From Candidatus Methanoperedenaceae archaeon (GTDB taxonomy: Archaea > Halobacteriota > Methanosarcinia > Methanosarcinales > Methanoperedenaceae), in assembly GCA_963753595.1 (NCBI GenBank), contig CAVWCX010000036.1, positions 64,001 through 128,000 of the forward strand: a DNA stretch of 64,000 nucleotides. Reading direction: 5' to 3'. The position numbers and the translations under genes were made by a program. The stretch's first letter is position 1, and each line of letters opens with the position of its first letter. Shown here one piece after another: positions 1 to 64,000 of the stretch. The notes beneath the pieces were generated by a model. That model was not told where the DNA came from, did not search any database, and saw only the letters and a program-made list of their open reading frames with translations.

Positions 1-123
1 AAGAAGAGAGCGGAACAATTAAGTGAAATAGTTGATGCCCTCTGATAAAAGAGAATACCATCTCTTTTATCTTATAAATATTTCATAATGAAATATTTAA
101 TAATGCTTTAAAAGCATACATTT

Positions 124-208
124 GCGGAGGTTGCCCAGACAGGTCAAAGGCGCCAGCTTGAGGGGCTGGTTTCGAAGGAATTCGTGGGTTCAAATCCCAT
201 CCTCCGCA
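124..208 (+). tRNA. tRNA-Leu (anticodon GAG)
   Basis: GCGGAGG...CCTCCGCA acceptor stem, anticodon arm CCAGC-TTGAGGG-GCTGG, long variable arm, GGTTCAAATCC T-loop. Confidence 0.95.
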
Positions 209-228
209 TTAAAATCTTTTTAACGCAT

Positions 229-405
229 TTATCTTTTGTGTAATTTCATTTCATAATCTATGAAGCACGAGATCATTGTCCTGTATATCTTCTCCACAAT
301 ATCAGGGTCAAGATCATGTTCAACGGCAATGCCTCTTACTTTTGATATTACTTCCTCCACGCGCGATGGAGCTTTGACATCCTGCGTAGTTTTCTTGAAT
401 TTGAC
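229..405 (-). pseudogene. C-terminal half of chorismate mutase (PchB/CM_2-like), separated from its N-terminus
   Basis: Manual translation VKFKKTTQDVKAPSRVEEVISKVRGIAVEHDLDPDIVEKIYRTMISCFIDYEMKLHKR*; no start codon; matching N-terminus at 4933. Confidence 0.8.
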
Positions 406-406
406 A

Positions 407-1105
407 CTACTTCGGCTTCATGATGAAAATTCCAGTAAGGATGCTCTCGATCTGGGCTTTGTTTTTTAGCATGTGCTCATGGTCGGTAGTTACAAAGCAG
501 ACGTTATCTTTGATATATTTATTTTTCACAAAATACGAATCCAGTACCACAAACACATCGTTTTCATAGTTAATTACTTTAAGAAGTCGGGTGCTTTCAT
601 CAACATAGCAGCTTCGATAATCAGGCGGGCAGTCGTCATATCTACATACTGCTGCTTTAGGATCTGAATTACAGTCCCTGTCTATGGAATTTATCGCTAC
701 CATGAAAGCATCTATTATTGCCTTTCTGAAATCACCGAACTCTCTTTCCCCACCCAGAGCCGTATTTCTGATCTCCATGAAATTTATTTCAACGAATGAG
801 TTCAGTATTTTGCTTTCTTTCTCTCCAAGAGTGCCACTGAATCTCCTGGTAAAGGTTCTTATTATTTGGTCAAGACGCATCGGGTCCGGGGATTTGTTGA
901 ATTCTTCGTAGAACCTCTTCAAGTACTTCAAGATAAGACCCCTGCTTCTTTCAAATACTCCCCGGCTCTCATAATAGACCCGTTTGCTGGTATGTCTTCG
1001 AATGCCTTCAAGTGACATATAGCGAGTTGTGCTGTTGTACTGCCTATCCCAGCTTATACGAGAACCGACCAGGATATTGGCATCTAAAAAATGGTCTTTG
1101 AACAT
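407..1105 (-). CDS. PIN-domain protein (putative toxin)
   Basis: N-terminal HFLDANIL and C-terminal FVTTD acidic PIN motifs; directly downstream of a SocA-like gene. Confidence 0.65.
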   Translation of the reverse strand: MFKDHFLDANILVGSRISWDRQYNSTTRYMSLEGIRRHTSKRVYYESRGVFERSRGLILKYLKRFYEEFNKSPDPMRLDQIIRTFTRRFSGTLGEKESKILNSFVEINFMEIRNTALGGEREFGDFRKAIIDAFMVAINSIDRDCNSDPKAAVCRYDDCPPDYRSCYVDESTRLLKVINYENDVFVVLDSYFVKNKYIKDNVCFVTTDHEHMLKNKAQIESILTGIFIMKPK

Positions 1106-1120
1106 CTATGGATGATGCTC

Positions 1121-2065
1121 CTATGCCAGATAGCCATCAATAACAGAGGACAGGATATTTTTGGACTGATCTCCAGGAGATCCGGTAAACAATCTGGCTG
1201 GCTCTATCTCGGTCAAAACTCCTGAACTGAAATTATCGATATGAGTATAAAAGGTGGTCAGTGATTTGTTATAAAGAGGTTCCCATTTATCCATTCGGTC
1301 ATTATAATATTTATCGTGGCCCACATCCAGGATCCTGATCCCTTTCGTAAAGGTAAGCCAGGTTACTTCGGCTGTGTGAAGGACCTCCTCATCCAGGTAC
1401 AGCAGATTATCACCATTATTCCTGATGTGATCAAATACCCTGGACGCTCCTGTTACAAATGAGGAAAATGAGGCATTGAATGATCTGAAAAGGGGTGCAG
1501 AGGGAAGTTCAGCCTCGCAATCATAGAGGATCTCCTCAAGTTTATCAACATCAGGATAAATACCTGAGAACTTATCAAGAGTCTGCTGCCCGGAAGATAC
1601 TATTTCCACGTAACCCTCCATGACATTCAGAAAATCCATCTTGAACAGAGGCATAAAAGCGCACGGTGCGTGCTTTCTATAAAGTTCATCCACAAATGAA
1701 TTAAAATGAAAGAAGTCCACATGGTTAACTATTGAACTCAGTTTCTTCCTGGCTTCCTCAAAGTCATCTACCTCAGGCATTGGTATCTTTTTCTCAAGTC
1801 CCAGTATTGTTTTTTCTTCTGAGGTCGTGTATTCTTTTAATATGCCTTCCTGCTTCAGCGCGCCTATGTTGGCTTCAATAACATCTGAAAAAGGGCCGTA
1901 ATTATACCAGTAGAATGGAAGGTGTTCTCTTATGGTGCTATCTTCAGGGAGTTCAACTTTGAGCTTGAATAAAACTTTGTGGATAGCGTATTTAGCTAAT
2001 TTCATGTCCTTTTTCTTAGAAAAGATCTGGCTGATAAGACCGGTTATCACTTCATCTTGAAGCAT
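1121..2065 (-). CDS. Panacea/SocA (DUF4065)-like antitoxin with C-terminal extension
   Basis: IHKVLFKL...FYWYNYGPFS motif typical of SocA/Panacea. Confidence 0.6.
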   Translation of the reverse strand: MLQDEVITGLISQIFSKKKDMKLAKYAIHKVLFKLKVELPEDSTIREHLPFYWYNYGPFSDVIEANIGALKQEGILKEYTTSEEKTILGLEKKIPMPEVDDFEEARKKLSSIVNHVDFFHFNSFVDELYRKHAPCAFMPLFKMDFLNVMEGYVEIVSSGQQTLDKFSGIYPDVDKLEEILYDCEAELPSAPLFRSFNASFSSFVTGASRVFDHIRNNGDNLLYLDEEVLHTAEVTWLTFTKGIRILDVGHDKYYNDRMDKWEPLYNKSLTTFYTHIDNFSSGVLTEIEPARLFTGSPGDQSKNILSSVIDGYLA

Positions 2066-2101
2066 TATAAGTTAATTTTCCTTATTAGTACATATAATTA
2101 T

Positions 2102-2200
2102 GCGAACTTCGGCACATGGTGCGTTGCTTTTGTATCTGTGAGCGATCCTGGCGGTGATGGTCGTGGTCTTGCCTGTGCCAGCAAAGATCAGGGGAGGTGA
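2102..2200 (-). pseudogene. remnant of UvrD/PcrA-type helicase N-terminus
   Basis: Reverse strand reads SPPLIFAGTGKTTTITARIAH, resembling the UvrD Walker A region AGAGxGKTxTLxxRIAxL. Confidence 0.55.
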
Positions 2201-2218
2201 GTCTAAACTTCTTTCATA

Positions 2219-3664
2219 TTATTCGTCCAAATCTGCATCTTTTTTCAATATACCTGAGAATTGGAAAATGAAATTATGAAATTCTTTCTTTTCAAGCAAT
2301 TTCAATTGATCGAATGCTTTTCTTAACAAAGTCGTATATCTTTTCAATAATTCGGAGTGAAAATCGTCTGATGGTAAATCTTTAAGCATCATATTAAACT
2401 GGCTGTTATAGGTTATAATGTCCATATCTGCAATATCCAATTGGACCTTTGAAATCTCTTGTTTCACTTCAGATAATGTGGATAACTCACCTATACGTTT
2501 GAAAGACAGTAATTCCCCATACAATCCATCGGAAAATGAAACAGTGTTATGGTCATCGATGTCAAAATGTTGTATTGGTTTATTTCTCTTTCTAACAACA
2601 AGGTCATTTACTTTAGTTTCCTTTTCCTGTTGAAAGTTAAAAAGATCGAAAATCTTTTCTGGTACGTCTATATATGAAATTACTTTACATTTCATCTGAG
2701 AATGGAAATTAACCGGATTTGCGCTTGGTGCTGTATTCATAGGAATGATTATTGGAGGCACTGTTGGATCATAATATATCATCCCATTTATATTAGTTTC
2801 AATAGAGCGATTTACTTGTTGAATATCATTAATACTTTCAGTACTAGCATATACAACTATAGCATTTCTAAATGACATATTCAATAAATCCGATAAAGAT
2901 TTAAAGAGCATCAAAATCAAGTAACGTTTTGTCTTTTGATGGAATTTAATTACTTCTTCTGGAAGGTGTTTTGGAAGGTCTGCAAAAAGGACATCTCCTT
3001 TTTTTGGTTTATAATCCGTCGGACTTAAACATAGAACGAGTAAGCAAGAGTCTATATTCTCAACATCTTTTTCTAAAGGATCTGCCGATAAATTGGACAA
3101 AAAGTTCAAGCTATCTTTTAGAGATGGATCATAAGGCACTGTAGATTTGAGATTTTTTAAATTGTCCATGTATCTTGTTATACCGGTTCTTTCAGAGCTA
3201 TCTATATTCTTTAGAATAATTCCTGCTTCAGCATTGAAATCTTCAATGGCAAAATGAGTGATATTAGCCGAACCAATATAGAATAAGTTATCATCCAATG
3301 AAGGATTAAGAGCAATAATCTTTGAATGTATCATTGGCAGAAATCTGTTTATCGCAGTATGAGATTTATTCAATCTTCCCAATCCAAGATTTATGAATAA
3401 CTTATTTTTATATTCCGGCATCAAATAGAGTTCGTCAAATATTTCAGCACATTCAACCGTTAAACGACCGACAACGATGTATTCAATCTTTTTTCCGTTG
3501 TCTTTAATATTTTTTTCATCAGGACCGAATATCTTTTCAAATCCTTCCCTTGTTAGAAAACCGCTGATTATTTTTATATTATTGATTGAAGGTAACACGG
3601 TCTTTATCTCATCGGAAAGTTTCTTCGATCTTCGCCCCTGGCTTAAGAAATGGGTGATTGTCAT
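2219..3664 (-). CDS. phospholipase D-family (NgoFVII-like) nuclease
   Basis: ISGF, HSK and YIGSANIT...NAEAG PLD-nuclease motifs; AT-rich. Confidence 0.75.
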   Translation of the reverse strand: MTITHFLSQGRRSKKLSDEIKTVLPSINNIKIISGFLTREGFEKIFGPDEKNIKDNGKKIEYIVVGRLTVECAEIFDELYLMPEYKNKLFINLGLGRLNKSHTAINRFLPMIHSKIIALNPSLDDNLFYIGSANITHFAIEDFNAEAGIILKNIDSSERTGITRYMDNLKNLKSTVPYDPSLKDSLNFLSNLSADPLEKDVENIDSCLLVLCLSPTDYKPKKGDVLFADLPKHLPEEVIKFHQKTKRYLILMLFKSLSDLLNMSFRNAIVVYASTESINDIQQVNRSIETNINGMIYYDPTVPPIIIPMNTAPSANPVNFHSQMKCKVISYIDVPEKIFDLFNFQQEKETKVNDLVVRKRNKPIQHFDIDDHNTVSFSDGLYGELLSFKRIGELSTLSEVKQEISKVQLDIADMDIITYNSQFNMMLKDLPSDDFHSELLKRYTTLLRKAFDQLKLLEKKEFHNFIFQFSGILKKDADLDE

Positions 3665-3665
3665 A

Positions 3666-4325
3666 TCAAATCAATCCTTGCTCTTTCATACTTGTATGGC
3701 CCTTTTTTGAAACTATAATATGATCATGTATTTTTATTCCAAGTAATTCTCCCGCCATGATCAGTCTTTTTGTCAATTCAATATCATCCTTACTCGGTTC
3801 ATTGTTTCCGCTTGGGTGATTGTGTACAAGAATAACAGAAGCAGCATGATCCTTCAATACGTCAGAAAAGATCTCTCTTGGGTGAACATAGTTAAAATTC
3901 ATTAGACCTACCGTTATTATTCGCTTTTCGATTATTTCATTAGCTCCATTTAATGAGATACAAATAAAATGTTCTTGTTTTTTATCGCAAATGTCCCTTA
4001 CGAAAGGGAGTACATCTTCAGGAAAGGTTATCTTAACATCTTTTTTTCCAAAATATCGCCTTGCAAGTTCGAAGCTGGAAAGTATTTGGCAAGCTTTTAC
4101 TTCTCCGATTCCCTTGATATTTCTTAACTCGTTGTATTCAATTTTATCAAGTTTATCTCCATACCGAGTATTAATATCTAAAGCGACCTGAAGCACATCT
4201 TTCTTCGAATATCCTTTACCGATGAGCACAGCGAGTAATTCAACATCAGAAAGCGATGAAGCCCCGTTACGTATAAGCTTCTCGCGAGGCTTATCCATCT
4301 CTGGAAGGTCGGATATTTTTTTCAT
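3666..4325 (-). CDS. radC: RadC family JAB/MPN protein
   Basis: KPREKL...LSDVELLA, HhH KGIG, HNHPSG...PSKDD, DHII. Confidence 0.95.
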   Translation of the reverse strand: MKKISDLPEMDKPREKLIRNGASSLSDVELLAVLIGKGYSKKDVLQVALDINTRYGDKLDKIEYNELRNIKGIGEVKACQILSSFELARRYFGKKDVKITFPEDVLPFVRDICDKKQEHFICISLNGANEIIEKRIITVGLMNFNYVHPREIFSDVLKDHAASVILVHNHPSGNNEPSKDDIELTKRLIMAGELLGIKIHDHIIVSKKGHTSMKEQGLI

Positions 4326-4933
4326 ATCCTCTTCTTTTTCCTAATCTTCCCACCCTCCAACTTTGCCTTTTGTTCCAGAATCCGCTTCAACAGCTCTTCT
4401 GCTGGTTCATCGTTCGCGTCTGGCTCCACCAGTTCCCCTCGAAAAGCCTTGGCAAGAACCGATTGCTCGATTTTTTCAACTCGTTCCATGGCTTTCTCAT
4501 ATTTGGCTTTTAGGGAATCAGCGAGAGAAAAGAGTTTTTCAACGCGAGAAACAATTTCATGCTGTTCTTCAGAAGGAGGTAATACAAATGGTAATTCCCT
4601 TACTCGATCACAGTTCAATGCTTGTGGCCCAGTGCCACTTCCGACATTCCTGTTATTATTATAATTCGAAATGAACCATAGTTGGAGAAATTCTGGGACA
4701 ATTAGTTCATTATCAGTTATAATCCCTGCAATGTTCTGGTTGATTGTAGCATCAATATCAAGAATTGAACTCTGTCCTCGAGTTTTTCCTTCACCGATCA
4801 TTGCAATCAAGACTGTACCTTTGGGTAGAAGTTTAACGGAAGAGTTATCAAAACCCTTCTTTGTAATATATTCATCGACCCCGTTAATGTTCTCGCGTAC
4901 TTCTTCTATGCTTTTACATACTGACAAATTCAT
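4322..4933 (-). pseudogene. chimeric ORF: chorismate mutase N-terminus fused in frame to the C-terminal part of a type I restriction HsdS subunit
   Basis: MNLSVCKSIEEVRENINGVD is CM-like; ITKKG..NSS..LPKGTVLIAM, NQ, LPPSEEQHEIV, SVLAKAFRGEL are HsdS motifs. Confidence 0.8.
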
Positions 4934-4991
4934 TTCTCCTTAGTGCATAAATAAATCTATTTTCTTATTACCATCATCTCATTTGCGTTTT

Positions 4992-5645
4992 TCATAAATT
5001 CATAACCAACTCTGTTAATGATATCTTCAGATTCCTGAAATCCTCATCGTGTATAAGAAGTTCAATATATCCTGATCTGATTCCTTTAAAATTCACTATT
5101 GGAAAAATGCGAATTTCCCTGGAACTAATTCTTAAAAGTTCCAGTATTGTTTTCTTGTGAAAATCATAATCCAGTTTGTCTTCATAAAGAAATAATAAAT
5201 GGGATACGAGAGACATAGTAAATTGTCCATCCCTGAAATCCGTTGCGGGATATTCGACAGGTCTATATCTTTTTAGCCCATATTTTTTGAAATCTTCCAG
5301 GAATGATCGATATGCTTTTTCCCTCTGTGCTTTCAGTGATTGGATATCCTTAAAAAAATCCCATAGATAAATATCAGCGATAGCTGGCATCTGTTCTATA
5401 ACCGAGTCAAGGTCCTGTGCACATTTAGTCTCAATTTCATCAGCATGAAGGAAATATATTTTGTCAGAAGCGGTGACATTGAATCCTTTTGAATTTGCTT
5501 CTGCACAGAAAGAACTCACACCCGATGCTGCATCAAGCAAGGTTTCATTTTTCAGCAATTCATTATCGAGGTCGAACATCTTATAATATTCTTCAAATGT
5601 TCTTCCCATAAGGACGACAGTTTTCAAATCCAGGTGCTTATTCAT
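4992..5645 (-). CDS. class I SAM-dependent methyltransferase (probable frameshift near C-terminus)
   Basis: GRTFEEYYKMF, LLDAASGVSSF, SHLLFLY, EIRIFP; family-like tail YEFMKNANEM is in another frame ending at 4957. Confidence 0.75.
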   Translation of the reverse strand: MNKHLDLKTVVLMGRTFEEYYKMFDLDNELLKNETLLDAASGVSSFCAEANSKGFNVTASDKIYFLHADEIETKCAQDLDSVIEQMPAIADIYLWDFFKDIQSLKAQREKAYRSFLEDFKKYGLKRYRPVEYPATDFRDGQFTMSLVSHLLFLYEDKLDYDFHKKTILELLRISSREIRIFPIVNFKGIRSGYIELLIHDEDFRNLKISLTELVMNL

Positions 5646-6522
5646 CTAAGAATTCTCCCCTTGCGACCATCTGCACCTTTCCGCCAACCAGTACCTCGAT
5701 TTCCCCCACCTTTTCTTCCCCTCTTAAATAGATCAATGATGGTCTTCCTATTTCATACCCCTGCTCAACCCGTATATCGATTTTCTTGCTTTTTAAATAA
5801 TTGTATTTCACAAGATATCCTGCAAGGCAGCCGTTCCCGCTTCCTGTGGCAGGGTCTTCGGGTACACCATAATATTGCGCAAAAACCCTGACGTTTAAGT
5901 CATTTTCCGACTTTATCGTTTCAGGGCAGAAAACCAGAAGCGCTTTTGCGTCCGAATCTCTTATTAATCCAAAGTATTTTTCACTGTTGATCCTGCTCTT
6001 TTTCAAAGCCTCCAGGGTCTTAAGGGGAACTATGATGAATGGCAATCCTGTTGAAACTTCCTGTACCGGGTACATGTGATCAATGTCTGAGACCTCGACA
6101 TTCAAAACGTTTGAGATTTCATCAGAATTCAAAATCCTTCCGAATATCGGTGGCATCTGTTTCATCCACAAAACTCCCCTGGTATCATTGAGATTCAGGG
6201 GGATCTGCCCGATCTTCAAATTAAGGATTATCGTTTCGACAGGCTTTTTAATTATCTCATGTTGTATTACATAAGCAGTCCCCAGCGTTGGGTGTCCCGC
6301 AAAGGGAACCTCTTCTTTCGGGGTAAATATTCTAACATCATAACCGCCATTTCTCATTTCATTTGACAGAATAAAGGTTGTTTCAGAAAAGTTGATCTCC
6401 CTGGCAATCTGTTGCATCCTGGTATCTGAAAGTCCATCAGCATCTTTCACAACAGCAAGCTGATTGCCAGTTAATTTCTCTTCTGCAAATACATCCACTA
6501 TGTAAAAGATAAGATTTCCCAT
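5638..6522 (-). CDS. PhzF family isomerase
   Basis: VDVF..GNQLAV, NFSETTF, EVPFAGHPT, EDPATGS. Confidence 0.95.
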   Translation of the reverse strand: MGNLIFYIVDVFAEEKLTGNQLAVVKDADGLSDTRMQQIAREINFSETTFILSNEMRNGGYDVRIFTPKEEVPFAGHPTLGTAYVIQHEIIKKPVETIILNLKIGQIPLNLNDTRGVLWMKQMPPIFGRILNSDEISNVLNVEVSDIDHMYPVQEVSTGLPFIIVPLKTLEALKKSRINSEKYFGLIRDSDAKALLVFCPETIKSENDLNVRVFAQYYGVPEDPATGSGNGCLAGYLVKYNYLKSKKIDIRVEQGYEIGRPSLIYLRGEEKVGEIEVLVGGKVQMVARGEFLDE

Positions 6523-6538
6523 TTTCTTTTGATTTTGC

Positions 6539-8203
6539 TTATTGTATCACAGCGCCTTTATCCGCTGACCCTACCATTTTCTGGTAGCGTGCCAGATAAC
6601 CTTTTGTGACTTTTGGCGCCGGGGGTTTCCATGATCCTTGCCTTTTCTCAAACTCTTCTTTTGAGATCCCAAGGTTCAATATACGCCCTGGTATATCGAT
6701 TTCGATCGTATCTCCTTCCCTGACAAGAGCTATTGGGCCTCCTACTGCCGCTTCAGGTGATACATGACCTATGCAGGGCCCGCGTGTTCCGCCCGAGAAC
6801 CTGCCATCCGTGATGAGCGCAACCGAATCAATAAGTCCCATACCGGCTATTGCTGCTGTAGGAGAAAGCATCTCTCGCATTCCCGGACCGCCTTTTGGTC
6901 CCTCATACCTGATCACAAGGCAATCGCCCTGTTTGATCTTCTTAGCCATTATGGCTGCCATTGCCTGTTCTTCACTGTCAAAAACCCGGGCGGGTCCGGA
7001 ATGTTTTAGCATTTTCTGGCTGACTGCGGTCTGTTTTACCACAGATCCATCAGGAGCAAGGCTTCCCCGCAATACGGCGATCCCGCCTTCTGCATGAACG
7101 GGGGAATCAAGGGTTGCGATGATCTCCTTATTTGAGCGCGGATTTATGATTATGTATTCCTTCAGGTTTTCATCGAGATTTTTTCCTGTTACTGTCAATG
7201 TATCCAGGTAAAGTTTTGATCGCAGGCGTTCCTGTATCGCTGGCACACCACCTGCACGTTCAAAGTCAATAAGGAATCTATTCCCGCCGGGCCGCAGATT
7301 GATCAGGTGCGGTGTCTCCCTGCTGATATCATCAAACTTTGAAAGCGGGAGAGTAAGGCCGTATTCCAGCGCAATTGCCGGCAGGTGCAGTGCAGTATTT
7401 GAGCTTCCTCCGATTGCCATATCAATGCGAATCGCATTGTCAAGTGACTCCTGTGTGACAATGTTTCGTGCTGTTATTCCCTTTTCAACAAGTTCAAGTA
7501 TCTTCATGCCTGAATGCTTTGCTATCCGTACTTTTTTTGCATCCACAGCATGAGCAGTTCCACATCCTGGAAGGCTCAAGCCAAGCGCTTCGGTAACGCA
7601 CGCCATCGTATTTGCAGTGAAAAGGCCGGCGCATGACCCGGCTCCGCAGCAGGAGCAATCTTCAAGGTTCTTTAGCTCTTGGTCTGATATCTTATTATTC
7701 TGGCGCGCTCCAACGGCCTCGAACAGTGATATTACATCGCGGGGCTCATCACCCACAATTCCAGGCATCATAGGCCCGCCAGTTACAACTATCGCAGGTA
7801 TATCAAGACGCCCGGCAGCCATTATATGTCCCGGGACTATCTTATCGCATGTTGGGATCATGACCATTCCGTCGAACTGGTGTGCTTCCACCATCATTTC
7901 GATGCTGTCTGCTATTATTTCCCTGCTCGGGAGGGAGTTCTTCATACCAGTATGCCCCATTGCTATTCCATCGCATACTCCGATCGTGTTAAATTCAAAT
8001 GGCACGCCGCCAGCCATTCGAATTCCTGCTTTTACCCCCTCAGCAAGCTTATCAAGATGAATGTGGCCGGGTATAACCTCATTCCATGAATTCACTACCC
8101 CAATAAAAGGCAAAGACATTTCTTCATCTGTCAACCCGACTGCTTTTAATAAAGACCTGTGTGGGGCGCGCTCAAGTCCTTTTTTGATATTGTCGCTTCT
8201 CAT
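6539..8203 (-). CDS. ilvD: dihydroxy-acid dehydratase
   Basis: [39 protein letters not shown]. Confidence 0.97.
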
Positions 8204-8262
8204 GATACCCCTGTGTAGATGACCTCAAATATTTTAAATATACCGCTGGCATATCGCCAGCC

Positions 8263-8296
8263 AAAAAAAGAAAATCCGGCAAAAATATTGCCGGAT
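8263..8296 (-). terminator. hairpin plus T-run downstream of ftsZ
   Basis: ATCCGGCAA-N5-TTGCCGGAT followed by TTTCTTTTTTT on the minus strand. Confidence 0.55.
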
Positions 8297-8423
8297 CTAT
8301 GCCTTCGTTACCCTTTTGTCGAAATTGCAGGATACACCGTGCTCGCACGCACGTATCTCTGCACAAGCGGTCGTGATAATGCGCACAACACAATTTTCAT
8401 TTGAGTGCTTGCATTTCATGTAA

Positions 8424-9584
8424 TCACAGGATCTGGTCTATTATTGAGCCCCTGTTCCTGCTATTGTTCCTGGTAGCCGCTACAGCCACTTTGATCTTCT
8501 CTTCAACCGAAGAAGCGCTGTTTCTCATTGGCATGCTGTCTCCCTTTGGCCCCATGATCTGGGCTGAGTGGATACCTGTCATGATCGCCATGCAGCGTAC
8601 CTTGCCCTCGTATTCCTTCTTTACTCTTGCTCCCCAGATAACGTTTGCATGGGAGTCAAGTTCATAAGTCAGGGATGAAGCGATCTGTTCGGCCTCATGG
8701 AGTGACATATCAGTTCCGCCGGTTATGTGGAGCAGGCAGCCTGTTGCGCCCTTTGTATCCACATCAAGCAGCGGGTGATTCAAGGCAGCTCTTACTACTT
8801 CCTTTGCCTTATCCTGTCCCTTTGCCTCACCGACAAGCATTACTGCAAGTCCTCCGCCCTTCATTATAGCCCTGACATCTGCGTAGTCAAGGTTTATCAA
8901 TGATGGCTGGGTGATAGTTTCGGTAATACCTTTTACGGTCTCAGATATCAACTGGTCCATTACTGAAAATGCCTGGTCAATCGGGAGATTCGGGACATAA
9001 TCAAGCAGCCTGTTGTTATCAAGGACTATTACGGTATCTGCTGCTTTTCTCAGTTCGTCCAAACCTTCCTCAGCCTTGAACATTCTTGAGCGCTCTACCT
9101 TGAATGGGCTTGTGACCATTCCGATAACTATTGCGCCCTGGTCTTTTGCTACCTGTGCAACTACTGGTGCAACGCCTGTTCCTGTTCCGCCACCCATTCC
9201 TGCTGTGACAAATACTAAGTTTGCATCCTTAAGTACATCTTCAAGTGTTCCCCTTGCAAGTTCCGCGGCTCTTCTACCAACTTCCGGGAACCCGCCTGCG
9301 CCCAATCCCCTTGTTATTGATTTGCCGATCAAGATCTTCTTATCTGCCTGGATGATATCCAGGTGGATCTTATCTGTGTTTATTGCGATAGTATCTGCGC
9401 CTGCAACGCCGATGTTATAAAGACGGTTCACTGTATTATTGCCGCCTCCGCCGCATCCGACTACTACGATCTTTGGTGTTCCAAATTCATCAATCTCTTC
9501 AGACGAGCCGCATGCTGCCTGCTTGAAACTGGTTTCCTTTTCCTTAAATTTTAATGCGTCCTGTACAAATGATTCCATATTCAT
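8424..9584 (-). CDS. ftsZ: cell division protein FtsZ (FtsZ2-type, cdrS-linked)
   Basis: [15 protein letters not shown] tubulin signature, INLDYADV. Confidence 0.97.
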
Positions 9585-9588
9585 CCCC

Positions 9589-9837
9589 TCAGATGATTTT
9601 TTTATATTCCTTCTCTTGTTCCTCTTTTAAGCGTAAGAATGACTCTGCATTCTTTGACTGCTCTTTTGCTTTATCGAACAATTGCATCCTGCCAACCAAT
9701 TTTTCACTTCGTTGATCGATTAGGTCTCTTATAGCCGTCCTGATTGCTTCGCTAGCGGACGGAAATTCGCCAAACTCAACTAACATGTCGATCATTTTTA
9801 ATTGCTGTTCCGGGAGCCTTAGTGTTACTCTTTGCAT
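9589..9837 (-). CDS. cdrS: ribbon-helix-helix regulator CdrS
   Basis: MQRVTLRLP...[16 protein letters not shown]; conserved position upstream of ftsZ. Confidence 0.85.
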
Positions 9838-9942
9838 ATTTTGGTAACTCCCTGTGGGAGGTTTGATGAACCCTGAGATTTTTCGTAATTTTAGACGGGT
9901 TCATCAAAGTTGCTTACAAGTGTACGCCTTTTGTGCGCCAGA

Positions 9943-9989
9943 TGTATGACGTTTGTCTGACACAATGTCTGACGCAAAGATATATAAAA
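9943..9989 (-). promoter_or_regulatory. cdrS-ftsZ promoter: TATA box followed by three TGTMTGAC direct repeats
   Basis: TGTATGAC at 9943, TGTCTGAC at 9954 and 9966; TTTTATATA (minus strand) at 9981-9989. Confidence 0.55.
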
Positions 9990-10016
9990 GTATCGATTAA
10001 ATAAAGTCATCATAGA

Positions 10017-11425
10017 GGTGGTTACCAAGACACCCTTGAAACCATTGGTAGATTTTTTTTCACCTCCTATGTGAGATATGCAACCGAAGAGAGATTTTCT
10101 TTTATACCATGCTGCAATCGTGCAAATGCTACTGCCAGCATGGCAATACAGCATTCTGTCACGTGAAGATCAATATTCTTCATACCTTTACCATTCAAAT
10201 GTACCTCAACTTCAAGGTGATCTTTCAGATAGCTATTGATTCCTTCGTTGCTGTTTCTTCTATGGTAGAGATCAAGAACATTATCGGGACACTCATCATA
10301 TTTATTCATATAGTCATTTCTAAAATACATGGCAACAGGGTCATGAAATCCCTTTTTGACCAGAAATTGCATCTTATATTCTAGAGAAGCATCTTTCTTA
10401 TATTTTGAATCTTGCCAATTTTTTCTATAGAGATAATTAATCTCCTGTTCAGGGGAGTAGATATAGGTTTTTCCATTAAACCTATGCTCGTATTTTACAT
10501 TTTCTCTCCAATCCTTGTCAATATGATAATGTGACATCAAACCCATTTCAACATGAGCAAATGCAATGTTTTTGTTGCTGTTATAACCGCCATCGAACCA
10601 AGTCTCTTCCATGTTCATCCCGGCAGATACTGCTGTCTTTCGGAGCATATCTTCAAGATATTTATCATCATCTTCAGTTCCACCGCATACCTTTTTGGCC
10701 AGAGGAATATTGTGCTCATAATCCATGGTTATTTGTGCTTTGACCATCTTTTTCTTATAATGGCCATTGTATTTTCCATCAGGATCGTTATGTGTCTTGA
10801 TTGGAGTACTATCTGTTCCAGTGCATTTTCCAATTTTTAAATCCAATCGGTTACCAGCTTCTACAACCTTTATACAAAAAAGTTGCATTATAGAATCCAT
10901 CCCCTTATTACCCAGTCTCACTTTTTCGAAATGCCTCAAAGTTTCATGATCTGGAACTATGATATTTTCATCCGGATCAATATTGAAACCCAATTCTAGT
11001 GCCTCATCAGGATGTGTTCTTAAGTTTCTTTCCTCTTTCGTATAATATTTTATTGTCTTTATGTTTCTCCAGATAAATGCCTTTACCATTGCCCTTCTTG
11101 GATAGGTTTCCACTCCTTCTTTAACGGTATAATGCTTGTTGATTTCAGGCATTATCGGATCCAGGTTTAATCCTTCCAGAAATTTTGATGCCCGAACGCT
11201 GTTCTCGGAGGTTGCATCTGCAAACTCTTCATTATTTGCATCGGTTTGACCGATGAATTTGTTCCAATAGCTTTTTATTTGCTTATCAACATTAAACTCC
11301 ATTGTTCATCCCCTCTTTGGAATTTTGTGATTAAAATAATAATGGGGGGATGAATAATATAAATCTTACTGCAAGTATAAAAAATAGTTAAATTTATAAG
11401 GCAAACCTATGAATTGGTAACCACC
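10017..11425 (-). mobile_element. insertion sequence, IS4/IS5-like DDE type
   Basis: Perfect 12-bp TIR GGTGGTTACCAA (10017-10028 / 11414-11425) and 5-bp TSD ATAGA on both sides. Confidence 0.92.
10067..11302 (-). CDS. DDE transposase
   Basis: DSTPI, WFDGGY, Y.RRNSNEGIN motifs; lies within TIRs. Confidence 0.9.
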   Translation of the reverse strand: MEFNVDKQIKSYWNKFIGQTDANNEEFADATSENSVRASKFLEGLNLDPIMPEINKHYTVKEGVETYPRRAMVKAFIWRNIKTIKYYTKEERNLRTHPDEALELGFNIDPDENIIVPDHETLRHFEKVRLGNKGMDSIMQLFCIKVVEAGNRLDLKIGKCTGTDSTPIKTHNDPDGKYNGHYKKKMVKAQITMDYEHNIPLAKKVCGGTEDDDKYLEDMLRKTAVSAGMNMEETWFDGGYNSNKNIAFAHVEMGLMSHYHIDKDWRENVKYEHRFNGKTYIYSPEQEINYLYRKNWQDSKYKKDASLEYKMQFLVKKGFHDPVAMYFRNDYMNKYDECPDNVLDLYHRRNSNEGINSYLKDHLEVEVHLNGKGMKNIDLHVTECCIAMLAVAFARLQHGIKENLSSVAYLT

Positions 11426-11503
11426 ATAGAAAATTGATTTTATTTTGAGTTCAATTGTATATACGCAAACCTTATCAGTATTTAAAAAGTATTAGGTTAA
11501 AAC

Positions 11504-12724
11504 GTGATAGAAAAAACCATTGCAGGATTGAAAGTAGGGGACGATCAACCTGTAAGGATAATGGGAGTAATTAATCTCAGCAAAGAGTCTTTTTATAAGA
11601 ATTCTGTGGTTTCACCTGAACATGTACTTGATGCTGCCCTCAAAATGATAGATGAAGGCGCAGATATTATCGATGTTGGGGCGCGTTCGACATGGCCTCT
11701 TGCAGCCAGAATATCAAAAAATGAAGAACGTTCCCGCCTGATACCTGCCGTTCGCGCCCTTGCGGATATTCCCGTGCCGGTTTCAGCGGATACGATGTTT
11801 TCAGACCTTGCAGAAGAAGCGCTTGTTGCCGGTGCGAAGATAATAAACGATGTTAGCGGCTTCACGGCTGATGAAAAAATGATGGACGTGGCTGGAAAAT
11901 ACGCCTGCCCTGTAATATTAATGGCTAGCAATAATATTCCGGGTGATCCGGTGGGAATGGATGCGATAATGGAGTCACTGGGAAGAATAATTGAACGGGC
12001 CGAGAATTGCGGAATTTCACCGGATTCAATTATCATCGACCCGGCTATTGGAAAATGGACTTCACAAAAGCTTCCTGTTTTTGATTATGAGACAATTGAC
12101 AGCATCAATAGACTCAGGATTTTTAATAAACCCATATTAGCAGCAATATCACGAAAATCTTTCATTGGTGAGACATTGAACAAACCCGCAGCTGAAAGGC
12201 TTTATGGAAGCCTTGCAGCAACTGCGATTGCAGTAAGGAACGGGGCGCATATAATACGTACCCATGATGTAGCGCCAACTGTAGATGCAGTCAGGGTCGC
12301 CCAGGCAGCACGGGCAAAGATCCCCAAAGCCAGGTCAGGAACTATTGTTGCACAATTGCTTGATATTAAAAATATTGAGGATTGCCGGGAAGCGATGCTA
12401 TCGATAGGTGTGACCTCAACCGGAAGTCAGATTATGAAGAAAAAAACATTGATTTACAACATTTTGATCAATAATATAAGCACAACCGAAGCATTAATAA
12501 TAAAGCAGGAGATGCTGGCCAGAGGCGGAGATGCAGCCCTTCCGCGCGAAGCTGTTTCTCATGAAATCGAAAAGGTGAGCCTCATTATTTCAGGAACACA
12601 TCTCCAGGTTGAACGTCTTATAAATAAAATCCGCCGCCAGGTAAGAGAGCTTCCCGCAATTGCAGATATGCTGACCGAATTGATGAATAAGAACAATGAT
12701 ACAGTTTTCAGGTATTCAAGATAA
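11504..12724 (+). CDS. folP: dihydropteroate synthase with C-terminal extension
   Basis: IMGVINLS.ESF, DVGARST, INDVSG, SRKSFI, IIRTHDV. Confidence 0.92.
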   Translation: MIEKTIAGLKVGDDQPVRIMGVINLSKESFYKNSVVSPEHVLDAALKMIDEGADIIDVGARSTWPLAARISKNEERSRLIPAVRALADIPVPVSADTMFSDLAEEALVAGAKIINDVSGFTADEKMMDVAGKYACPVILMASNNIPGDPVGMDAIMESLGRIIERAENCGISPDSIIIDPAIGKWTSQKLPVFDYETIDSINRLRIFNKPILAAISRKSFIGETLNKPAAERLYGSLAATAIAVRNGAHIIRTHDVAPTVDAVRVAQAARAKIPKARSGTIVAQLLDIKNIEDCREAMLSIGVTSTGSQIMKKKTLIYNILINNISTTEALIIKQEMLARGGDAALPREAVSHEIEKVSLIISGTHLQVERLINKIRRQVRELPAIADMLTELMNKNNDTVFRYSR

Positions 12725-12726
12725 AA

Positions 12727-13353
12727 ATGATAATTTCAAGGCAAAAAGAATTCAATGATATCCTGCAACTGGTCAGTGAGAAAAATATTTTCATAATCGG
12801 CTGCGGAAAATGTGCGAAAAAACAGCGAGTTGGCGGGGAACCTGAAGTCCTTGACATGAAAAAAAAACTTGAAGCTTCAGGAAAAAATATTACCGGATGG
12901 ACGGTTTTAAGTTCTGCCTGCAGCATCAGTTCCTGGGAGGAGGTCCTGTCACAGAATCCCGGTATTAAAAAGGCTGGCGCACTTCTGGTAATGTCATGCG
13001 GGGGAGGCGTTTCTGTGATATCAGGATTTGCGGGGCTGCAGGTATATCCTGCTCTTGATACGGAATCCCTCGGAGGAGTTTGCTGTAATGAAGTGGTAAC
13101 AGAACAATGCGGCATGTGCGGGGATTGCACGATATGGTTATACGGCGGAATTTGTCCAGTCATCCGGTGCCCAAAAAGTCTTTTAAATGGGCCATGCGGC
13201 GGCGCAGTTGAGGGAAAATGCGAAGTGGATGAACGCTTATGCGCATGGGATAAGATATTTGAAAGGTTAAAAGAGCTGGGGAAACTTGAAAATATTGAAA
13301 ATATACATGAGCCAAAAGACCACAGGAAAAAAGGCAGGGTGAAAAAAACTTGA
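12727..13353 (+). CDS. metV: methylenetetrahydrofolate reductase C-terminal-domain Fe-S/Zn protein (MetV-like)
   Basis: CGMCGDC...CPVIRCPKSLLNGPCGG...CEV...CAW. Confidence 0.88.
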   Translation: MIISRQKEFNDILQLVSEKNIFIIGCGKCAKKQRVGGEPEVLDMKKKLEASGKNITGWTVLSSACSISSWEEVLSQNPGIKKAGALLVMSCGGGVSVISGFAGLQVYPALDTESLGGVCCNEVVTEQCGMCGDCTIWLYGGICPVIRCPKSLLNGPCGGAVEGKCEVDERLCAWDKIFERLKELGKLENIENIHEPKDHRKKGRVKKT

Positions 13354-14228
13354 GCTTCATTTCAAAATTACGATCGGGAAAATTCATGATCACAGCAGAG
13401 ATCAGCCCCCCAAAAGGGACTGATACATCGCGAATGTTACGAGATGCTACCCTGTTAAAAGATATAGCTGATGCAGTAAATGTGACTGATAACCAGAGGG
13501 CTGTGATGAGAATGAGTCCTCTTGCAGCATGCAGTATCCTCCGGGGGAATGGATTGGAAACCATTATGCATATCACTTGCAGGGACAGGAACAGGCTTGC
13601 TCTCCAGTCTGAACTTATCGGGGCCTGGGCTCTTGGAATAAGAAATATACTCGTTATGTCAGGAGACCATCCTTCAAAAGGCGACCATGAGGGAGCAAAA
13701 CCTGTTTATGATCTTGACTCTGTGCAGCTTCTCGCAATGTTACGGAAATTGAACCAGGGAGTAGATCATTCAGGAAATAAACTGGATGGGATGACGGATT
13801 TCTGCGTGGGTGCTGTAACAAATACCGGATTAAATGAAGCAGCACTTATTAAGCTTAAGAAAAAAATAAAGGCGGGAGCAGTTTTTCTTCAAACACAGGC
13901 TGTATTTGATGTAAAACGTTTTTCTGAATTTATTGAAAAAACCGAGGAAATCAGATCAAAACAATCAAAAAAAATAAAGATTATTGCCGGTATAATACCT
14001 TTAAGATCAGAAAGGAGTGCGCTTTTTCTTAACAAGGTTCCCGGCATAAGAGTTCCTGATGATATGATCAAACAAATAAAAGATGCAAATAATCCTGAAA
14101 TCGAAGGCATGAGAATTACCGCAAATATAATAAAAGAATTACGGACAATGTGCGACGGCGTCCATATTATGCCGGTCGGGAACCACGAAAATACAAAAAA
14201 GTTGCTCGAAATGGCAGGTTTAATATGA
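13350..14228 (+). CDS. metF: methylenetetrahydrofolate reductase
   Basis: TAEISPPKG, NVTDN, TCRDRNRLALQS, QTQ. Confidence 0.92.
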   Translation: MSFISKLRSGKFMITAEISPPKGTDTSRMLRDATLLKDIADAVNVTDNQRAVMRMSPLAACSILRGNGLETIMHITCRDRNRLALQSELIGAWALGIRNILVMSGDHPSKGDHEGAKPVYDLDSVQLLAMLRKLNQGVDHSGNKLDGMTDFCVGAVTNTGLNEAALIKLKKKIKAGAVFLQTQAVFDVKRFSEFIEKTEEIRSKQSKKIKIIAGIIPLRSERSALFLNKVPGIRVPDDMIKQIKDANNPEIEGMRITANIIKELRTMCDGVHIMPVGNHENTKKLLEMAGLI

Positions 14229-15517
14229 AGAATATGCAGACTCAGATTGAACATGCAAGGGATGGAATAGCAACACAACAAATGGAAGAGGTCGCAAGGA
14301 CTGAAAATATCAATATCGATACCCTCATTTCGCGTATTTCAAATGGAAGTATCGTAATAATGAACCGGGGAAATATTGGAGATAATAATAGGGGTAGTGT
14401 ATCTGGTAATGTATCTGTCGGCATCGGTAAAGGTCTGTCAACAAAAGTCAATGTGAATTTAGGCACATCTACCTTAAAGATCGATCCTGATGAAGAGGTA
14501 AAAAAAGCCCGTATCGCCCAGATGTATGGCGCTGACACGATAACTGATCTTTCCATGGGCGGGAATATTTCCTATATCCGAAAGATGATAATGGAGAATA
14601 CAACTCTTCCTTTGACCACTGTCCCGATTTACCAGGCTGCGGCCGAAAAAGGTCTTGGGAATATCGATTGCGATGATATCATCAAGAACTTAAAACAGCA
14701 GGCTGATGAAGGTATCAGTTCTTTTGTGCTTCATTGCATCGATAAAAAGACACTCGATATAATGAAAAAAGGAAAACGAATAATGGGTGTTGTATCAAAA
14801 GGAGGATCAATAACAAGCGCCTATATGATGCTTAATAAATGTGAAAATCCTTTTATTTCGAATTTTGAGGAAGTCCTGGAGATCCTTAGAATGCATGATA
14901 TTGTGCTCTCACTTGGCAATACCATGCGAAGCGGATGCATTCACGATAAACGGGATAAAGCACAAATTGCAGAGATAAAGCAGAATGTAAAACTTGCAAA
15001 AATCGCAAATGACGCAGGTATCCAGGTAATAATAGAAGGAATGGGCGGGCATGTCGGCGCTGACAGGATAGCTGAGTATGTCAGGTTCCATAAAAAACAA
15101 TCCGGTCATCCTCTCTTTGTTGCCGGGCCGCTTCCTACTGATGTTGCAGTCGGGTATGATCATATTGCAGGAAGCGTCGGAGCAAGCCTGGCAAGCGGGG
15201 CTGGTGCTGATTACCTGTGTTATATCACTCCATCAGAGCACCTTGGTCTTCCAGGCCCCGAACAGGTGCGGGAAGGACTCATCGCTTTTAAGATAGCGGC
15301 ACATATTGGCGATTCCATCAAATACGGCCCTCATGAAAGAGACAGGGATCTTGCTAAAAAAAGGGCAAATCTTGACTGGGAAGGGCAGATGGAATATGCT
15401 ATTGATAGTGACAGGGCAAGGGAATTATCGCCAAAAGAAGGGCCGTGTACCATGTGCGGGGATTTCTGCGCAATTAAAATAATGAAGGAGTTTGGAACAT
15501 GCAATTATTCGGGATAA
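14225..15517 (+). CDS. ThiC-family radical SAM enzyme (divergent ThiC/Bza paralogue)
   Basis: KVNVNLGTS, DLS.GG, TVPIYQ, GYDHI, LCYITPSEHL, CTMCGDFC; start placed at ATG 14225 overlapping the metF stop. Confidence 0.85.
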   Translation: MKNMQTQIEHARDGIATQQMEEVARTENINIDTLISRISNGSIVIMNRGNIGDNNRGSVSGNVSVGIGKGLSTKVNVNLGTSTLKIDPDEEVKKARIAQMYGADTITDLSMGGNISYIRKMIMENTTLPLTTVPIYQAAAEKGLGNIDCDDIIKNLKQQADEGISSFVLHCIDKKTLDIMKKGKRIMGVVSKGGSITSAYMMLNKCENPFISNFEEVLEILRMHDIVLSLGNTMRSGCIHDKRDKAQIAEIKQNVKLAKIANDAGIQVIIEGMGGHVGADRIAEYVRFHKKQSGHPLFVAGPLPTDVAVGYDHIAGSVGASLASGAGADYLCYITPSEHLGLPGPEQVREGLIAFKIAAHIGDSIKYGPHERDRDLAKKRANLDWEGQMEYAIDSDRARELSPKEGPCTMCGDFCAIKIMKEFGTCNYSG

Positions 15518-16266
15518 AAACACAGCTGATAAAACCGGGAGACGATTTTGCGCAAATACTTATCGAGTCCCTTACTTTGGCGGGAATAAAGCCGCAGGAC
15601 AATGATATTTTCGTCCTCGCAGAATCAGCGGTTGCCACCGCAGAAGGCGGGATCGTGAAATTAGACACAGTAAAACCTTCTAAAAAAGCGATCGAACTTT
15701 CAAAAATATATCAAAATGACCCGCGGAAAATGGAGCTGATAATGAGGGAATCTGATGAGATCCTTGGAGGGATACCAGGTGTGGTCGTGACCATTACAAA
15801 AGGTGTGCTCTCGCCAAGCGCAGGGATCGATAATTCAAATGCTCCTGAGGGGTATGTGGTTCTGCTTCCGCATGATCCGACAAAGAGTGCAATTGATATA
15901 AGGAAGAAACTAATGGAAGAATACAATTGCAATATTGCTGTTATAGTTGGCGATAGCAGGACACAGCCCTTGCGCCTTGGATGCGTTGGGATCGCACTTG
16001 GATGCGCGGGTATTGAACCTGTGGAGGATATCCGGGGGCGCAAAGACCTTTTCGGAAAACCGCTTTTAATTACAAGGCGGGCTACCGCTGATAATCTTGT
16101 ATCGGCAGCGCAGATTATCATGGGTGAAGCCGACGAAAGCACTCCGGCAGTGCTTATCAGGGATGCGCCTGCTGTATTCATAGATGGCAGCGTGGATATC
16201 CCGCAGATACCCAGAGTTGAATGCCTTTATTTTGCTTGTTTTGATAAAACCGGAAATAACCGTTAA
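15499..16266 (+). CDS. cofE: CofE-family gamma-glutamyl ligase
   Basis: IKPGDD, AGIDNSN, DSRTQPLR.G, DLFG, GEADESTP. Confidence 0.85.
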   Translation: MQLFGIKTQLIKPGDDFAQILIESLTLAGIKPQDNDIFVLAESAVATAEGGIVKLDTVKPSKKAIELSKIYQNDPRKMELIMRESDEILGGIPGVVVTITKGVLSPSAGIDNSNAPEGYVVLLPHDPTKSAIDIRKKLMEEYNCNIAVIVGDSRTQPLRLGCVGIALGCAGIEPVEDIRGRKDLFGKPLLITRRATADNLVSAAQIIMGEADESTPAVLIRDAPAVFIDGSVDIPQIPRVECLYFACFDKTGNNR

Positions 16267-16365
16267 AAACGTTATATTTTTAATATACAGAAACATTAAA
16301 TGAAGAATAAGATAAATTAAATGAAGATAAGATAAAATATCTGAGAAAAGAATATTGAGGGAATT

Positions 16366-17550
16366 ATGGCATTCGTTCAAACATTAATGAATTCTAAGAA
16401 ACATATTGATGAAGCTGATCTTGAAATCGACATTGGGAAAAATATAGCTTTGCGGCCAAGACTTGAGAATATGCAGTTTTTGGAAAGTGGAGTTGAAGCA
16501 AACCTTTACCGCATGCTTTATTCCCAGGGTCCCGGAAATGGTACAGCCCTTTTCATGCCTTTTGACCAGAAAAGTTCCGAACACGGCCCTGGTCATGAAT
16601 TCCTGTGGGAAAACGATGGGGCAGGCGCAAATGAAATAAATCTCCGGGGAAAAGGCTCGGCAGACATGCGATCCATTGCAGAATTGGTGAATCGTGGCAA
16701 TTTTTCAGGATATGTCCTGCACCCTGGCAATGTAAGGCAGTTCAAGCACTTATTCAGGCCTGATATTCCTTTGATATACAAGATAGATGGACACATTTCG
16801 CAGCCACAGAGCGCCGGATTTATGTCAACTGTGGGCACAATTGAAGAAGCGCTTAAATACGGTGCTTCCGCTATCGGTTTGACAATCTACCCTGGCGGTG
16901 AGCATGTCAAATCTGACTTTGAACGAGCAGCAGAAATTATCAGGAAAGCTCATGATGCGGGTCTTGTTGCTGTGGTCTGGGCTTATGCGAGAGGGCTTGG
17001 GTTAGATGATAAAACTAAATTTAAAGACAAAGAGGGTGAATTCCAGGGCGTGACCCAGGCCGACAGCCTGTACTGGACACATTATGCTGTTTCGATAGCC
17101 TCAGGATTACTGGGCGCAGATATTGTCAAAACCAAATATCCGGCAAAGGTAAAGCCTGACAACCGAAGAGCATACGATTCTCATATAGAAGGTCTTGCAA
17201 AAAAGAACTCAAGCATGATCGCTTACAAATACCTCGAACCAAAAAATGCAGAAACCACATTGACAGCCGGGCAGGAAATATTCAGGGCAAGCATTGTTGT
17301 GCAGGCTGCTCCTCATTCTATTGTTATTTTCTCAGGCGGGCCTAAACTGCCGGGTAATCCCACACAGAGCCTGGTGAAACAAACGGAAATCGTGATGAAA
17401 GCAGGTGCTGAAGGCGGTATTTATGGACGAAACATATGGGGATTGCCAGTCAAAGAGGGATTAGAAGCAGCCCGTGCGGTGAATGAGGTTATCAGTAAAC
17501 CGGAATTTCACAGGAAGCTGATACAGGCGAGGTTTGCAGGATACCAATAA
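16366..17550 (+). CDS. class I fructose-bisphosphate aldolase (DhnA family)
   Basis: PFDQ..EHGP, VVWAYARG, GADIVKT, FSGG, GRNIW. Confidence 0.85.
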   Translation: MAFVQTLMNSKKHIDEADLEIDIGKNIALRPRLENMQFLESGVEANLYRMLYSQGPGNGTALFMPFDQKSSEHGPGHEFLWENDGAGANEINLRGKGSADMRSIAELVNRGNFSGYVLHPGNVRQFKHLFRPDIPLIYKIDGHISQPQSAGFMSTVGTIEEALKYGASAIGLTIYPGGEHVKSDFERAAEIIRKAHDAGLVAVVWAYARGLGLDDKTKFKDKEGEFQGVTQADSLYWTHYAVSIASGLLGADIVKTKYPAKVKPDNRRAYDSHIEGLAKKNSSMIAYKYLEPKNAETTLTAGQEIFRASIVVQAAPHSIVIFSGGPKLPGNPTQSLVKQTEIVMKAGAEGGIYGRNIWGLPVKEGLEAARAVNEVISKPEFHRKLIQARFAGYQ

Positions 17551-17570
17551 TTATAGTTAAGAACCTAATT

Positions 17571-17672
17571 TAAATGAACATGAAAAAAACAACGAACTAA
17601 TACGAACTGAAACGAACTCCAGATAGCGTGAGTTCGTTTCAGTTCGTACGTGTTAGTTGTTAATTTTTTTAA
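17571..17672. repeat. REP/MITE-like palindromic element, copy 1
   Basis: Perfect 19-bp IR TACGAACTGAAACGAACTC (17601-17619 / 17630-17648); similar to 19039-19140. Confidence 0.8.
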
Positions 17673-17711
17673 TAGAATAACAAAAAACAAAAAATGGTTT
17701 AAATTTAAAGT

Positions 17712-17858
17712 TCAAAAACCATTTTTAGAATAAAACCGCATTCCAAAATGTTCACACTGGCCGGCTTCGCAATCCTCCTCTTGCCGCCTGTCACAATGTG
17801 AAATCGTTAGAAGTCTTATGGCCATATCATGTTTTTGGCAGTATGGTGAAACTATCAT
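17712..17858 (-). CDS. small Cys/His-rich hypothetical protein
   Basis: MIVSPYCQKHD...CDRRQEEDCEAGQCEHF preceded by an AGGAGG RBS. Confidence 0.5.
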   Translation of the reverse strand: MIVSPYCQKHDMAIRLLTISHCDRRQEEDCEAGQCEHFGMRFYSKNGF

Positions 17859-18003
17859 TTTATTCCTCCTTTTATGTCGGCGATTTTTATTAATCGTCAA
17901 CAATAAGTAAATAATTCCTATGGTATATATTATTAACCCATAATTATATAATTGTAATTATCATCATCATCATACGATAACAATAGAATTAAATGGATAA
18001 GCG

Positions 18004-18555
18004 TTACCAGCTTTTTCCGAATTTTTCCCTGAATATAAGTTGACCAAGTTCCTTCCTTTCCGGAATCCTTTTCGTATCAACAGGATGCCCCAGGGCAACT
18101 ACAGCCATTAATTCAAATGAATCCGGAGCTCCAAGGACTTTATTGACATTTTCCTTATTATCCAGTATCTCGCCGAGCCAGACTGCCCCAAGTCCAATGG
18201 AATGAGTGGCAAGGAGCATATTCTGGATACATGCGCCTATTGATTGCACATCTTTTACATAATGGTACATGTGGTCTTTGTCCAGGAAAACAACTATCAA
18301 AAGTGGTGCTTTCTTAATAGTAGGGCCATATTTGGTAAGATTTGATAGTGCGACCTTTGTTCCGGACTCACGGACTATAATAAATCGCCATGCCTGGTTG
18401 TTCAAACCCGAGGGTGCCCATCTTCCCGCCTCAAGGATCTGTAATACTTTCTCATCACTCACATTTTCATCAGTAAATCCACGAACACTGCGTCTTGATT
18501 TTATTGCTTCTATCGTATCCATATTATCACCCATACTATCCATATTATTATCCAT
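18004..18555 (-). CDS. nitroreductase family protein
   Basis: SRRSVR, APSGLNNQAW, NMLLA..S.GLGAVW. Confidence 0.93.
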   Translation of the reverse strand: MDNNMDSMGDNMDTIEAIKSRRSVRGFTDENVSDEKVLQILEAGRWAPSGLNNQAWRFIIVRESGTKVALSNLTKYGPTIKKAPLLIVVFLDKDHMYHYVKDVQSIGACIQNMLLATHSIGLGAVWLGEILDNKENVNKVLGAPDSFELMAVVALGHPVDTKRIPERKELGQLIFREKFGKSW

Positions 18556-18883
18556 ACATTAGAGGATCAGGAGGCGCCATTTGCATCATCGGAATAAGGT
18601 TTTCAAGTGATATCGGGAAAACTGCCATAATTTTTTCGCCGCATACCGGACATTTCCTTGACAAATTCAGTGGAGTTACTCTGATCGTTTCATCATATAT
18701 AGATTCGGAAATATATGTGCTGACTGTCTGGATGGTCTGTCCGATATCAAATTCCCCGCCTGAAAGAAAATCATAATAAGTAATTTTTTCGGAAAACCCG
18801 CATTTGCATTTCAGCTCGATCTTATTTTTCAGGAACCTGTTGTTCCTGTTTTTTTGGATCAATGAAATAATCGTATCCTTCAT
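18548..18883 (-). CDS. hypothetical Zn-finger protein
   Basis: CKCG and CPVCG pairs; overlaps the nitroreductase start. Confidence 0.65.
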   Translation of the reverse strand: MKDTIISLIQKNRNNRFLKNKIELKCKCGFSEKITYYDFLSGGEFDIGQTIQTVSTYISESIYDETIRVTPLNLSRKCPVCGEKIMAVFPISLENLIPMMQMAPPDPLMYG

Positions 18884-18924
18884 CTATTGTTAGATTCATT
18901 TACATGTACTAAATTATTTCGTAA

Positions 18925-19200
18925 GCTGTGGGTGCAAAATCTGTTGGTGTTAAATCTTGCATAGAGTAACTTTGCGCTCTTTGCGTACTTTGCGGTGCAC
19001 GATTTTTCACTGCAAAGTCGGCCATTAACTGTGGTTCATAAATGAACATGAAAAAAACAGCAAATTAAACGAACTGTTACGAACTCCGGTAGCGTGAGTT
19101 CGTTTCAGTTCGTAAGAGTTAGTTGTTTATTTTTTTCATACCAGGGCGCAAAGTACGCAAAGGGTTTGCTCTCAACACCAAACTTTTTGACAGCCCCGTA
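18925..19200. repeat. nested palindromic MITE-like element containing REP-like copy 2
   Basis: 16-bp IR CTTTGCGTACTTTGCG (18979-18994 / 19147-19162) around inner copy 19039-19140; IS-like terminus TTTTTGACAGCCCC. Confidence 0.7.
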
Positions 19201-19225
19201 GTGCTTCTAATGCATTTCAGGGAAA

Positions 19226-19954
19226 TTAAAATGTCTTGAATCCAAAAGCGATTAAAAACATTATAAGCAGAGGCTGGTGAATTAAATAAACAGTTAACGA
19301 ATGTTTACCCAAAAACTTGAATATACCTGAAAAACTGCTATTGAACTTGATTTTTTCAGTTTTTGAAACGATATATTTCCCGTAATAGATGCCAAGTAAA
19401 ATGACGCTCAGCCACGGTATGATCGGAAAATAATCGAATGTGGAAAATTTTTCAGGAACAAAACCAAGCCAGAGGAGGGATGAAAAGTGAAAAGTTTGCT
19501 GCTGCAGAAAAACACCAGTTAGAATAAGCGATAAGCCAACAATAAGGTTCAGCTTATTATACTTTATGAAAACCGGTATGAAAAAAGAGGCAACAGCGAA
19601 GAAATGCAGTATGCCGAAAAATATTGTATTCGGGCGTACAAAAACATAAGTGAATAATGTTATTAATATTGCATAAAAAAGAAGCTTCATTCCCCGTATT
19701 ATATACTTCCTTGTTACTTTTTCCTTTTGTTTTTGATAGCTTACATAAGCTGTAACACCTGATATGAAAATAAAAATAGAAGCGATAGAAACAGGAAGTA
19801 TGTAGCGGTATAAATAATTTGAGGGTATGCTAATCAAATTGAAATAATCCAGGGTGATAGAATAATTAAATAAAACCATAAATATGATATCAATACCCTT
19901 TACAAGATCAATTGCCTGTATTCTATCCTGTTCGAGGGGAGGGTTTTTTGGCAT
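19226..19954 (-). CDS. DUF1624 / HGSNAT-like membrane acyltransferase
   Basis: RI.AID..KG, FGILH, DYFPIIPW, G.HSL.VYLIHQP. Confidence 0.85.
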   Translation of the reverse strand: MPKNPPLEQDRIQAIDLVKGIDIIFMVLFNYSITLDYFNLISIPSNYLYRYILPVSIASIFIFISGVTAYVSYQKQKEKVTRKYIIRGMKLLFYAILITLFTYVFVRPNTIFFGILHFFAVASFFIPVFIKYNKLNLIVGLSLILTGVFLQQQTFHFSSLLWLGFVPEKFSTFDYFPIIPWLSVILLGIYYGKYIVSKTEKIKFNSSFSGIFKFLGKHSLTVYLIHQPLLIMFLIAFGFKTF

Positions 19955-20090
19955 TCATTATACTCTTAGGGATTAATCGTTAATAAGATAGCGGTATTTC
20001 AGAGATCAAACCGAAAAGTTACTATATATGAGGTCAATAATATAGAATAAGGGAAAGAACCAGAATAAATTAGCTGACGGGGAGGATGCT

Positions 20091-20807
20091 ATGCCTTTAC
20101 TTGAGATCAAAGAAATTACATATGGGGTGAAAGAAAAAGAGATTTTTTCAGGACTCTCACTTGTAGTTGATCCGGGGGAAGTCCACGCAATTATTGGAAA
20201 AAATGGTACCGGGAAAAGCACTCTTGCATATCTGATCATGGGATGCGAAGGTTACATTCCCGCAACAGGAGAGATAATGTTTGACGGAAAAGTCATAAAT
20301 CACCTGTTGCTGCATGAAAGAGCAAAGCTTGGAATTACTATGGCATGGCAGGAGCCTGTGAGGTTTGAAGGCATTTCCGTAAAGGATTACCTGACCCTGG
20401 GAAATAAAGAAATTGACCCATCGAGGTATCTTGAATTGGCAGGACTGAATCCGGGGCTTTACCTTGAAAGGACAATGGACAGGACCCTTAGCGGCGGTGA
20501 AAGAAAAAGGATCGAACTGGCATCTGTTGTTACACTTAATCCAAGACTTGTTATCCTTGATGAACCCGACTCAGGCATAGACATGCTTTCGATCCAGGAC
20601 ATTTTGAATGTCATCACTGAATTCAAGGAACACGGAGCATCAGTGCTTTTAATTACACACAGGGAGGAGATCGCAAATATCGCTGACAGGGCCTCTGAGA
20701 TATGTAATGGAAGAATAATCTGTTCTGGCACACCTTTGAAAGTCACCAGTTATTATAAATCCAGAAAATGTGAAGTTTGCATCGAGGAGGAATGTGTATA
20801 TGTCTGA
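20091..20807 (+). CDS. sufC: SufC/SmsC-type Fe-S assembly ATPase
   Basis: GKNGTGKST, LSGGERKR, LDEPDSG, C-terminal CEVC...C. Confidence 0.88.
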   Translation: MPLLEIKEITYGVKEKEIFSGLSLVVDPGEVHAIIGKNGTGKSTLAYLIMGCEGYIPATGEIMFDGKVINHLLLHERAKLGITMAWQEPVRFEGISVKDYLTLGNKEIDPSRYLELAGLNPGLYLERTMDRTLSGGERKRIELASVVTLNPRLVILDEPDSGIDMLSIQDILNVITEFKEHGASVLLITHREEIANIADRASEICNGRIICSGTPLKVTSYYKSRKCEVCIEEECVYV

Positions 20808-21735
20808 GCTTGATGAATTGATGAAGACATTCGGAGAAGCTGGCGGCGATAAAAGCATCCTGGCAAAAGAAGATATTTCACATATTGTAGCAAGCGGTCA
20901 TAAGATATTGAGTATGAGGGCAGTAAAAGGTATTGAGGTCGAGGCCGCCGGGACCGAATCCGGGATTTCAGTTAAGGTAAAGGTGCTTGAAGGTACCAGG
21001 CTTTTGAATCCTGTACATATCTGCTTCGGGGTTCTCCATAAGAGCGGTATCCAAAGAATAAATATGGATGTAAAATTTGAAAAAGATTCAGGAGCAAGCT
21101 TCATCGCTCATTGCATTTTCCCGAAAGCCGAAAAAGTAAAGCATATCATGGACGCGGTGATCGACATCGGTGAAAATGCAACAATGAGATATTCCGAGGT
21201 ACATTATCACGGGATATATGGGGGGATAGAGGTATATCCAAAAGCTGTTGTAAAAATCGGAAAAAATGGGAAGTATTTCACGGATTTTTTATTAGTCAGT
21301 GGACGTGTGGGGAAGCTTGAGATCGATTATTCGGTTAAAGTTGGTGAAAATGCAGTAACTGAAATAACTGCGCGGGTGTTCGGGCATGGGAATGATAATA
21401 TTTCAATAATGGATAAGGTTGCACTTGATGGTGCGAATTCAAAGGGGCTGATAAAAACAAGGGTGGCGATCGAAGATAACGCACAGGCGCAAGTAACAGG
21501 TATTACGCAAGGCAATGCTCCGGGTGCAAGAGGGCATGTTGACTGCATGGAGATCGTCAAGGACAAAGCTGTGGCAAAAGCAATACCTATTGTGATGGTA
21601 AGTAACTCGCTTGCGAAAGTAACACATGAGGCTGCTATCGGAAGTGTTGATAAGAAACAGCTTGAGACCCTGATGGCACACGGCCTCTGTCCTGAGGAAG
21701 CGGTTGATGTGATCGTGAGGGGAATTTTGAAATGA
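20800..21735 (+). CDS. sufB: SufB/SmsB-type Fe-S scaffold
   Basis: PVHICFG, ARGHVDC.E, THEAAIGSV. Confidence 0.88.
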   Translation: MSELDELMKTFGEAGGDKSILAKEDISHIVASGHKILSMRAVKGIEVEAAGTESGISVKVKVLEGTRLLNPVHICFGVLHKSGIQRINMDVKFEKDSGASFIAHCIFPKAEKVKHIMDAVIDIGENATMRYSEVHYHGIYGGIEVYPKAVVKIGKNGKYFTDFLLVSGRVGKLEIDYSVKVGENAVTEITARVFGHGNDNISIMDKVALDGANSKGLIKTRVAIEDNAQAQVTGITQGNAPGARGHVDCMEIVKDKAVAKAIPIVMVSNSLAKVTHEAAIGSVDKKQLETLMAHGLCPEEAVDVIVRGILK

Positions 21736-21787
21736 AAAAATATTTAACAGTTCATCAAATTTGGTGAAGCTAAATGAGGTGATATAA

Positions 21788-22054
21788 ATGGGAAGGATAA
21801 ATAGCCAGACAAATGATAACAGGATAACCCTGGTACGTATAGGGGATACTCAGATCGGTCTTGCATCTGTGGGTGAAATATTTGAAAGAATATACCAGGG
21901 AAAGAAGAAACCGGAAGAGATCGAAAGAATTGAACTTGTCAGGGAACTTTCAGACTATAATTATGTGCCAGACGGATCATGGAATGAATATGCAGATGTT
22001 CTGGTCAGTGAATATGAAAAATATTATAATAAAAAGCTCATGAAATCAAAATAA
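21788..22054 (+). CDS. hypothetical protein
   Basis: GAGGTGA RBS; protein-like ORF (YNYVP...EY). Confidence 0.65.
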   Translation: MGRINSQTNDNRITLVRIGDTQIGLASVGEIFERIYQGKKKPEEIERIELVRELSDYNYVPDGSWNEYADVLVSEYEKYYNKKLMKSK

Positions 22055-22158
22055 GATAATGCAGATACGCTATCACAAATCCGCGTTTATCGGCGTCCCG
22101 ATTACCCGTCGGGAGCGAAGAAGGTATATCTTCATAGAACTCAATTTTAAATCATATT

Positions 22159-22371
22159 ATGAATGAAGGTAATAATCGAGGAAATATTAAAGTCGGATCA
22201 AATGTCGGGGTAGTTTTAAAACAAGATCAAAGGAGTGGAAAAATAACTCAAGGCATAGTAAAGAGAATTTTGACTAATTCTTCCAATCACCCGCATGGAA
22301 TAAAGGTAGAATTGGAAAATGGGCAGGTTGGAAGAGTGAAGGAAATTCATTTAAGTACAGGGAAAAAATAA
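22159..22371 (+). CDS. YwbE family protein (DUF2196)
   Basis: VLKQDQRSGK.T.G.V..ILT.S..HPHGIKV.L..GQVGRV. Confidence 0.92.
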   Translation: MNEGNNRGNIKVGSNVGVVLKQDQRSGKITQGIVKRILTNSSNHPHGIKVELENGQVGRVKEIHLSTGKK

Positions 22372-22437
22372 TCGTAAAGACCCCTCAGTGAAGCTCCCAT
22401 CCAAAGCAGAGCTGTGGGGTATTCCGATAAAATAAAT

Positions 22438-22659
22438 TTACAACTTCTGGTTCTGAATATATTTGTCAGGGCATGATATGCATATTTTACAATTGCACCA
22501 ATTCATTCCTACGAGTTCTATATTATTGTCCAGAATATATAAATGTTCAATCTCTTTAACAGTGAATCCAGCTTTTAGCAGCTTTATGCGGTATAGGCTT
22601 TCACATAAAAGTGGTTTTGTACTATTCATCGTCTCACCCCGGTCATGGACGTTCCACAT
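22438..22659 (-). CDS. small hypothetical protein
   Basis: ORF with C-terminal Cys cluster; start uncertain. Confidence 0.4.
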   Translation of the reverse strand: MWNVHDRGETMNSTKPLLCESLYRIKLLKAGFTVKEIEHLYILDNNIELVGMNWCNCKICISCPDKYIQNQKL

Positions 22660-22697
22660 TTATGATCCTGCCTGCCGGTTGACAATATGATAAAAAA

Positions 22698-22723
22698 AAG
22701 ATAGGTGAAATTTCACCTATCTT
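22698..22723 (-). terminator. perfect palindrome plus T-run
   Basis: AAGATAGGTGAAA/TTTCACCTATCTT next to an A-run, downstream of the 22741 gene. Confidence 0.6.
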
Positions 22724-22740
22724 ACAGCCTTTTTTCCGGT

Positions 22741-23985
22741 TCAGTCCTCTTTTTTAGAACCATTTTTTCTCGTCTCACGTTCTCCTTTCTTCTCAACAAT
22801 GTTAGAGCTTTCTGATTTTTTTGACTTTTCTATATCTCCTGAATTCTCAATCTCTTTACCATTCTCAACTTTTTTATTTTCCAGGACTTTGAGTTCTAAT
22901 CCTTTAAGTATTTCATCAGGATTGAGTTCTGAAAGTTTCTTATTGATCCCATCAACGATTCCGGACTTTGTTGTTTCATTAAGATGGAATTTATATTCTA
23001 CTTTGACATCGGTAAAGTTCCCTTCAACTTTTGCTTTGACATCAAGTTTTACCCTATAATCCTTCGAATCTTTTTCGTTCTCTGATGCGGTCAATGTTGT
23101 TGTAGGAGCTCCTGTAACATCTGTGTCGTCATCTTGTTCAAGCTTTAAATTTTCACTTAGATTTATTCTGAGGTTATTAAGTTCATCAAGTGTCTCTTCA
23201 ACAATATCTGTTTCATTGGTACTGTTTGTCTGGAATCTCAGATAGATATTGACAGTCGAACCATTATCCGTTACCTCTGCTTTTATCTGGGTTCGCTCCT
23301 TTGCATCCGCAGATTCATCATGCTCTTCTACTCTTCCATCTTCTTCCATTTCAACCCGGCCAAATTTTCGTGCCGTCCTGGATCTAAACTTTTCCTCAAG
23401 GTCCTTGCTGTTGTTGTAAGCTCTCTCCAGTCCTGTATTATTAGGGTGTGAGATACTTAGATTTTCAAGAATACGCTGATGCTTTGATATCATCTGCTGT
23501 GCATGGATGAGTCCAGTATCATTGTCGGAAAGTTTAGACATTGAACCGTTTACTTCATTGATTTTCGCTTCATACTCAGCAATTGCTTTGTTTGCTGCTC
23601 CAGTATCATTTCTTTTAAGAGCGGCTCTTGCTTCAGCTATCCTCTTTCTTGCATGAGATACCTGTTTTCCCAGTTTTTCACTTGCATTGAAAGTGAAGAC
23701 CTCACCTATATTTTCAAATGCTATGCTTAATCCATATAATGCATTTCCGGGACCGATCAGACTATCATCTTCAGTCTCATCATCATCCGCTACAGTATCA
23801 TTTAAACCGACAGTTAATGTTTCAGTTGAGTTTCCCGTTACAGTTAGTGTTTCGGTTGAATTTCCCGTTACATTTACTGAGGGTGTTTCATTACCCGTAC
23901 TATTCTCTATAGCCCCAGCCATGCCTATAGTAAAGGCCAGGACTATCAGGATCACGCCTGTCAGGGTTATATTTCTCAATCTCAT
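22741..23985 (-). CDS. secreted DUF5667-like glycoprotein
   Basis: Signal peptide, VTGNSTETLT repeats, PGNALYGL..AFE / HARKRIAEA motif; start reassigned to ATG 23985 after a GAGGTGA RBS. Confidence 0.7.
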   Translation of the reverse strand: MRLRNITLTGVILIVLAFTIGMAGAIENSTGNETPSVNVTGNSTETLTVTGNSTETLTVGLNDTVADDDETEDDSLIGPGNALYGLSIAFENIGEVFTFNASEKLGKQVSHARKRIAEARAALKRNDTGAANKAIAEYEAKINEVNGSMSKLSDNDTGLIHAQQMISKHQRILENLSISHPNNTGLERAYNNSKDLEEKFRSRTARKFGRVEMEEDGRVEEHDESADAKERTQIKAEVTDNGSTVNIYLRFQTNSTNETDIVEETLDELNNLRINLSENLKLEQDDDTDVTGAPTTTLTASENEKDSKDYRVKLDVKAKVEGNFTDVKVEYKFHLNETTKSGIVDGINKKLSELNPDEILKGLELKVLENKKVENGKEIENSGDIEKSKKSESSNIVEKKGERETRKNGSKKED

Positions 23986-24369
23986 AATTTCACCTCTTTT
24001 TTTAGTCGGCATTTTGCCGGTAAGAACTATTACGCTTATCATGAATTTAAGCAAACTTACTGTCTAATAATATTTTAAAGTGCATTCTTACCCGGAAAAG
24101 TGTTAAATAATTTATAATCGTCCTATTTCCTTTATATAACCTTTATAACAGATAAAACAGGGAAAAGAACTATTAAAAACAAAGAATTGTTGGTGATCCT
24201 GCCTGAGGCACAACTCCGCTGAAAATATAATATTACTTAGACGTGGGGTCAAGGGGTAGAGAACCCTGCGCCCTTCGAGGGCGCAGATGAATCGTACCCC
24301 TGCTTATAGATTAGTTTCACACCACTCTATCATAAGGGCTATATGTATTCAGAACTATGTCTATGCTGC

Positions 24370-25530
24370 ATGAAAATAACGTATCAGTTCAGGATATACC
24401 CTAACAAAAATCCAGAGGTTATCATGAATAGAACTCTATCTACATGCAGAAAACTCTATAATGAAAAACTTGCAGAACGAAAGAAGCAAGCAGAGCTTAA
24501 TCGGTTGAGAAAATCATTTGATGTTTTTCCGTGGGGAAAACCGGAATGGATAGACTATTATGAGCAGAAACTTGGTTTAACAGCTACCAAAACACTATTT
24601 CAAAAAGAAGTCCATTCTCAGGTACTCCAAGATGTGATCAAAAGGGTTGATCGAAGTTTCAAGAATTTCTATAAGGGTTTCGGCTATCCACGGTTTCAAG
24701 GAAGAAATAGATACAATAGTTTTACGTATCCCCAATCGGGTTTTGAACTGAAAGATGGAAAACTCATTCTCTCTAAGATCGGGGCTATCAAGATCGTCCA
24801 GCACCGGGAAATCGAAGGTAAAATCAAGACCTGTACCATCAAGAAGGATATTGACCAATGGTATGTTTCCTTTTCATGTGAAATCGAAGAGCATATCCCG
24901 GTTGAAGTCAAAACCAAAACAGGAATAGACGTTGGATTAATCGACCTGATAACCCTGAGTAACGGGGAACAGGTCAAACCGCCGAAGTTCCTGCGGGAAT
25001 CAGAGGATAAGCTGACACAGGAACAGAAGCGGTTAAGCCGGAAAAGGAAAGGGTCAGGGAAAAGGAATAAGCAGCGGGTGATAGTATCAAAAGTACATAG
25101 AAAAATCAGGAATCAAAGAAAAGATTTTGCTCATAAGACCAGCAAGGTTCTTGTGGATTCCTATGACCGTATCGTGTTTGAAGATTTGCAAATAAAGAAC
25201 ATGGTGCAGAACCATCATCTTGCCAAATCCATATCCGATGCAGGCTGGCATCAATTAATGCAATTCACGAAATCCAAGGCAGAATGTGCCGGGAAAACAG
25301 TTGAATTCGTTAATCCGGCTGGAACATCCCAAACCTGTATCTGCGGATATCCTGTACCGAAAGACCTTTCAGTGAGGATACATCGGTGTCCTTCCTGTGG
25401 TCTTGTCATGGGAAGAGATCAGGTATCTGCAATATTAATCGAAAATAGATGTACGGTAGGAACTACCGGAATTAACGCCCGTCAAGGATATCTCGTAGTA
25501 TCAATGCAGCGGGACGCTCCGTGGCTTTAG
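24370..25530 (+). CDS. tnpB: TnpB RNA-guided endonuclease
   Basis: YQFRIYP, GYPRF, RuvC GIDVG / VFEDL / RD, Zn finger TSQTC.CG...CPSCG. Confidence 0.95.
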   Translation: MKITYQFRIYPNKNPEVIMNRTLSTCRKLYNEKLAERKKQAELNRLRKSFDVFPWGKPEWIDYYEQKLGLTATKTLFQKEVHSQVLQDVIKRVDRSFKNFYKGFGYPRFQGRNRYNSFTYPQSGFELKDGKLILSKIGAIKIVQHREIEGKIKTCTIKKDIDQWYVSFSCEIEEHIPVEVKTKTGIDVGLIDLITLSNGEQVKPPKFLRESEDKLTQEQKRLSRKRKGSGKRNKQRVIVSKVHRKIRNQRKDFAHKTSKVLVDSYDRIVFEDLQIKNMVQNHHLAKSISDAGWHQLMQFTKSKAECAGKTVEFVNPAGTSQTCICGYPVPKDLSVRIHRCPSCGLVMGRDQVSAILIENRCTVGTTGINARQGYLVVSMQRDAPWL

Positions 25531-27259
25531 AGGTTGACCGACATTTGATATCAAATACAGTTTATTCAAGCAATGTTTCAGCAATAATTGCCTAATTTTT
25601 CAGACAAACAAAAAAAAACGATACTTCTTCTCCAATTTAACATCTTACTTCAATAAATCCATTCAAAAAGTTCCACATTCTTCTCAGGTTTGAAGCAATG
25701 CAGGTAAGATTGAACTCAATTTTCGCCCCATTAATCCCTCTCAACAGAAATTCCCTGAACCCAAGATTCCTCTTGATATGACCAAAGATGCACTCCACGA
25801 CCTTTTTCCTCGTCTGATATGTCAATGCTCCCTCTTTTGACATCAATTTAGAAGCCATCTTCCTTCTTTCCTCTTCCATCCCCTCATAATTCTTGATCAC
25901 TTTTCCATCCCGAGAGTTCTTTGAACATTTTTTACGATCAGGACATTGCTTACACTGAGTGCCTTTATAAATCCGCACATTTCTGTTTTTGGCAATATCC
26001 ACATACTCAAAACGGAACGTCAGTTTCTGATTATTGGGGCAAATGAAACAATCTTCTATCGGGTCATAATCGAAATTCTCTTTACCGAATGGGTTTTCTG
26101 GTTTTCCTTCATTTTTGTTCAGGTTTGATGCCGTTTTTTCATCCGGGATATAGCCATCCAGCTTTTTTTTCTTCATGAATTTGAGATTCTTGCTGCTTGA
26201 ATATCCATTATCAGCACTCACCTTCGTACCTTCCGGAAGGGTTCCAACATTCTCTTCTGCCTGTATTATCTGAGGCTGAAGCTGATTTGCATCCCTTACC
26301 TCTGACGTGACATCGTTGGAAATGATTATCCCAAAAGAAGAATCCGCTGTTATCTGAGGATTATAGGAATATTCAGTGACCTTCTTGTTATTTGGCATGA
26401 ACCTGCTTTCAGGATCAGTAGCACTGATGGCACTCTCTGATTTTTCGATTTCTTTTTCGATCTTATCAACCTGTTTCTTGATTTTTTCTTTTTGTTCTTT
26501 GCTCCCTGACTGATATTTCTCTTTCAATTTTTCCGCTATCGTTTTGTCAAAGATGTTATCTGGCAGCTCATCGATATTCTTATCACCATGGATCCTGTCC
26601 TCTTCCTCGTCTATTCTGATGCCTTCTTCCAGTTCTCTTTCAACGAGTTCCTTCAATTTTAAAAAATCATCTTTTGTTACTGCACTGTGATTTGATGCAT
26701 TGGCTTTTATTTTTGTTCCATCAATGCATATGTGACCAAGAGATACCATGCCAAGATCTTTTGCGAATTTTACAACTTCATGAAATGATGATTTGACCAT
26801 TTCAAGATTGTTTTTCCGAAAGTCGCTTATCGTCCTGAAATCAGGTTGGAGAAGACCTGCAAGGTAAATGTATACCACGTTCTCTCTAGCATTTTTTGCT
26901 ATTATCCTTGATGAACGTACTCCATCTATTTGACCCAATATCAGAAGCTTGAGGATGAGTTTTGGATGATATGCGGGGTGTCCTGCTCCTTCGTATTCCT
27001 TTTCGATATCAGATAGATCCATATTCTGGATTATTTTATCAACCAGATGGCAGATGTGATTTTTTGGTATCATATCACGAATGTTTGGAGGTAAGAGCAG
27101 TTCCTGGTCTTTGAGGTCTTTATAGAAAGTCATATTTATTTAAAAACTGTATTTGTATGATATAAATGTTTTGAAATTATTTCGCAAGCAATGGGCTTGA
27201 TTATAATTTGGAATTATGGAAAAATCGGAGAGTTTTTCAGTTAATTATCGGACAGCCTC
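25530..27259 (-). mobile_element. IS1182-family element
   Basis: Imperfect TIR GAGGTTGACCGACA / GAGGCTGTCCGATA (11/14); 5-bp TSD CTTTA at 25525-25529 and 27260-27264. Confidence 0.9.
25637..27133 (-). CDS. IS1182 transposase
   Basis: YHPK, PDFRTISDFRK, IDGTKIKANAS, DPESRFM, ADNGY, RKKVVECIFGHIK. Confidence 0.93.
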   Translation of the reverse strand: MTFYKDLKDQELLLPPNIRDMIPKNHICHLVDKIIQNMDLSDIEKEYEGAGHPAYHPKLILKLLILGQIDGVRSSRIIAKNARENVVYIYLAGLLQPDFRTISDFRKNNLEMVKSSFHEVVKFAKDLGMVSLGHICIDGTKIKANASNHSAVTKDDFLKLKELVERELEEGIRIDEEEDRIHGDKNIDELPDNIFDKTIAEKLKEKYQSGSKEQKEKIKKQVDKIEKEIEKSESAISATDPESRFMPNNKKVTEYSYNPQITADSSFGIIISNDVTSEVRDANQLQPQIIQAEENVGTLPEGTKVSADNGYSSSKNLKFMKKKKLDGYIPDEKTASNLNKNEGKPENPFGKENFDYDPIEDCFICPNNQKLTFRFEYVDIAKNRNVRIYKGTQCKQCPDRKKCSKNSRDGKVIKNYEGMEEERRKMASKLMSKEGALTYQTRKKVVECIFGHIKRNLGFREFLLRGINGAKIEFNLTCIASNLRRMWNFLNGFIEVRC

Positions 27260-27807
27260 CTTTAGCCCGGAGCAGTTCACAACCTTAAAATTTATCATTA
27301 ATAAGATATCTTGGTTTTGCCGAAAAGGTAAGGCCGAACTTCGAATATTTCCTATCGTGCGGCATTCCTGCGGGGACGCGCCGCCGATGGCGGGGTTTCA
27401 TATATGGTCAATGGTTGCAAAATCAATAGTCTAAGATAACATGTCTAACCTGCTCATATCCGGGGATTTTTTAAACCATTTTATCTCTAATCCAGATCCT
27501 CCCTCAACTGGGCAGCGCTTGTAAAAAAGCTGTCCGTGGAATAATGAAGCACCAGGCTGATAGTATCTGTGTTTTAACTTTTGAATGGGTTACCTTGCGT
27601 AAGACAGACTTTGATACATTCTTTGGGAAAAGATACTTTGGATAAAGGCAATAAATGTTTTATAGCATAACAGCGTAATTAATAATGAGGAGTAAATCAA
27701 TACAGTGGGGAAAACCATAATTGCAAATTAACAATATATTTTTATAATTAAGTTCTAATTATAAAAATATATCAGTACAATGAAGTAAATCCGGAGGAGT
27801 ATAGAAT

Positions 27808-28938
27808 ATGGTCAGGAAAAGTAATATTAAGAACGAAGAGATAGAAGAAAACAAAGATATTTTCAAGATATGGGCTGGCGGTTATACAGCAGTTTCTAAA
27901 ATGTGGGAAGATTCTTACAAAAAGGTATACCGGCCCTGGCTTGAATCCACTGGAGAGATGTTTGACAAAACAGCTCTTCTCTCAAAAGAAGCCGCGCCAC
28001 AGAAATACACGGAATTTTATGATGAATGGATCAAAACATACCAGAATACTTTTGGTAAACTTTACCCGATCCCAACACCACAATCCAATAAAGAAATAAT
28101 TGAGAAATTCTTATCAAGGACCGATGAATCAAACAAACTGATCAAGTCGTGGATTGACGAGTTAGAAGAAAATTTCAGGAAAACAAAAGATATACTCGGG
28201 GATGAACCGGATCCTGCAAAATATAAGGAATGCAATGATCTCTGGATGAAGTCTTATGAAAAAATATTCGAAAATCTCCTGAAACTACCTTCTGAAAAAA
28301 ATACAAAAGAGTTGTTTGGGGAATACGCTGGAATATCTGATTTCTACCAGGATGGCTTTTTGCAGTTGTCAAAATTATGGAAGAGATCATATACGCAGAT
28401 TTGCGAGCCAATGAATGAATCCATGCTGAAACTTTCTGAGAAAATGTCAGATATCTCACAGGGGGATGCAAGTCCTGAAAGCTATAAGGAATTTTATAGC
28501 TTGTGGGTAGATGCCCAGAAAGAAATATTTGAAAAGTATGGAAAGTCCAACGAACTTTCCAGGGAAATGTTTGAGAATTTTATAGGGGCCACTGATATTT
28601 ATCTGGGCATGTACAAGTCATGGATAGCAGCGCTGGAAGAAATATCGGGTAAAGCCCAGGAGTTGTCAAAACAAAGCACTGGAACGGAAACATATAATAA
28701 ATTTTATAATCTCTGGATGAAGACCTATGAAAAGGCTTTTGAGGGATTTTTTGAGGAAATTCCGGCGGCAGGACCTATGAAGGAGATTGTGGGGCCCATA
28801 AAGACCATGACCAGAATGTATACGGATACATTTTCAAGGATGTCAAACATGTGGATGAGCTCAGGAGCAAGCCCGGGAGTTAGTGCAGCATCAGCATATC
28901 CTGGAAAGAATAAACACAGAGGGATTCACCCGTCTTAA
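27808..28938 (+). CDS. PhaE-like repeat protein
   Basis: Four YxEFYxxWxxxY-type repeats resembling PHA synthase subunit PhaE. Confidence 0.55.
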   Translation: MVRKSNIKNEEIEENKDIFKIWAGGYTAVSKMWEDSYKKVYRPWLESTGEMFDKTALLSKEAAPQKYTEFYDEWIKTYQNTFGKLYPIPTPQSNKEIIEKFLSRTDESNKLIKSWIDELEENFRKTKDILGDEPDPAKYKECNDLWMKSYEKIFENLLKLPSEKNTKELFGEYAGISDFYQDGFLQLSKLWKRSYTQICEPMNESMLKLSEKMSDISQGDASPESYKEFYSLWVDAQKEIFEKYGKSNELSREMFENFIGATDIYLGMYKSWIAALEEISGKAQELSKQSTGTETYNKFYNLWMKTYEKAFEGFFEEIPAAGPMKEIVGPIKTMTRMYTDTFSRMSNMWMSSGASPGVSAASAYPGKNKHRGIHPS

Positions 28939-28968
28939 GGCGGGAAAAATCCATTTTTTTTTACAATA

Positions 28969-29733
28969 TTATATCAAAAGCAGCCCCTTTTGCCAGTCAT
29001 TGGTTATTTTCATAGCCGCCCTATCTTCATCCACTTCACCCTTCTTCTTCAGGAAGTTGCACTCTTTTCCGATCAGCAGAAGTACATCATAAGAATCCTG
29101 TCCTTCTATTGTCACATGGTATAAGGATTCCAGGGCAGTTTTATTCTCAGCGCATAACTTCTCTATTATCTTCATGGCTACTCCTACCTTATCCCGCAGG
29201 TGTGTTGCATCCTTAACACCAAGAAGTCCCTGGATATACTCATCGTTCTCACCAAATGGTATCACACCCGGCGTATCCATAAACATGATGCGTGAACCTG
29301 CATCCACAAGTTGAACTCCTCTTGTGAAACCTGATATCGGGGACGTCCTGGCCGAATGCCTGCCTGATACGCCATTTATCACAGATGATTTACCCGTATT
29401 GGGATAACCAATGGAACCCACCAGTATGTCACGCCCTTTTATGCCTGCGATCTCAAGGATCTTGTGTCTTAACAAAGTTGTCCCGAACTTTTCCTGGGTA
29501 GACACAAAGACCGTGGGTGCGATCTTTGACAATCGGGATTTGGTTTTTTCAAGTGTTTCCTTTGACACAAGATCGCATTTGTTGATGACTATTATGAAAG
29601 GTTTATTTGCCCGCGATATATCTCGTTCAACCTCGCTGTTCCGTGTTTCGTCCGGAAACCTGGCATCTATTACTTCAAGAAGAATATCCGCTTTTTTTAT
29701 AACATCTTTTACCATCAACTTGTAGCTTGCCAT
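28969..29733 (-). CDS. circularly permuted YlqF/RbgA-family GTPase
   Basis: DARFP, NKCD precedes GYPNTGKSS, DTPG. Confidence 0.92.
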   Translation of the reverse strand: MASYKLMVKDVIKKADILLEVIDARFPDETRNSEVERDISRANKPFIIVINKCDLVSKETLEKTKSRLSKIAPTVFVSTQEKFGTTLLRHKILEIAGIKGRDILVGSIGYPNTGKSSVINGVSGRHSARTSPISGFTRGVQLVDAGSRIMFMDTPGVIPFGENDEYIQGLLGVKDATHLRDKVGVAMKIIEKLCAENKTALESLYHVTIEGQDSYDVLLLIGKECNFLKKKGEVDEDRAAMKITNDWQKGLLLI

Positions 29734-29849
29734 GCTCGTGATATTATGCAGGATGATATAAGGATGTATTGTGAGATTAGAAATATTGTGAGATGAGAAA
29801 TAAAAAATAAAAAGTATCAGAAAAAAACATGCGATTAATTTATAAAGGT

Positions 29850-29878
29850 TGTCTACCTGAAGAGAAAAAAAGTTGACA
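29850..29878 (+). promoter_or_regulatory. BirA-type biotin operator upstream of bioY
   Basis: TGTCTAC-N15-GTTGACA, matching the TGTxAAC-N15-GTTxACA consensus, just after a TATA box. Confidence 0.7.
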
Positions 29879-29891
29879 ATGGTGATAAAAT

Positions 29892-30530
29892 ATGTCTGAA
29901 ATCACGAATAGTTTTAAAGATATTTTTACAAAATATGAATCCGCCAAATACGATTTCTTTAAATGGCGCTTTGAATCAAAATTAGAAAATAAACTTGCTC
30001 TTGCATTTGTTTTTGCATGCCTGACAGGAATATTTGCCCAACTAAGGTTCTACCTGCCTTATACACCAGTGCCGGTTACAGGCCAGGTCTTTGCGGTCCT
30101 TCTTTCAGGAGTCATCCTTGGAAAATGGTATGGCGGCATAAGCCAGGGATTATATGCAGTATTAGGCGTTGCCGGAGTTCCATGGTTCACAGGGGGAAAA
30201 GCAGGTTTAGAGATCCTCACAGGAGTCACCGGTGGTTATATAATCGGATTCATTTTTGCTTCATTGATCATCGGCTGGTTCACTGACAGATATATAAAAT
30301 CCAGGAGTTTTGCAGGTCTTTTCAGCCTCATGGTTCTTGGTATTGCGATAATCTACATCTTTGGTGTTGTCCAGCTGTTACTGGTACTTGGAGTTAATGT
30401 ACAAAAAGCCATTGAACTGGGGGCACTGCCATTCATTGGCGTCGATATATACAAGGCATTGATAGTTTCGGCAATAGCTGCTGCGATAGTACCAGGAAAA
30501 GCATACGGGAATGAACTTGATGCGAAATAA
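29892..30530 (+). CDS. bioY: biotin transporter BioY
   Basis: TPVPVTGQ, G.PWF, TGGYIIGF, PFI..D..K. Confidence 0.93.
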   Translation: MSEITNSFKDIFTKYESAKYDFFKWRFESKLENKLALAFVFACLTGIFAQLRFYLPYTPVPVTGQVFAVLLSGVILGKWYGGISQGLYAVLGVAGVPWFTGGKAGLEILTGVTGGYIIGFIFASLIIGWFTDRYIKSRSFAGLFSLMVLGIAIIYIFGVVQLLLVLGVNVQKAIELGALPFIGVDIYKALIVSAIAAAIVPGKAYGNELDAK

Positions 30531-30548
30531 TACCCGAAAAAAGACCTG

Positions 30549-31433
30549 ATGCCAGTAATAAAAGATATGATTCAGAAAAAAGATATTTCAGCTATTGTAA
30601 AAGAAGTCTCCCTGACTGGCATCAAATCCAATATCCAGCACCTGGCTGGCTATTCCACTCGCTTTACATTCTCAGATAAGGCGGCTCTTGCCAGGGAGTG
30701 GATATATGATCAATTCAGTACACTGGGATATTCTGATGTGACATATCAGGATTTTGTCCTTTGTGACTCATTACAGAAAAATATAGTCTGTACAAAGCAA
30801 GGGAATAGAGAATCGGATAAGATCATTGTTCTTTGCGCACATTATGATTCAACAGGGAAATCGACAACAGGGTGGGACTGGCAAACATGTCCTTCCCCTG
30901 GCGCAAATGATAATGCAAGCGGTGTGGCGGCCATGATTGAGATCGCACGTATCCTCAGTAATATAGATATGAATTATACCATCCGTTTCATTGCCTTTAC
31001 AGGCGAGGAACAGAACCTGTGGGGTTCCAGGGCATACGCAGATCACGCCCTTTCGAATAATATGAATATCGTTTTGGTCATAAATCTTGATGAAATAGGA
31101 TATCCGGATGTAAAGCCTGGATGGAAAGTTATTATTGGGAAGGATCAGGGTAATGGCTCACCTGGAAATACTGCTTCCCAAAAATTTGTGGAAGTGATCC
31201 GACAGGCTGCTTCTTTATATACTGATCTTACCATTAAATTGTCAGATCTCTGGAAAAGCGATCATATGCCTTTTAACTCAGCTGGTTTTACAGTCATTGG
31301 AGTGTGCCAGGCTGGCAGGTACCCCCACAATCATGAGGTAACCGATACTTATGACAATATAGACATTGACTACGTAGTAGAAGTGACCAGAATGACAGCG
31401 GCGACTATAATGCAAGTGGCAGGGATATCGTAA
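30549..31433 (+). CDS. M28 family peptidase
   Basis: AHYDS, GANDNASG, GEEQ, NLD, SDH.PF, HEVTD. Confidence 0.92.
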   Translation: MPVIKDMIQKKDISAIVKEVSLTGIKSNIQHLAGYSTRFTFSDKAALAREWIYDQFSTLGYSDVTYQDFVLCDSLQKNIVCTKQGNRESDKIIVLCAHYDSTGKSTTGWDWQTCPSPGANDNASGVAAMIEIARILSNIDMNYTIRFIAFTGEEQNLWGSRAYADHALSNNMNIVLVINLDEIGYPDVKPGWKVIIGKDQGNGSPGNTASQKFVEVIRQAASLYTDLTIKLSDLWKSDHMPFNSAGFTVIGVCQAGRYPHNHEVTDTYDNIDIDYVVEVTRMTAATIMQVAGIS

Positions 31434-31897
31434 TGATATACATCGCTGATTCCTCCCTTTTCATTATCGGGAAAAGGATCGAAGGAAATATAATCACAGT
31501 TCCATCAGTTGTTGATGAAATAAGGGATGATAGATCCCGTACTATCCTGGAATTGATGAATGTCAGGATCGAGCCTGTGCTTCAAAGTTTTATCCGGGAA
31601 GTAACAACGAAAGCAAGGGCAAACAGGGATAGTGAAGAACTCTCAAAAACCGATATAGACCTGCTGGCAAAGGCTCTTGAATATACCCGGAATGAAGAGA
31701 CCACGCTCATCAGCGATGATTATGCCGTCCAGAATACTGCGATCCAGCTGGGAATAAAGGTCATGCCGGCAGGGCAGAAAAAGATCAGGGATGTTCTTCA
31801 ATGGGAAAAATTCTGTATCGGATGCAAACGGCGGTTCCCGCAGGGAGATGACTGCCCTGTGTGCGGTACGCCCCTTAAGAAAATGAGAAAGAAATGA
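31433..31897 (+). CDS. nob1: NOB1 family endonuclease
   Basis: DSS.FI, LSKTD, DDYAVQN, C..C...CPVCG. Confidence 0.9.
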   Translation: MIYIADSSLFIIGKRIEGNIITVPSVVDEIRDDRSRTILELMNVRIEPVLQSFIREVTTKARANRDSEELSKTDIDLLAKALEYTRNEETTLISDDYAVQNTAIQLGIKVMPAGQKKIRDVLQWEKFCIGCKRRFPQGDDCPVCGTPLKKMRKK

Positions 31898-31903
31898 ATT
31901 TTA

Positions 31904-31920
31904 TAGTCCCGGGCGGACTC
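31904..31920 (-). other. provirus attachment site: duplicated tRNA 3' end (probably tRNA-Gln)
   Basis: Reverse complement GAGTCCGCCCGGGACTA is a T-loop end, T-stem and acceptor strand complementary to AGTCCCG, the usual archaeal tRNA-Gln 5' end; exactly at the host/virus boundary. Confidence 0.75.
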
Positions 31921-32117
31921 AGTATTCTATATGTGGAATCCCCCATAAATTAGAAATAAACCAAAATAAGTCACTTTGCAAAGTTGCAAAGCTTCAAGCT
32001 ATCAGTGCGAACTCAGTTTATAATTCTGTCTTAATAAGTAATAAGTCTTATCATACAATTTGAGGTGATGTTGCTTTGCCTCGCAGAGCCCGACCGTCCT
32101 CATATTTCGATTATCAA

Positions 32118-34430
32118 TCAATACGTTACCAAAGAACCAACAAAAGCTATACTCTTCCCGCAGATCGCATCAGGCTTCCAGAAATGCAGATCCTGCGGGG
32201 ATGCCAGTTGTGTTGTACCGTCTAAGAGGGCAGGTGTCCCGTATTTGGTATAAGATACGCTAAAGGATTTTCCAGAAAGTCCCACAATCACCGAACGACC
32301 ATCGTATTTTGTATTTTTCACAAATACCTGATAGAATCCAGTGTCTGGATTTACAGTACCCATCTGATCTAATCCGATTGAATAGGTGCTGGTAATGATC
32401 ACTTTCGTGCCAGCAATGATATTTTCATATTGATCTCTGACGTACCCTGATAACACTTGACCCACTGTGGTTTCCGAATATGTTTTTATTAATAGGATTT
32501 CCCGTCTGTCAAATGTTCTTCCGGACAGGGATTCTGGTATCCAGATCTCATCTACACCAACTGTCCAGATACTGTATTTCTGCAGTGCGTTATAATTATT
32601 CCCGGACAGGGGTTCGGAAATATAATCACCGCCAGCAGGAGACGATGGATATCCAGCAGTTGTTCGAGGGTTTACGTTATTTAATTCGATAGGGGAAACA
32701 ATTAATGGGTTTGGGGCAGGCATATAATCCGATAATTGCTTTTCCAGCAACAGTTCTCTTGCCTGGATTTTTACAAATTCCCAGATGGTCAATCCATCAA
32801 ATATTGAGGTCTCCCGCCCGTCTGAATATAGTATTGCTTTCCACTTATAATAATAACCAGTGTATCCGCCCGGTAATGCTATTGCCTGGCCAATATAGTC
32901 ATAAAATGTTGCGGAAGTACCGTCTGGCCCGCAATAATTGCTCCAGCTTGTGCCGTTGTCGCTAAATGCTAATTGAAACTTGACGCTGCTTCCTGTGGGC
33001 TGTGTGACCGCCATTAACAGTTCATCGTATTGGTCGATGTTTGGCAAAGATACCGCCATATTCGATGTGACCGAACCCTCTAATTTATATCTTGTCAGTA
33101 CGATATTTCTTATATCCAGATATTCAGTTCCTGCACTTGTTCCCGTGGTCGAACAACGTAAACGCATTTCAAAAGCTAGAGACTTGAAAACCAGAGCCTG
33201 GTGTTCGAACAGATAGAACTGCGTTTCCATGAAATCATATAAAGCATTGCCTGGAACATAGGGGTCGATCTCGATTTTAATATATCGTTTCTGCACTGGA
33301 ATAAATTGCTGCTCTTCCCACACCCCTGCAGTGCCTGAAATATTCCAGCCTGAGATTTCAGTTGTCCAATCCGTTAAATTATTGCTTGAATATATATCAC
33401 AAACGTAACCAGACGATAGGCCACGCCAGAATACTTTCACTCCGCCTACTATAGCGCCCGCGCCAAGATCATAAATAATCCAGTGTCTTTCATCTACATA
33501 ATGCCGCCATTCAGTTGTTGTATTCCCGTCCCGCGTATTCGCTGCGGTAAAAGATGTTTCCTGACCGCAATATGAGTTTATCGTTGGGGGAACTGTCCAG
33601 CCTTTAGTATTTGCTGCTCTCGTAAATTTTACAACACCCGCTTTATCCAGAACCTCAAACGTGAATAGTGAGCCTCTGACAAGGGCAAAATCAAAGTCAA
33701 TTTGTATGAAGCCAGAATCATCATAACCTGTACCGTTATATTTCCATTTGTACCGTGTGGCCTGCTCGTTAGCATCCGTTGCCGTTACCGATAAGGAAGC
33801 AGGCAGGGAACTCATCAACCGTTTCATTCCTGCATCTTGAATATCGGTTGTTGTCGCCTCCATTGCTCCTGTTCTGCTAAATTCATATACGTAATCGGGT
33901 ACAAACGTCTCGGTTTCCACTGTAAATGATCTATCAGCAACCGTCCCGCCCTGTATCACATTTACTGTTGTGATGTCCATCTGTTCAGCTTTCACCCAGG
34001 ATTGCTCTAAATGAACGGTCTCCACAATGGGATCGCTATCCAACCACGTGAATCCAGCATCTGATTTTGAAAGAACAAATGGTGATTTTCCTAATCCTTC
34101 ATTCCAGCTCTCTACGTTAAACGCATCACCCGCTGTCCCGCCTGTAACGGTTATATTTGTAACGTCCTGAACTCCTGTGTCCCCTGCATTCAATACTACC
34201 TGAATATGTGAACCAGACGTTGTACCAGCAGCCACGCTGGTTGAAACTGCTGTGACCTCTGCCGTGTTTCCAAATTGATCCACATAGGTAACCGTGACGT
34301 CCAGAGGCGCAGAGCCAATATTTGCAGTGGGTTTAATAAATAATCGTAATCCACCGCCTGTTATGACACTGCCGTTAGTGAATCCTGTTCCTACCTTAAA
34401 GGAACCAAACACGACCGTATCAAATGTCAT
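32118..34430 (-). CDS. viral tail/adhesin protein with discoidin (F5/8)-like domain
   Basis: RDGNTTTEW...WIIYDLG...IYSSN..WT...RYIKI; beta-rich; C-terminal SGYVRD prealbumin-like segment. Confidence 0.7.
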   Translation of the reverse strand: MTFDTVVFGSFKVGTGFTNGSVITGGGLRLFIKPTANIGSAPLDVTVTYVDQFGNTAEVTAVSTSVAAGTTSGSHIQVVLNAGDTGVQDVTNITVTGGTAGDAFNVESWNEGLGKSPFVLSKSDAGFTWLDSDPIVETVHLEQSWVKAEQMDITTVNVIQGGTVADRSFTVETETFVPDYVYEFSRTGAMEATTTDIQDAGMKRLMSSLPASLSVTATDANEQATRYKWKYNGTGYDDSGFIQIDFDFALVRGSLFTFEVLDKAGVVKFTRAANTKGWTVPPTINSYCGQETSFTAANTRDGNTTTEWRHYVDERHWIIYDLGAGAIVGGVKVFWRGLSSGYVCDIYSSNNLTDWTTEISGWNISGTAGVWEEQQFIPVQKRYIKIEIDPYVPGNALYDFMETQFYLFEHQALVFKSLAFEMRLRCSTTGTSAGTEYLDIRNIVLTRYKLEGSVTSNMAVSLPNIDQYDELLMAVTQPTGSSVKFQLAFSDNGTSWSNYCGPDGTSATFYDYIGQAIALPGGYTGYYYKWKAILYSDGRETSIFDGLTIWEFVKIQARELLLEKQLSDYMPAPNPLIVSPIELNNVNPRTTAGYPSSPAGGDYISEPLSGNNYNALQKYSIWTVGVDEIWIPESLSGRTFDRREILLIKTYSETTVGQVLSGYVRDQYENIIAGTKVIITSTYSIGLDQMGTVNPDTGFYQVFVKNTKYDGRSVIVGLSGKSFSVSYTKYGTPALLDGTTQLASPQDLHFWKPDAICGKSIAFVGSLVTY

Positions 34431-35356
34431 GCCACGTATTTTATTGCATAGGTTAGTCTTCCTGTGGTATCCGGGCTGTCAAGACCCTTACAGAGATATT
34501 TCGTGGTCTGTCCTTCGATTGCTATAACGTCACCATCTACCAATCCTACGGTTTCAGCATACGCGAAAAACATTTCACTCTGAGCAATGGGTGTCCTTCT
34601 ATCGGCTGTATTAAAATAAATCGGTTTTATATAATACACTTTGCCGTTGCCATTACTCTTAAATGAAGTCCACGGACAGGCTGGAAAATAGATTCCACTA
34701 ACATTAATTGTTACCATACCTTCCTGATTATAGTCTCGGTTCTGATAGGTGAATGGTCTAATATACGGCGTCATATAACAATCAGCAGTATATGTCCCGT
34801 TCAGGTAATTGCAGACACTATAGCAGAAGAAATTCGAGAAGCCATCAGTGTATTCTTTATTTGGATTTCGTTCAACAACCAAAAAGAAAGCACCCTGTCG
34901 ATCATCCGATGCATTTGGTTCTGGTTTTCCAGTGATTACGAATCCAGTAGCGTCTATCCATAGATAGTATGTTACCTGGAGTGTCGCCAGGTCAGCAATT
35001 ACGGCGCCGCTATATCTACCCTCAAACTGCAGATACGTCATGTATGTTCTGGATGTAGGAGCGTGGCCTGTTCCATCCCAGGCTGCTGAGAATGTTACTC
35101 TTAATCCTGTCGCATATCTATGATATCCCGACACATAATAAACACTCCCCGAAGTATTGATTGACTCCAGCGCAAGATACATCACTTCGCCACCATTGGT
35201 ATATTTCAAACATCTTCTTGCAAGGTTTCCTGTTTTTGTAGCTGTCGTCCATGCAGAGTCTCCATCTGTCCAGTAACCGCCAGAGGACGCAATTAAAGCG
35301 GCGGCTATTTCATCTATGATATCCGGTAATATCTTCGCTCCCGTTGTGTATCCCAT
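34427..35356 (-). CDS. putative tail fibre / receptor-binding protein, paralogue A
   Basis: Paralogue of 35535-36467, located in the tail module. Confidence 0.65.
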   Translation of the reverse strand: MGYTTGAKILPDIIDEIAAALIASSGGYWTDGDSAWTTATKTGNLARRCLKYTNGGEVMYLALESINTSGSVYYVSGYHRYATGLRVTFSAAWDGTGHAPTSRTYMTYLQFEGRYSGAVIADLATLQVTYYLWIDATGFVITGKPEPNASDDRQGAFFLVVERNPNKEYTDGFSNFFCYSVCNYLNGTYTADCYMTPYIRPFTYQNRDYNQEGMVTINVSGIYFPACPWTSFKSNGNGKVYYIKPIYFNTADRRTPIAQSEMFFAYAETVGLVDGDVIAIEGQTTKYLCKGLDSPDTTGRLTYAIKYVA

Positions 35357-35524
35357 TTAAACCAGCTCCTTAATGACAGTCATGTATTCCTCAGCAGTAA
35401 CTGGACTATCGCCAGGCGCTTTTAAAACCACTTTTCTTGTGTGTGGAAGAGAGGTGCTTGGTTCCTCGATATGAATACCTGCTTCTTTCAGTTCCTGTAA
35501 TATTTCACTTTTAGTTCTCGTCAT
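35357..35524 (-). CDS. small 55-aa protein (not in ORF track)
   Basis: MTRTKSEILQELKEAGIHIEEPSTSLPHTRKVVLKAPGDSPVTAEEYMTVIKELV*; abuts the next start; similar to 36468-36632. Confidence 0.7.
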   Translation of the reverse strand: MTRTKSEILQELKEAGIHIEEPSTSLPHTRKVVLKAPGDSPVTAEEYMTVIKELV

Positions 35525-35534
35525 AGTTCTTCTC

Positions 35535-36467
35535 CTATGCTACGTATTTTATCGCAAACGTCAGCCTCGTTGTGCTATCTGGACTGTCTAACGCCTTGCA
35601 TAGATATTTCGTAGTCTCTCCTTCAATTGCTATAACATCACCATCAACCAGACCCACGCCTTCATCAAAGGCGAAGAAAATCTCTGACTGAAAAATCGGT
35701 GACCTCTCATCTCTTGCATTACAAATAATCGGTTTTACATAATACACTTTGCCGTTGCCTGTACTCTTATACGCTAAATACGGACACAGAGGGAAAACAA
35801 TCCCAACCATATCAATCCCGGTCCACGATTGCTGATTATAGTCCTGTGAAACATAAGCGAACGGCCTTACCACCTGGCGCATCTGCCAGTTTGTAGTTCC
35901 ATTTCCATTCTCCAAATTACATTGGAAAAAGCCATGAAAATTCGAGAAGCCATCAGTGTATTCTTTATTCGGATTTCGCTCCACTACCGCAAGGAATGAA
36001 CCCTGGTAATTATTTCCACTGGGTTCTGATTTCGCCATAATAACAAATCCCGTAGCATCAACCCAGAGATAGTATGTTACCTGCAGGGTCGCCATATCGA
36101 CTGTATTGCTTGCGCCAGAATAATAACTTTCAAATGCTATGAAAGTGAAGTAATCTGTTGCGCCATAGATGTGAGCACCGCTGTCCCACGATGCTGAAAA
36201 AGTAATCCTCAATCCTTTACTATACGCCCAAGATGAGCCACCGTTCCACCAAGTATTAATCTGCGTGTTAATACATTCCAGCGCAAGATATACGACCTCG
36301 GCGCCATTCGTGTATTTCAACGCTCGCCGTGCAAGGTTTCCTGTTTTTGTAGTGGTTGTCCAGGCTGCGTCTGCATTCGTCCAGTTTCCGCCAGAGGAGG
36401 CAATTAAAGCGGCGGCTATTTCATCTATGATATCGGGTAATATCTTCGCGCCTGTTGTGTATCCCAT
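35535..36467 (-). CDS. putative tail fibre / receptor-binding protein, paralogue B
   Basis: Same N- and C-termini as paralogue A (MGYTTGAKILPDIIDE...AIKYVA). Confidence 0.65.
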   Translation of the reverse strand: MGYTTGAKILPDIIDEIAAALIASSGGNWTNADAAWTTTTKTGNLARRALKYTNGAEVVYLALECINTQINTWWNGGSSWAYSKGLRITFSASWDSGAHIYGATDYFTFIAFESYYSGASNTVDMATLQVTYYLWVDATGFVIMAKSEPSGNNYQGSFLAVVERNPNKEYTDGFSNFHGFFQCNLENGNGTTNWQMRQVVRPFAYVSQDYNQQSWTGIDMVGIVFPLCPYLAYKSTGNGKVYYVKPIICNARDERSPIFQSEIFFAFDEGVGLVDGDVIAIEGETTKYLCKALDSPDSTTRLTFAIKYVA

Positions 36468-36632
36468 TTAACTCGACTCCTGGATCGCCCTGTTAAATTC
36501 AGACACTGTCGCCAGACTTGTTTCTGGCAATTGTATCACAAGGCGGCGGTATGATTTTCCAGCGGGCGCAGGTTCTATACTGGCAATCCCGTTTGCCAGT
36601 TCCTCTAATATTTCCCGGTTACTCATTGGCAT
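36468..36632 (-). CDS. small 54-aa protein (not in ORF track)
   Basis: MPMSNREILEELANGIASIEPAPAGKSYRRLVIQLPETSLATVSEFNRAIQESS*; abuts the next start. Confidence 0.7.
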   Translation of the reverse strand: MPMSNREILEELANGIASIEPAPAGKSYRRLVIQLPETSLATVSEFNRAIQESS

Positions 36633-36737
36633 TTTTTTCAACCTGCTGTCCCAATTCCTGTTTTAATTTCTTATCTCGTTCCATATCGTAGATATTTCCT
36701 ATTACCCTGCCTTCTATAATCGTTGGTTTCATTTTAT

Positions 36738-37385
36738 TTATACCTCCACGAACCAGCAGCCGTTAAGTATTCTGCCGCCGTTTGATAGTGAATCTCCTTC
36801 TCTACATACTGCTTTTTCGTTTATTCCTGCTATTATAAAATCAAAATCTGAACCTGCGCTTGTAACCGTTACACCAGTGTCCACTTCATCACCCACAACC
36901 GCTACTGCACGTTCTACTTCCACATCCGATACATACATGATCTTGCTTTCGATATCCCAATCACTGGTTGCAGCGCCTTCTTTGTATGCTTTATGAATTG
37001 TGCTGTCGGTTACAACGCTCACCCCACAACTACCGGATACCGTTTTAATTTCAAGATAATAATTTCCAGCCGGCAAAGGATTAAATATAACATGAATTAC
37101 ACTTCCACCTGCAGGTAAATCGGATTCAGTTTCATAGTAGGTCAGGGCTTTTGTTGGAGTATCGTAAAGATTGACTCGAACCCTTGAGCCTTCGACTGCA
37201 TTTCCGATCTTGACCTTGATGCGTCCGAACCAATGGGCAGCAGAGAACTGTTCCCCAACCGAATCAATCATGTAATAATTGGATCTCGTCGTCCCGTTAT
37301 AAGTTTCCATAAACGTCCCGTCTTCTGGCCGGACTTCTACAAAAACAGTGTCCTGCTGGCTTGCGGTGATTTTTCCGATCGTCAT
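36738..37385 (-). CDS. viral structural protein (beta-rich)
   Basis: Start reassigned to MTIGK at 37385, coupled to the upstream stop. Confidence 0.65.
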   Translation of the reverse strand: MTIGKITASQQDTVFVEVRPEDGTFMETYNGTTRSNYYMIDSVGEQFSAAHWFGRIKVKIGNAVEGSRVRVNLYDTPTKALTYYETESDLPAGGSVIHVIFNPLPAGNYYLEIKTVSGSCGVSVVTDSTIHKAYKEGAATSDWDIESKIMYVSDVEVERAVAVVGDEVDTGVTVTSAGSDFDFIIAGINEKAVCREGDSLSNGGRILNGCWFVEV

Positions 37386-37726
37386 TATGCTGACCTCTTG
37401 AAGACAATCTTTCCTGTCTTTCCGGCAGTAATATGGATCTCGCATGGCGCCCCGTCAGGGCTGCACTCCACTGTCGGCTGTACCAGAGACAAAGCGCACC
37501 CGGAACCGACTATTTTGTTAGCGGAGCCGCCGCCGAGCTCCACCCCATTGTAGAGCGCTTTTCCCGTACCGGATGTATCAATAGTTATATTCTTGTTTGT
37601 TCCCGCAGTCAGAGCAAGCCCATCTGCACCAATAATACGTCTGATCACAAGCTCCTTATTGGTTTCCAGGAACTTCCAGATCGCCTTGTCAATAAGGTCC
37701 TGCGTATCGTTGGTGCTCTTCTCCAT
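37385..37726 (-). CDS. viral hypothetical tail protein
   Basis: Co-oriented, tightly packed ORF in the tail module. Confidence 0.6.
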   Translation of the reverse strand: MEKSTNDTQDLIDKAIWKFLETNKELVIRRIIGADGLALTAGTNKNITIDTSGTGKALYNGVELGGGSANKIVGSGCALSLVQPTVECSPDGAPCEIHITAGKTGKIVFKRSA

Positions 37727-37732
37727 GATCTC

Positions 37733-39694
37733 CTACTCCGAATATTCCCAATTGTAGTTGAACCGCATCGCCTCTATCTGCTCATATCTCTGTCTCCCGC
37801 TGAACCTGAGTACCTGTTTTGTACAAAGGAAGTCCTCCTGTGTTCCCGTAAGTTCATCATCCAGCCTTACAGTCTTCCCCACAAGATCCGTTGTATCTAT
37901 GTACTGCGGCTTCACTACTGCTGAGATATAGACAACTGGTGCATGATACGATTCCACAAGTTCATGGGCATAGAAATCACACTTTAATTGGGTGTCAAAA
38001 TCCATGTTCAGGATGGTGTCAGCTCTGAGACCGAACAGGTTTATTGATCTGCCCGCTACTCCGTACATGAATTCCTCAACTTTTATCCTGCATCCCCAGA
38101 AGCCGGTGATATTCAGACCGGTGTTAGGCGATATGTTCATTGATAGTGAATAGTAACGGTAATCCGTAACATGGCTAATCTCCTGCCCGGCTGGTACCCT
38201 GAGAAAGAATCGTTCTTCCAGTAATGTTTCAGGACTGTCTATCGGACTTGAGAATCCACGCAATTTCACGCTTCCGGTCCTATCACTCACTGTAGTATTT
38301 GAGATCGTGACTTTCAGGTAATTTACCTTTGTTGGCTGTTGTACAGTGTTTATGTAAAGGTCATTTGATGAAATTAATACCCCAATATCCATTTCATAAG
38401 GATCATTACCCACCCACATATTATTAGTAAGGGGCGTGGTTGTGAGTTGGATCTCACTATCTACTGATACAACCGAACATTCCTGGCCTGCTGGAATATT
38501 CTTCACTCGATCTCCGCTCTTTACACCCCAGGTCTGGAAGGAAGCGTCTGTGTCAATCAGTATTGTTGAACTACCCCCATCCGAGGCAACCAACTCCTCA
38601 GTACCCAACAGTAGTTTTTCGCCAAGCGTCTGGGTCTTTAAAGTTCCTTGTCCTTTGACAATAACATGATTCAGTAGTTTCTTGTAATCCTTCCCTATAT
38701 CCTTTGGTGGCTGGAGTTTCCAGTCAGGGAGTGTTTGTGTGCCTTTGCCTTCTAACCGGATGGCATTGCCGGTCCCACCGCCCGACCCTGTTATGTTGGT
38801 GATATCTTTTACAAGTTTGTCCCCTGGCTCCAGTGGAACGGGATAATAAGTGCCTTTTGGCGTATCTCTCGGGATCACTACAGTACCCGTATTTGGGTTG
38901 GCACCCCCCTGGTCAGTATAAGTGATCGTTAATGTTAGATCCGAGCTGGTTATATCTTCGAGCGACTTCGCCCATAGCATGAGACCGTAAGGATGAATAA
39001 AATGGTCTGTGAATCCCACGCCCACTTCGAAGTCCCCGAATGCGACCGAGTCGATCGAAACCATCTGTGGGATAATATAGATGTAATTGTCATCCTGCAA
39101 ACTGTCAACCTTGATCGCCCATTGCCCTGTGCGGGATATTTCCAGGATATCCATCTGTTTTGTTAATTCAGTAAGTGCATCCCATATCGTGTTTGTAAAG
39201 GTCGGGGAGATCAATTCTGTCTCGAAAAAGGATGGATGATATGGAAGCCTGGCAGGATCGTATCTATAGGTCTGCTTCTTCACAACTCCTGCTGAGTTTG
39301 CTATCCTGCACAGGTCTGCAAGTATGAAGTCTGTGGATCGATCGACATAGCTCTCTGTGCCGCCTGCGGACTCTGTGATATATATTGCCTCAAGTTCCTT
39401 TCGCCAATCGTAAACGCCGGTGGTTAGCGTCCTGTATTTGTTGCTGCCGCGCCTGTAATCCGGTGCGCGCAAATACCCATCGAATAACTTCTTATTCCCA
39501 TCATATAGCCTGATCCCACGAGCCTTTTCGAGCGCCGGGTCTGGCGTATTCCTGACTGAAGTTATCTGCAGCACATCGCCTTCGAATAACGACCTGGTTA
39601 TCTCTATCGATGCGCCTTTAGGGTGCAGAATTTCATATGTGCCAGTGCCGAAGCCATCGGGGCTCTTTATGTAACCTTCGAATTTGAGTGTCAC
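37733..39694 (-). CDS. baseplate hub / tail tip-like protein
   Basis: Position after the tape-measure slot; KLFDGY, NHVIVKG, SINLFGLR hub-like segments. Confidence 0.6.
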   Translation of the reverse strand: MTLKFEGYIKSPDGFGTGTYEILHPKGASIEITRSLFEGDVLQITSVRNTPDPALEKARGIRLYDGNKKLFDGYLRAPDYRRGSNKYRTLTTGVYDWRKELEAIYITESAGGTESYVDRSTDFILADLCRIANSAGVVKKQTYRYDPARLPYHPSFFETELISPTFTNTIWDALTELTKQMDILEISRTGQWAIKVDSLQDDNYIYIIPQMVSIDSVAFGDFEVGVGFTDHFIHPYGLMLWAKSLEDITSSDLTLTITYTDQGGANPNTGTVVIPRDTPKGTYYPVPLEPGDKLVKDITNITGSGGGTGNAIRLEGKGTQTLPDWKLQPPKDIGKDYKKLLNHVIVKGQGTLKTQTLGEKLLLGTEELVASDGGSSTILIDTDASFQTWGVKSGDRVKNIPAGQECSVVSVDSEIQLTTTPLTNNMWVGNDPYEMDIGVLISSNDLYINTVQQPTKVNYLKVTISNTTVSDRTGSVKLRGFSSPIDSPETLLEERFFLRVPAGQEISHVTDYRYYSLSMNISPNTGLNITGFWGCRIKVEEFMYGVAGRSINLFGLRADTILNMDFDTQLKCDFYAHELVESYHAPVVYISAVVKPQYIDTTDLVGKTVRLDDELTGTQEDFLCTKQVLRFSGRQRYEQIEAMRFNYNWEYSE

Positions 39695-39763
39695 AGTGAC
39701 AATGGTAATGTCCTGCGTTGTAATATAACTATTGTATCACTATGGTGATAAATAACCGAATGA

Positions 39764-41462
39764 GATGTTGCGAAACATATCTTAGTGGTGTTGTGAGGGC
39801 TTAGGGGCATGATTTCTCCGCAACGTGCAGTCACTCAATCCCAGACTTAACAGGCTAAATATAAAGTATTTACTATTCATGTATTTTTAAATATGTAACT
39901 CATTTTCATGAGTAAATCATTTGAAAATTCCCCGTGCCGTAGAATGCCTTCATTGTAAGGCTATTGAGAAAGTAAAGGTCATAAAATAAAAGATATACGC
40001 AGTTTTTACCAGGCTTTTATTAGAAAACAACATCCAGAGACGATATAACCTACCCTCACCCAGATCTCTTATAATTGGTTCCATAAATGAGCTATGAGCG
40101 ATTATTTTGTGTGTGGATAGGGTTTGGTATGCATGATAAGGATGCCTGTAAAAAGTGAATTTATTTCGGGGTTTAGTCAAACACCCGCCTATTTCTGAAT
40201 TGGTTATCTCAAACATAAAAACTAAAAGAAAAAAGGTTAGATTGTTCGTGATGTTTTTTTATAAAACTGTTCGATAACAAATCATCAAAAATTTCAACTT
40301 TCATGTTGTCAATAAAATCATTAGCACTTTTTAAATTCTTTATATCTTCTTTTTTAATTCCAATAATATCACTTTTGACTTCGGATATAAAGTTAATATT
40401 TAAAAATAACATCTCAATAAGTTCATTAGCAACAGCTTCTTTATTAATTTTCTCTAAAATTTCCATCCTTTTTATTGAGAAAAATTGTTTATATGCTTCC
40501 AATAGCTCTGCATATATTGAATCATTATTATCTCCTGCAATTTCATCCTCTAATAACTTATATTCATCTTGTTTGAACGGTGGCATCAATTGAGGGTATA
40601 TGTTAATTTCTTTTCCCGGCATTCTTGCTAATGTAAACTGAACCAATTTCAATTTGTGCTTAGATGTGTCATATTCTTTAGTAATTTTATCAAACGTCTT
40701 ATTTAGTTTAGTAAAATTTTTATTTTTATTTAAGAACTTTTTAAAATTACCAAATGAAACTTCTTTATCTGAAATTGATACCAACATATTCATTTTTAAT
40801 GACAGTTTAGTTTGAATCTTATCTTCATATCTTTGAATATAATATTGAAAAAACCCCGTTAAAATACCAACAAGTCCTATTATATTGTAAAAATTAGGCG
40901 GTATTTCTTCATTCAGAAGAATGTATCCATAATTAATGAATACTGCTACAGAAAACATCCAAATTATCAAAGTAAATAATAGATATTGAATGCTGTTTAA
41001 AAAAATAATTCTTAATAATAAAATTAGAATGAGAACTAGTTTACTCATGTAAAATCTGCGGTATATGTGGAAAGGTAAATTCACAACAGAGAAAATTATA
41101 CTTTTTAAATAATTAACAATATTGATTATAATATTCCATTTCATTGATTTTAAATTTGATATTATTATACATAGTATTTTATTTATACTTCTTATAAAGA
41201 AAATAATTATATCTAATTTTATCAAAATCAAATTTAACAAGAAAATTAGTAAAAATTGTATTAATGCTACTTCAATAAATTGATTGACCAAATAGAATAC
41301 TACTAAATTCGAAATAAAGAATGAGATTAAATCAAATATTTGCAGGAGGTATTTACCCTCCAAAAATAATTGCGTGAATGAATCCCCTTGTTGAGACATT
41401 TATTCTCTCCTTATAGTTGGTCCCCAGGATTCTTGACTTTCTGCAAAATGTTTCGCAACATC
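39764..41462. mobile_element. transposase-less cassette bounded by perfect 15-bp inverted repeats
   Basis: GATGTTGCGAAACAT at 39764-39778 and its reverse complement at 41448-41462. Confidence 0.6.
40209..41399 (-). CDS. very AT-rich multi-TM membrane protein of unknown function
   Basis: Several hydrophobic helices followed by a soluble C-terminal domain. Confidence 0.6.
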   Translation of the reverse strand: MSQQGDSFTQLFLEGKYLLQIFDLISFFISNLVVFYLVNQFIEVALIQFLLIFLLNLILIKLDIIIFFIRSINKILCIIISNLKSMKWNIIINIVNYLKSIIFSVVNLPFHIYRRFYMSKLVLILILLLRIIFLNSIQYLLFTLIIWMFSVAVFINYGYILLNEEIPPNFYNIIGLVGILTGFFQYYIQRYEDKIQTKLSLKMNMLVSISDKEVSFGNFKKFLNKNKNFTKLNKTFDKITKEYDTSKHKLKLVQFTLARMPGKEINIYPQLMPPFKQDEYKLLEDEIAGDNNDSIYAELLEAYKQFFSIKRMEILEKINKEAVANELIEMLFLNINFISEVKSDIIGIKKEDIKNLKSANDFIDNMKVEIFDDLLSNSFIKKHHEQSNLFSFSFYV

Positions 41463-41499
41463 CTGTGTTTTTTTTTTGTTGGCATAATTTTACATTCCA

Positions 41500-41841
41500 T
41501 TAGTCTGGAAGCCCTACTTCAGTCGTTGCATCAGCCAATAGATGAAATACATATCCAAGGAAAAAACTTGAAATAATATAGAAGGTAGAAAAAAATAGAC
41601 CAACTAAAGTTGCTGTAGCTAAAATTTTCCCTGTTAGTTTTAAAGCCCTTTTACTATGACCTAAGCCTCTATGCATCCAACTTGTAGGCGGTTCTAAAAT
41701 ATCTGGAATAATAGAACCTAAGACAACAGCTATAAATGCATAAGTGATCGCTTCAGTAGAAATTTTAATAATTATATATATAAAATAAGTATACAAAAAA
41801 AATGCAACCACTCCTATTGTTAAGTGCTGTTGCTTATTCAT
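41500..41841 (-). CDS. YdjM-like membrane metal-dependent hydrolase (short)
   Basis: H, GSIIPD, HRGLGHS, GYVFHLLAD motifs. Confidence 0.8.
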   Translation of the reverse strand: MNKQQHLTIGVVAFFLYTYFIYIIIKISTEAITYAFIAVVLGSIIPDILEPPTSWMHRGLGHSKRALKLTGKILATATLVGLFFSTFYIISSFFLGYVFHLLADATTEVGLPD

Positions 41842-42224
41842 GTATTTTTTGCAGCTTGTATCGCTCGATACATCTCTAAAATATCAGACCTTTCTCCATT
41901 GATTTTGAACTGATTTAGCTTAAGATGCATTTTCTTGAAAACAATTCCTTCTTCAACCATATTGTAAGATGTTATTTGATTAAGTGGTATTTCATTAATT
42001 ATATCGGATTTGAATATTAATCCCGCTCTTTTATAAAAGATAATTCGATTTTTTGTTACATAGCCCTTAAAACCCGCTGCTATATCGTTATTATTTGTCC
42101 CTACATACAAATTACCTATTGTTGCATAAATAAGCATTTCATTCGGCATTAGGAATTTTTCTATTCCAAGACCAGACAATCTTGAAGTTTCGCTTACAGT
42201 TTTTTTTAAAATTTCTTGAACCAT
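41838..42224 (-). CDS. bacterial PH-domain (bPH_3-like) protein
   Basis: L..NE, YVTKNRIIFY..GL...EIPLNQITS. Confidence 0.7.
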   Translation of the reverse strand: MVQEILKKTVSETSRLSGLGIEKFLMPNEMLIYATIGNLYVGTNNNDIAAGFKGYVTKNRIIFYKRAGLIFKSDIINEIPLNQITSYNMVEEGIVFKKMHLKLNQFKINGERSDILEMYRAIQAAKNT

Positions 42225-42443
42225 AATTCATTCCTCGGTAAAATAATAATAATAATTATCATAATAATTGCTATAGCTAATAAACATATCATAAATAATG
42301 AAAAGTTAGCATGCTCATATGACAAGCAAGGAGATTTTTCAAACTCGTTGTTACTGCGTCTAACCCTAAATTATATTCAGTTATTCAACATATAAGAAAT
42401 CCGTGATTGCAGTCATCGACCTCCGAATAGAATTCGGGGTGAA

Positions 42444-45400
42444 TCAGTCCGAAACTATGCCTTCACTCAGCGTTTCCTGGACAATCTCCCTTACCACTTC
42501 CCTGAACTCCGGGTCATTATAATCGAACCCTGTAGTTTGATCGGGTTCCTGAGATAACTGCTGGTCAGAATACCATGCTTGCGGCTCTCCCAAACCTATC
42601 ACTGGTTCCGTTTCAGATGCCGGGCTCTCCACAACCGCCCGGATCTCACTAATATTCCTTGGTCCGATGTAGTTTTTACCCGATATTCCTTCCCATCCCG
42701 CCCCTGAGATTAATGGATTGGCTATCTGCGCCAGCTCTTGATAACGGGGATCCCTCGTGATCAATATGCGGTTCTTGACCTCTTCCGGAGTCCCGGGTCT
42801 GAAACCCGTCACCGGGCCATAGCTTTTCATTGCCGCGTAGTAAGCGGTGATTTTCTTGAGGTCAACCAGCTTCTCGATGTCTTCTGGTTTTGCAAGTTCG
42901 GGGGCATTGCCGTAGCGAACAGCATATTTGTCATAACCGCCAATGTCCATTGGTTGGAATCTGGACAGATCCGTACCCTGCACAGGCAGATCGAACTCCT
43001 TTCCCTGCTCTGCATCCCGCAGCCCTGATACCTTGTCATACTGCGCCCTGTACTCAACTAGCGCAGCCTCGATGACATTTATCTGCGCCTCAGACGTTGG
43101 GTCGGTGTAACCTTTCGCCCTGGCATCCTCTACCTTTTTCTTTTCTCCCCTGAGATCCTTTTCTGCGCTTCGTATCGCCGACCTGACGGTATTCAACTGC
43201 CGGTTATAAATCTTGATGTTTGCCGATTTCCTGAGATCGTAGCGCTTCTTTTCCTTTTGGGCTTCATTCTCAGGACGGCCCCGTGTATCCAGAGTACGCG
43301 CATTGATCTCTTCCACACCAGTGGAATACTCCTGCTCGACTCTCCCCCACGCCTCTTCCTGCTGAAGTTCACGCTCTGGAAGATTCTCAATATAATTCTG
43401 CGCGCTCAGCCATTCCATATTCTCTTCCCGCGTCTGCGTGATGTAGTTCCATGGCAGCGGCGGACCTCTGAGCACCGCTGGATAGACATGCCCGCCCTGT
43501 AGCTGCTCAAACTCACCCGATATGCCTGACTGCGCACTTGCCCAGTTATCCCTCTGCATCAGTGCCAACCGCTGCTCATATGAAAAGTCGTTGGGTCTTC
43601 CTGTATATTTCCTGTATGCATCCCGGATATCTGTGTCACTATTCTTCCTGATATCTGTCTTAGCCTGACCGACACCTGTAAGATATTTCACTCCTTGTTT
43701 CTCGGCATTTCTATCTTCGTAAACGTCCGAAAGCGTCCCAACATCTCTTCCGGTGCGCCCCACAATCAGATTTGACTCTGCGCTGTTCTGTGGATTATAC
43801 CACTGCAAGATAGGATCAAAATCCTTGCCCGTATACGTATTGAATCCCAGTCCCTTCTCCAATGGATACTTGGCAAATGGTGTAGTAGCGCTGAAACCGT
43901 ACAGCAGTGGGTCGCTGTAGGCTTCCAGATCAGTCGCTGGTGTGCGCATATAATTGAACGTGCCCGTGGACTTGTCCCATGGATACATCCATGTAATATC
44001 TCCTTCGGTATACTGCGGGAGCTCCTGGCCGTTGACTGCGGCTTCATTAAGTTTCCCGAACTGCGCAAACTTCCCCGGGCTTTTGACCAACTGCTTCCCC
44101 ATTAGCGGGACATTGCCGCGCATCCATGCATAAAATGGCACTGCCCGCTTCATATAATCGCGCTCGAACGGAGTGAATGACTCCTTGGAATACTGGAACT
44201 GGAACTCGGAGACCCATGACCTGGCTCCCTGTATCGTGTCTCCTTTCATTATCCGGTCGTTAAATAGTGAGAGGCGGATGAAGTTCTCTTCATACTGGGC
44301 TACTGTTATCGGGGCATTCGCTCCCTTCTTTGCCAATTCTATAGCTTTCTCCTTCTGCGTATCCGCTATCTCATAGGAGAGCTTCTGAATATCCATCATG
44401 CCTGGCTGGCTGAGAATTCCTGATTCGCCAGCCATTTTGAGTAGTTTCTGCCCTGAATATTCTTCCCCCAGCGCTGTGGTAAAGACCTTTTCCTTATCCC
44501 CACCCAGTAAAAGTCTTGAGCTTCGATAATAGGATATCGGGTCAACCTCAGCTAACCAGTTGTTGAAAATGCCGCCCACCATATTCGATGCATGATATGC
44601 GGGATGGGTTACAGTTGCACTGTATTTCCATGCATTCAATGCTTTATCGTAGAGCTGCAGTGCGGCGCCGGTATCTCTTTGCACGAACTCTTTCTCGATA
44701 TCTTCTGCGATTGGTTTTGGCAGCCACGCCCCTTTTATATAATCTACTGAACTCTGCACATATTCATCCGGTGATACCCGTGCCACATCTTCTGGAACGC
44801 CGTACTTCTCTACCGTCCACTTCAAAAGTTTTGCCTGTTCCACTGCCTGTATGCTTTCGGCTCTTCTGATGGACGTTGCTTTGAACGGGTTTGCCTCGAA
44901 GTAATCAAAATCTACTCCGAGTTCCTTTCGTGCCCTTTCATTGATCCCGGATACCGTTCCCTGTATGCTCCGTTTCGTTGTGAACTTGTTTTCCACAGAA
45001 AGCGGGGTGTACAATTCTGTCGAGACCTTCTTGCCCCCCTTTTCCAGGTACTTCTTCGCCTCAGGGGTCAAAGTGTGCCTCAAGTAACCCGACATCTCCG
45101 TATCCAGCAGCCCAAGCTCCTTCTCCTGCGCCGCAAATCCCTTGTTGTAAGACTCCAACTCTTCCACTATAGCCAGTTGCTCCTTTGTGAGCTTTCCAGA
45201 TTCGCGGGTCACGGGCGTCTCTATCAGGTTAGAGACGATCTCTTCGTAGTTCTCTCCGAAGGCTTTCCTTGCTTCTTTTGCCAGCTCAATATCTCTTTCC
45301 GTGCCCTGAGCTATATCGAACCTGACCTTCTTTGGCAGGAGCATCGCCTTCTCGGCATAATCCGCCTCCATCGGAAGGAGTCTGGACGACCTCGGAAGAC

Positions 45401-48400
45401 GCTTTACTGCTGCCCTCACCACGAATTTGTTTTCCAAATACTCCTGCATCCCGATTGCTTTCTTGAATGCTGCTGGATGTTCCAGAGAGAACTGCATCGC
45501 TCCTGTTTTTGCAGCATTCGTTACCGGGTCAAATACACTTCCAGGGATCAGATTCACTTCCTGCCCCCAGCCTCGAAGATTCACCCCGCCTGCAGCAAGG
45601 ACTGTCTTCTGAAACGCCGGATTTTGCTCTATATGGTGTGCGAACTCAAGGGTTCCCATCTCTTCACCATACTTTTTCGTGAATGTCGAAAGTTCCTTAA
45701 CACCCGTTTTACTCAGTTTCAGCGCCTTTGCGCCCTTCCCGCCCACTGACCCGATCTTGACAGCCGCGCCAGAACCTAGCGAGAGGTATGTGGTCGGGGC
45801 AACTGCTATATCTAAAACAGTTCCTGCTGCGCCACGCAACGAGAAGAGACTTGTATCTTTGTTCTGGATGCCCCATGCCATGGATGGGGTTATCCGGTCT
45901 TTCCAGTCGTATCTTTTGGAGTCTCCGGTGAGCATGGCCTGCGCGTTCAAGATCGTTGCGCCTTCTATGTAACTGTCCATGTTCAGTATATCCACAGCAG
46001 TTCCGAGAATGCCCTGTTCTTCCGATGGCATCAGCGTCTGCCTGACCTGTTCCCTGCCAGCTTCTTGTTCTTCTTTTGGCAGGCTATAAAATGATGAAGT
46101 TGCTGCGATCCCTGCCCCCACACCAAGTCCTAAATTAATCCATGAAAATTTCTTTTTATCTGCGTTTCGTGCCTGATATTCGGCTGTTTCTTTTACACCC
46201 TTGCGCTGCAATTCACGGATTTGTTCGATTTGTTCAGGAGTTGTTATCTCTCCGCGAGATTCACGACGGGCTATAATTTCCTCTACCGTCGTTTCTGAAA
46301 TCCTATCGATTTCAGTCTGCGTGGTTTTTACGATGATTGGTGGTGATTTTATTGGAACCGTTGGTATAACTGGGGGTGTTGATGGCGGTATTATCGGCGA
46401 TGCCGTTGATGTTGAGGCAAGAGGTGACGGTATTGGGGATTTCGGTATGTTGTCGCCCATGAATGTATCCTGGAATATCAGGTCATCCAATTCCCTTCTC
46501 TCAGACATCGATAATTGATTGTAACGCTTTTTAGATAGTTCTTCCAGTCGTGGTTTTACTACTGGTATTATTGGATTTTCTACATAAAATGGATTTATAA
46601 ATTCTGGTTCCTCTAGTTCCTTTTTTTTGTAATCTTTTAACCAATAAGATATTGGTTTGTCTGGATTTATGTTATATTCTTGCCACTTTTTGAAATTATT
46701 TTGTATTAAGGTTGTACTTTCTGGCAAATCGGTTTTTGCATAATACTCAAGAGTCAGTTCCTTCAATTCATTTTTTTCAGTCCAAGACAATTGATCATAA
46801 GGCTTTTTAGATAGTTCTTCCAATCTTGATTTTGTAGCTGCACCCATTGGTTGGGCATCATACTCTGCCATTAGTCTGTCTATCGTCCACTCTTCATCTG
46901 GTGTTTCACTGAGCAGTTTCTTCACATATGCCGAACGTGAGATGCCAGCTTTTTCCCACGATGTTAGATCGGGGCTTTTCCCAAGTTCTCCGACCTCATT
47001 TGCAAGGAACGACTTGAAACCAGGTTTTGTAAACCCCAACCCTTCAATTCCCCTGGCTAACTTCTTTGTTTTGGTGACCGCGCCTATTCCTATTAAATTG
47101 GTTGGTTGTGCAACGATATCTGTCACAAGGGCTGCTAATGGATCTTCTATCCCAAAAACGTTCGATGGTTGAATTTTATTACGAATACCTCCCATTGCCC
47201 CAATCCCCGCATAACTTCCCCAAGCAGCCTGGTCTATGAATGATAATGGAGTTAATGCCGCCCCAACCGCCTGCAGGCCAGTCCATGCAATATCTAATGG
47301 CAAGTATCTTCTATACAGTGATAATGTACCATCTTGTGCCTTCTTTTTGAAATCTTCGCTTCTTGCCTGATCGTCTGCATATACGTCAGCGAGATTCTGA
47401 TACCAGATACTTCCGAGTTCTCCCAGATTGTTATATATTTCTGTGAGCGATTCCTGTATCAGCGGATGAGTGTTTATTCCCATCGATTGCTGTGAATCGA
47501 TCTGCGCCATGCCTCCTGTCACATTGCTCTGCAGGAACGGTAGACCCATAAACGGCAGGAATGCTGCTAAGTCACCGGGTTCATCTCCAAGGCCGGGATT
47601 CTTTAAAAGCGCCATATCCGTTTTTTGGATCGGCATCTCAACTACCTTCCCTGACTTTGTCGTGTAAGTTATCATGCCCTTTGCAGGATTTATCGAGTAT
47701 GGCTTTGAATAATCACGAAGTTCAACCTTGCTCCCGGGTAATATAAGCGGCGGCGCAGTATTGAACGGCATCGGTTTTATCTCTTCTATCGCTGAGTACT
47801 GGTTGACGTTGAGATTCCATCTGCCCTGCCACTCCTGGCTTGCGACATTACCGAAATAATAGTTCTTTCCCTTCTCTACCTTCGGGATATTCTGCTGCTG
47901 GTTCCTCCATACTGTGAACTTGATACTTTCCCCCGATGAGTCCTTAAGGAGTCCTACCTGTGAGATCTTCGGACTGGTCGGGTCCCACAATTCTGTGACC
48001 TGGCCCCGCAGTGATGCGAAGGTGAAGTCCTTTGTCTTAACACCTTTTACCGTCGTGAGTGCACCCCATTTTGCAGTATCAACCTCAACATCATCAGCGC
48101 GCGCTGCCACTTTCAATGACTGCATATGCTCTTTTAGTCCCAGCGTACCACCTTTCTTCGACCAATGTTCAAAGAATGAGAACGGAGCGGTCTTTGCATA
48201 TTCTGCAGCCATCTGGGGATCTAACAAATAATTGTTTATGAACTGAAGCTCCTGCTGTGCTGCTTCCTTATCCCTCCATTGCTTTTGCGTGAATATTGTG
48301 GCTTTGTTCAGTACCTTTTCTGGATCCTTGAAAGATAATAGGTCAGTACCGAGAGTGCCGGGTATCCGAGCGCCTGTGAAGAAAGATCCCGACAACTGCT

Positions 48401-49217
48401 CAATAGCTGTTGGTGTTTCATATGCTTTGTTTGTATTTATCCAGTCTAACGGAATACCTCTTTTCTCGTCCCATTGAGTTGCCCCCATTTTGTATAGGCT
48501 GTCATCAAGGCTTTCCAGCTTCTTTGAGGTGCTCAGGTCAAGGGGCAGCCCCGCCTTCATCCTGGATATGCTTTTGTCTATCTGGTCCTTCTCAACTAAC
48601 TGGGCTCTCACCAAATCGTCCAGCTCTTTCTGAGACCAAATGCTTGCGCCTGACTGCTTTAACCCAATAATCTTTTGAATATTTGATTCGATGGTAACCC
48701 GCTTGCCCTCTAATATTCTCGCCATGCCTGTTGTAGTAGAGTACCCACCAATCTCGGCTTCGGCGTTATCTAATATATCCCTGCGATACTCCAGCTTCTT
48801 GAGTACAATTTCTTTCGTTCCCTGTGGTAGGTCTGAAGTAACGATTTTGTTAATTTCTCTGTCGGTAAGCCTGCGTTGCACACCAAGTGGTGAGTAACTG
48901 TTCATATTGACATCGAACGCTCGCGGACTCAATATATCTGGTTCAGTCCGTTTGATACCTGCATGCAGAGGTTTCCATGTCTGGTCCCACGGAGGTTTCC
49001 ATTTGTCACCCAAGGCTGCCGACTTCTCGAATGAAGACTCAAATAGGCTAAGCGGTTGCTCTATATTAACGTCAGGTGCCGTCCTGGCTGCCGATCGTTC
49101 CGTCTGTATCTTTTTTATCGCCCTGCCGACTTCCATCCTGATCCTGGTTGTTGCCTCCCCGGATCCCTGGAGTGTTTTGAGAAGTTCCTTAAGCTTCTGG
49201 ATTTCGGCAAAGCTCAT
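42444..49217 (-). CDS. 2257-aa polyvalent virion/ejection-like protein in the tape-measure position
   Basis: RPA-like OB fold at ~47776-48029, helical large-polyvalent-type region at ~43750-44660, His-Me-like motif at ~43410-43586. Confidence 0.7.
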   Translation of the reverse strand: MSFAEIQKLKELLKTLQGSGEATTRIRMEVGRAIKKIQTERSAARTAPDVNIEQPLSLFESSFEKSAALGDKWKPPWDQTWKPLHAGIKRTEPDILSPRAFDVNMNSYSPLGVQRRLTDREINKIVTSDLPQGTKEIVLKKLEYRRDILDNAEAEIGGYSTTTGMARILEGKRVTIESNIQKIIGLKQSGASIWSQKELDDLVRAQLVEKDQIDKSISRMKAGLPLDLSTSKKLESLDDSLYKMGATQWDEKRGIPLDWINTNKAYETPTAIEQLSGSFFTGARIPGTLGTDLLSFKDPEKVLNKATIFTQKQWRDKEAAQQELQFINNYLLDPQMAAEYAKTAPFSFFEHWSKKGGTLGLKEHMQSLKVAARADDVEVDTAKWGALTTVKGVKTKDFTFASLRGQVTELWDPTSPKISQVGLLKDSSGESIKFTVWRNQQQNIPKVEKGKNYYFGNVASQEWQGRWNLNVNQYSAIEEIKPMPFNTAPPLILPGSKVELRDYSKPYSINPAKGMITYTTKSGKVVEMPIQKTDMALLKNPGLGDEPGDLAAFLPFMGLPFLQSNVTGGMAQIDSQQSMGINTHPLIQESLTEIYNNLGELGSIWYQNLADVYADDQARSEDFKKKAQDGTLSLYRRYLPLDIAWTGLQAVGAALTPLSFIDQAAWGSYAGIGAMGGIRNKIQPSNVFGIEDPLAALVTDIVAQPTNLIGIGAVTKTKKLARGIEGLGFTKPGFKSFLANEVGELGKSPDLTSWEKAGISRSAYVKKLLSETPDEEWTIDRLMAEYDAQPMGAATKSRLEELSKKPYDQLSWTEKNELKELTLEYYAKTDLPESTTLIQNNFKKWQEYNINPDKPISYWLKDYKKKELEEPEFINPFYVENPIIPVVKPRLEELSKKRYNQLSMSERRELDDLIFQDTFMGDNIPKSPIPSPLASTSTASPIIPPSTPPVIPTVPIKSPPIIVKTTQTEIDRISETTVEEIIARRESRGEITTPEQIEQIRELQRKGVKETAEYQARNADKKKFSWINLGLGVGAGIAATSSFYSLPKEEQEAGREQVRQTLMPSEEQGILGTAVDILNMDSYIEGATILNAQAMLTGDSKRYDWKDRITPSMAWGIQNKDTSLFSLRGAAGTVLDIAVAPTTYLSLGSGAAVKIGSVGGKGAKALKLSKTGVKELSTFTKKYGEEMGTLEFAHHIEQNPAFQKTVLAAGGVNLRGWGQEVNLIPGSVFDPVTNAAKTGAMQFSLEHPAAFKKAIGMQEYLENKFVVRAAVKRLPRSSRLLPMEADYAEKAMLLPKKVRFDIAQGTERDIELAKEARKAFGENYEEIVSNLIETPVTRESGKLTKEQLAIVEELESYNKGFAAQEKELGLLDTEMSGYLRHTLTPEAKKYLEKGGKKVSTELYTPLSVENKFTTKRSIQGTVSGINERARKELGVDFDYFEANPFKATSIRRAESIQAVEQAKLLKWTVEKYGVPEDVARVSPDEYVQSSVDYIKGAWLPKPIAEDIEKEFVQRDTGAALQLYDKALNAWKYSATVTHPAYHASNMVGGIFNNWLAEVDPISYYRSSRLLLGGDKEKVFTTALGEEYSGQKLLKMAGESGILSQPGMMDIQKLSYEIADTQKEKAIELAKKGANAPITVAQYEENFIRLSLFNDRIMKGDTIQGARSWVSEFQFQYSKESFTPFERDYMKRAVPFYAWMRGNVPLMGKQLVKSPGKFAQFGKLNEAAVNGQELPQYTEGDITWMYPWDKSTGTFNYMRTPATDLEAYSDPLLYGFSATTPFAKYPLEKGLGFNTYTGKDFDPILQWYNPQNSAESNLIVGRTGRDVGTLSDVYEDRNAEKQGVKYLTGVGQAKTDIRKNSDTDIRDAYRKYTGRPNDFSYEQRLALMQRDNWASAQSGISGEFEQLQGGHVYPAVLRGPPLPWNYITQTREENMEWLSAQNYIENLPERELQQEEAWGRVEQEYSTGVEEINARTLDTRGRPENEAQKEKKRYDLRKSANIKIYNRQLNTVRSAIRSAEKDLRGEKKKVEDARAKGYTDPTSEAQINVIEAALVEYRAQYDKVSGLRDAEQGKEFDLPVQGTDLSRFQPMDIGGYDKYAVRYGNAPELAKPEDIEKLVDLKKITAYYAAMKSYGPVTGFRPGTPEEVKNRILITRDPRYQELAQIANPLISGAGWEGISGKNYIGPRNISEIRAVVESPASETEPVIGLGEPQAWYSDQQLSQEPDQTTGFDYNDPEFREVVREIVQETLSEGIVSD

Positions 49218-49242
49218 TGGGATCAGCGATTATTGTTTCGGC

Positions 49243-49617
49243 TTAACTATCTGTACCGAACAATTCTTGTGTTATTGCCATACCGACTGCCTTATAAGTC
49301 CTGAGCGGATCACTTTTTAGTATCTCGACCTGTTCGGGTGTCAGTTTGCTCTTGGATATGACCGAGCCAATGAGACTTTGCTTTGCCTTCGCTCTATCTA
49401 AAGGGCCAGCAGGTGTGCCGCCAGTGATTATGTCTATTAGCAGGAAGTCCTGGACATTCAAAGACTCTAACTGGATCAGTTGTCCACCCAGAACCACAAC
49501 TAATCCTGATTGCTCCGGCAGAGATTCCGGCGCTTCTGCGCCGATCTCCTGTGCCTTTTCAGTTATATTTTGTGGGTTTGGCTTGTTATCCACGCCACCC
49601 ACTACCTTTTCTTCCAT
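49243..49617 (-). CDS. putative tail assembly chaperone
   Basis: Position between the tail tube and the giant ORF. Confidence 0.5.
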   Translation of the reverse strand: MEEKVVGGVDNKPNPQNITEKAQEIGAEAPESLPEQSGLVVVLGGQLIQLESLNVQDFLLIDIITGGTPAGPLDRAKAKQSLIGSVISKSKLTPEQVEILKSDPLRTYKAVGMAITQELFGTDS

Positions 49618-49626
49618 CCTGTCACC

Positions 49627-50247
49627 TTATGTTGTCTTAAACGCTACCGGGTGCTTGAATGTCAGCGTGAAGGTTTCCATTGCGATTCCGCCTGCTTCCA
49701 GACTGTCGTTCATCTCGTTTACCCTGGCTTCCTTGTATATTCGGTAGCTTATCGGAGTGGTATTTGAGTACTTTTTTGCGATGACCATGTAAGCGTCGTT
49801 TTTCGCACAATCAGTAAACTTGGTCATCAGGTCGTGGTTTGTTGCCTGCGCGAACGCTATGTTCAATGCTCCAGATCTTTGCACCACATCCACGGTCACA
49901 GCATCGTTGCCCAGCTCTGCTATCTCTATGGTCTTTGTTGATACCTTCATCTGGATTGCCTGCTGGACGCTGTATGCGCCGTTTTTGATTTTTGGCATAT
50001 ATACCTGGACTATCTGCCCTACTGTGCATGCCGGAATGGCCACTACGGCAGGAGTCGCAGACGATACTGTTATGTCGGCTGATGCGACCTCTACATTATC
50101 CACATAAACCCTGGTGTATTCCGGAGTTGTCTCCCCGGCTTTGTTTGCCATTGTGAAATCTGTCTGCGCTGCGGTTGCAGTGAATTCTTTAAACTCAGCG
50201 TCATAGGTTTCTATGACGACATTTTTGCCTTTAGTTACCTGTACCAT
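49627..50247 (-). CDS. putative tail tube protein
   Basis: IEIAELG...SGALNI...IYKEARV...MET.TLTF tube-like pattern; N-terminal Ig-like insert. Confidence 0.6.
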   Translation of the reverse strand: MVQVTKGKNVVIETYDAEFKEFTATAAQTDFTMANKAGETTPEYTRVYVDNVEVASADITVSSATPAVVAIPACTVGQIVQVYMPKIKNGAYSVQQAIQMKVSTKTIEIAELGNDAVTVDVVQRSGALNIAFAQATNHDLMTKFTDCAKNDAYMVIAKKYSNTTPISYRIYKEARVNEMNDSLEAGGIAMETFTLTFKHPVAFKTT

Positions 50248-50305
50248 ATTTTGAAGTCTCCTTTCAAAGAGTGTATGCTCTTTTTATTATGATATGTGGG
50301 GGATT

Positions 50306-50345
50306 GTATTTAAAAGTAACTTACTATTGTAATATCTAAGTAATA
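50306..50345 (-). promoter_or_regulatory. internal viral promoter for the tail tube operon
   Basis: ATTACAATAGTAAGTTACTTTTAAATA on the minus strand; shares GTAAGTTA with 60557 and 63379. Confidence 0.55.
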
Positions 50346-50534
50346 TAACTGGCATCGGGCTGAAGGCGCCGAGGCATCTCATCCCCGTTGCAGGTGGGTA
50401 GTTAAAGTATTACTTATTTTGGTATTTAACGACAAAAGGGGCAAGAAATAAAAAGATTTAATGGAAAATAAGAATAAGCTGAGCTTCAATTTGGAGATTT
50501 ATTATGAATTTTCGATTTGCAGGTTTTTCTTATA

Positions 50535-52127
50535 TTATGTCAATAAATCTACAACTTTTTGTGCTTTTTTTCTGGAATATTCACTTTTATCTGTCTCAGC
50601 AATTCTCTTTAATAGTGGTTTGTATTCAATGATAGATGTTGAATTTCCTTTTGCAATCATTCCTAAACTATCTATGTAAGCATCTTTAAGCCATTCTTTT
50701 TGGTCTACTCCCAACATTTTTTCAGCTGACAAATCCATTGTAATAACTATTTCTTTTGTCTTGATTTTTAAAGGTTCTCTTTTTGTGACTTCAGTCGGAT
50801 TATTAATATAATCAACCATTATTGGAATTGCCTCTTTGATCGGATTTACATCTTTTAAGCCTATTTTACCAAGATTAAAAGCTGCAAATCGTCTAGAATT
50901 CCATTCAGGGCTTTCCTTGATTGTTCTAATCAAATGCGGAATCAGAGGTTTTACCCAGTTAATATTTATTTCCCCTAACTCGCCTATAATGTTACTTGTA
51001 ACATATTTTTCAAAATTTTGCTGAATACGATTTACATAGTCTATGACTAAGGCTTCAAATATTTGGTTATCTTTTTTTACTAAAAGAATCAGCAAAGATT
51101 CAGCAGCATTTGATATATTTATTTCATTTGATTTCAATAGGTTTTCGACCAAAATTCTTAGTTTTTCGGGATTTTTAATCAACTGTTTCTTTGGGTAATA
51201 ATATGATTTTAAGTTAAGAACTATCTGAGTTGCTCTTTGATGGTTTTTCTTTTTAATAAATTCTTTAATTTCTGTGAATAAGAGATCATAATCCTCCATA
51301 TCTAAAAGATTAATTTCCTTATTCATTTGGATCTCATAAGTGAATTTCTTCCAAGCTTCATTTGAAGAAACAGGCATATCTTTAATTGGTTTCATTTCTT
51401 CATTAATAGTGCAAAATATATTTTCAGCTTCATTTTCCGAGAGATTTAATTCAGAGATTAAATCCTGAATTCTGTTGACAACTCCTGGAGCCAAGAAACT
51501 CATTTCTGCATTAAATTCTCTTATTCCAATTTCATCCATTTCTTTTTTTGACAATGGCTTTCCATTACAAGATCCAACATTCCTACATCCATTTAAATCA
51601 AGATAACATACTTCAAAATAGGTTTCTAAAGCTTCTTTTAATTTTTCTTCTTCTTTTAATTGTTCAGCCATATGGAATTTGTTGTTTCTGTAGAGTCCCC
51701 ATTGTTTTGTTGAGGCAAATTTGATAATTCTCTCATTAAATAATCTCCATTTTATGTCATTTATTGAAGGTTCTTTGCCAAACTGTTTTGTTAATTCTTT
51801 TTTGGCTTGCACATATTCTGGATCATTCATCAATTGCTCTTCTTCTTTAGTTTTGGATTGAAGATTCCACTGTACCTCGATTTCATCTTTTTGTTTATCT
51901 GTGACTAAAACCTTTTTTCTATCAATGGGTCTAGTTCTAACATAGATTTGCTTCCCACAAAATTCGCATTTCTTCTTTCTTGTGGGTATATGTTCAAGCA
52001 TACTTTGGCAATATGGACATCTATTAATTTCACCCACCTTATCTATGTTTGAGCTTTTAGGAAGGGGATTAGTATTGGATATTTCCTTATTAACCGAACT
52101 TCCAAATAATTTCTTTAAAAAATCCAT
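50535..52127 (-). CDS. Zn-ribbon + helical + HEAT-repeat protein
   Basis: CPYC..CEFC at the N-terminus; WNSRRFAAFNLGKIG and YSRKKAQKVV HEAT-like C-terminus. Confidence 0.65.
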   Translation of the reverse strand: MDFLKKLFGSSVNKEISNTNPLPKSSNIDKVGEINRCPYCQSMLEHIPTRKKKCEFCGKQIYVRTRPIDRKKVLVTDKQKDEIEVQWNLQSKTKEEEQLMNDPEYVQAKKELTKQFGKEPSINDIKWRLFNERIIKFASTKQWGLYRNNKFHMAEQLKEEEKLKEALETYFEVCYLDLNGCRNVGSCNGKPLSKKEMDEIGIREFNAEMSFLAPGVVNRIQDLISELNLSENEAENIFCTINEEMKPIKDMPVSSNEAWKKFTYEIQMNKEINLLDMEDYDLLFTEIKEFIKKKNHQRATQIVLNLKSYYYPKKQLIKNPEKLRILVENLLKSNEINISNAAESLLILLVKKDNQIFEALVIDYVNRIQQNFEKYVTSNIIGELGEININWVKPLIPHLIRTIKESPEWNSRRFAAFNLGKIGLKDVNPIKEAIPIMVDYINNPTEVTKREPLKIKTKEIVITMDLSAEKMLGVDQKEWLKDAYIDSLGMIAKGNSTSIIEYKPLLKRIAETDKSEYSRKKAQKVVDLLT

Positions 52128-52129
52128 TA

Positions 52130-53869
52130 TTACAGCTCAATTATTTTACCAGCAAAATTTTTAAACTCTTGATGATATGGTCTATGAGAAATTAGAATTA
52201 TTTGTTTATTTTTTGCTATCTCTTGTATCGTATTCATGGTCTTAGCCAATCGTACATTATCAAAATTATGAAAAGGATCATCTAAAATAAGAGGTATATT
52301 TGTATTTCCACTTAATAAATCAGACATTACAGTTCTTAAGGTAAAGTATAATTGATCTTTTGTCCCCTGACTTAAATAAGAAACATCAATATATTCTTTA
52401 ACTTCCGATTCTTTAATTTTAATATCTAAAGTATCTTCTTCGATTTTCAAATCAGAATACCTTTCATTGGTTATTTCTTTTAAAATTTGCTTTGAATTTT
52501 TTTCGATTGCGGGGGTAAATTTATGGTGGACTTCGGATTCGGCTAATTCTAAGAAATGAGCTGCCAATCTATATTCTTCAACTTTTCTTTTTAATTCACT
52601 TTGATTTTCTTCAATTAAATCTAATTTCTCTTTAACTTCTTCAGGACTTTCAATAAGTGTTGTAGTTGTTTTAATACTTGTTCGTAACTCTACTTTTCTC
52701 GATTCTAATGATTTCACTTCTTTTCTTAGTGTTTCCAGTTCATCAAAATCATTTATATTAAAGTTTACGAGTTTATAATTCTCTAATCTATTTTCGTAAA
52801 TAGCTTTCTTATTAATTAGATCCTTTTTCTCAGAACTGTATTTTTGTAGTTTTCCATTATCTTTTTGAACTGGTTTTTGTATCTCTTCTTTTTGTCTTAT
52901 TTTGATTATTCCCCAAATTATTAAAGGAATACCAATTATAGCGCCAACACTGACTAATGATATTAAACCACCAATTAAGAAGCTTAAACTGCCAATTACA
53001 ATTAAAATAATCCCTATGGTTTTATCAGAGGTTGTTTTGGTGGAAATTTCTCTATCTTCTGATAATGTCTCTATTAATTCATCCACCTTTTTTATTTGTT
53101 CATTAAGATGTTTATCTTCACCTAATAATTTTTCTTTTTCGTCAAATAACTTGTTATTTTTTTCTAGATTTTCCAATTTTGTTACTTTCTCGGCAAGTTT
53201 AGTACCTATGCCTTCGAGTTCTCCACTATCCTCTATTACCAATCCCCTTGTTTTTTCAACAGATTTTAATTCCTCATTTAATTCGCCTTTTTCTTTGTCT
53301 AAAATATCAATTTCTTTGAAAGAATCTTTTGCTACTTTGTTTATTTTTGCAAGTGCCTTAGTCGCAGAAGATTCAGCCCTACCAGCAAAGACCTCTTCAA
53401 TCATATCCTTAATTTTATTTTTAACTAAATTATCTTCTAATATGGCTATTTGTGATTGTCTAATAAATGCAGTGTTTTCAAAGACTTTTCTATCATCAAA
53501 ACCAAAATGTTCTTTTAAAAATGGGTTTATATTTTTATCAGTTGTTGCAATCTCCTTCATTTTGCCATTTTCCATTTTTTCAAGTCTTCTTTTTCCAGAT
53601 TTATAATCCGAAATTATTTTAAAAATCTCAGCTTTATCTGTTTTATATGTTAAAGTAGTTCTACAAAATTCATTGTTTTTCCAACAGAAAAAAGGTTGAA
53701 TTTGAGATTTTGTATATTTGAAAATAGAAGCCGATATCGCTTCTAATACTGTGCTTTTTCCAGCTTCATTTAAACCTGTGATAAAATTTATTCCCTCATC
53801 AAAATCTATGGGAGTTTCTTTTGCAAATTTTCCGAACCCTTCAATTTCTAATTTTATTAATTGAACCAT
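52130..53869 (-). CDS. Rad50/SbcC-like (YhaN-type) ATPase with central transmembrane hairpin
   Basis: GLNEAGKST, FIRQ, LSQGTKDQLY, LILDDPF..FD, ISH; coiled coils flanking two TM helices. Confidence 0.88.
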   Translation of the reverse strand: MVQLIKLEIEGFGKFAKETPIDFDEGINFITGLNEAGKSTVLEAISASIFKYTKSQIQPFFCWKNNEFCRTTLTYKTDKAEIFKIISDYKSGKRRLEKMENGKMKEIATTDKNINPFLKEHFGFDDRKVFENTAFIRQSQIAILEDNLVKNKIKDMIEEVFAGRAESSATKALAKINKVAKDSFKEIDILDKEKGELNEELKSVEKTRGLVIEDSGELEGIGTKLAEKVTKLENLEKNNKLFDEKEKLLGEDKHLNEQIKKVDELIETLSEDREISTKTTSDKTIGIILIVIGSLSFLIGGLISLVSVGAIIGIPLIIWGIIKIRQKEEIQKPVQKDNGKLQKYSSEKKDLINKKAIYENRLENYKLVNFNINDFDELETLRKEVKSLESRKVELRTSIKTTTTLIESPEEVKEKLDLIEENQSELKRKVEEYRLAAHFLELAESEVHHKFTPAIEKNSKQILKEITNERYSDLKIEEDTLDIKIKESEVKEYIDVSYLSQGTKDQLYFTLRTVMSDLLSGNTNIPLILDDPFHNFDNVRLAKTMNTIQEIAKNKQIILISHRPYHQEFKNFAGKIIEL

Positions 53870-53873
53870 TTTA

Positions 53874-54968
53874 TCACAATTTTTTATCTAAATATCCTAT
53901 GCCTATTCTCAAAGCATTTTCCAATCTTTTTTTCTTTTCAGAATCTTTCTCCTTTTCGATTTCGGCTTTGATTAATCTTATGAGATTGCCTCGTATAGTT
54001 TCATCTTCGGTGAGATTCTCTGGTAAATGAATGTTATCCACAATTTTGAGGAAGAAATATTTTTCATCAAATTCCTTTAATAAGAGTTCAATATCGAGAT
54101 TAAGATCTAATGAAGGGAGCCCTTTAAGAACCAATCTTAAAACCTTTCTTTCGCCCTTATTTTTTTCAAGAATTTTTCTCATCTCGGAATCTGATTCAAA
54201 ATTTGTACAATCAATCTCCAGCGTTTCAAATTCTCGTATGTTAGTTTTTATTGGTTTAACAGTAACATTACCTTCGTTATATGAAGCTAATATAACTGAA
54301 CAATCTTTTTTATTCTTAAATGTCAGTGGTTCGGGAGTTCCTGAATAGAAACATTTGGTCTTACTTTTGATCTCTAAAATATCATGAAAATGCCCCAATG
54401 CAACGTAATCCAATTTGCAATTATCCAAATCAGTTGTTGTTATTCTCCTATAGCCTGCTTCTGGCTGTTCATCCCAATTAATATCAGTTATAGAACCATG
54501 AATTAATCCAACCTTGAAATTATCGGAGTCTTTTGCTTTAAATCCTTTGAGAGGTTCTTTTGTATCATCCATGTATGCCAAGCCATAAACAGTCAGCCCA
54601 TCTATTTCTTTAGCTTCTAAATCGGGCGAATCAAAAATAAGAATATTTGAAGGGAACTTATGTTCCAACCAGGGGCTTCCTTTTTTGTAAGGATCATGAT
54701 TTCCAGAAGAAATAAAAACAGTAATTTTTTCTTTGTTTAATCTTTCAAATTCGCTAATTACAAATTTTACTAATGATTTCTGTGGCTCAGCCGTATCAAA
54801 TAAATCTCCTCCAATCAGCAAAGCTTTTACCCTTTCTTTTATACATAAATTAATAATATTCGAGAATACGTCTTGGCAGTCATTTCTGTGAAGTTTAGAT
54901 TTGTCTCCAAGAACTTTAAATGTGGCTCCTAAATGAAAATCAGAGGTATGAACAAGTTTTATATCCAT
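53874..54968 (-). CDS. Mre11/SbcD-like (YhaO-type) metallophosphoesterase nuclease
   Basis: HTSDFHLG, GGDLFD, GNHD, IHG, ALGHFH, YSGTPE. Confidence 0.92.
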   Translation of the reverse strand: MDIKLVHTSDFHLGATFKVLGDKSKLHRNDCQDVFSNIINLCIKERVKALLIGGDLFDTAEPQKSLVKFVISEFERLNKEKITVFISSGNHDPYKKGSPWLEHKFPSNILIFDSPDLEAKEIDGLTVYGLAYMDDTKEPLKGFKAKDSDNFKVGLIHGSITDINWDEQPEAGYRRITTTDLDNCKLDYVALGHFHDILEIKSKTKCFYSGTPEPLTFKNKKDCSVILASYNEGNVTVKPIKTNIREFETLEIDCTNFESDSEMRKILEKNKGERKVLRLVLKGLPSLDLNLDIELLLKEFDEKYFFLKIVDNIHLPENLTEDETIRGNLIRLIKAEIEKEKDSEKKKRLENALRIGIGYLDKKL

Positions 54969-55282
54969 AATCCTACAGTTTAAATATATACGGTTGTATA
55001 TATAGACTTGCCTTTAAGTTTTCATTGGGTCTTGCAAAGCAGGCGAACCTACTCTTCAAAAATTTTGGAGTCTTTTATCTCAAAAAAATAATTCAGGAGA
55101 GTGCTTATTGATTTTGAATCTCTTTATAGTTGTATTCGTGCCCATTTTTGCACCACTAATTGTTCCTCTGATTAAGACATTCCAACGGAATCACGAGAAC
55201 GAACATATGTTGCAATCACTAAACTCCGTATGATGTATGAGGCCTATTTATAGCGTTTTTTACAAGCGAAGCAATAATAACC

Positions 55283-56005
55283 TTAGTAATAAGCATCATT
55301 CCACGTTACACCTATTGCACAGTTATGGCTCGAACCTGGTTCATCGCTGTAAACGAATGTATTCTCCCCAGCATCTGCCTCCGGCACTGTACCGCTTATG
55401 TTGCCCGCTCTGCTGCCATTTATTGACACTGTGCCATCCTTCGATATGACCATTACATCGCCCGGGTTGAGTGTTCCGTTCCACTCCATCTTATCTTGTC
55501 CATTGCTTATTGCTGGATTTATGATTGTGCCGATAGCGGTCAGAGTCCATTCTGGCGTTGTCGGCGCACGGCCGTCTGACGTTAGCTGAATATCCACTGG
55601 TGATGATGTTACTGCCACTGTTGCTGAATCCCTTGCTATACTGTATTCCCTTGTGTCAGCCGCCAGCATTGTTATTGTGATCTTGCTATCTTCTGGTTTT
55701 AGTATATCCAGTATCTTTTTGAAGCCCAGTGACAGCAACGTTATCTTTCTTTCAGGATAGAGTTTCAGGATTTTCTCTGTGTTATCGAATAACACTTTTC
55801 TCAGGTTCAGGTATATCTCATCATTGCTGACATATCCTTCCCAGATAATTGTCCTCAAACCCCTATCGTCTCTGGCAAACTGCCTGTTGTCCTCCCCCAA
55901 TTTGGGGATCGTATCAGTTTCAGGTTCCGTAGAATCAGTGATCCTGTGAGTGAATTGAACAAGATTTATTCCATTCAGCTCGAAATATTTACATTCCAGT
56001 GTCAT
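55283..56005 (-). CDS. distal tail (Dit)-like protein
   Basis: DGRAPTTP..T.....INP.I, GTL.PGD...I, GENTF, WNDAYY siphoviral tail pattern. Confidence 0.7.
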   Translation of the reverse strand: MTLECKYFELNGINLVQFTHRITDSTEPETDTIPKLGEDNRQFARDDRGLRTIIWEGYVSNDEIYLNLRKVLFDNTEKILKLYPERKITLLSLGFKKILDILKPEDSKITITMLAADTREYSIARDSATVAVTSSPVDIQLTSDGRAPTTPEWTLTAIGTIINPAISNGQDKMEWNGTLNPGDVMVISKDGTVSINGSRAGNISGTVPEADAGENTFVYSDEPGSSHNCAIGVTWNDAYY

Positions 56006-56006
56006 G

Positions 56007-56375
56007 TTAGCTCGTTGTTGATGACATACGCAGCCTCTTACTTCCTGTAATCTCAAACCGTCCGGTTCTCAGGTCTTCCAGCATCGCCTCTCCCTTCTTC
56101 TCGTAGTAGTTCATTACATCCGGTTTTATGAGCGCGCTATTTGAACCGCGTTGAATATCCCGCATCGCCTGCGCCGTGCTCTTGAACTTGCTGATCTTCT
56201 GTATCAACTGCGGCCTGTCGGCAAAAGGCGTCGTGTATCTTCTGTATAAGGAGGCATCGATCTCTGCATCTACGCCTGTTATGATCTTGATTATTTCAGC
56301 ATCGGTTATCACAGCTTCATTGCCGATGTCGTTCTCTTCGAATACTTCCCTGATCTCATCAACTGTGGAATACAT
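56007..56375 (-). CDS. head-tail adaptor (gp36/DUF1320-like)
   Basis: MYSTVDE...DAEIDASL..RYT.PF...P. Confidence 0.75.
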   Translation of the reverse strand: MYSTVDEIREVFEENDIGNEAVITDAEIIKIITGVDAEIDASLYRRYTTPFADRPQLIQKISKFKSTAQAMRDIQRGSNSALIKPDVMNYYEKKGEAMLEDLRTGRFEITGSKRLRMSSTTS

Positions 56376-56376
56376 T

Positions 56377-56661
56377 TTATCGTCTCACCTTAAAGCGCGC
56401 TCTCTTGATCGTGACGAAGTCTGAATCGTTTATTACTGTCGCCTTTGTGGTGTATGTGCTTCCGTTGATCGCAGTTGCCGGGATAGTGTATGTATAGAAA
56501 TAATTGCCTGTCCCCTCCTTGGCGGCTGACCCGGTCGATACCTTGTTCCCGTCAGTATCAAAAATATCTATAGTCACCGAACTGGGGTCAACTAAAATGT
56601 CATACCTGTCCCTGGTCTCGATTTCAATAAAAGCTGTCTCCCCCGCGTCATATTCTCTCAT
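56377..56661 (-). CDS. Ig-like virion protein
   Basis: GET...VDP.SVTI.I.D.DG...GTGNY.Y. Confidence 0.6.
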   Translation of the reverse strand: MREYDAGETAFIEIETRDRYDILVDPSSVTIDIFDTDGNKVSTGSAAKEGTGNYFYTYTIPATAINGSTYTTKATVINDSDFVTIKRARFKVRR

Positions 56662-56771
56662 GTTCCGGCCACCTGTGATAACTCCTGTGTTACTTTATCC
56701 GGCTCTCTGAAGTCGATCTTCACTTTGTTTGGCTCGGTCAGTTTGACCTTTACTAACAACTCATCCGTCAT
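56658..56771 (-). CDS. small 37-aa viral protein (not in ORF track)
   Basis: MTDELLVKVKLTEPNKVKIDFREPDKVTQELSQVAGT*; ATGA overlap with the next gene. Confidence 0.5.
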   Translation of the reverse strand: MTDELLVKVKLTEPNKVKIDFREPDKVTQELSQVAGT

Positions 56772-56799
56772 CACATGTCCTTCTCTTCACGCTTTTGCC

Positions 56800-57099
56800 T
56801 CAGTTCCCTTTTCCAATACCCGGAATCGGTAACGACAGGTCTTTTGCTCTTTCAAGCAGCTTTTCAGCAATGAATGCCGACGATATGCCTGCAACCACTG
56901 CTGTTGTTGGCGTAGTCGCTATAACAGCAGCAATCGCCGCCCCGATGACCAAATTAGAGATCCCGCCCAGATGGACATACTTTGTACCATCCTGTGCGGT
57001 CTCGATACACGGCAGGGCAACTGCCCCTTTTTGTTCAGCAAGGCTCTTTATGAGTCCGCCTACCGCGCCTGCCGCCGCGATTATGATTATCAGTTCCAT
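56800..57099 (-). CDS. small membrane protein (holin-like)
   Basis: GAVGGL, LG...NLVIGAAIA; 2-3 TM helices. Confidence 0.55.
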   Translation of the reverse strand: MELIIIIAAAGAVGGLIKSLAEQKGAVALPCIETAQDGTKYVHLGGISNLVIGAAIAAVIATTPTTAVVAGISSAFIAEKLLERAKDLSLPIPGIGKGN

Positions 57100-57126
57100 A
57101 TTACTGTCCCTCCTTTGCGGGATCTA

Positions 57127-57378
57127 TCATTTCATCAATTCAAGTTCCGTTTCTATCTTTGTATTCGGATGCGGGCAATTTGGACACATCGATTGAACGA
57201 GGAGCGTCTTTGATACGATCAGGTCCACCTTTGCAAGGTTTCCCCCATAAACATCGAGTTTGGCTGTCAGGTTCTTGATCTCATCCCGCAGTGATTTAAG
57301 AAAGAATATTGTTATCGATCCGATGGTCGTTACAACTGTGACGACCACTCCTACTATTATTTCAGTTGGTATTTCCAT
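57127..57378 (-). CDS. small single-TM coiled-coil viral protein
   Basis: N-terminal TM helix, coiled coil, CPNC. Confidence 0.55.
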   Translation of the reverse strand: MEIPTEIIVGVVVTVVTTIGSITIFFLKSLRDEIKNLTAKLDVYGGNLAKVDLIVSKTLLVQSMCPNCPHPNTKIETELELMK

Positions 57379-57415
57379 CGCCGCTGCTCCAGATAAAAAA
57401 GAGAAAGGAGCTACC

Positions 57416-58312
57416 TTACGAGGTAGTTCCGACCTCTATCTCCACGAAACCTTCGTTCTTGTATATCCTCGGAACTGCCCAGCCTTTCAGTTCTACAGGG
57501 AAGTTGCCGCCTGCAGCTTTTGGCAATCTGTCAGGATATGGATTCTCACTGACCACGAACTCGGCTACGACCGGGTTCTTGACTGCAAGATATACCTTGC
57601 CTTCTGCGAAGCCATCGTTTATCTTGAGCCATGTTCCGTATGGGTCTGCGTCCGGGCTTGCCCTGAACAGCGGAGCGATCGTTTTGTAAAATGGCTGTCT
57701 CATGCTGTCCAGGTTGAACAGGAACTCCATATCCAGTGAGTTTCCTATCAAGAACAGCGGATTGCTCTTATAGTTACCATCAAGGAGCCTCTTTGCCTTT
57801 ACGATATCTGCATGTGGATCCTGTGTTGCGCTTCCCCAGATACCGGCATTATCAGCCGCAGCTATCTTGCCATTTGCGTTTGCCTGTGCTGCCGCTACGA
57901 TACCGGTGATACCCAGTGAGTCATCGCCGTTTATTGTCAGACTGTCCTCAAGTCTGTGAACATTGTCAAGACAGATATCAACATACCTGTTGAACATCGC
58001 CGGATTTGATTTAAGATCCTTCTCGTGGACGCTGAACCAGTCCATGAACTGCAAGATATCCTGTTTGGTCGTGGTCTGTTTTATTCCGGTCTTTCCGGTC
58101 GGGGTAGAACCTTTCGCCACGACTTTGGCGCCCGGGCCTGTTCTGTCATAATCCACAACAACATCGATCTGTACGGCTTCGTCAACCTTCCTTACGGGCA
58201 TCACGTTCCTTGCAAACATGTTGTCAAGGTTTATGTTCACCCATCTTGCAATTTCTCTGCTCCACTCTTCCAGATAATTATCCGGGATCGAGAGCCCATC
58301 GTTCTGTATCAT
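57416..58312 (-). CDS. HK97-fold major capsid protein (encapsulin/DUF2184-like)
   Basis: Size and position; ARNVMPV, ED.L.INGD..LGITGI, D..KAK..L, C-terminal P.I...G.V. Confidence 0.8.
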   Translation of the reverse strand: MIQNDGLSIPDNYLEEWSREIARWVNINLDNMFARNVMPVRKVDEAVQIDVVVDYDRTGPGAKVVAKGSTPTGKTGIKQTTTKQDILQFMDWFSVHEKDLKSNPAMFNRYVDICLDNVHRLEDSLTINGDDSLGITGIVAAAQANANGKIAAADNAGIWGSATQDPHADIVKAKRLLDGNYKSNPLFLIGNSLDMEFLFNLDSMRQPFYKTIAPLFRASPDADPYGTWLKINDGFAEGKVYLAVKNPVVAEFVVSENPYPDRLPKAAGGNFPVELKGWAVPRIYKNEGFVEIEVGTTS

Positions 58313-58314
58313 TT

Positions 58315-59148
58315 TTACACCATCCTTGCCGGAACTGTGCCGTTTTCAGTGACCTGGTCTTCGACAGCCATCATCCTGCTATCTAAGGTCTTCATCCCGT
58401 CCTCTCCCAGAACGCCGTTTGTGCTTACGGCTAACTTGCCGTTGCCCACCGGTTCGAGGTACTGGCCGGAAAGTGCTGTTCCTGCAAGACCGACTTCGGC
58501 TTTGCCCTGGTCAATAATATGCACGGGGTCAAACTGCGCGTAAGCTTCCTTGTCCTGCATTTCGTCTGCTACACCCAGGTATTCGTTACCCGCCCTGATG
58601 TCATCGATGAACAGGGTCGCTGCGCCCGGGTCGCTTGCTGCATTTATGCCAACGGAAATTGTGGCATCCCTGACTGCACCCGCTCCGGTCACTGCAACTT
58701 TGATATATCTCCATAAACCTGCAGCAAGTGCAGGGATATTCAATGTTTCATCCGGGGTTGCACATGCAGCGGTCTCGTCCAATACGAGCTGAAAAACATT
58801 TGCTGCCACCGGAATATCAGACTTAATCCATAAACCGATATACTTGTATCCTGAGAGATCCGCTGCCACGAAGTCGCGTGTGGCGACAAGGCCGGTTGTG
58901 AAACCTGCGGCGATTACCAGCTTTGCGCCCTTGGCATTTACTTTTTTTGCTTCTGTCTCGGCTGTTGCTGTTACGTTTGCCGCTGCTGCCCATGCGACCT
59001 GGCAATCGTCGATTATTTTCTCCATGTGCTTTCCGATGGTGAGTGCGCCCCTGCGCTCAACTGCATCGCGAAATGCAATTGCAGCGGCTGCTCTCTTTGT
59101 GCCTATACCGCTTCCCAGTTCCTCAACATTCACTGGATTGTTTACCAT
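58315..59148 (-). CDS. capsid decoration/cement protein with inserted carbohydrate-binding-like domain
   Basis: Position between protease and capsid; DLSGYKYIGLWIKS...WRYIKV...LFIDDIR. Confidence 0.6.
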   Translation of the reverse strand: MVNNPVNVEELGSGIGTKRAAAAIAFRDAVERRGALTIGKHMEKIIDDCQVAWAAAANVTATAETEAKKVNAKGAKLVIAAGFTTGLVATRDFVAADLSGYKYIGLWIKSDIPVAANVFQLVLDETAACATPDETLNIPALAAGLWRYIKVAVTGAGAVRDATISVGINAASDPGAATLFIDDIRAGNEYLGVADEMQDKEAYAQFDPVHIIDQGKAEVGLAGTALSGQYLEPVGNGKLAVSTNGVLGEDGMKTLDSRMMAVEDQVTENGTVPARMV

Positions 59149-60491
59149 TATTTCTCACCCACTTTTGCATAAGCATCGTCTATGATGCTCTTTACTGGCT
59201 TCCCGTCGGTCCTGGCTTTCAACCTTGCAGCCTCAAGGGTGCTTGCGGCTGTATCTGTGAGACGTTTAAAGTCCCACTCCTTGAAATCCTCAGTCTTGAG
59301 GGTCGGCGTTGCGTCCATTATCTGTTTTATCAGTGGTGCACGCTTCTCCTGTTCTGCTGTGTCTATTGTTGCCTGTAATGTTGCGATCCTGGCTTCACTC
59401 GCTGCAAGGGCTTTGCCCTGATCAACGAATGCAACCTCTTTCGCATCAAGCAGTTTCTTTGTCTCGTTAGCCACCTTCTGCGCTTCTGTGAGAGCTGCAG
59501 AATCGGCTACAAGTTTCTTTACCATCTCAGGCGTGTACCCCACACCATCGACTACTATGCTCTCTGCCATTGTTTCCTTTGTCTCCTTTGCCTTTATTTC
59601 ATCAGTAATTGATGAGTTTGAATCTGTGGGTGCGGCTGAGTTGTTCGCAGGCGGCTGCTGTTCTTCCTCTCTCCCCTGTGCCGTCACCATGGATTTTGTT
59701 ATGCTCCTGATGATCTTCGCCATGCCAGCATGCTTCTCTTTCGGCATCTCCTGCATCAGCGAGTTCATCCTGTGTATCATAAGAAGCAGACCGTTTATCC
59801 CTTCGACAAACCGTCCTACAAGTTCCCTGTCTTTTGTCTGCAGACCTGCTGCTGCTTCGTGCAGTTTTCCCAGGTCTTTTTCGATCCCGTCAGCAATCTC
59901 TTTTGGAATAGTTACAGGTTCTTTCGGGTTTGTCTCAGGATCATCCGGAACAGCAGAATCCAGGATGCCGCACTTCGGTCTTGAACATCTACCAGCTTTC
60001 ACAACCGCTAGATGATCGTACAGGACTTTCTTCTGCACCGCTTGATACGGCTCATCTTTGAATGTCCCCGGCTCTTCAATAATATCAGCGTAATAGCCTG
60101 GACTGAGATCCCGCTTCCCTTTCCTGATTTCATCTGCAAGGACTTTGTCTGTAATGAGAAGATCGCCTGTGGCGACATTATTATTGAGTGTGACAGTTTC
60201 CGGAAGAACCCTGCCTTTTATCTCAGATACATCAATTATCACTCTGGATCGCGGATGCTCATCCGTTATCATCATCCGCTGCATTGTTGGCATTGAATCT
60301 GCAAGCGCTTCCGGGGATTTCAGGATCTTCTTTCCGTTGTAATCCAGCACCATTGCCCTGCATATTATGGCGTCTTTTACCAGCAGGCCGTCCTTTGTAT
60401 CAACTATTTTGGAACTGTCTATCTGGATGTCCATTGAATCGGAGAACATTATCCTGTCTGCTGCATCGCTAAGTGCAATCATGTGTACCAC
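59148..60491 (-). CDS. DUF2213 prohead protease / scaffold
   Basis: TKDG.L, ITDEHP, LSPGY, DHLAVVKAGRC; coiled-coil C-terminus. Confidence 0.88.
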   Translation of the reverse strand: MVHMIALSDAADRIMFSDSMDIQIDSSKIVDTKDGLLVKDAIICRAMVLDYNGKKILKSPEALADSMPTMQRMMITDEHPRSRVIIDVSEIKGRVLPETVTLNNNVATGDLLITDKVLADEIRKGKRDLSPGYYADIIEEPGTFKDEPYQAVQKKVLYDHLAVVKAGRCSRPKCGILDSAVPDDPETNPKEPVTIPKEIADGIEKDLGKLHEAAAGLQTKDRELVGRFVEGINGLLLMIHRMNSLMQEMPKEKHAGMAKIIRSITKSMVTAQGREEEQQPPANNSAAPTDSNSSITDEIKAKETKETMAESIVVDGVGYTPEMVKKLVADSAALTEAQKVANETKKLLDAKEVAFVDQGKALAASEARIATLQATIDTAEQEKRAPLIKQIMDATPTLKTEDFKEWDFKRLTDTAASTLEAARLKARTDGKPVKSIIDDAYAKVGEK

Positions 60492-60556
60492 CCCGTCGTT
60501 ACAACGAGTGGATTCGGTGTTTTGATCGTGGAAACCATTTAAAATTAGAATTGTTC

Positions 60557-60593
60557 CTGTTCATATATTAAGTCTAACTTACGGTTGCATTAC
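60557..60593 (-). promoter_or_regulatory. conserved viral promoter, copy 1
   Basis: 34/37 identical to 63379-63415; contains a TATA element (TTAATATA on the minus strand). Confidence 0.75.
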
Positions 60594-60691
60594 CCAAACA
60601 ATATTAAGGGTTACTGCTCCTCTAATATTTTTAGCAAGGAATCTATCTTTTTTAAATAACATATTTATCATAAAAAATAACAAACAAAATT

Positions 60692-61162
60692 ATGAACACA
60701 TCACACATTTACCCAGGAGCACATACGTTAAACGCAGACATTACTATCAAAGGATGTAATGATGCTATTGAATTCTATAAAAAAGCATTTGGCGCGACAG
60801 AAAGAGGGAGGATCCTCATGCCCGACGGTTCAATCGCCCATGCAGAAATAGAGATTGAAGGTTCACTGCTTATGATGGCAGAAGAAAAACCTTCTTTGAC
60901 AAATAAAAGCCCAACAACCCTCGGCGGAACTCCTCTTATATTAGCTTTATATGTGAAGGATGATGATACTGTTTTTAAACAAGCTATGGATGCGGGAGCA
61001 ATGCAAGTAAGGCTAATAATAGACGAGTTTTATGGAGACAGGGTTGGACATGTCATTGATCCGTTTGGATATGTATGGATGATAGTAACCCATAAGGAAG
61101 ATATGAGTTTTGAAGAAATGCAAAAGAGAGCAGATAAGATGTTTGGAGAAATTAAAATATGA
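60692..61162 (+). CDS. VOC/glyoxalase (PhnB-like) protein
   Basis: AIEFYKKAFGA.E, HAEI.I, FYGDR.G...DPFG..W. Confidence 0.92.
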   Translation: MNTSHIYPGAHTLNADITIKGCNDAIEFYKKAFGATERGRILMPDGSIAHAEIEIEGSLLMMAEEKPSLTNKSPTTLGGTPLILALYVKDDDTVFKQAMDAGAMQVRLIIDEFYGDRVGHVIDPFGYVWMIVTHKEDMSFEEMQKRADKMFGEIKI

Positions 61163-61175
61163 CTGACAAAGACAA

Positions 61176-61628
61176 ATGAGAGATAAACGATTTATTGCAG
61201 AACATCGGGGCGGACCTCTAACAAAGGAACAGCACTATCAGTTAATTGAATGGGCTTGCGACTGTGCGGAGAATGTATTGCATCTCTTCGGTGAAAAAAT
61301 AGATGAGCGACTAAAAAATGCACTAAATGTGGCCAAAGAATGGAAACAAGGAAACGCCTCGGTTGGTGTCGCAAGAAAAGCTTCATTAGGTGCAATTGCG
61401 GTAGCGAACGAAGCTTCAAACCCGACTGCAATTGCAGTGGCTCGTTCTGTTGGACACGCTGCTGCAACTGCTCATATGGCTGACCATTCATTAGTCGCAG
61501 CGTTGTATGCTTTGAAAGGCGTGAAAAATGCAGGTAAATCAATAGATGCAGAAAGAAAATGGCAAAACGAACAATTGCCATCAGAAATTAGGGAGCTTGT
61601 CCTAACTGCAATAAGTAAGAAGGTGTAA
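61176..61628 (+). CDS. Imm5-like putative immunity protein
   Basis: WACDCAENVL, ARSVGHAAATAHMADH, ERKWQ..QLP. Confidence 0.8.
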   Translation: MRDKRFIAEHRGGPLTKEQHYQLIEWACDCAENVLHLFGEKIDERLKNALNVAKEWKQGNASVGVARKASLGAIAVANEASNPTAIAVARSVGHAAATAHMADHSLVAALYALKGVKNAGKSIDAERKWQNEQLPSEIRELVLTAISKKV

Positions 61629-61639
61629 TAAATAATCAT

Positions 61640-61930
61640 ATGGAAACATACATCATTTTATTGCGCGCAGTTATGCCAACAGGTAAGAACAAGGTTCCAA
61701 TGGCCCAGCTTCGTGTGACGCTAGAGAAAGCGGGGCTTAAGAATGTACGAACATATATCCAGAGTGGCAATGCTATCGTCAAATCAAGCATGAAGGCATC
61801 AGATATAGAGAAGCTAGTACATCAAGTTATCAAAAATGATATCGGCGTCGATATTATCGTTGTTGCAAGAATTGCTACTCAATTTGGTAAAATTGTAGAA
61901 AACAACCCCTTTTTTGGAGAAGATACCTTT
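61640..61930 (+). pseudogene. DUF1697 protein, C-terminally truncated
   Basis: LLRAV..GKNKV.MA.L, VRTYIQSGN, NPF, then the frame runs into the antisense strand of the portal. Confidence 0.75.
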
Positions 61931-61965
61931 TTTTCATGTCGCCAAAAAAAAAGGATTCAGGTAGC

Positions 61966-63360
61966 CTATGCAGTGAGTTTTGTCTGTGGGTCTGCCTCTG
62001 TTGGTCTCGATGATTTGGCTGTACCCATCGGCGCCGGTGTGCTGCTTGCCTTCTGAATTATCTGCAATAAAACTGTCTGCTCTGTGGTGAGCTTCGGCAG
62101 GCCATCCCTTTCCCTTATCTCATCCGGTGTTCTTGTAAACGACTTGACCTTCTCCGTATCTATCTGCGCCTGGAGTTTCAGTGCCCCAAGGCGTTCTGCT
62201 TCTGTCATCTCATACGGGCTATTCCATCGGATGCTCCACTCACCCGTATCCCCTGATAATCTCATAAGTACTGTTTTTAAGACACCTGATATCGCATTCT
62301 GTTTGGCTACTACTTTGCTATAGTAGGTGCTGCGATCCAACTGGCTGCCTGTTACTGCCCCCGTTGACAGGCCATACAATATTGTCTTGGGGTATTCTGT
62401 GACCCCAGCCAGTTGCTCCATCATCTTCTCGAAATATGGTGCAGGATTCAATACCGCGCCAGCCGTATTCAGGATGTTTGCTTTATAGCCGTCGGGAAAA
62501 GCAAGTACGGTTTTAGCGTTTATATCACCCAGCGAATCAAGAGCTGCCTCCCTGTCCTCTTCATTCGCATCTGGCGGCATATCTATCCCCAGTAATCCAC
62601 CGCCTACGCGCCACATGGTCTGGCCTGCACTCCACAGCATATTTTCAACTATCGTGATTATATTGTACGGTCGGTCTAATGCTGACACCCCAATACCCCA
62701 GCGGTTCTGCCTGTCACCCCAGTACTCCTGGAGTCCCGGATTCTCTATTATGATAACTCTTGACACATCAATAAGTGCACTTGTGCCAAACCTGTCTGTC
62801 AGGAGTCTGAATTGCTTTATCTTTAAAGGGAAGGTTACGAAACCATTCTTATCCGCCGTCTCATATACGACATCCTGTACCCATGTTTCGGGGATCGCCA
62901 TTATATATTCTACTTTACTTGTACTATCAGCGGGTTCGTTCAGTTCCTTATTATCCTTTATTCCCAGGAGCAGTACACTGAAGCCGTAAAGCCGTGACCA
63001 TTTCCATGCCTTGTCGAATTCTGCTCTTACCTTACTCTCATAAAGTTGTACCAGTTTCTCGGTCAGTTCCCTATCGGGATCCTCTTTTGTTAAGAACTTG
63101 TCTATGACAAACCCATTCTTCAATGCATCGTCAATGAGTTTGTCCACGATCGGACCGCCAATCCCCCGGTCATACATCTTCTTGCGGTTGGCATCTGTTA
63201 TAGTTTCGGTGAAAAGTGTATTTGTTGAAGACTTTCTCCTATTGGCGTTTGGTGTGCTATTTGGAAAGCCTGTTTTCTCTACGGTGCATACAGCGCTGTC
63301 GTTCCACAGTTTCTCCATTACATGCTTCTTTAACTCCTGCGCATCTTTGAAAACAGCCAT
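61966..63360 (-). CDS. portal protein (DUF1073-like)
   Basis: KWSRLYG.SV, WGIGVS, LAG.TEYP.TILYG, G, YYS.V...Q, W.I.WN. Confidence 0.85.
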   Translation of the reverse strand: MAVFKDAQELKKHVMEKLWNDSAVCTVEKTGFPNSTPNANRRKSSTNTLFTETITDANRKKMYDRGIGGPIVDKLIDDALKNGFVIDKFLTKEDPDRELTEKLVQLYESKVRAEFDKAWKWSRLYGFSVLLLGIKDNKELNEPADSTSKVEYIMAIPETWVQDVVYETADKNGFVTFPLKIKQFRLLTDRFGTSALIDVSRVIIIENPGLQEYWGDRQNRWGIGVSALDRPYNIITIVENMLWSAGQTMWRVGGGLLGIDMPPDANEEDREAALDSLGDINAKTVLAFPDGYKANILNTAGAVLNPAPYFEKMMEQLAGVTEYPKTILYGLSTGAVTGSQLDRSTYYSKVVAKQNAISGVLKTVLMRLSGDTGEWSIRWNSPYEMTEAERLGALKLQAQIDTEKVKSFTRTPDEIRERDGLPKLTTEQTVLLQIIQKASSTPAPMGTAKSSRPTEADPQTKLTA

Positions 63361-63378
63361 TTGATGGAGAATATACCC

Positions 63379-63415
63379 CTGTTCATATATTAAATCTAAC
63401 TTACGTATGCATTAC
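63379..63415 (-). promoter_or_regulatory. conserved viral promoter, copy 2 (portal); divergent from the regulator gene
   Basis: 34/37 identical to 60557-60593. Confidence 0.75.
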
Positions 63416-63466
63416 TTAAGAATTACAATAGTAATATTTATATGGGTTTAACGTGTTTAAAAGGAC

Positions 63467-63838
63467 ATGAAGAAGAAACCAATTGTAAACGAAATAACAT
63501 TTGAAGGTAAGTCCGTTGGACTTCGAAACATAGACTCACAACTTTACCACAAGTTCAGGACGAAGTGTTTGGAATTCAAGCTTGAAAACAGCCGTGGATT
63601 TGAGCAGGCAATAAAGGCGTGGCTGGCTTTAACTGGTGATGATCTATTGACGCAGGCTCCACTCAATACCATAAACCCTAAGGTACTGGCAGAATTCCGA
63701 AGACGATGCGACCAGGAGAAGCTCGACGTTACAACCGGTATCGCCAAGGCGATGGTGAACTGGATACGAAACTTCGCATTCACCGACCCTATTCCCAAAG
63801 AAATTAAGAAGCCGGGAAGGAAGCCCAAGGCGCCATGA
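63467..63838 (+). CDS. tandem ribbon-helix-helix DNA-binding protein
   Basis: Two similar units: LRNIDSQLYHKFRTKC...AIKAWL and LNTINPKVLAEFRRRC...AMVNWI. Confidence 0.6.
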   Translation: MKKKPIVNEITFEGKSVGLRNIDSQLYHKFRTKCLEFKLENSRGFEQAIKAWLALTGDDLLTQAPLNTINPKVLAEFRRRCDQEKLDVTTGIAKAMVNWIRNFAFTDPIPKEIKKPGRKPKAP

Positions 63839-63843
63839 TAGCA

Positions 63844-64000
63844 ATGGACTCCGTTGCTATCTATTATGCAATCTGGTTACTCGCAGTCGTGTCACTTGTT
63901 GGCACTTACCTGAACATCAAGAAGCAGAAGATATGCTTCGTGATATGGGGAGTTACAAACGCACTCTGGGTGTTGTATGATTTTTCGATGGGCGCAATTG
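63844..64000 (+). CDS. PnuC-like small membrane protein (partial)
   Basis: MDSVAIYYAIWLLAVVSLVGTYLNIKKQKICFVIWGVTNALW; runs off the window. Confidence 0.55.
   Translation, partial: MDSVAIYYAIWLLAVVSLVGTYLNIKKQKICFVIWGVTNALWVLYDFSMGAI

Follow-up and report, generated by a model that had tools for sequence, protein, structure and literature searches.

Our analysis of a 64,000-nt stretch of archaeal DNA, here called the window, identifies in the tail module of a head-tail provirus a compact three-gene cassette that is best explained as accessory cargo (a 'moron') gained by horizontal transfer and lodged in a swap-prone slot, the host being a Methanoperedens-like archaeon. Its core is a pair of genes for a Mre11-type nuclease and a short Rad50-type ATPase with a transmembrane hairpin at the apex of its coiled coil; the third gene, which we call zn530, encodes a protein that elsewhere accompanies quite different DNA-end resection machines. 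We propose that the provirus may carry in this cassette a system for degrading DNA ends at the membrane, serving superinfection exclusion or defence, a reading to which we give a probability of about one half. The features on which the argument draws are, in window coordinates:

50351..55275, no strand assigned: the AT-rich cargo cassette, its ends set by the homology breakpoints against six related provirus loci
55283..56056, minus strand: conserved upstream flank, a Dit-like or tail-tube-like provirus gene, from PF22768 and phrog_33 matches
49627..50247, minus strand: conserved downstream flank, a 206-aa gene kept in related proviruses
54979..55005, minus strand: two AT-rich, TATA-like boxes that precede the nuclease ATG by 11-37 nt, from sequence reading; candidate archaeal promoter of the cassette
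53874..54968, minus strand: Mre11/SbcD (YhaO/SbcF-like) metallophosphoesterase nuclease, 364 aa, from family matches and motifs
52130..53869, minus strand: short Rad50/SbcC/SbcE(YhaN)-type ABC ATPase of 579 aa whose arms measure ~100 residues, from family matches, motifs and the AF2 model
52898..53026, minus strand: transmembrane hairpin at the coiled-coil apex of the ATPase (residues 282-324), from hydropathy, AF2 helices and invariant columns
50535..52127, minus strand: zn530, 530 aa, with a Zn-ribbon and helical N-domain (~28-272) and an ARM/HEAT solenoid (~273-530), from homologues, alignment, AF2 and fold matches
51957..52019, minus strand: zinc ribbon of zn530, CPxC...CxxC (C37, C40, C54, C57), its columns invariant in 25 sequences
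50433..50476, minus strand: T-rich runs downstream of the zn530 stop, from sequence reading; candidate archaeal terminator

The cassette measures 4925 bp and has a GC content of 0.303, 18 points under that of the virus (provirus ~48%); the flanking structural genes lie at 0.45-0.48 and the host-like part of the window at 0.435. Its three minus-strand ORFs (GC 0.32 for the nuclease, 0.28 for the ATPase, 0.30 for zn530) are co-directional, share the orientation of the provirus structural genes and are separated by gaps of 4 nt and then 2 nt. ORFs, composition, flanks and breakpoints all agree with the preliminary description, which had reported three AT-rich genes so spaced and interrupting the tail module. 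The promoter-like boxes, judged by the usual archaeal TATA spacing, and the terminator-like runs both lie inside the cassette. On the upstream side, the Dit-like gene matches PF22768 with 25.2 bits (cut-off 25) and phrog_33 with E 2.2e-11, and is 79-90% identical among related proviruses. The 206-aa gene on the other side, for which family searches including PHROG gave no match, is 87-97% identical in the three related proviruses holding that flank; beyond it follow a 124-aa gene and a 2257-aa gene that is tape-measure-like by size and position only.

A related Dit-like gene is present in 12 of 53 genomes of the host family, and the slot could be compared across six related provirus loci from five genomes, three of the loci including the far flank. 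DNA homology breaks at window 55273-55276 in all six and restarts at 50344-50350 in the three with the far flank, which hold between these points 1.85-3.65 kb of different AT-rich cargo; one alternative cargo is a three-gene cassette with an AAA_22/BrxD-like ATPase, the BrxD-like match being weak. Because related proviruses retain both flanks and hold other AT-rich cargo in the slot, it is a real cargo hot-spot; the proposed provirus cargo slot is thus substantiated, as a hypervariable site with shared breakpoints and contents that differ between related loci. Defence hot-spots of temperate phages and satellites of the P2/P4 type likewise have fixed flanks and interchangeable cargo. The present slot resembles them in the conserved flanks around interchangeable, compositionally foreign cargo, but it belongs to an archaeal virus, lies within the tail module, and harbors no cargo that is a confirmed defence system, the weak BrxD-like ATPase match being the best hint. 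At least three cargo slots are present in the provirus, and an Imm5-like immunity gene occupies one of them.

Could the pair simply be the virus's own nuclease, serving recombination-dependent replication or the breakdown of host DNA in lytic growth? Phages T4 and T5 carry SbcCD-like pairs, and both proteins have viral counterparts by profile, the nuclease in phrog_100 (phage SbcD-like, E 5.8e-21) and the ATPase in phrog_77 (phage SbcC-like, E 3.8e-21), while the genes run with the structural genes. However, the trio occurs in none of the six related provirus loci, where the slot has other cargo, its GC departs from that of the virus by the 18 points given above, and it sits in the tail module and not in a replication module. 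Moreover, the pair stands alone in chromosomes, with no matches to ten virus proteins of the provirus, used as queries, near these copies, and no relatives are found in IMG/VR. We consider this explanation very unlikely.

The nuclease itself exceeds the cut-off of TIGR00619 (sbcd) with 79.2 bits (cut-off 77.65) and matches Metallophos with E 1.3e-12. All five phosphoesterase motifs are invariant across 11 nuclease relatives (D10/H12, G54-D55, G89-N90-H91-D92, H157 and G192-H193-x-H195), in agreement with the earlier claim of an SbcD/YhaO-like nuclease with intact motifs. In the ATPase, which scores 38.1 bits for AAA_27 (cut-off 22) and 41.7 bits for SMC_N (cut-off 40), Walker A (with K38), Q-loop, LSQG signature, Walker B and H-loop are all conserved, and Foldseek ranks Rad50, SbcC and LmuB highest (best E 4.8e-14). 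Its arms are formed in the AF2 model by a helix at 169-270 and by helices at 338-466. Between them, residues ~281-325 constitute the sole strongly hydrophobic stretch of the protein by hydropathy, modeled as two hairpin helices (282-302 and 306-324) in which G309xxxG313 and G320 are invariant and P315 is near-invariant; the region has a weak DUF5362 match (residues 284-343). No CxxC hook was found between the arms, and the hairpin sits where Rad50 has its zinc hook. The description of a short, 579-aa YhaN-like ATPase with two transmembrane helices at the apex is in line with AAA_27, hydropathy and the AF2 model alike. The work on ABC ATPases by Krishnan et al. (NAR, 2020) may already classify membrane-anchored Rad50-like clades.

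The pair shares with canonical Mre11-Rad50 and SbcCD the nuclease motifs, the gene order of nuclease then ATPase and the ABC head fold (Foldseek 7zr1, 3auy, 5dny, 7yzp), but it differs in lacking a zinc hook, in its far shorter arms and in the membrane hairpin at the apex; its best scores against NCBIfam equivalog models fall far short of every Rad50 and Mre11 cut-off (82 bits against 700 for Rad50, 92.6 against 500 for Mre11). Among relatives that have been studied, SbcE/SbcF (YhaN/YhaO) of Bacillus subtilis comes closest. Common to both are the adjacent genes for a Mre11/SbcD-like nuclease and an SMC-like ATPase (here 4 nt apart), the YhaN-type N-terminal domain of the ATPase (AAA_27 above cut-off) and, going by the available part of PMC2811018, the absence of a CxxC hook, a hydrophobic central domain and a conserved proline at the arm tip. 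AAA_27, gene adjacency and the apex hairpin together uphold the proposed YhaO/YhaN-likeness. In the same portion of that paper, SbcE has 963 aa and arms of ~300 residues, and the pair is conserved in the Gram-positive genomes analysed, in contrast to the 579 aa and ~100-residue arms found here, which are not the long arms of the Bacillus protein, and to the rare, mobile cassette. The present genes are further distinguished by being archaeal or viral rather than Gram-positive, and by having zn530 and not yhaM downstream.

This relationship raises the possibility that the cassette is an SbcEF-like module serving the cell in repair, recombination or DNA uptake (break repair, transformation, nucleotide salvage), carried by the provirus as beneficial or neutral cargo. 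Passages of PMC2811018 link SbcE/SbcF to double-strand-break repair and transformation, not immunity, and describe polar foci of both in competent cells. The YhaN-type AAA_27 match points the same way, as do the occurrence of zn530 beside classical recombination machines (AddA/RecB-like, SbcCD-like, NurA-HerA-Mre11-Rad50) and the fact that the family is commonest in DPANN-type archaea. For a lineage-wide function in housekeeping or uptake, however, it is far too rare: in a 401-genome sample of a DPANN phylum the ATPase occurs in two genomes and zn530 in three, and of 49 genomes of the host genus only 4 have close homologues of the pair, at 81-92% identity. It is also always AT-rich relative to its surroundings in Methanoperedens-like genomes and at the NurA-HerA-Mre11-Rad50 locus L002, its slot is filled by unrelated ATPase cassettes in other proviruses, and the host genome has other Rad50/SMC-like genes. 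Taken together, such a cellular role appears unlikely, though it is to be taken seriously. That the pair might be the host's only Rad50 was considered separately and rejected, given these further AAA_23/Rad50-like (Rad50/SMC-like) genes.

How does the cassette compare to known defence systems? As had been expected, PADLOC returned no full match for it, and none at all for zn530. For the nuclease, a single weak match was obtained (E 1.3e-4, residues 1-93). The matches of the ATPase are partial, covering residues 2-129 for LmuB and, for GajA and PtuA, nearly all ~3-142, that is the Walker A lobe; only the AriA match extends further, to residue 269 (E 1.5e-5). The cassette is thereby set apart from Gabija, Septu and PARIS, as the ATPase has no full-length match and GajB, PtuB and AriB are absent, and equally from Lamassu, as the LmuB match is partial and the neighbours are a Mre11-type nuclease and zn530. 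With Lamassu (LmuB) and Wadjet (JetC) it has in common a Rad50-like ATPase with a potential for recognising DNA ends, and with Lamassu in particular the LmuB structures 9hqu and 9uxh among the fold matches of the ATPase, next to the weak PADLOC matches to LmuB. Unlike in these systems, the partner is a true Mre11-type nuclease, and PADLOC named no LmuA-, LmuC- or JetABD-type partner among the three cassette proteins. To our knowledge, no membrane anchor has been described for Lamassu or Wadjet. The word 'transmembrane' occurs zero times in the available portion of the review PMC10586767. A literature search, partly swamped by unrelated acronyms, yielded no paper describing the pair as an antiviral system or the zn530 family.

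The third protein had been described as a 530-aa Zn-ribbon/HEAT protein, which its invariant cysteines and the ARM/HEAT fold match confirm. The AF2 model (pLDDT 86.8) shows an ARM/HEAT solenoid in the C-terminal half (Z 17.4 over residues 272-530), and Foldseek and VIA matches are restricted to this half. No Pfam, NCBIfam, PHROG or PADLOC family scored above cut-off; a sequence profile search of the PDB matched only designed alphaRep repeats, and in the ESM Atlas all scores were <0.9, giving HEAT, SEC-C and TPR proteins as leads only. At E<=1e-10 a profile of the whole zn530 retrieves 1357 clusters, of which the listed ones mostly match the N-domain only, with ~10 full-length clusters among the best 150; for the ATPase there are at least 302 clusters. 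Stand-alone N-domain proteins adjoined relatives of the nuclease and helicase queries in none of four loci (L085-L087, L091); two neighbours in Photobacterium are an acyl-CoA ligase and an amino-acid dehydrogenase, and two neighbour proteins in CPR bacteria had no PDB match.

In 17 of 19 distinct loci zn530 adjoins a DNA-end resection machine, and these machines are of four unrelated kinds, namely the SbcEF-like pair, SbcCD-like pairs, AddA/RecB-like helicase-nucleases and NurA-HerA-Mre11-Rad50. Partner types are intermixed in the zn530 tree. Thus, zn530 is not specific to the nuclease-ATPase pair, which is the mobile core and often occurs without it. On this point the preliminary description has to be revised: it spoke of a trio whose conservation could be checked, but the three genes are no fixed unit, as zn530 follows the pair in only three of seven representative pair-holding genomes, and elsewhere it adjoins unrelated end-resection machines. 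An ESMFold2 test of a complex of nuclease and zn530 gave no answer (score 0.00), speaking neither for nor against one.

In the other three host-genus genomes, the pair resides in AT-rich islets at differing chromosomal sites between ordinary genes, its neighbours in three Methanoperedens-like genomes including GAPDH-like, CNNM, glycosyltransferase and radical-SAM enzyme genes. Defence-type neighbours are seen as well: HsdR adjoins the trio at L001, zn530 at L009 stands between a GmrSD-like gene and a pAgo-associated-like gene, a type III R-M pair is present at L026 and Dam at L005, and at L002 zn530 and the NurA-HerA-Mre11-Rad50 cluster lie inside an AT-rich island. The homologues do not lie in housekeeping loci; confinement to housekeeping repair loci would, by the preliminary description, have spoken against defence. 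They are rare, patchy and AT-rich, and often have restriction or other defence genes next to them. IMG/VR viral contigs yielded no match to the ATPase or to zn530, and GenBank phages gave no full-length match to either, with ATPase matches covering only 13-27% and none for zn530; the family is therefore not usually virus-borne. Plasmids gave only distant partial matches, the 'YhaN family protein' ones covering 24% of the ATPase query.

Returning to degradation of DNA ends at the membrane, we envision a two-gene core of the SbcF/SbcE (YhaO/YhaN) kind, in which the Mre11-type nuclease would bind the Rad50-type ATPase, which bears at the tip of its short arms a membrane hairpin in place of a zinc hook. 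Two ATPase molecules are probably paired inside the membrane through the invariant GxxxG, such that the hairpin would replace the hook and tether the heads ~15 nm below the membrane. Tethered in this way, the complex could clamp and cut DNA ends, hairpins or blocked ends of entering linear DNA, sparing the circular chromosome, which has no ends; through such cutting, the lysogen would exclude superinfecting viruses or other invading DNA. That Mre11-Rad50-type complexes threaten linear viral DNA ends, and that the related Lamassu senses ends, is stated in the accessible part of PMC13685816. For zn530, a role as facultative add-on to any DNA-end resection machine is conceivable: its ARM/HEAT solenoid suggests protein or peptide binding and its Zn-ribbon domain nucleic-acid or partner recognition. 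Possible roles are the recognition or unblocking of ends, or control of the nuclease.

For antiviral activity, which the gene context suggests, we count the hot-spot slot, the foreign, mobile composition, the defence-type neighbours, the intact machine and the cassette's own promoter- and terminator-like signals. Against it we count the ordinary chromosomal neighbours, the unusual presence of the family in a virus, the partial or weak PADLOC matches of ATPase and nuclease and the lack of any for zn530, the repair and transformation functions of SbcE/SbcF in passages of PMC2811018, and the fact that phages have SbcCD-like nucleases which serve the phage itself (phrog_77 and phrog_100, E ~1e-21). 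The linkage of zn530 to AddA/RecB-like and NurA-HerA-Mre11-Rad50 genes suits a recombination role equally well. The designation as a DNA-end 'sensor', as originally worded, is not supported, as the data do not distinguish a sensor from a plain nuclease.

In a bolder and rather doubtful scenario, zn530 would be a new modular factor that turns any resection machine into an immune nuclease, for instance by recognising or stripping the proteins or structures that shield the ends of invading linear DNA; in that case the cassette would provide the first case in a virus of 'end-resection immunity', a class common to DPANN archaea, CPR bacteria and archaeal viruses and acting at the membrane entry site. 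Alternatively, the virus and not the host might benefit, if the cassette were a counter-defence or inter-element weapon attacking rival elements or DNA structures of host defence, or if zn530 shielded the nuclease from inhibitors. This would differ from the proposed exclusion or defence mainly in the beneficiary, and sequence cannot separate the two. A hint at viral use of the N-domain comes from the precomputed Phage_Mu_F label on two short proteins whose similarity to zn530 is confined to its N-terminal half, and the presence of at least three cargo slots, including that with the Imm5-like gene, would also be compatible with a weapon; yet no anti-defence family was matched, and we lend this alternative little credence.

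The cassette offers a compact, 579-aa version of a membrane-anchored SbcEF-type machine in a clear accessory context, with natural variants that have or lack the third gene, which makes a direct test practical. If the defence reading holds, break-repair machines would have been recruited to the membrane to meet incoming DNA. A new comparative observation is that zn530 pairs repeatedly with DNA-end machines of four unrelated kinds, which marks out an unstudied protein family as a participant in DNA-end biology.

Two sequencing runs from a search of RNA data contain part of the stretch, and four runs were compared, as contigs only. A 428-nt contig from an RNA library falls on 52900-53318 with seven differences, although such contigs show no expression level and DNA carry-over is possible. 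Contigs of related viruses from the RNA runs fall on structural genes.

Our comparison of related proviruses establishes window 50351-55275 as a real cargo unit with precise bounds, since related loci share its breakpoints and differ in what lies between them. A Dit-like gene related to that of the window was found in 12 of the 53 host-family genomes searched, and six Dit-bearing loci, taken from five genomes, were compared at the slot between this gene and a 206-aa gene. DNA homology to the window stops at 55273-55276 in all six and restarts at 50344-50350 in all three that contain the other flank, where the intervening AT-rich DNA is unlike that of the window and measures 3.2, 3.65 and 1.85 kb. 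The trio itself is absent from the six loci; it comprises the following genes and includes a domain discussed below.

Cassette features (window coordinates)
53874-54968, minus strand: Mre11/SbcD-type nuclease, 364 aa
52130-53869, minus strand: Rad50/SbcE(YhaN)-type ATPase, 579 aa
50535-52127, minus strand: zn530, Zn-ribbon and ARM/HEAT protein, 530 aa
51312-52046, within zn530: N-domain (Zn ribbon and helical domain), residues 28-272; relatives P0183-P0317, stand-alone members of ~250 aa

The preliminary description, which had seen here a provirus cargo slot with three tightly spaced, AT-rich genes inside a tail module, is thereby confirmed: besides the shared breakpoints, the genes are separated by 4 nt (nuclease/ATPase) and 2 nt (ATPase/zn530), the GC content of the stretch is 0.30, as against 0.45-0.48 in the flanking structural genes and 0.435 in the host-like portion at the window's left, and the neighbor is the Dit-like tail gene. 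Around the cassette lie further head-tail genes, namely a portal (PF06381), a protease/scaffold-like gene (DUF2213; phrog_530) and head-tail adaptor-like genes; beyond the Dit-like gene and the cassette come a pair of small genes and then one of 2257 aa, which is tape-measure-like by size and position alone. Given the TATA-like boxes 11-37 nt ahead of the first ATG and the T-runs after the last stop, the cassette may have a promoter and a terminator of its own. Among the alternative cargo are a three-gene set, in which the gene for a 426/427-aa AAA_22/BrxD-like ATPase stands between two for unknown proteins, and single genes; all are candidates for novel defence genes.

Alternative cargo in the same slot of related provirus loci
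L070 9473-12347; L075 1763-4963: three-gene AAA_22/BrxD-like (STAND-like) ATPase cassette
L071 4217-5812: single gene, 531 aa
L072 3625-5079: single gene, 484 aa

The nuclease and the ATPase turned out as initially described, an SbcD/YhaO-like enzyme with intact motifs and a short YhaN-like ATPase with two transmembrane helices at its apex. At 79.2 bits the nuclease scores above the sbcd subfamily cut-off of 77.65, and it keeps all five Mre11-type motifs, which are invariant across 11 relatives. The ATPase matches AAA_27, the YhaN-type domain (38.1 bits, cut-off 22), passes the SMC_N cut-off, and retains Walker A, Q-loop, signature motif, Walker B and H-loop. Its fold is a Rad50/SbcC-like head, with Rad50 of 7zr1, 3auy and 5dny, E. 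coli SbcC (7yzp) and Lamassu LmuB (9hqu) as top Foldseek matches. Its arms are ~100 residues each and lead to two hydrophobic helices (282-302 and 306-324, with a three-residue link), which occupy the position of Rad50's CxxC hook; G309xxxG313 and G320 are invariant there, and P315 nearly so. Since helices classically pack against each other through GxxxG motifs, this hairpin would both anchor the complex and take over the hook's role as dimerisation point. A Rad50-like gene elsewhere in the same genome (C6:92057-94360, outside the window) is split into pieces of 163, 220 and 415 aa, and is either broken or an assembly error.

A canonical Rad50/Mre11 identity of the pair is ruled out by scores far under the cut-offs, and so is identity with Lamassu, Gabija, Septu or PARIS, PADLOC having returned partial matches only, as had been expected. 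PMC2811018 describes B. subtilis SbcE (YhaN) as a 963-aa protein with arms of ~300 residues, acting in break repair and competence, with an SbcD-like gene adjacent and no CxxC; its central domain is described as hydrophobic and insoluble and as containing a conserved proline. The cassette pair shares the adjacent nuclease, the AAA_27 domain, the missing hook and the hydrophobic apex with proline, and by these sequence-level features probably resembles SbcEF in its working; however, its ATPase is smaller, in size and arms alike, and its context differs. A compact archaeal SbcEF-like form borne in a provirus hot-spot is new in that our literature search found no description of it, though ABC-ATPase classification work may bear on it.

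The pair is a rare two-gene unit that moves horizontally, and its virus-borne occurrence is unusual. A word-indexed search gave at least 302 ATPase clusters, mostly of 566-580 aa with a variant of ~688 aa, under the source names Aenigmarchaeota, Pacearchaeota, Nanoarchaeota and Methanoperedens, the nearest being Candidatus Methanoperedens; no match was found in IMG/VR and no full-length match in GenBank phages. Of 49 host-genus genomes, 4 carry close homologues, the window's own included, and two more a ~700-aa variant. At a differing chromosomal site in each of the other three with close homologues, the pair forms an AT-rich islet with ordinary genes on either side, and neither viral genes nor the third gene are present near it. 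In a sample of one DPANN phylum, a search of 401 genomes that scored just the best candidates from each detected the ATPase in 2.

For the third gene, an indexed search returned 59 zn530 homologues (36-98% identity), and scans of genomes and metagenomes gave 31 loci, of which 19 distinct ones were counted after removal of four with the C-terminal repeats only (L028-L031), four so short or cut that their upstream genes are not visible (L006, L014, L025, L027), the exact duplicates L010 and L011 (of L009) and L022 (of L004), and L013, a near-duplicate of L012. One of the 19, L007, is a twin of the window (98.5% identity).

Partners of zn530 in the 19 distinct loci
Membrane-hairpin pair directly upstream, 7: L001, L004, L007, L017, L021, L023, L024
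Divergent long SbcCD-like pair (414 + 965 aa), 2: L005, L018
UvrD-type helicase-PD-(D/E)XK nuclease fusion, 7: L009, L012, L015, L016, L019, L020, L026
NurA-HerA-Mre11-Rad50 operon, divergently placed, 1: L002
RmuC and DUF2779 only, 1: L008
None, 1: L003

Thus zn530 adjoins a DNA-end resection machine in 17 of 19 loci; the UvrD/PD-(D/E)XK partners are AddA/RecB-like (882-1094 aa, below equivalog cut-offs) and often accompanied by RmuC or an AddB-like gene. When 20 zn530 proteins are placed in a maximum-likelihood tree, partner types are mixed within well-supported clades, whose branches require at least three changes each for the AddA and the membrane-pair label, and the pair is followed by zn530 in only three of seven representative pair-bearing genomes. 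The trio was therefore not upheld as a conserved unit; from its gene neighborhoods, zn530 appears to be an optional partner that associates promiscuously with end-resection machines rather than a dedicated subunit of the pair. Its recurrent association with end machines of four unrelated types was nowhere described in our literature search, and we regard it as new. A weakly Cas4-like DUF2779 gene, absent from the window's cassette, lies near zn530 and/or the pair in 7 of the 19 loci and may encode a fourth component.

DUF2779 proteins
~488 aa, weakly Cas4-like: L001 3619-5088; L004 6464-7930; L021 2700-4145; L023 9998-11443
Same protein, further loci: L024 3445-4890; L008 8305-9729; L005 1-1401

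A ~470-aa protein with a weakly GHKL-ATPase-like N-terminus lies between ATPase and zn530 in L004 (3129-4553) and adjoins the repeat-only proteins, themselves neighbors of VRR-NUC genes, at L028 1519-2925 and L029 6203-7618.

The AF2 model of zn530 is confident (pLDDT 86.8) and comprises a Zn ribbon with four invariant Cys plus a helical domain (residues ~28-272), with the invariant motifs WGLYRN and YLDxNG in the N-half, and an ARM/HEAT solenoid (~273-530; VIA Z 17.4). The N-domain is a large family in its own right, as an exhaustive profile search (1357 clusters at E<=1e-10) shows: among the best 150 clusters, ~10 span the full profile and most others are 205-350-aa proteins matching positions ~1-265 only. 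No Pfam label was found among 120 short relatives listed, and two family members carry a precomputed Phage_Mu_F label. Four stand-alone N-domain loci have no resection-machine neighbors.

What do these findings imply for function? We give roughly even odds (about 0.5) to the pair or cassette acting in membrane-sited exclusion or defence. An accessory or defence role is favored by the hot-spot location and foreign composition, by rarity (zn530 in 3/401 genomes, the N-domain in 4/401 CPR genomes) and by the neighbors: HsdR in L001, GmrSD-like and pAgo-associated-like genes in L009, a type III R-M pair in L026 and Dam in L005. In L002, the island that contains the cluster of zn530 with NurA-HerA-Mre11-Rad50 is AT-rich, its GC of 0.32-0.39 contrasting with 0.45-0.55. 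The logic of attacking ends has precedent, as linear viral DNA ends are, according to a recent review (PMC13685816), threatened by Mre11-Rad50-type nucleases and sensed by Lamassu. Against defence, however, the cassette proteins match no known defence family in PADLOC, several neighborhoods of the pair contain ordinary genes, and the sole studied relative, SbcE/SbcF, is a repair and competence factor according to PMC2811018, which also favors a cell-serving role in repair or uptake, a reading we consider unlikely. SbcCD-like nucleases are also found in phages, which use them for their own purposes, a further point against defence and one in favor of a virus-serving role in replication, which we hold to be improbable; counter-defence or conflict between elements seems an improbable function too.

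The provirus carries other inserts. A second AT-rich cargo slot (window 40209-42224, GC 0.275), between the 2257-aa and a 653-aa gene, encodes a 396-aa protein without assigned function along with two smaller ones, a 113-aa membrane hydrolase of YdjM-like type and a 128-aa protein with a bacterial PH domain; PADLOC matched none of the three. A third (60692-62056), between the protease and portal genes and on the strand opposite to the structural genes, has a glyoxalase-like and a DUF1697 gene as well as one for an immunity protein of the Imm5-like type (PF21805, E 2.8e-39). The remaining genes of the window are archaeal and methanogen-type, including F420 ligase, MTHFR and FtsZ; together with the source names of the nearest ATPase homologues, this gene content points to a Methanoperedens-like host. 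Among these host genes, left of the provirus, lie transposase genes at 10067-11302, 24343-25530 and 25637-27133, two of DDE type and one IS605 OrfB/TnpB-like.
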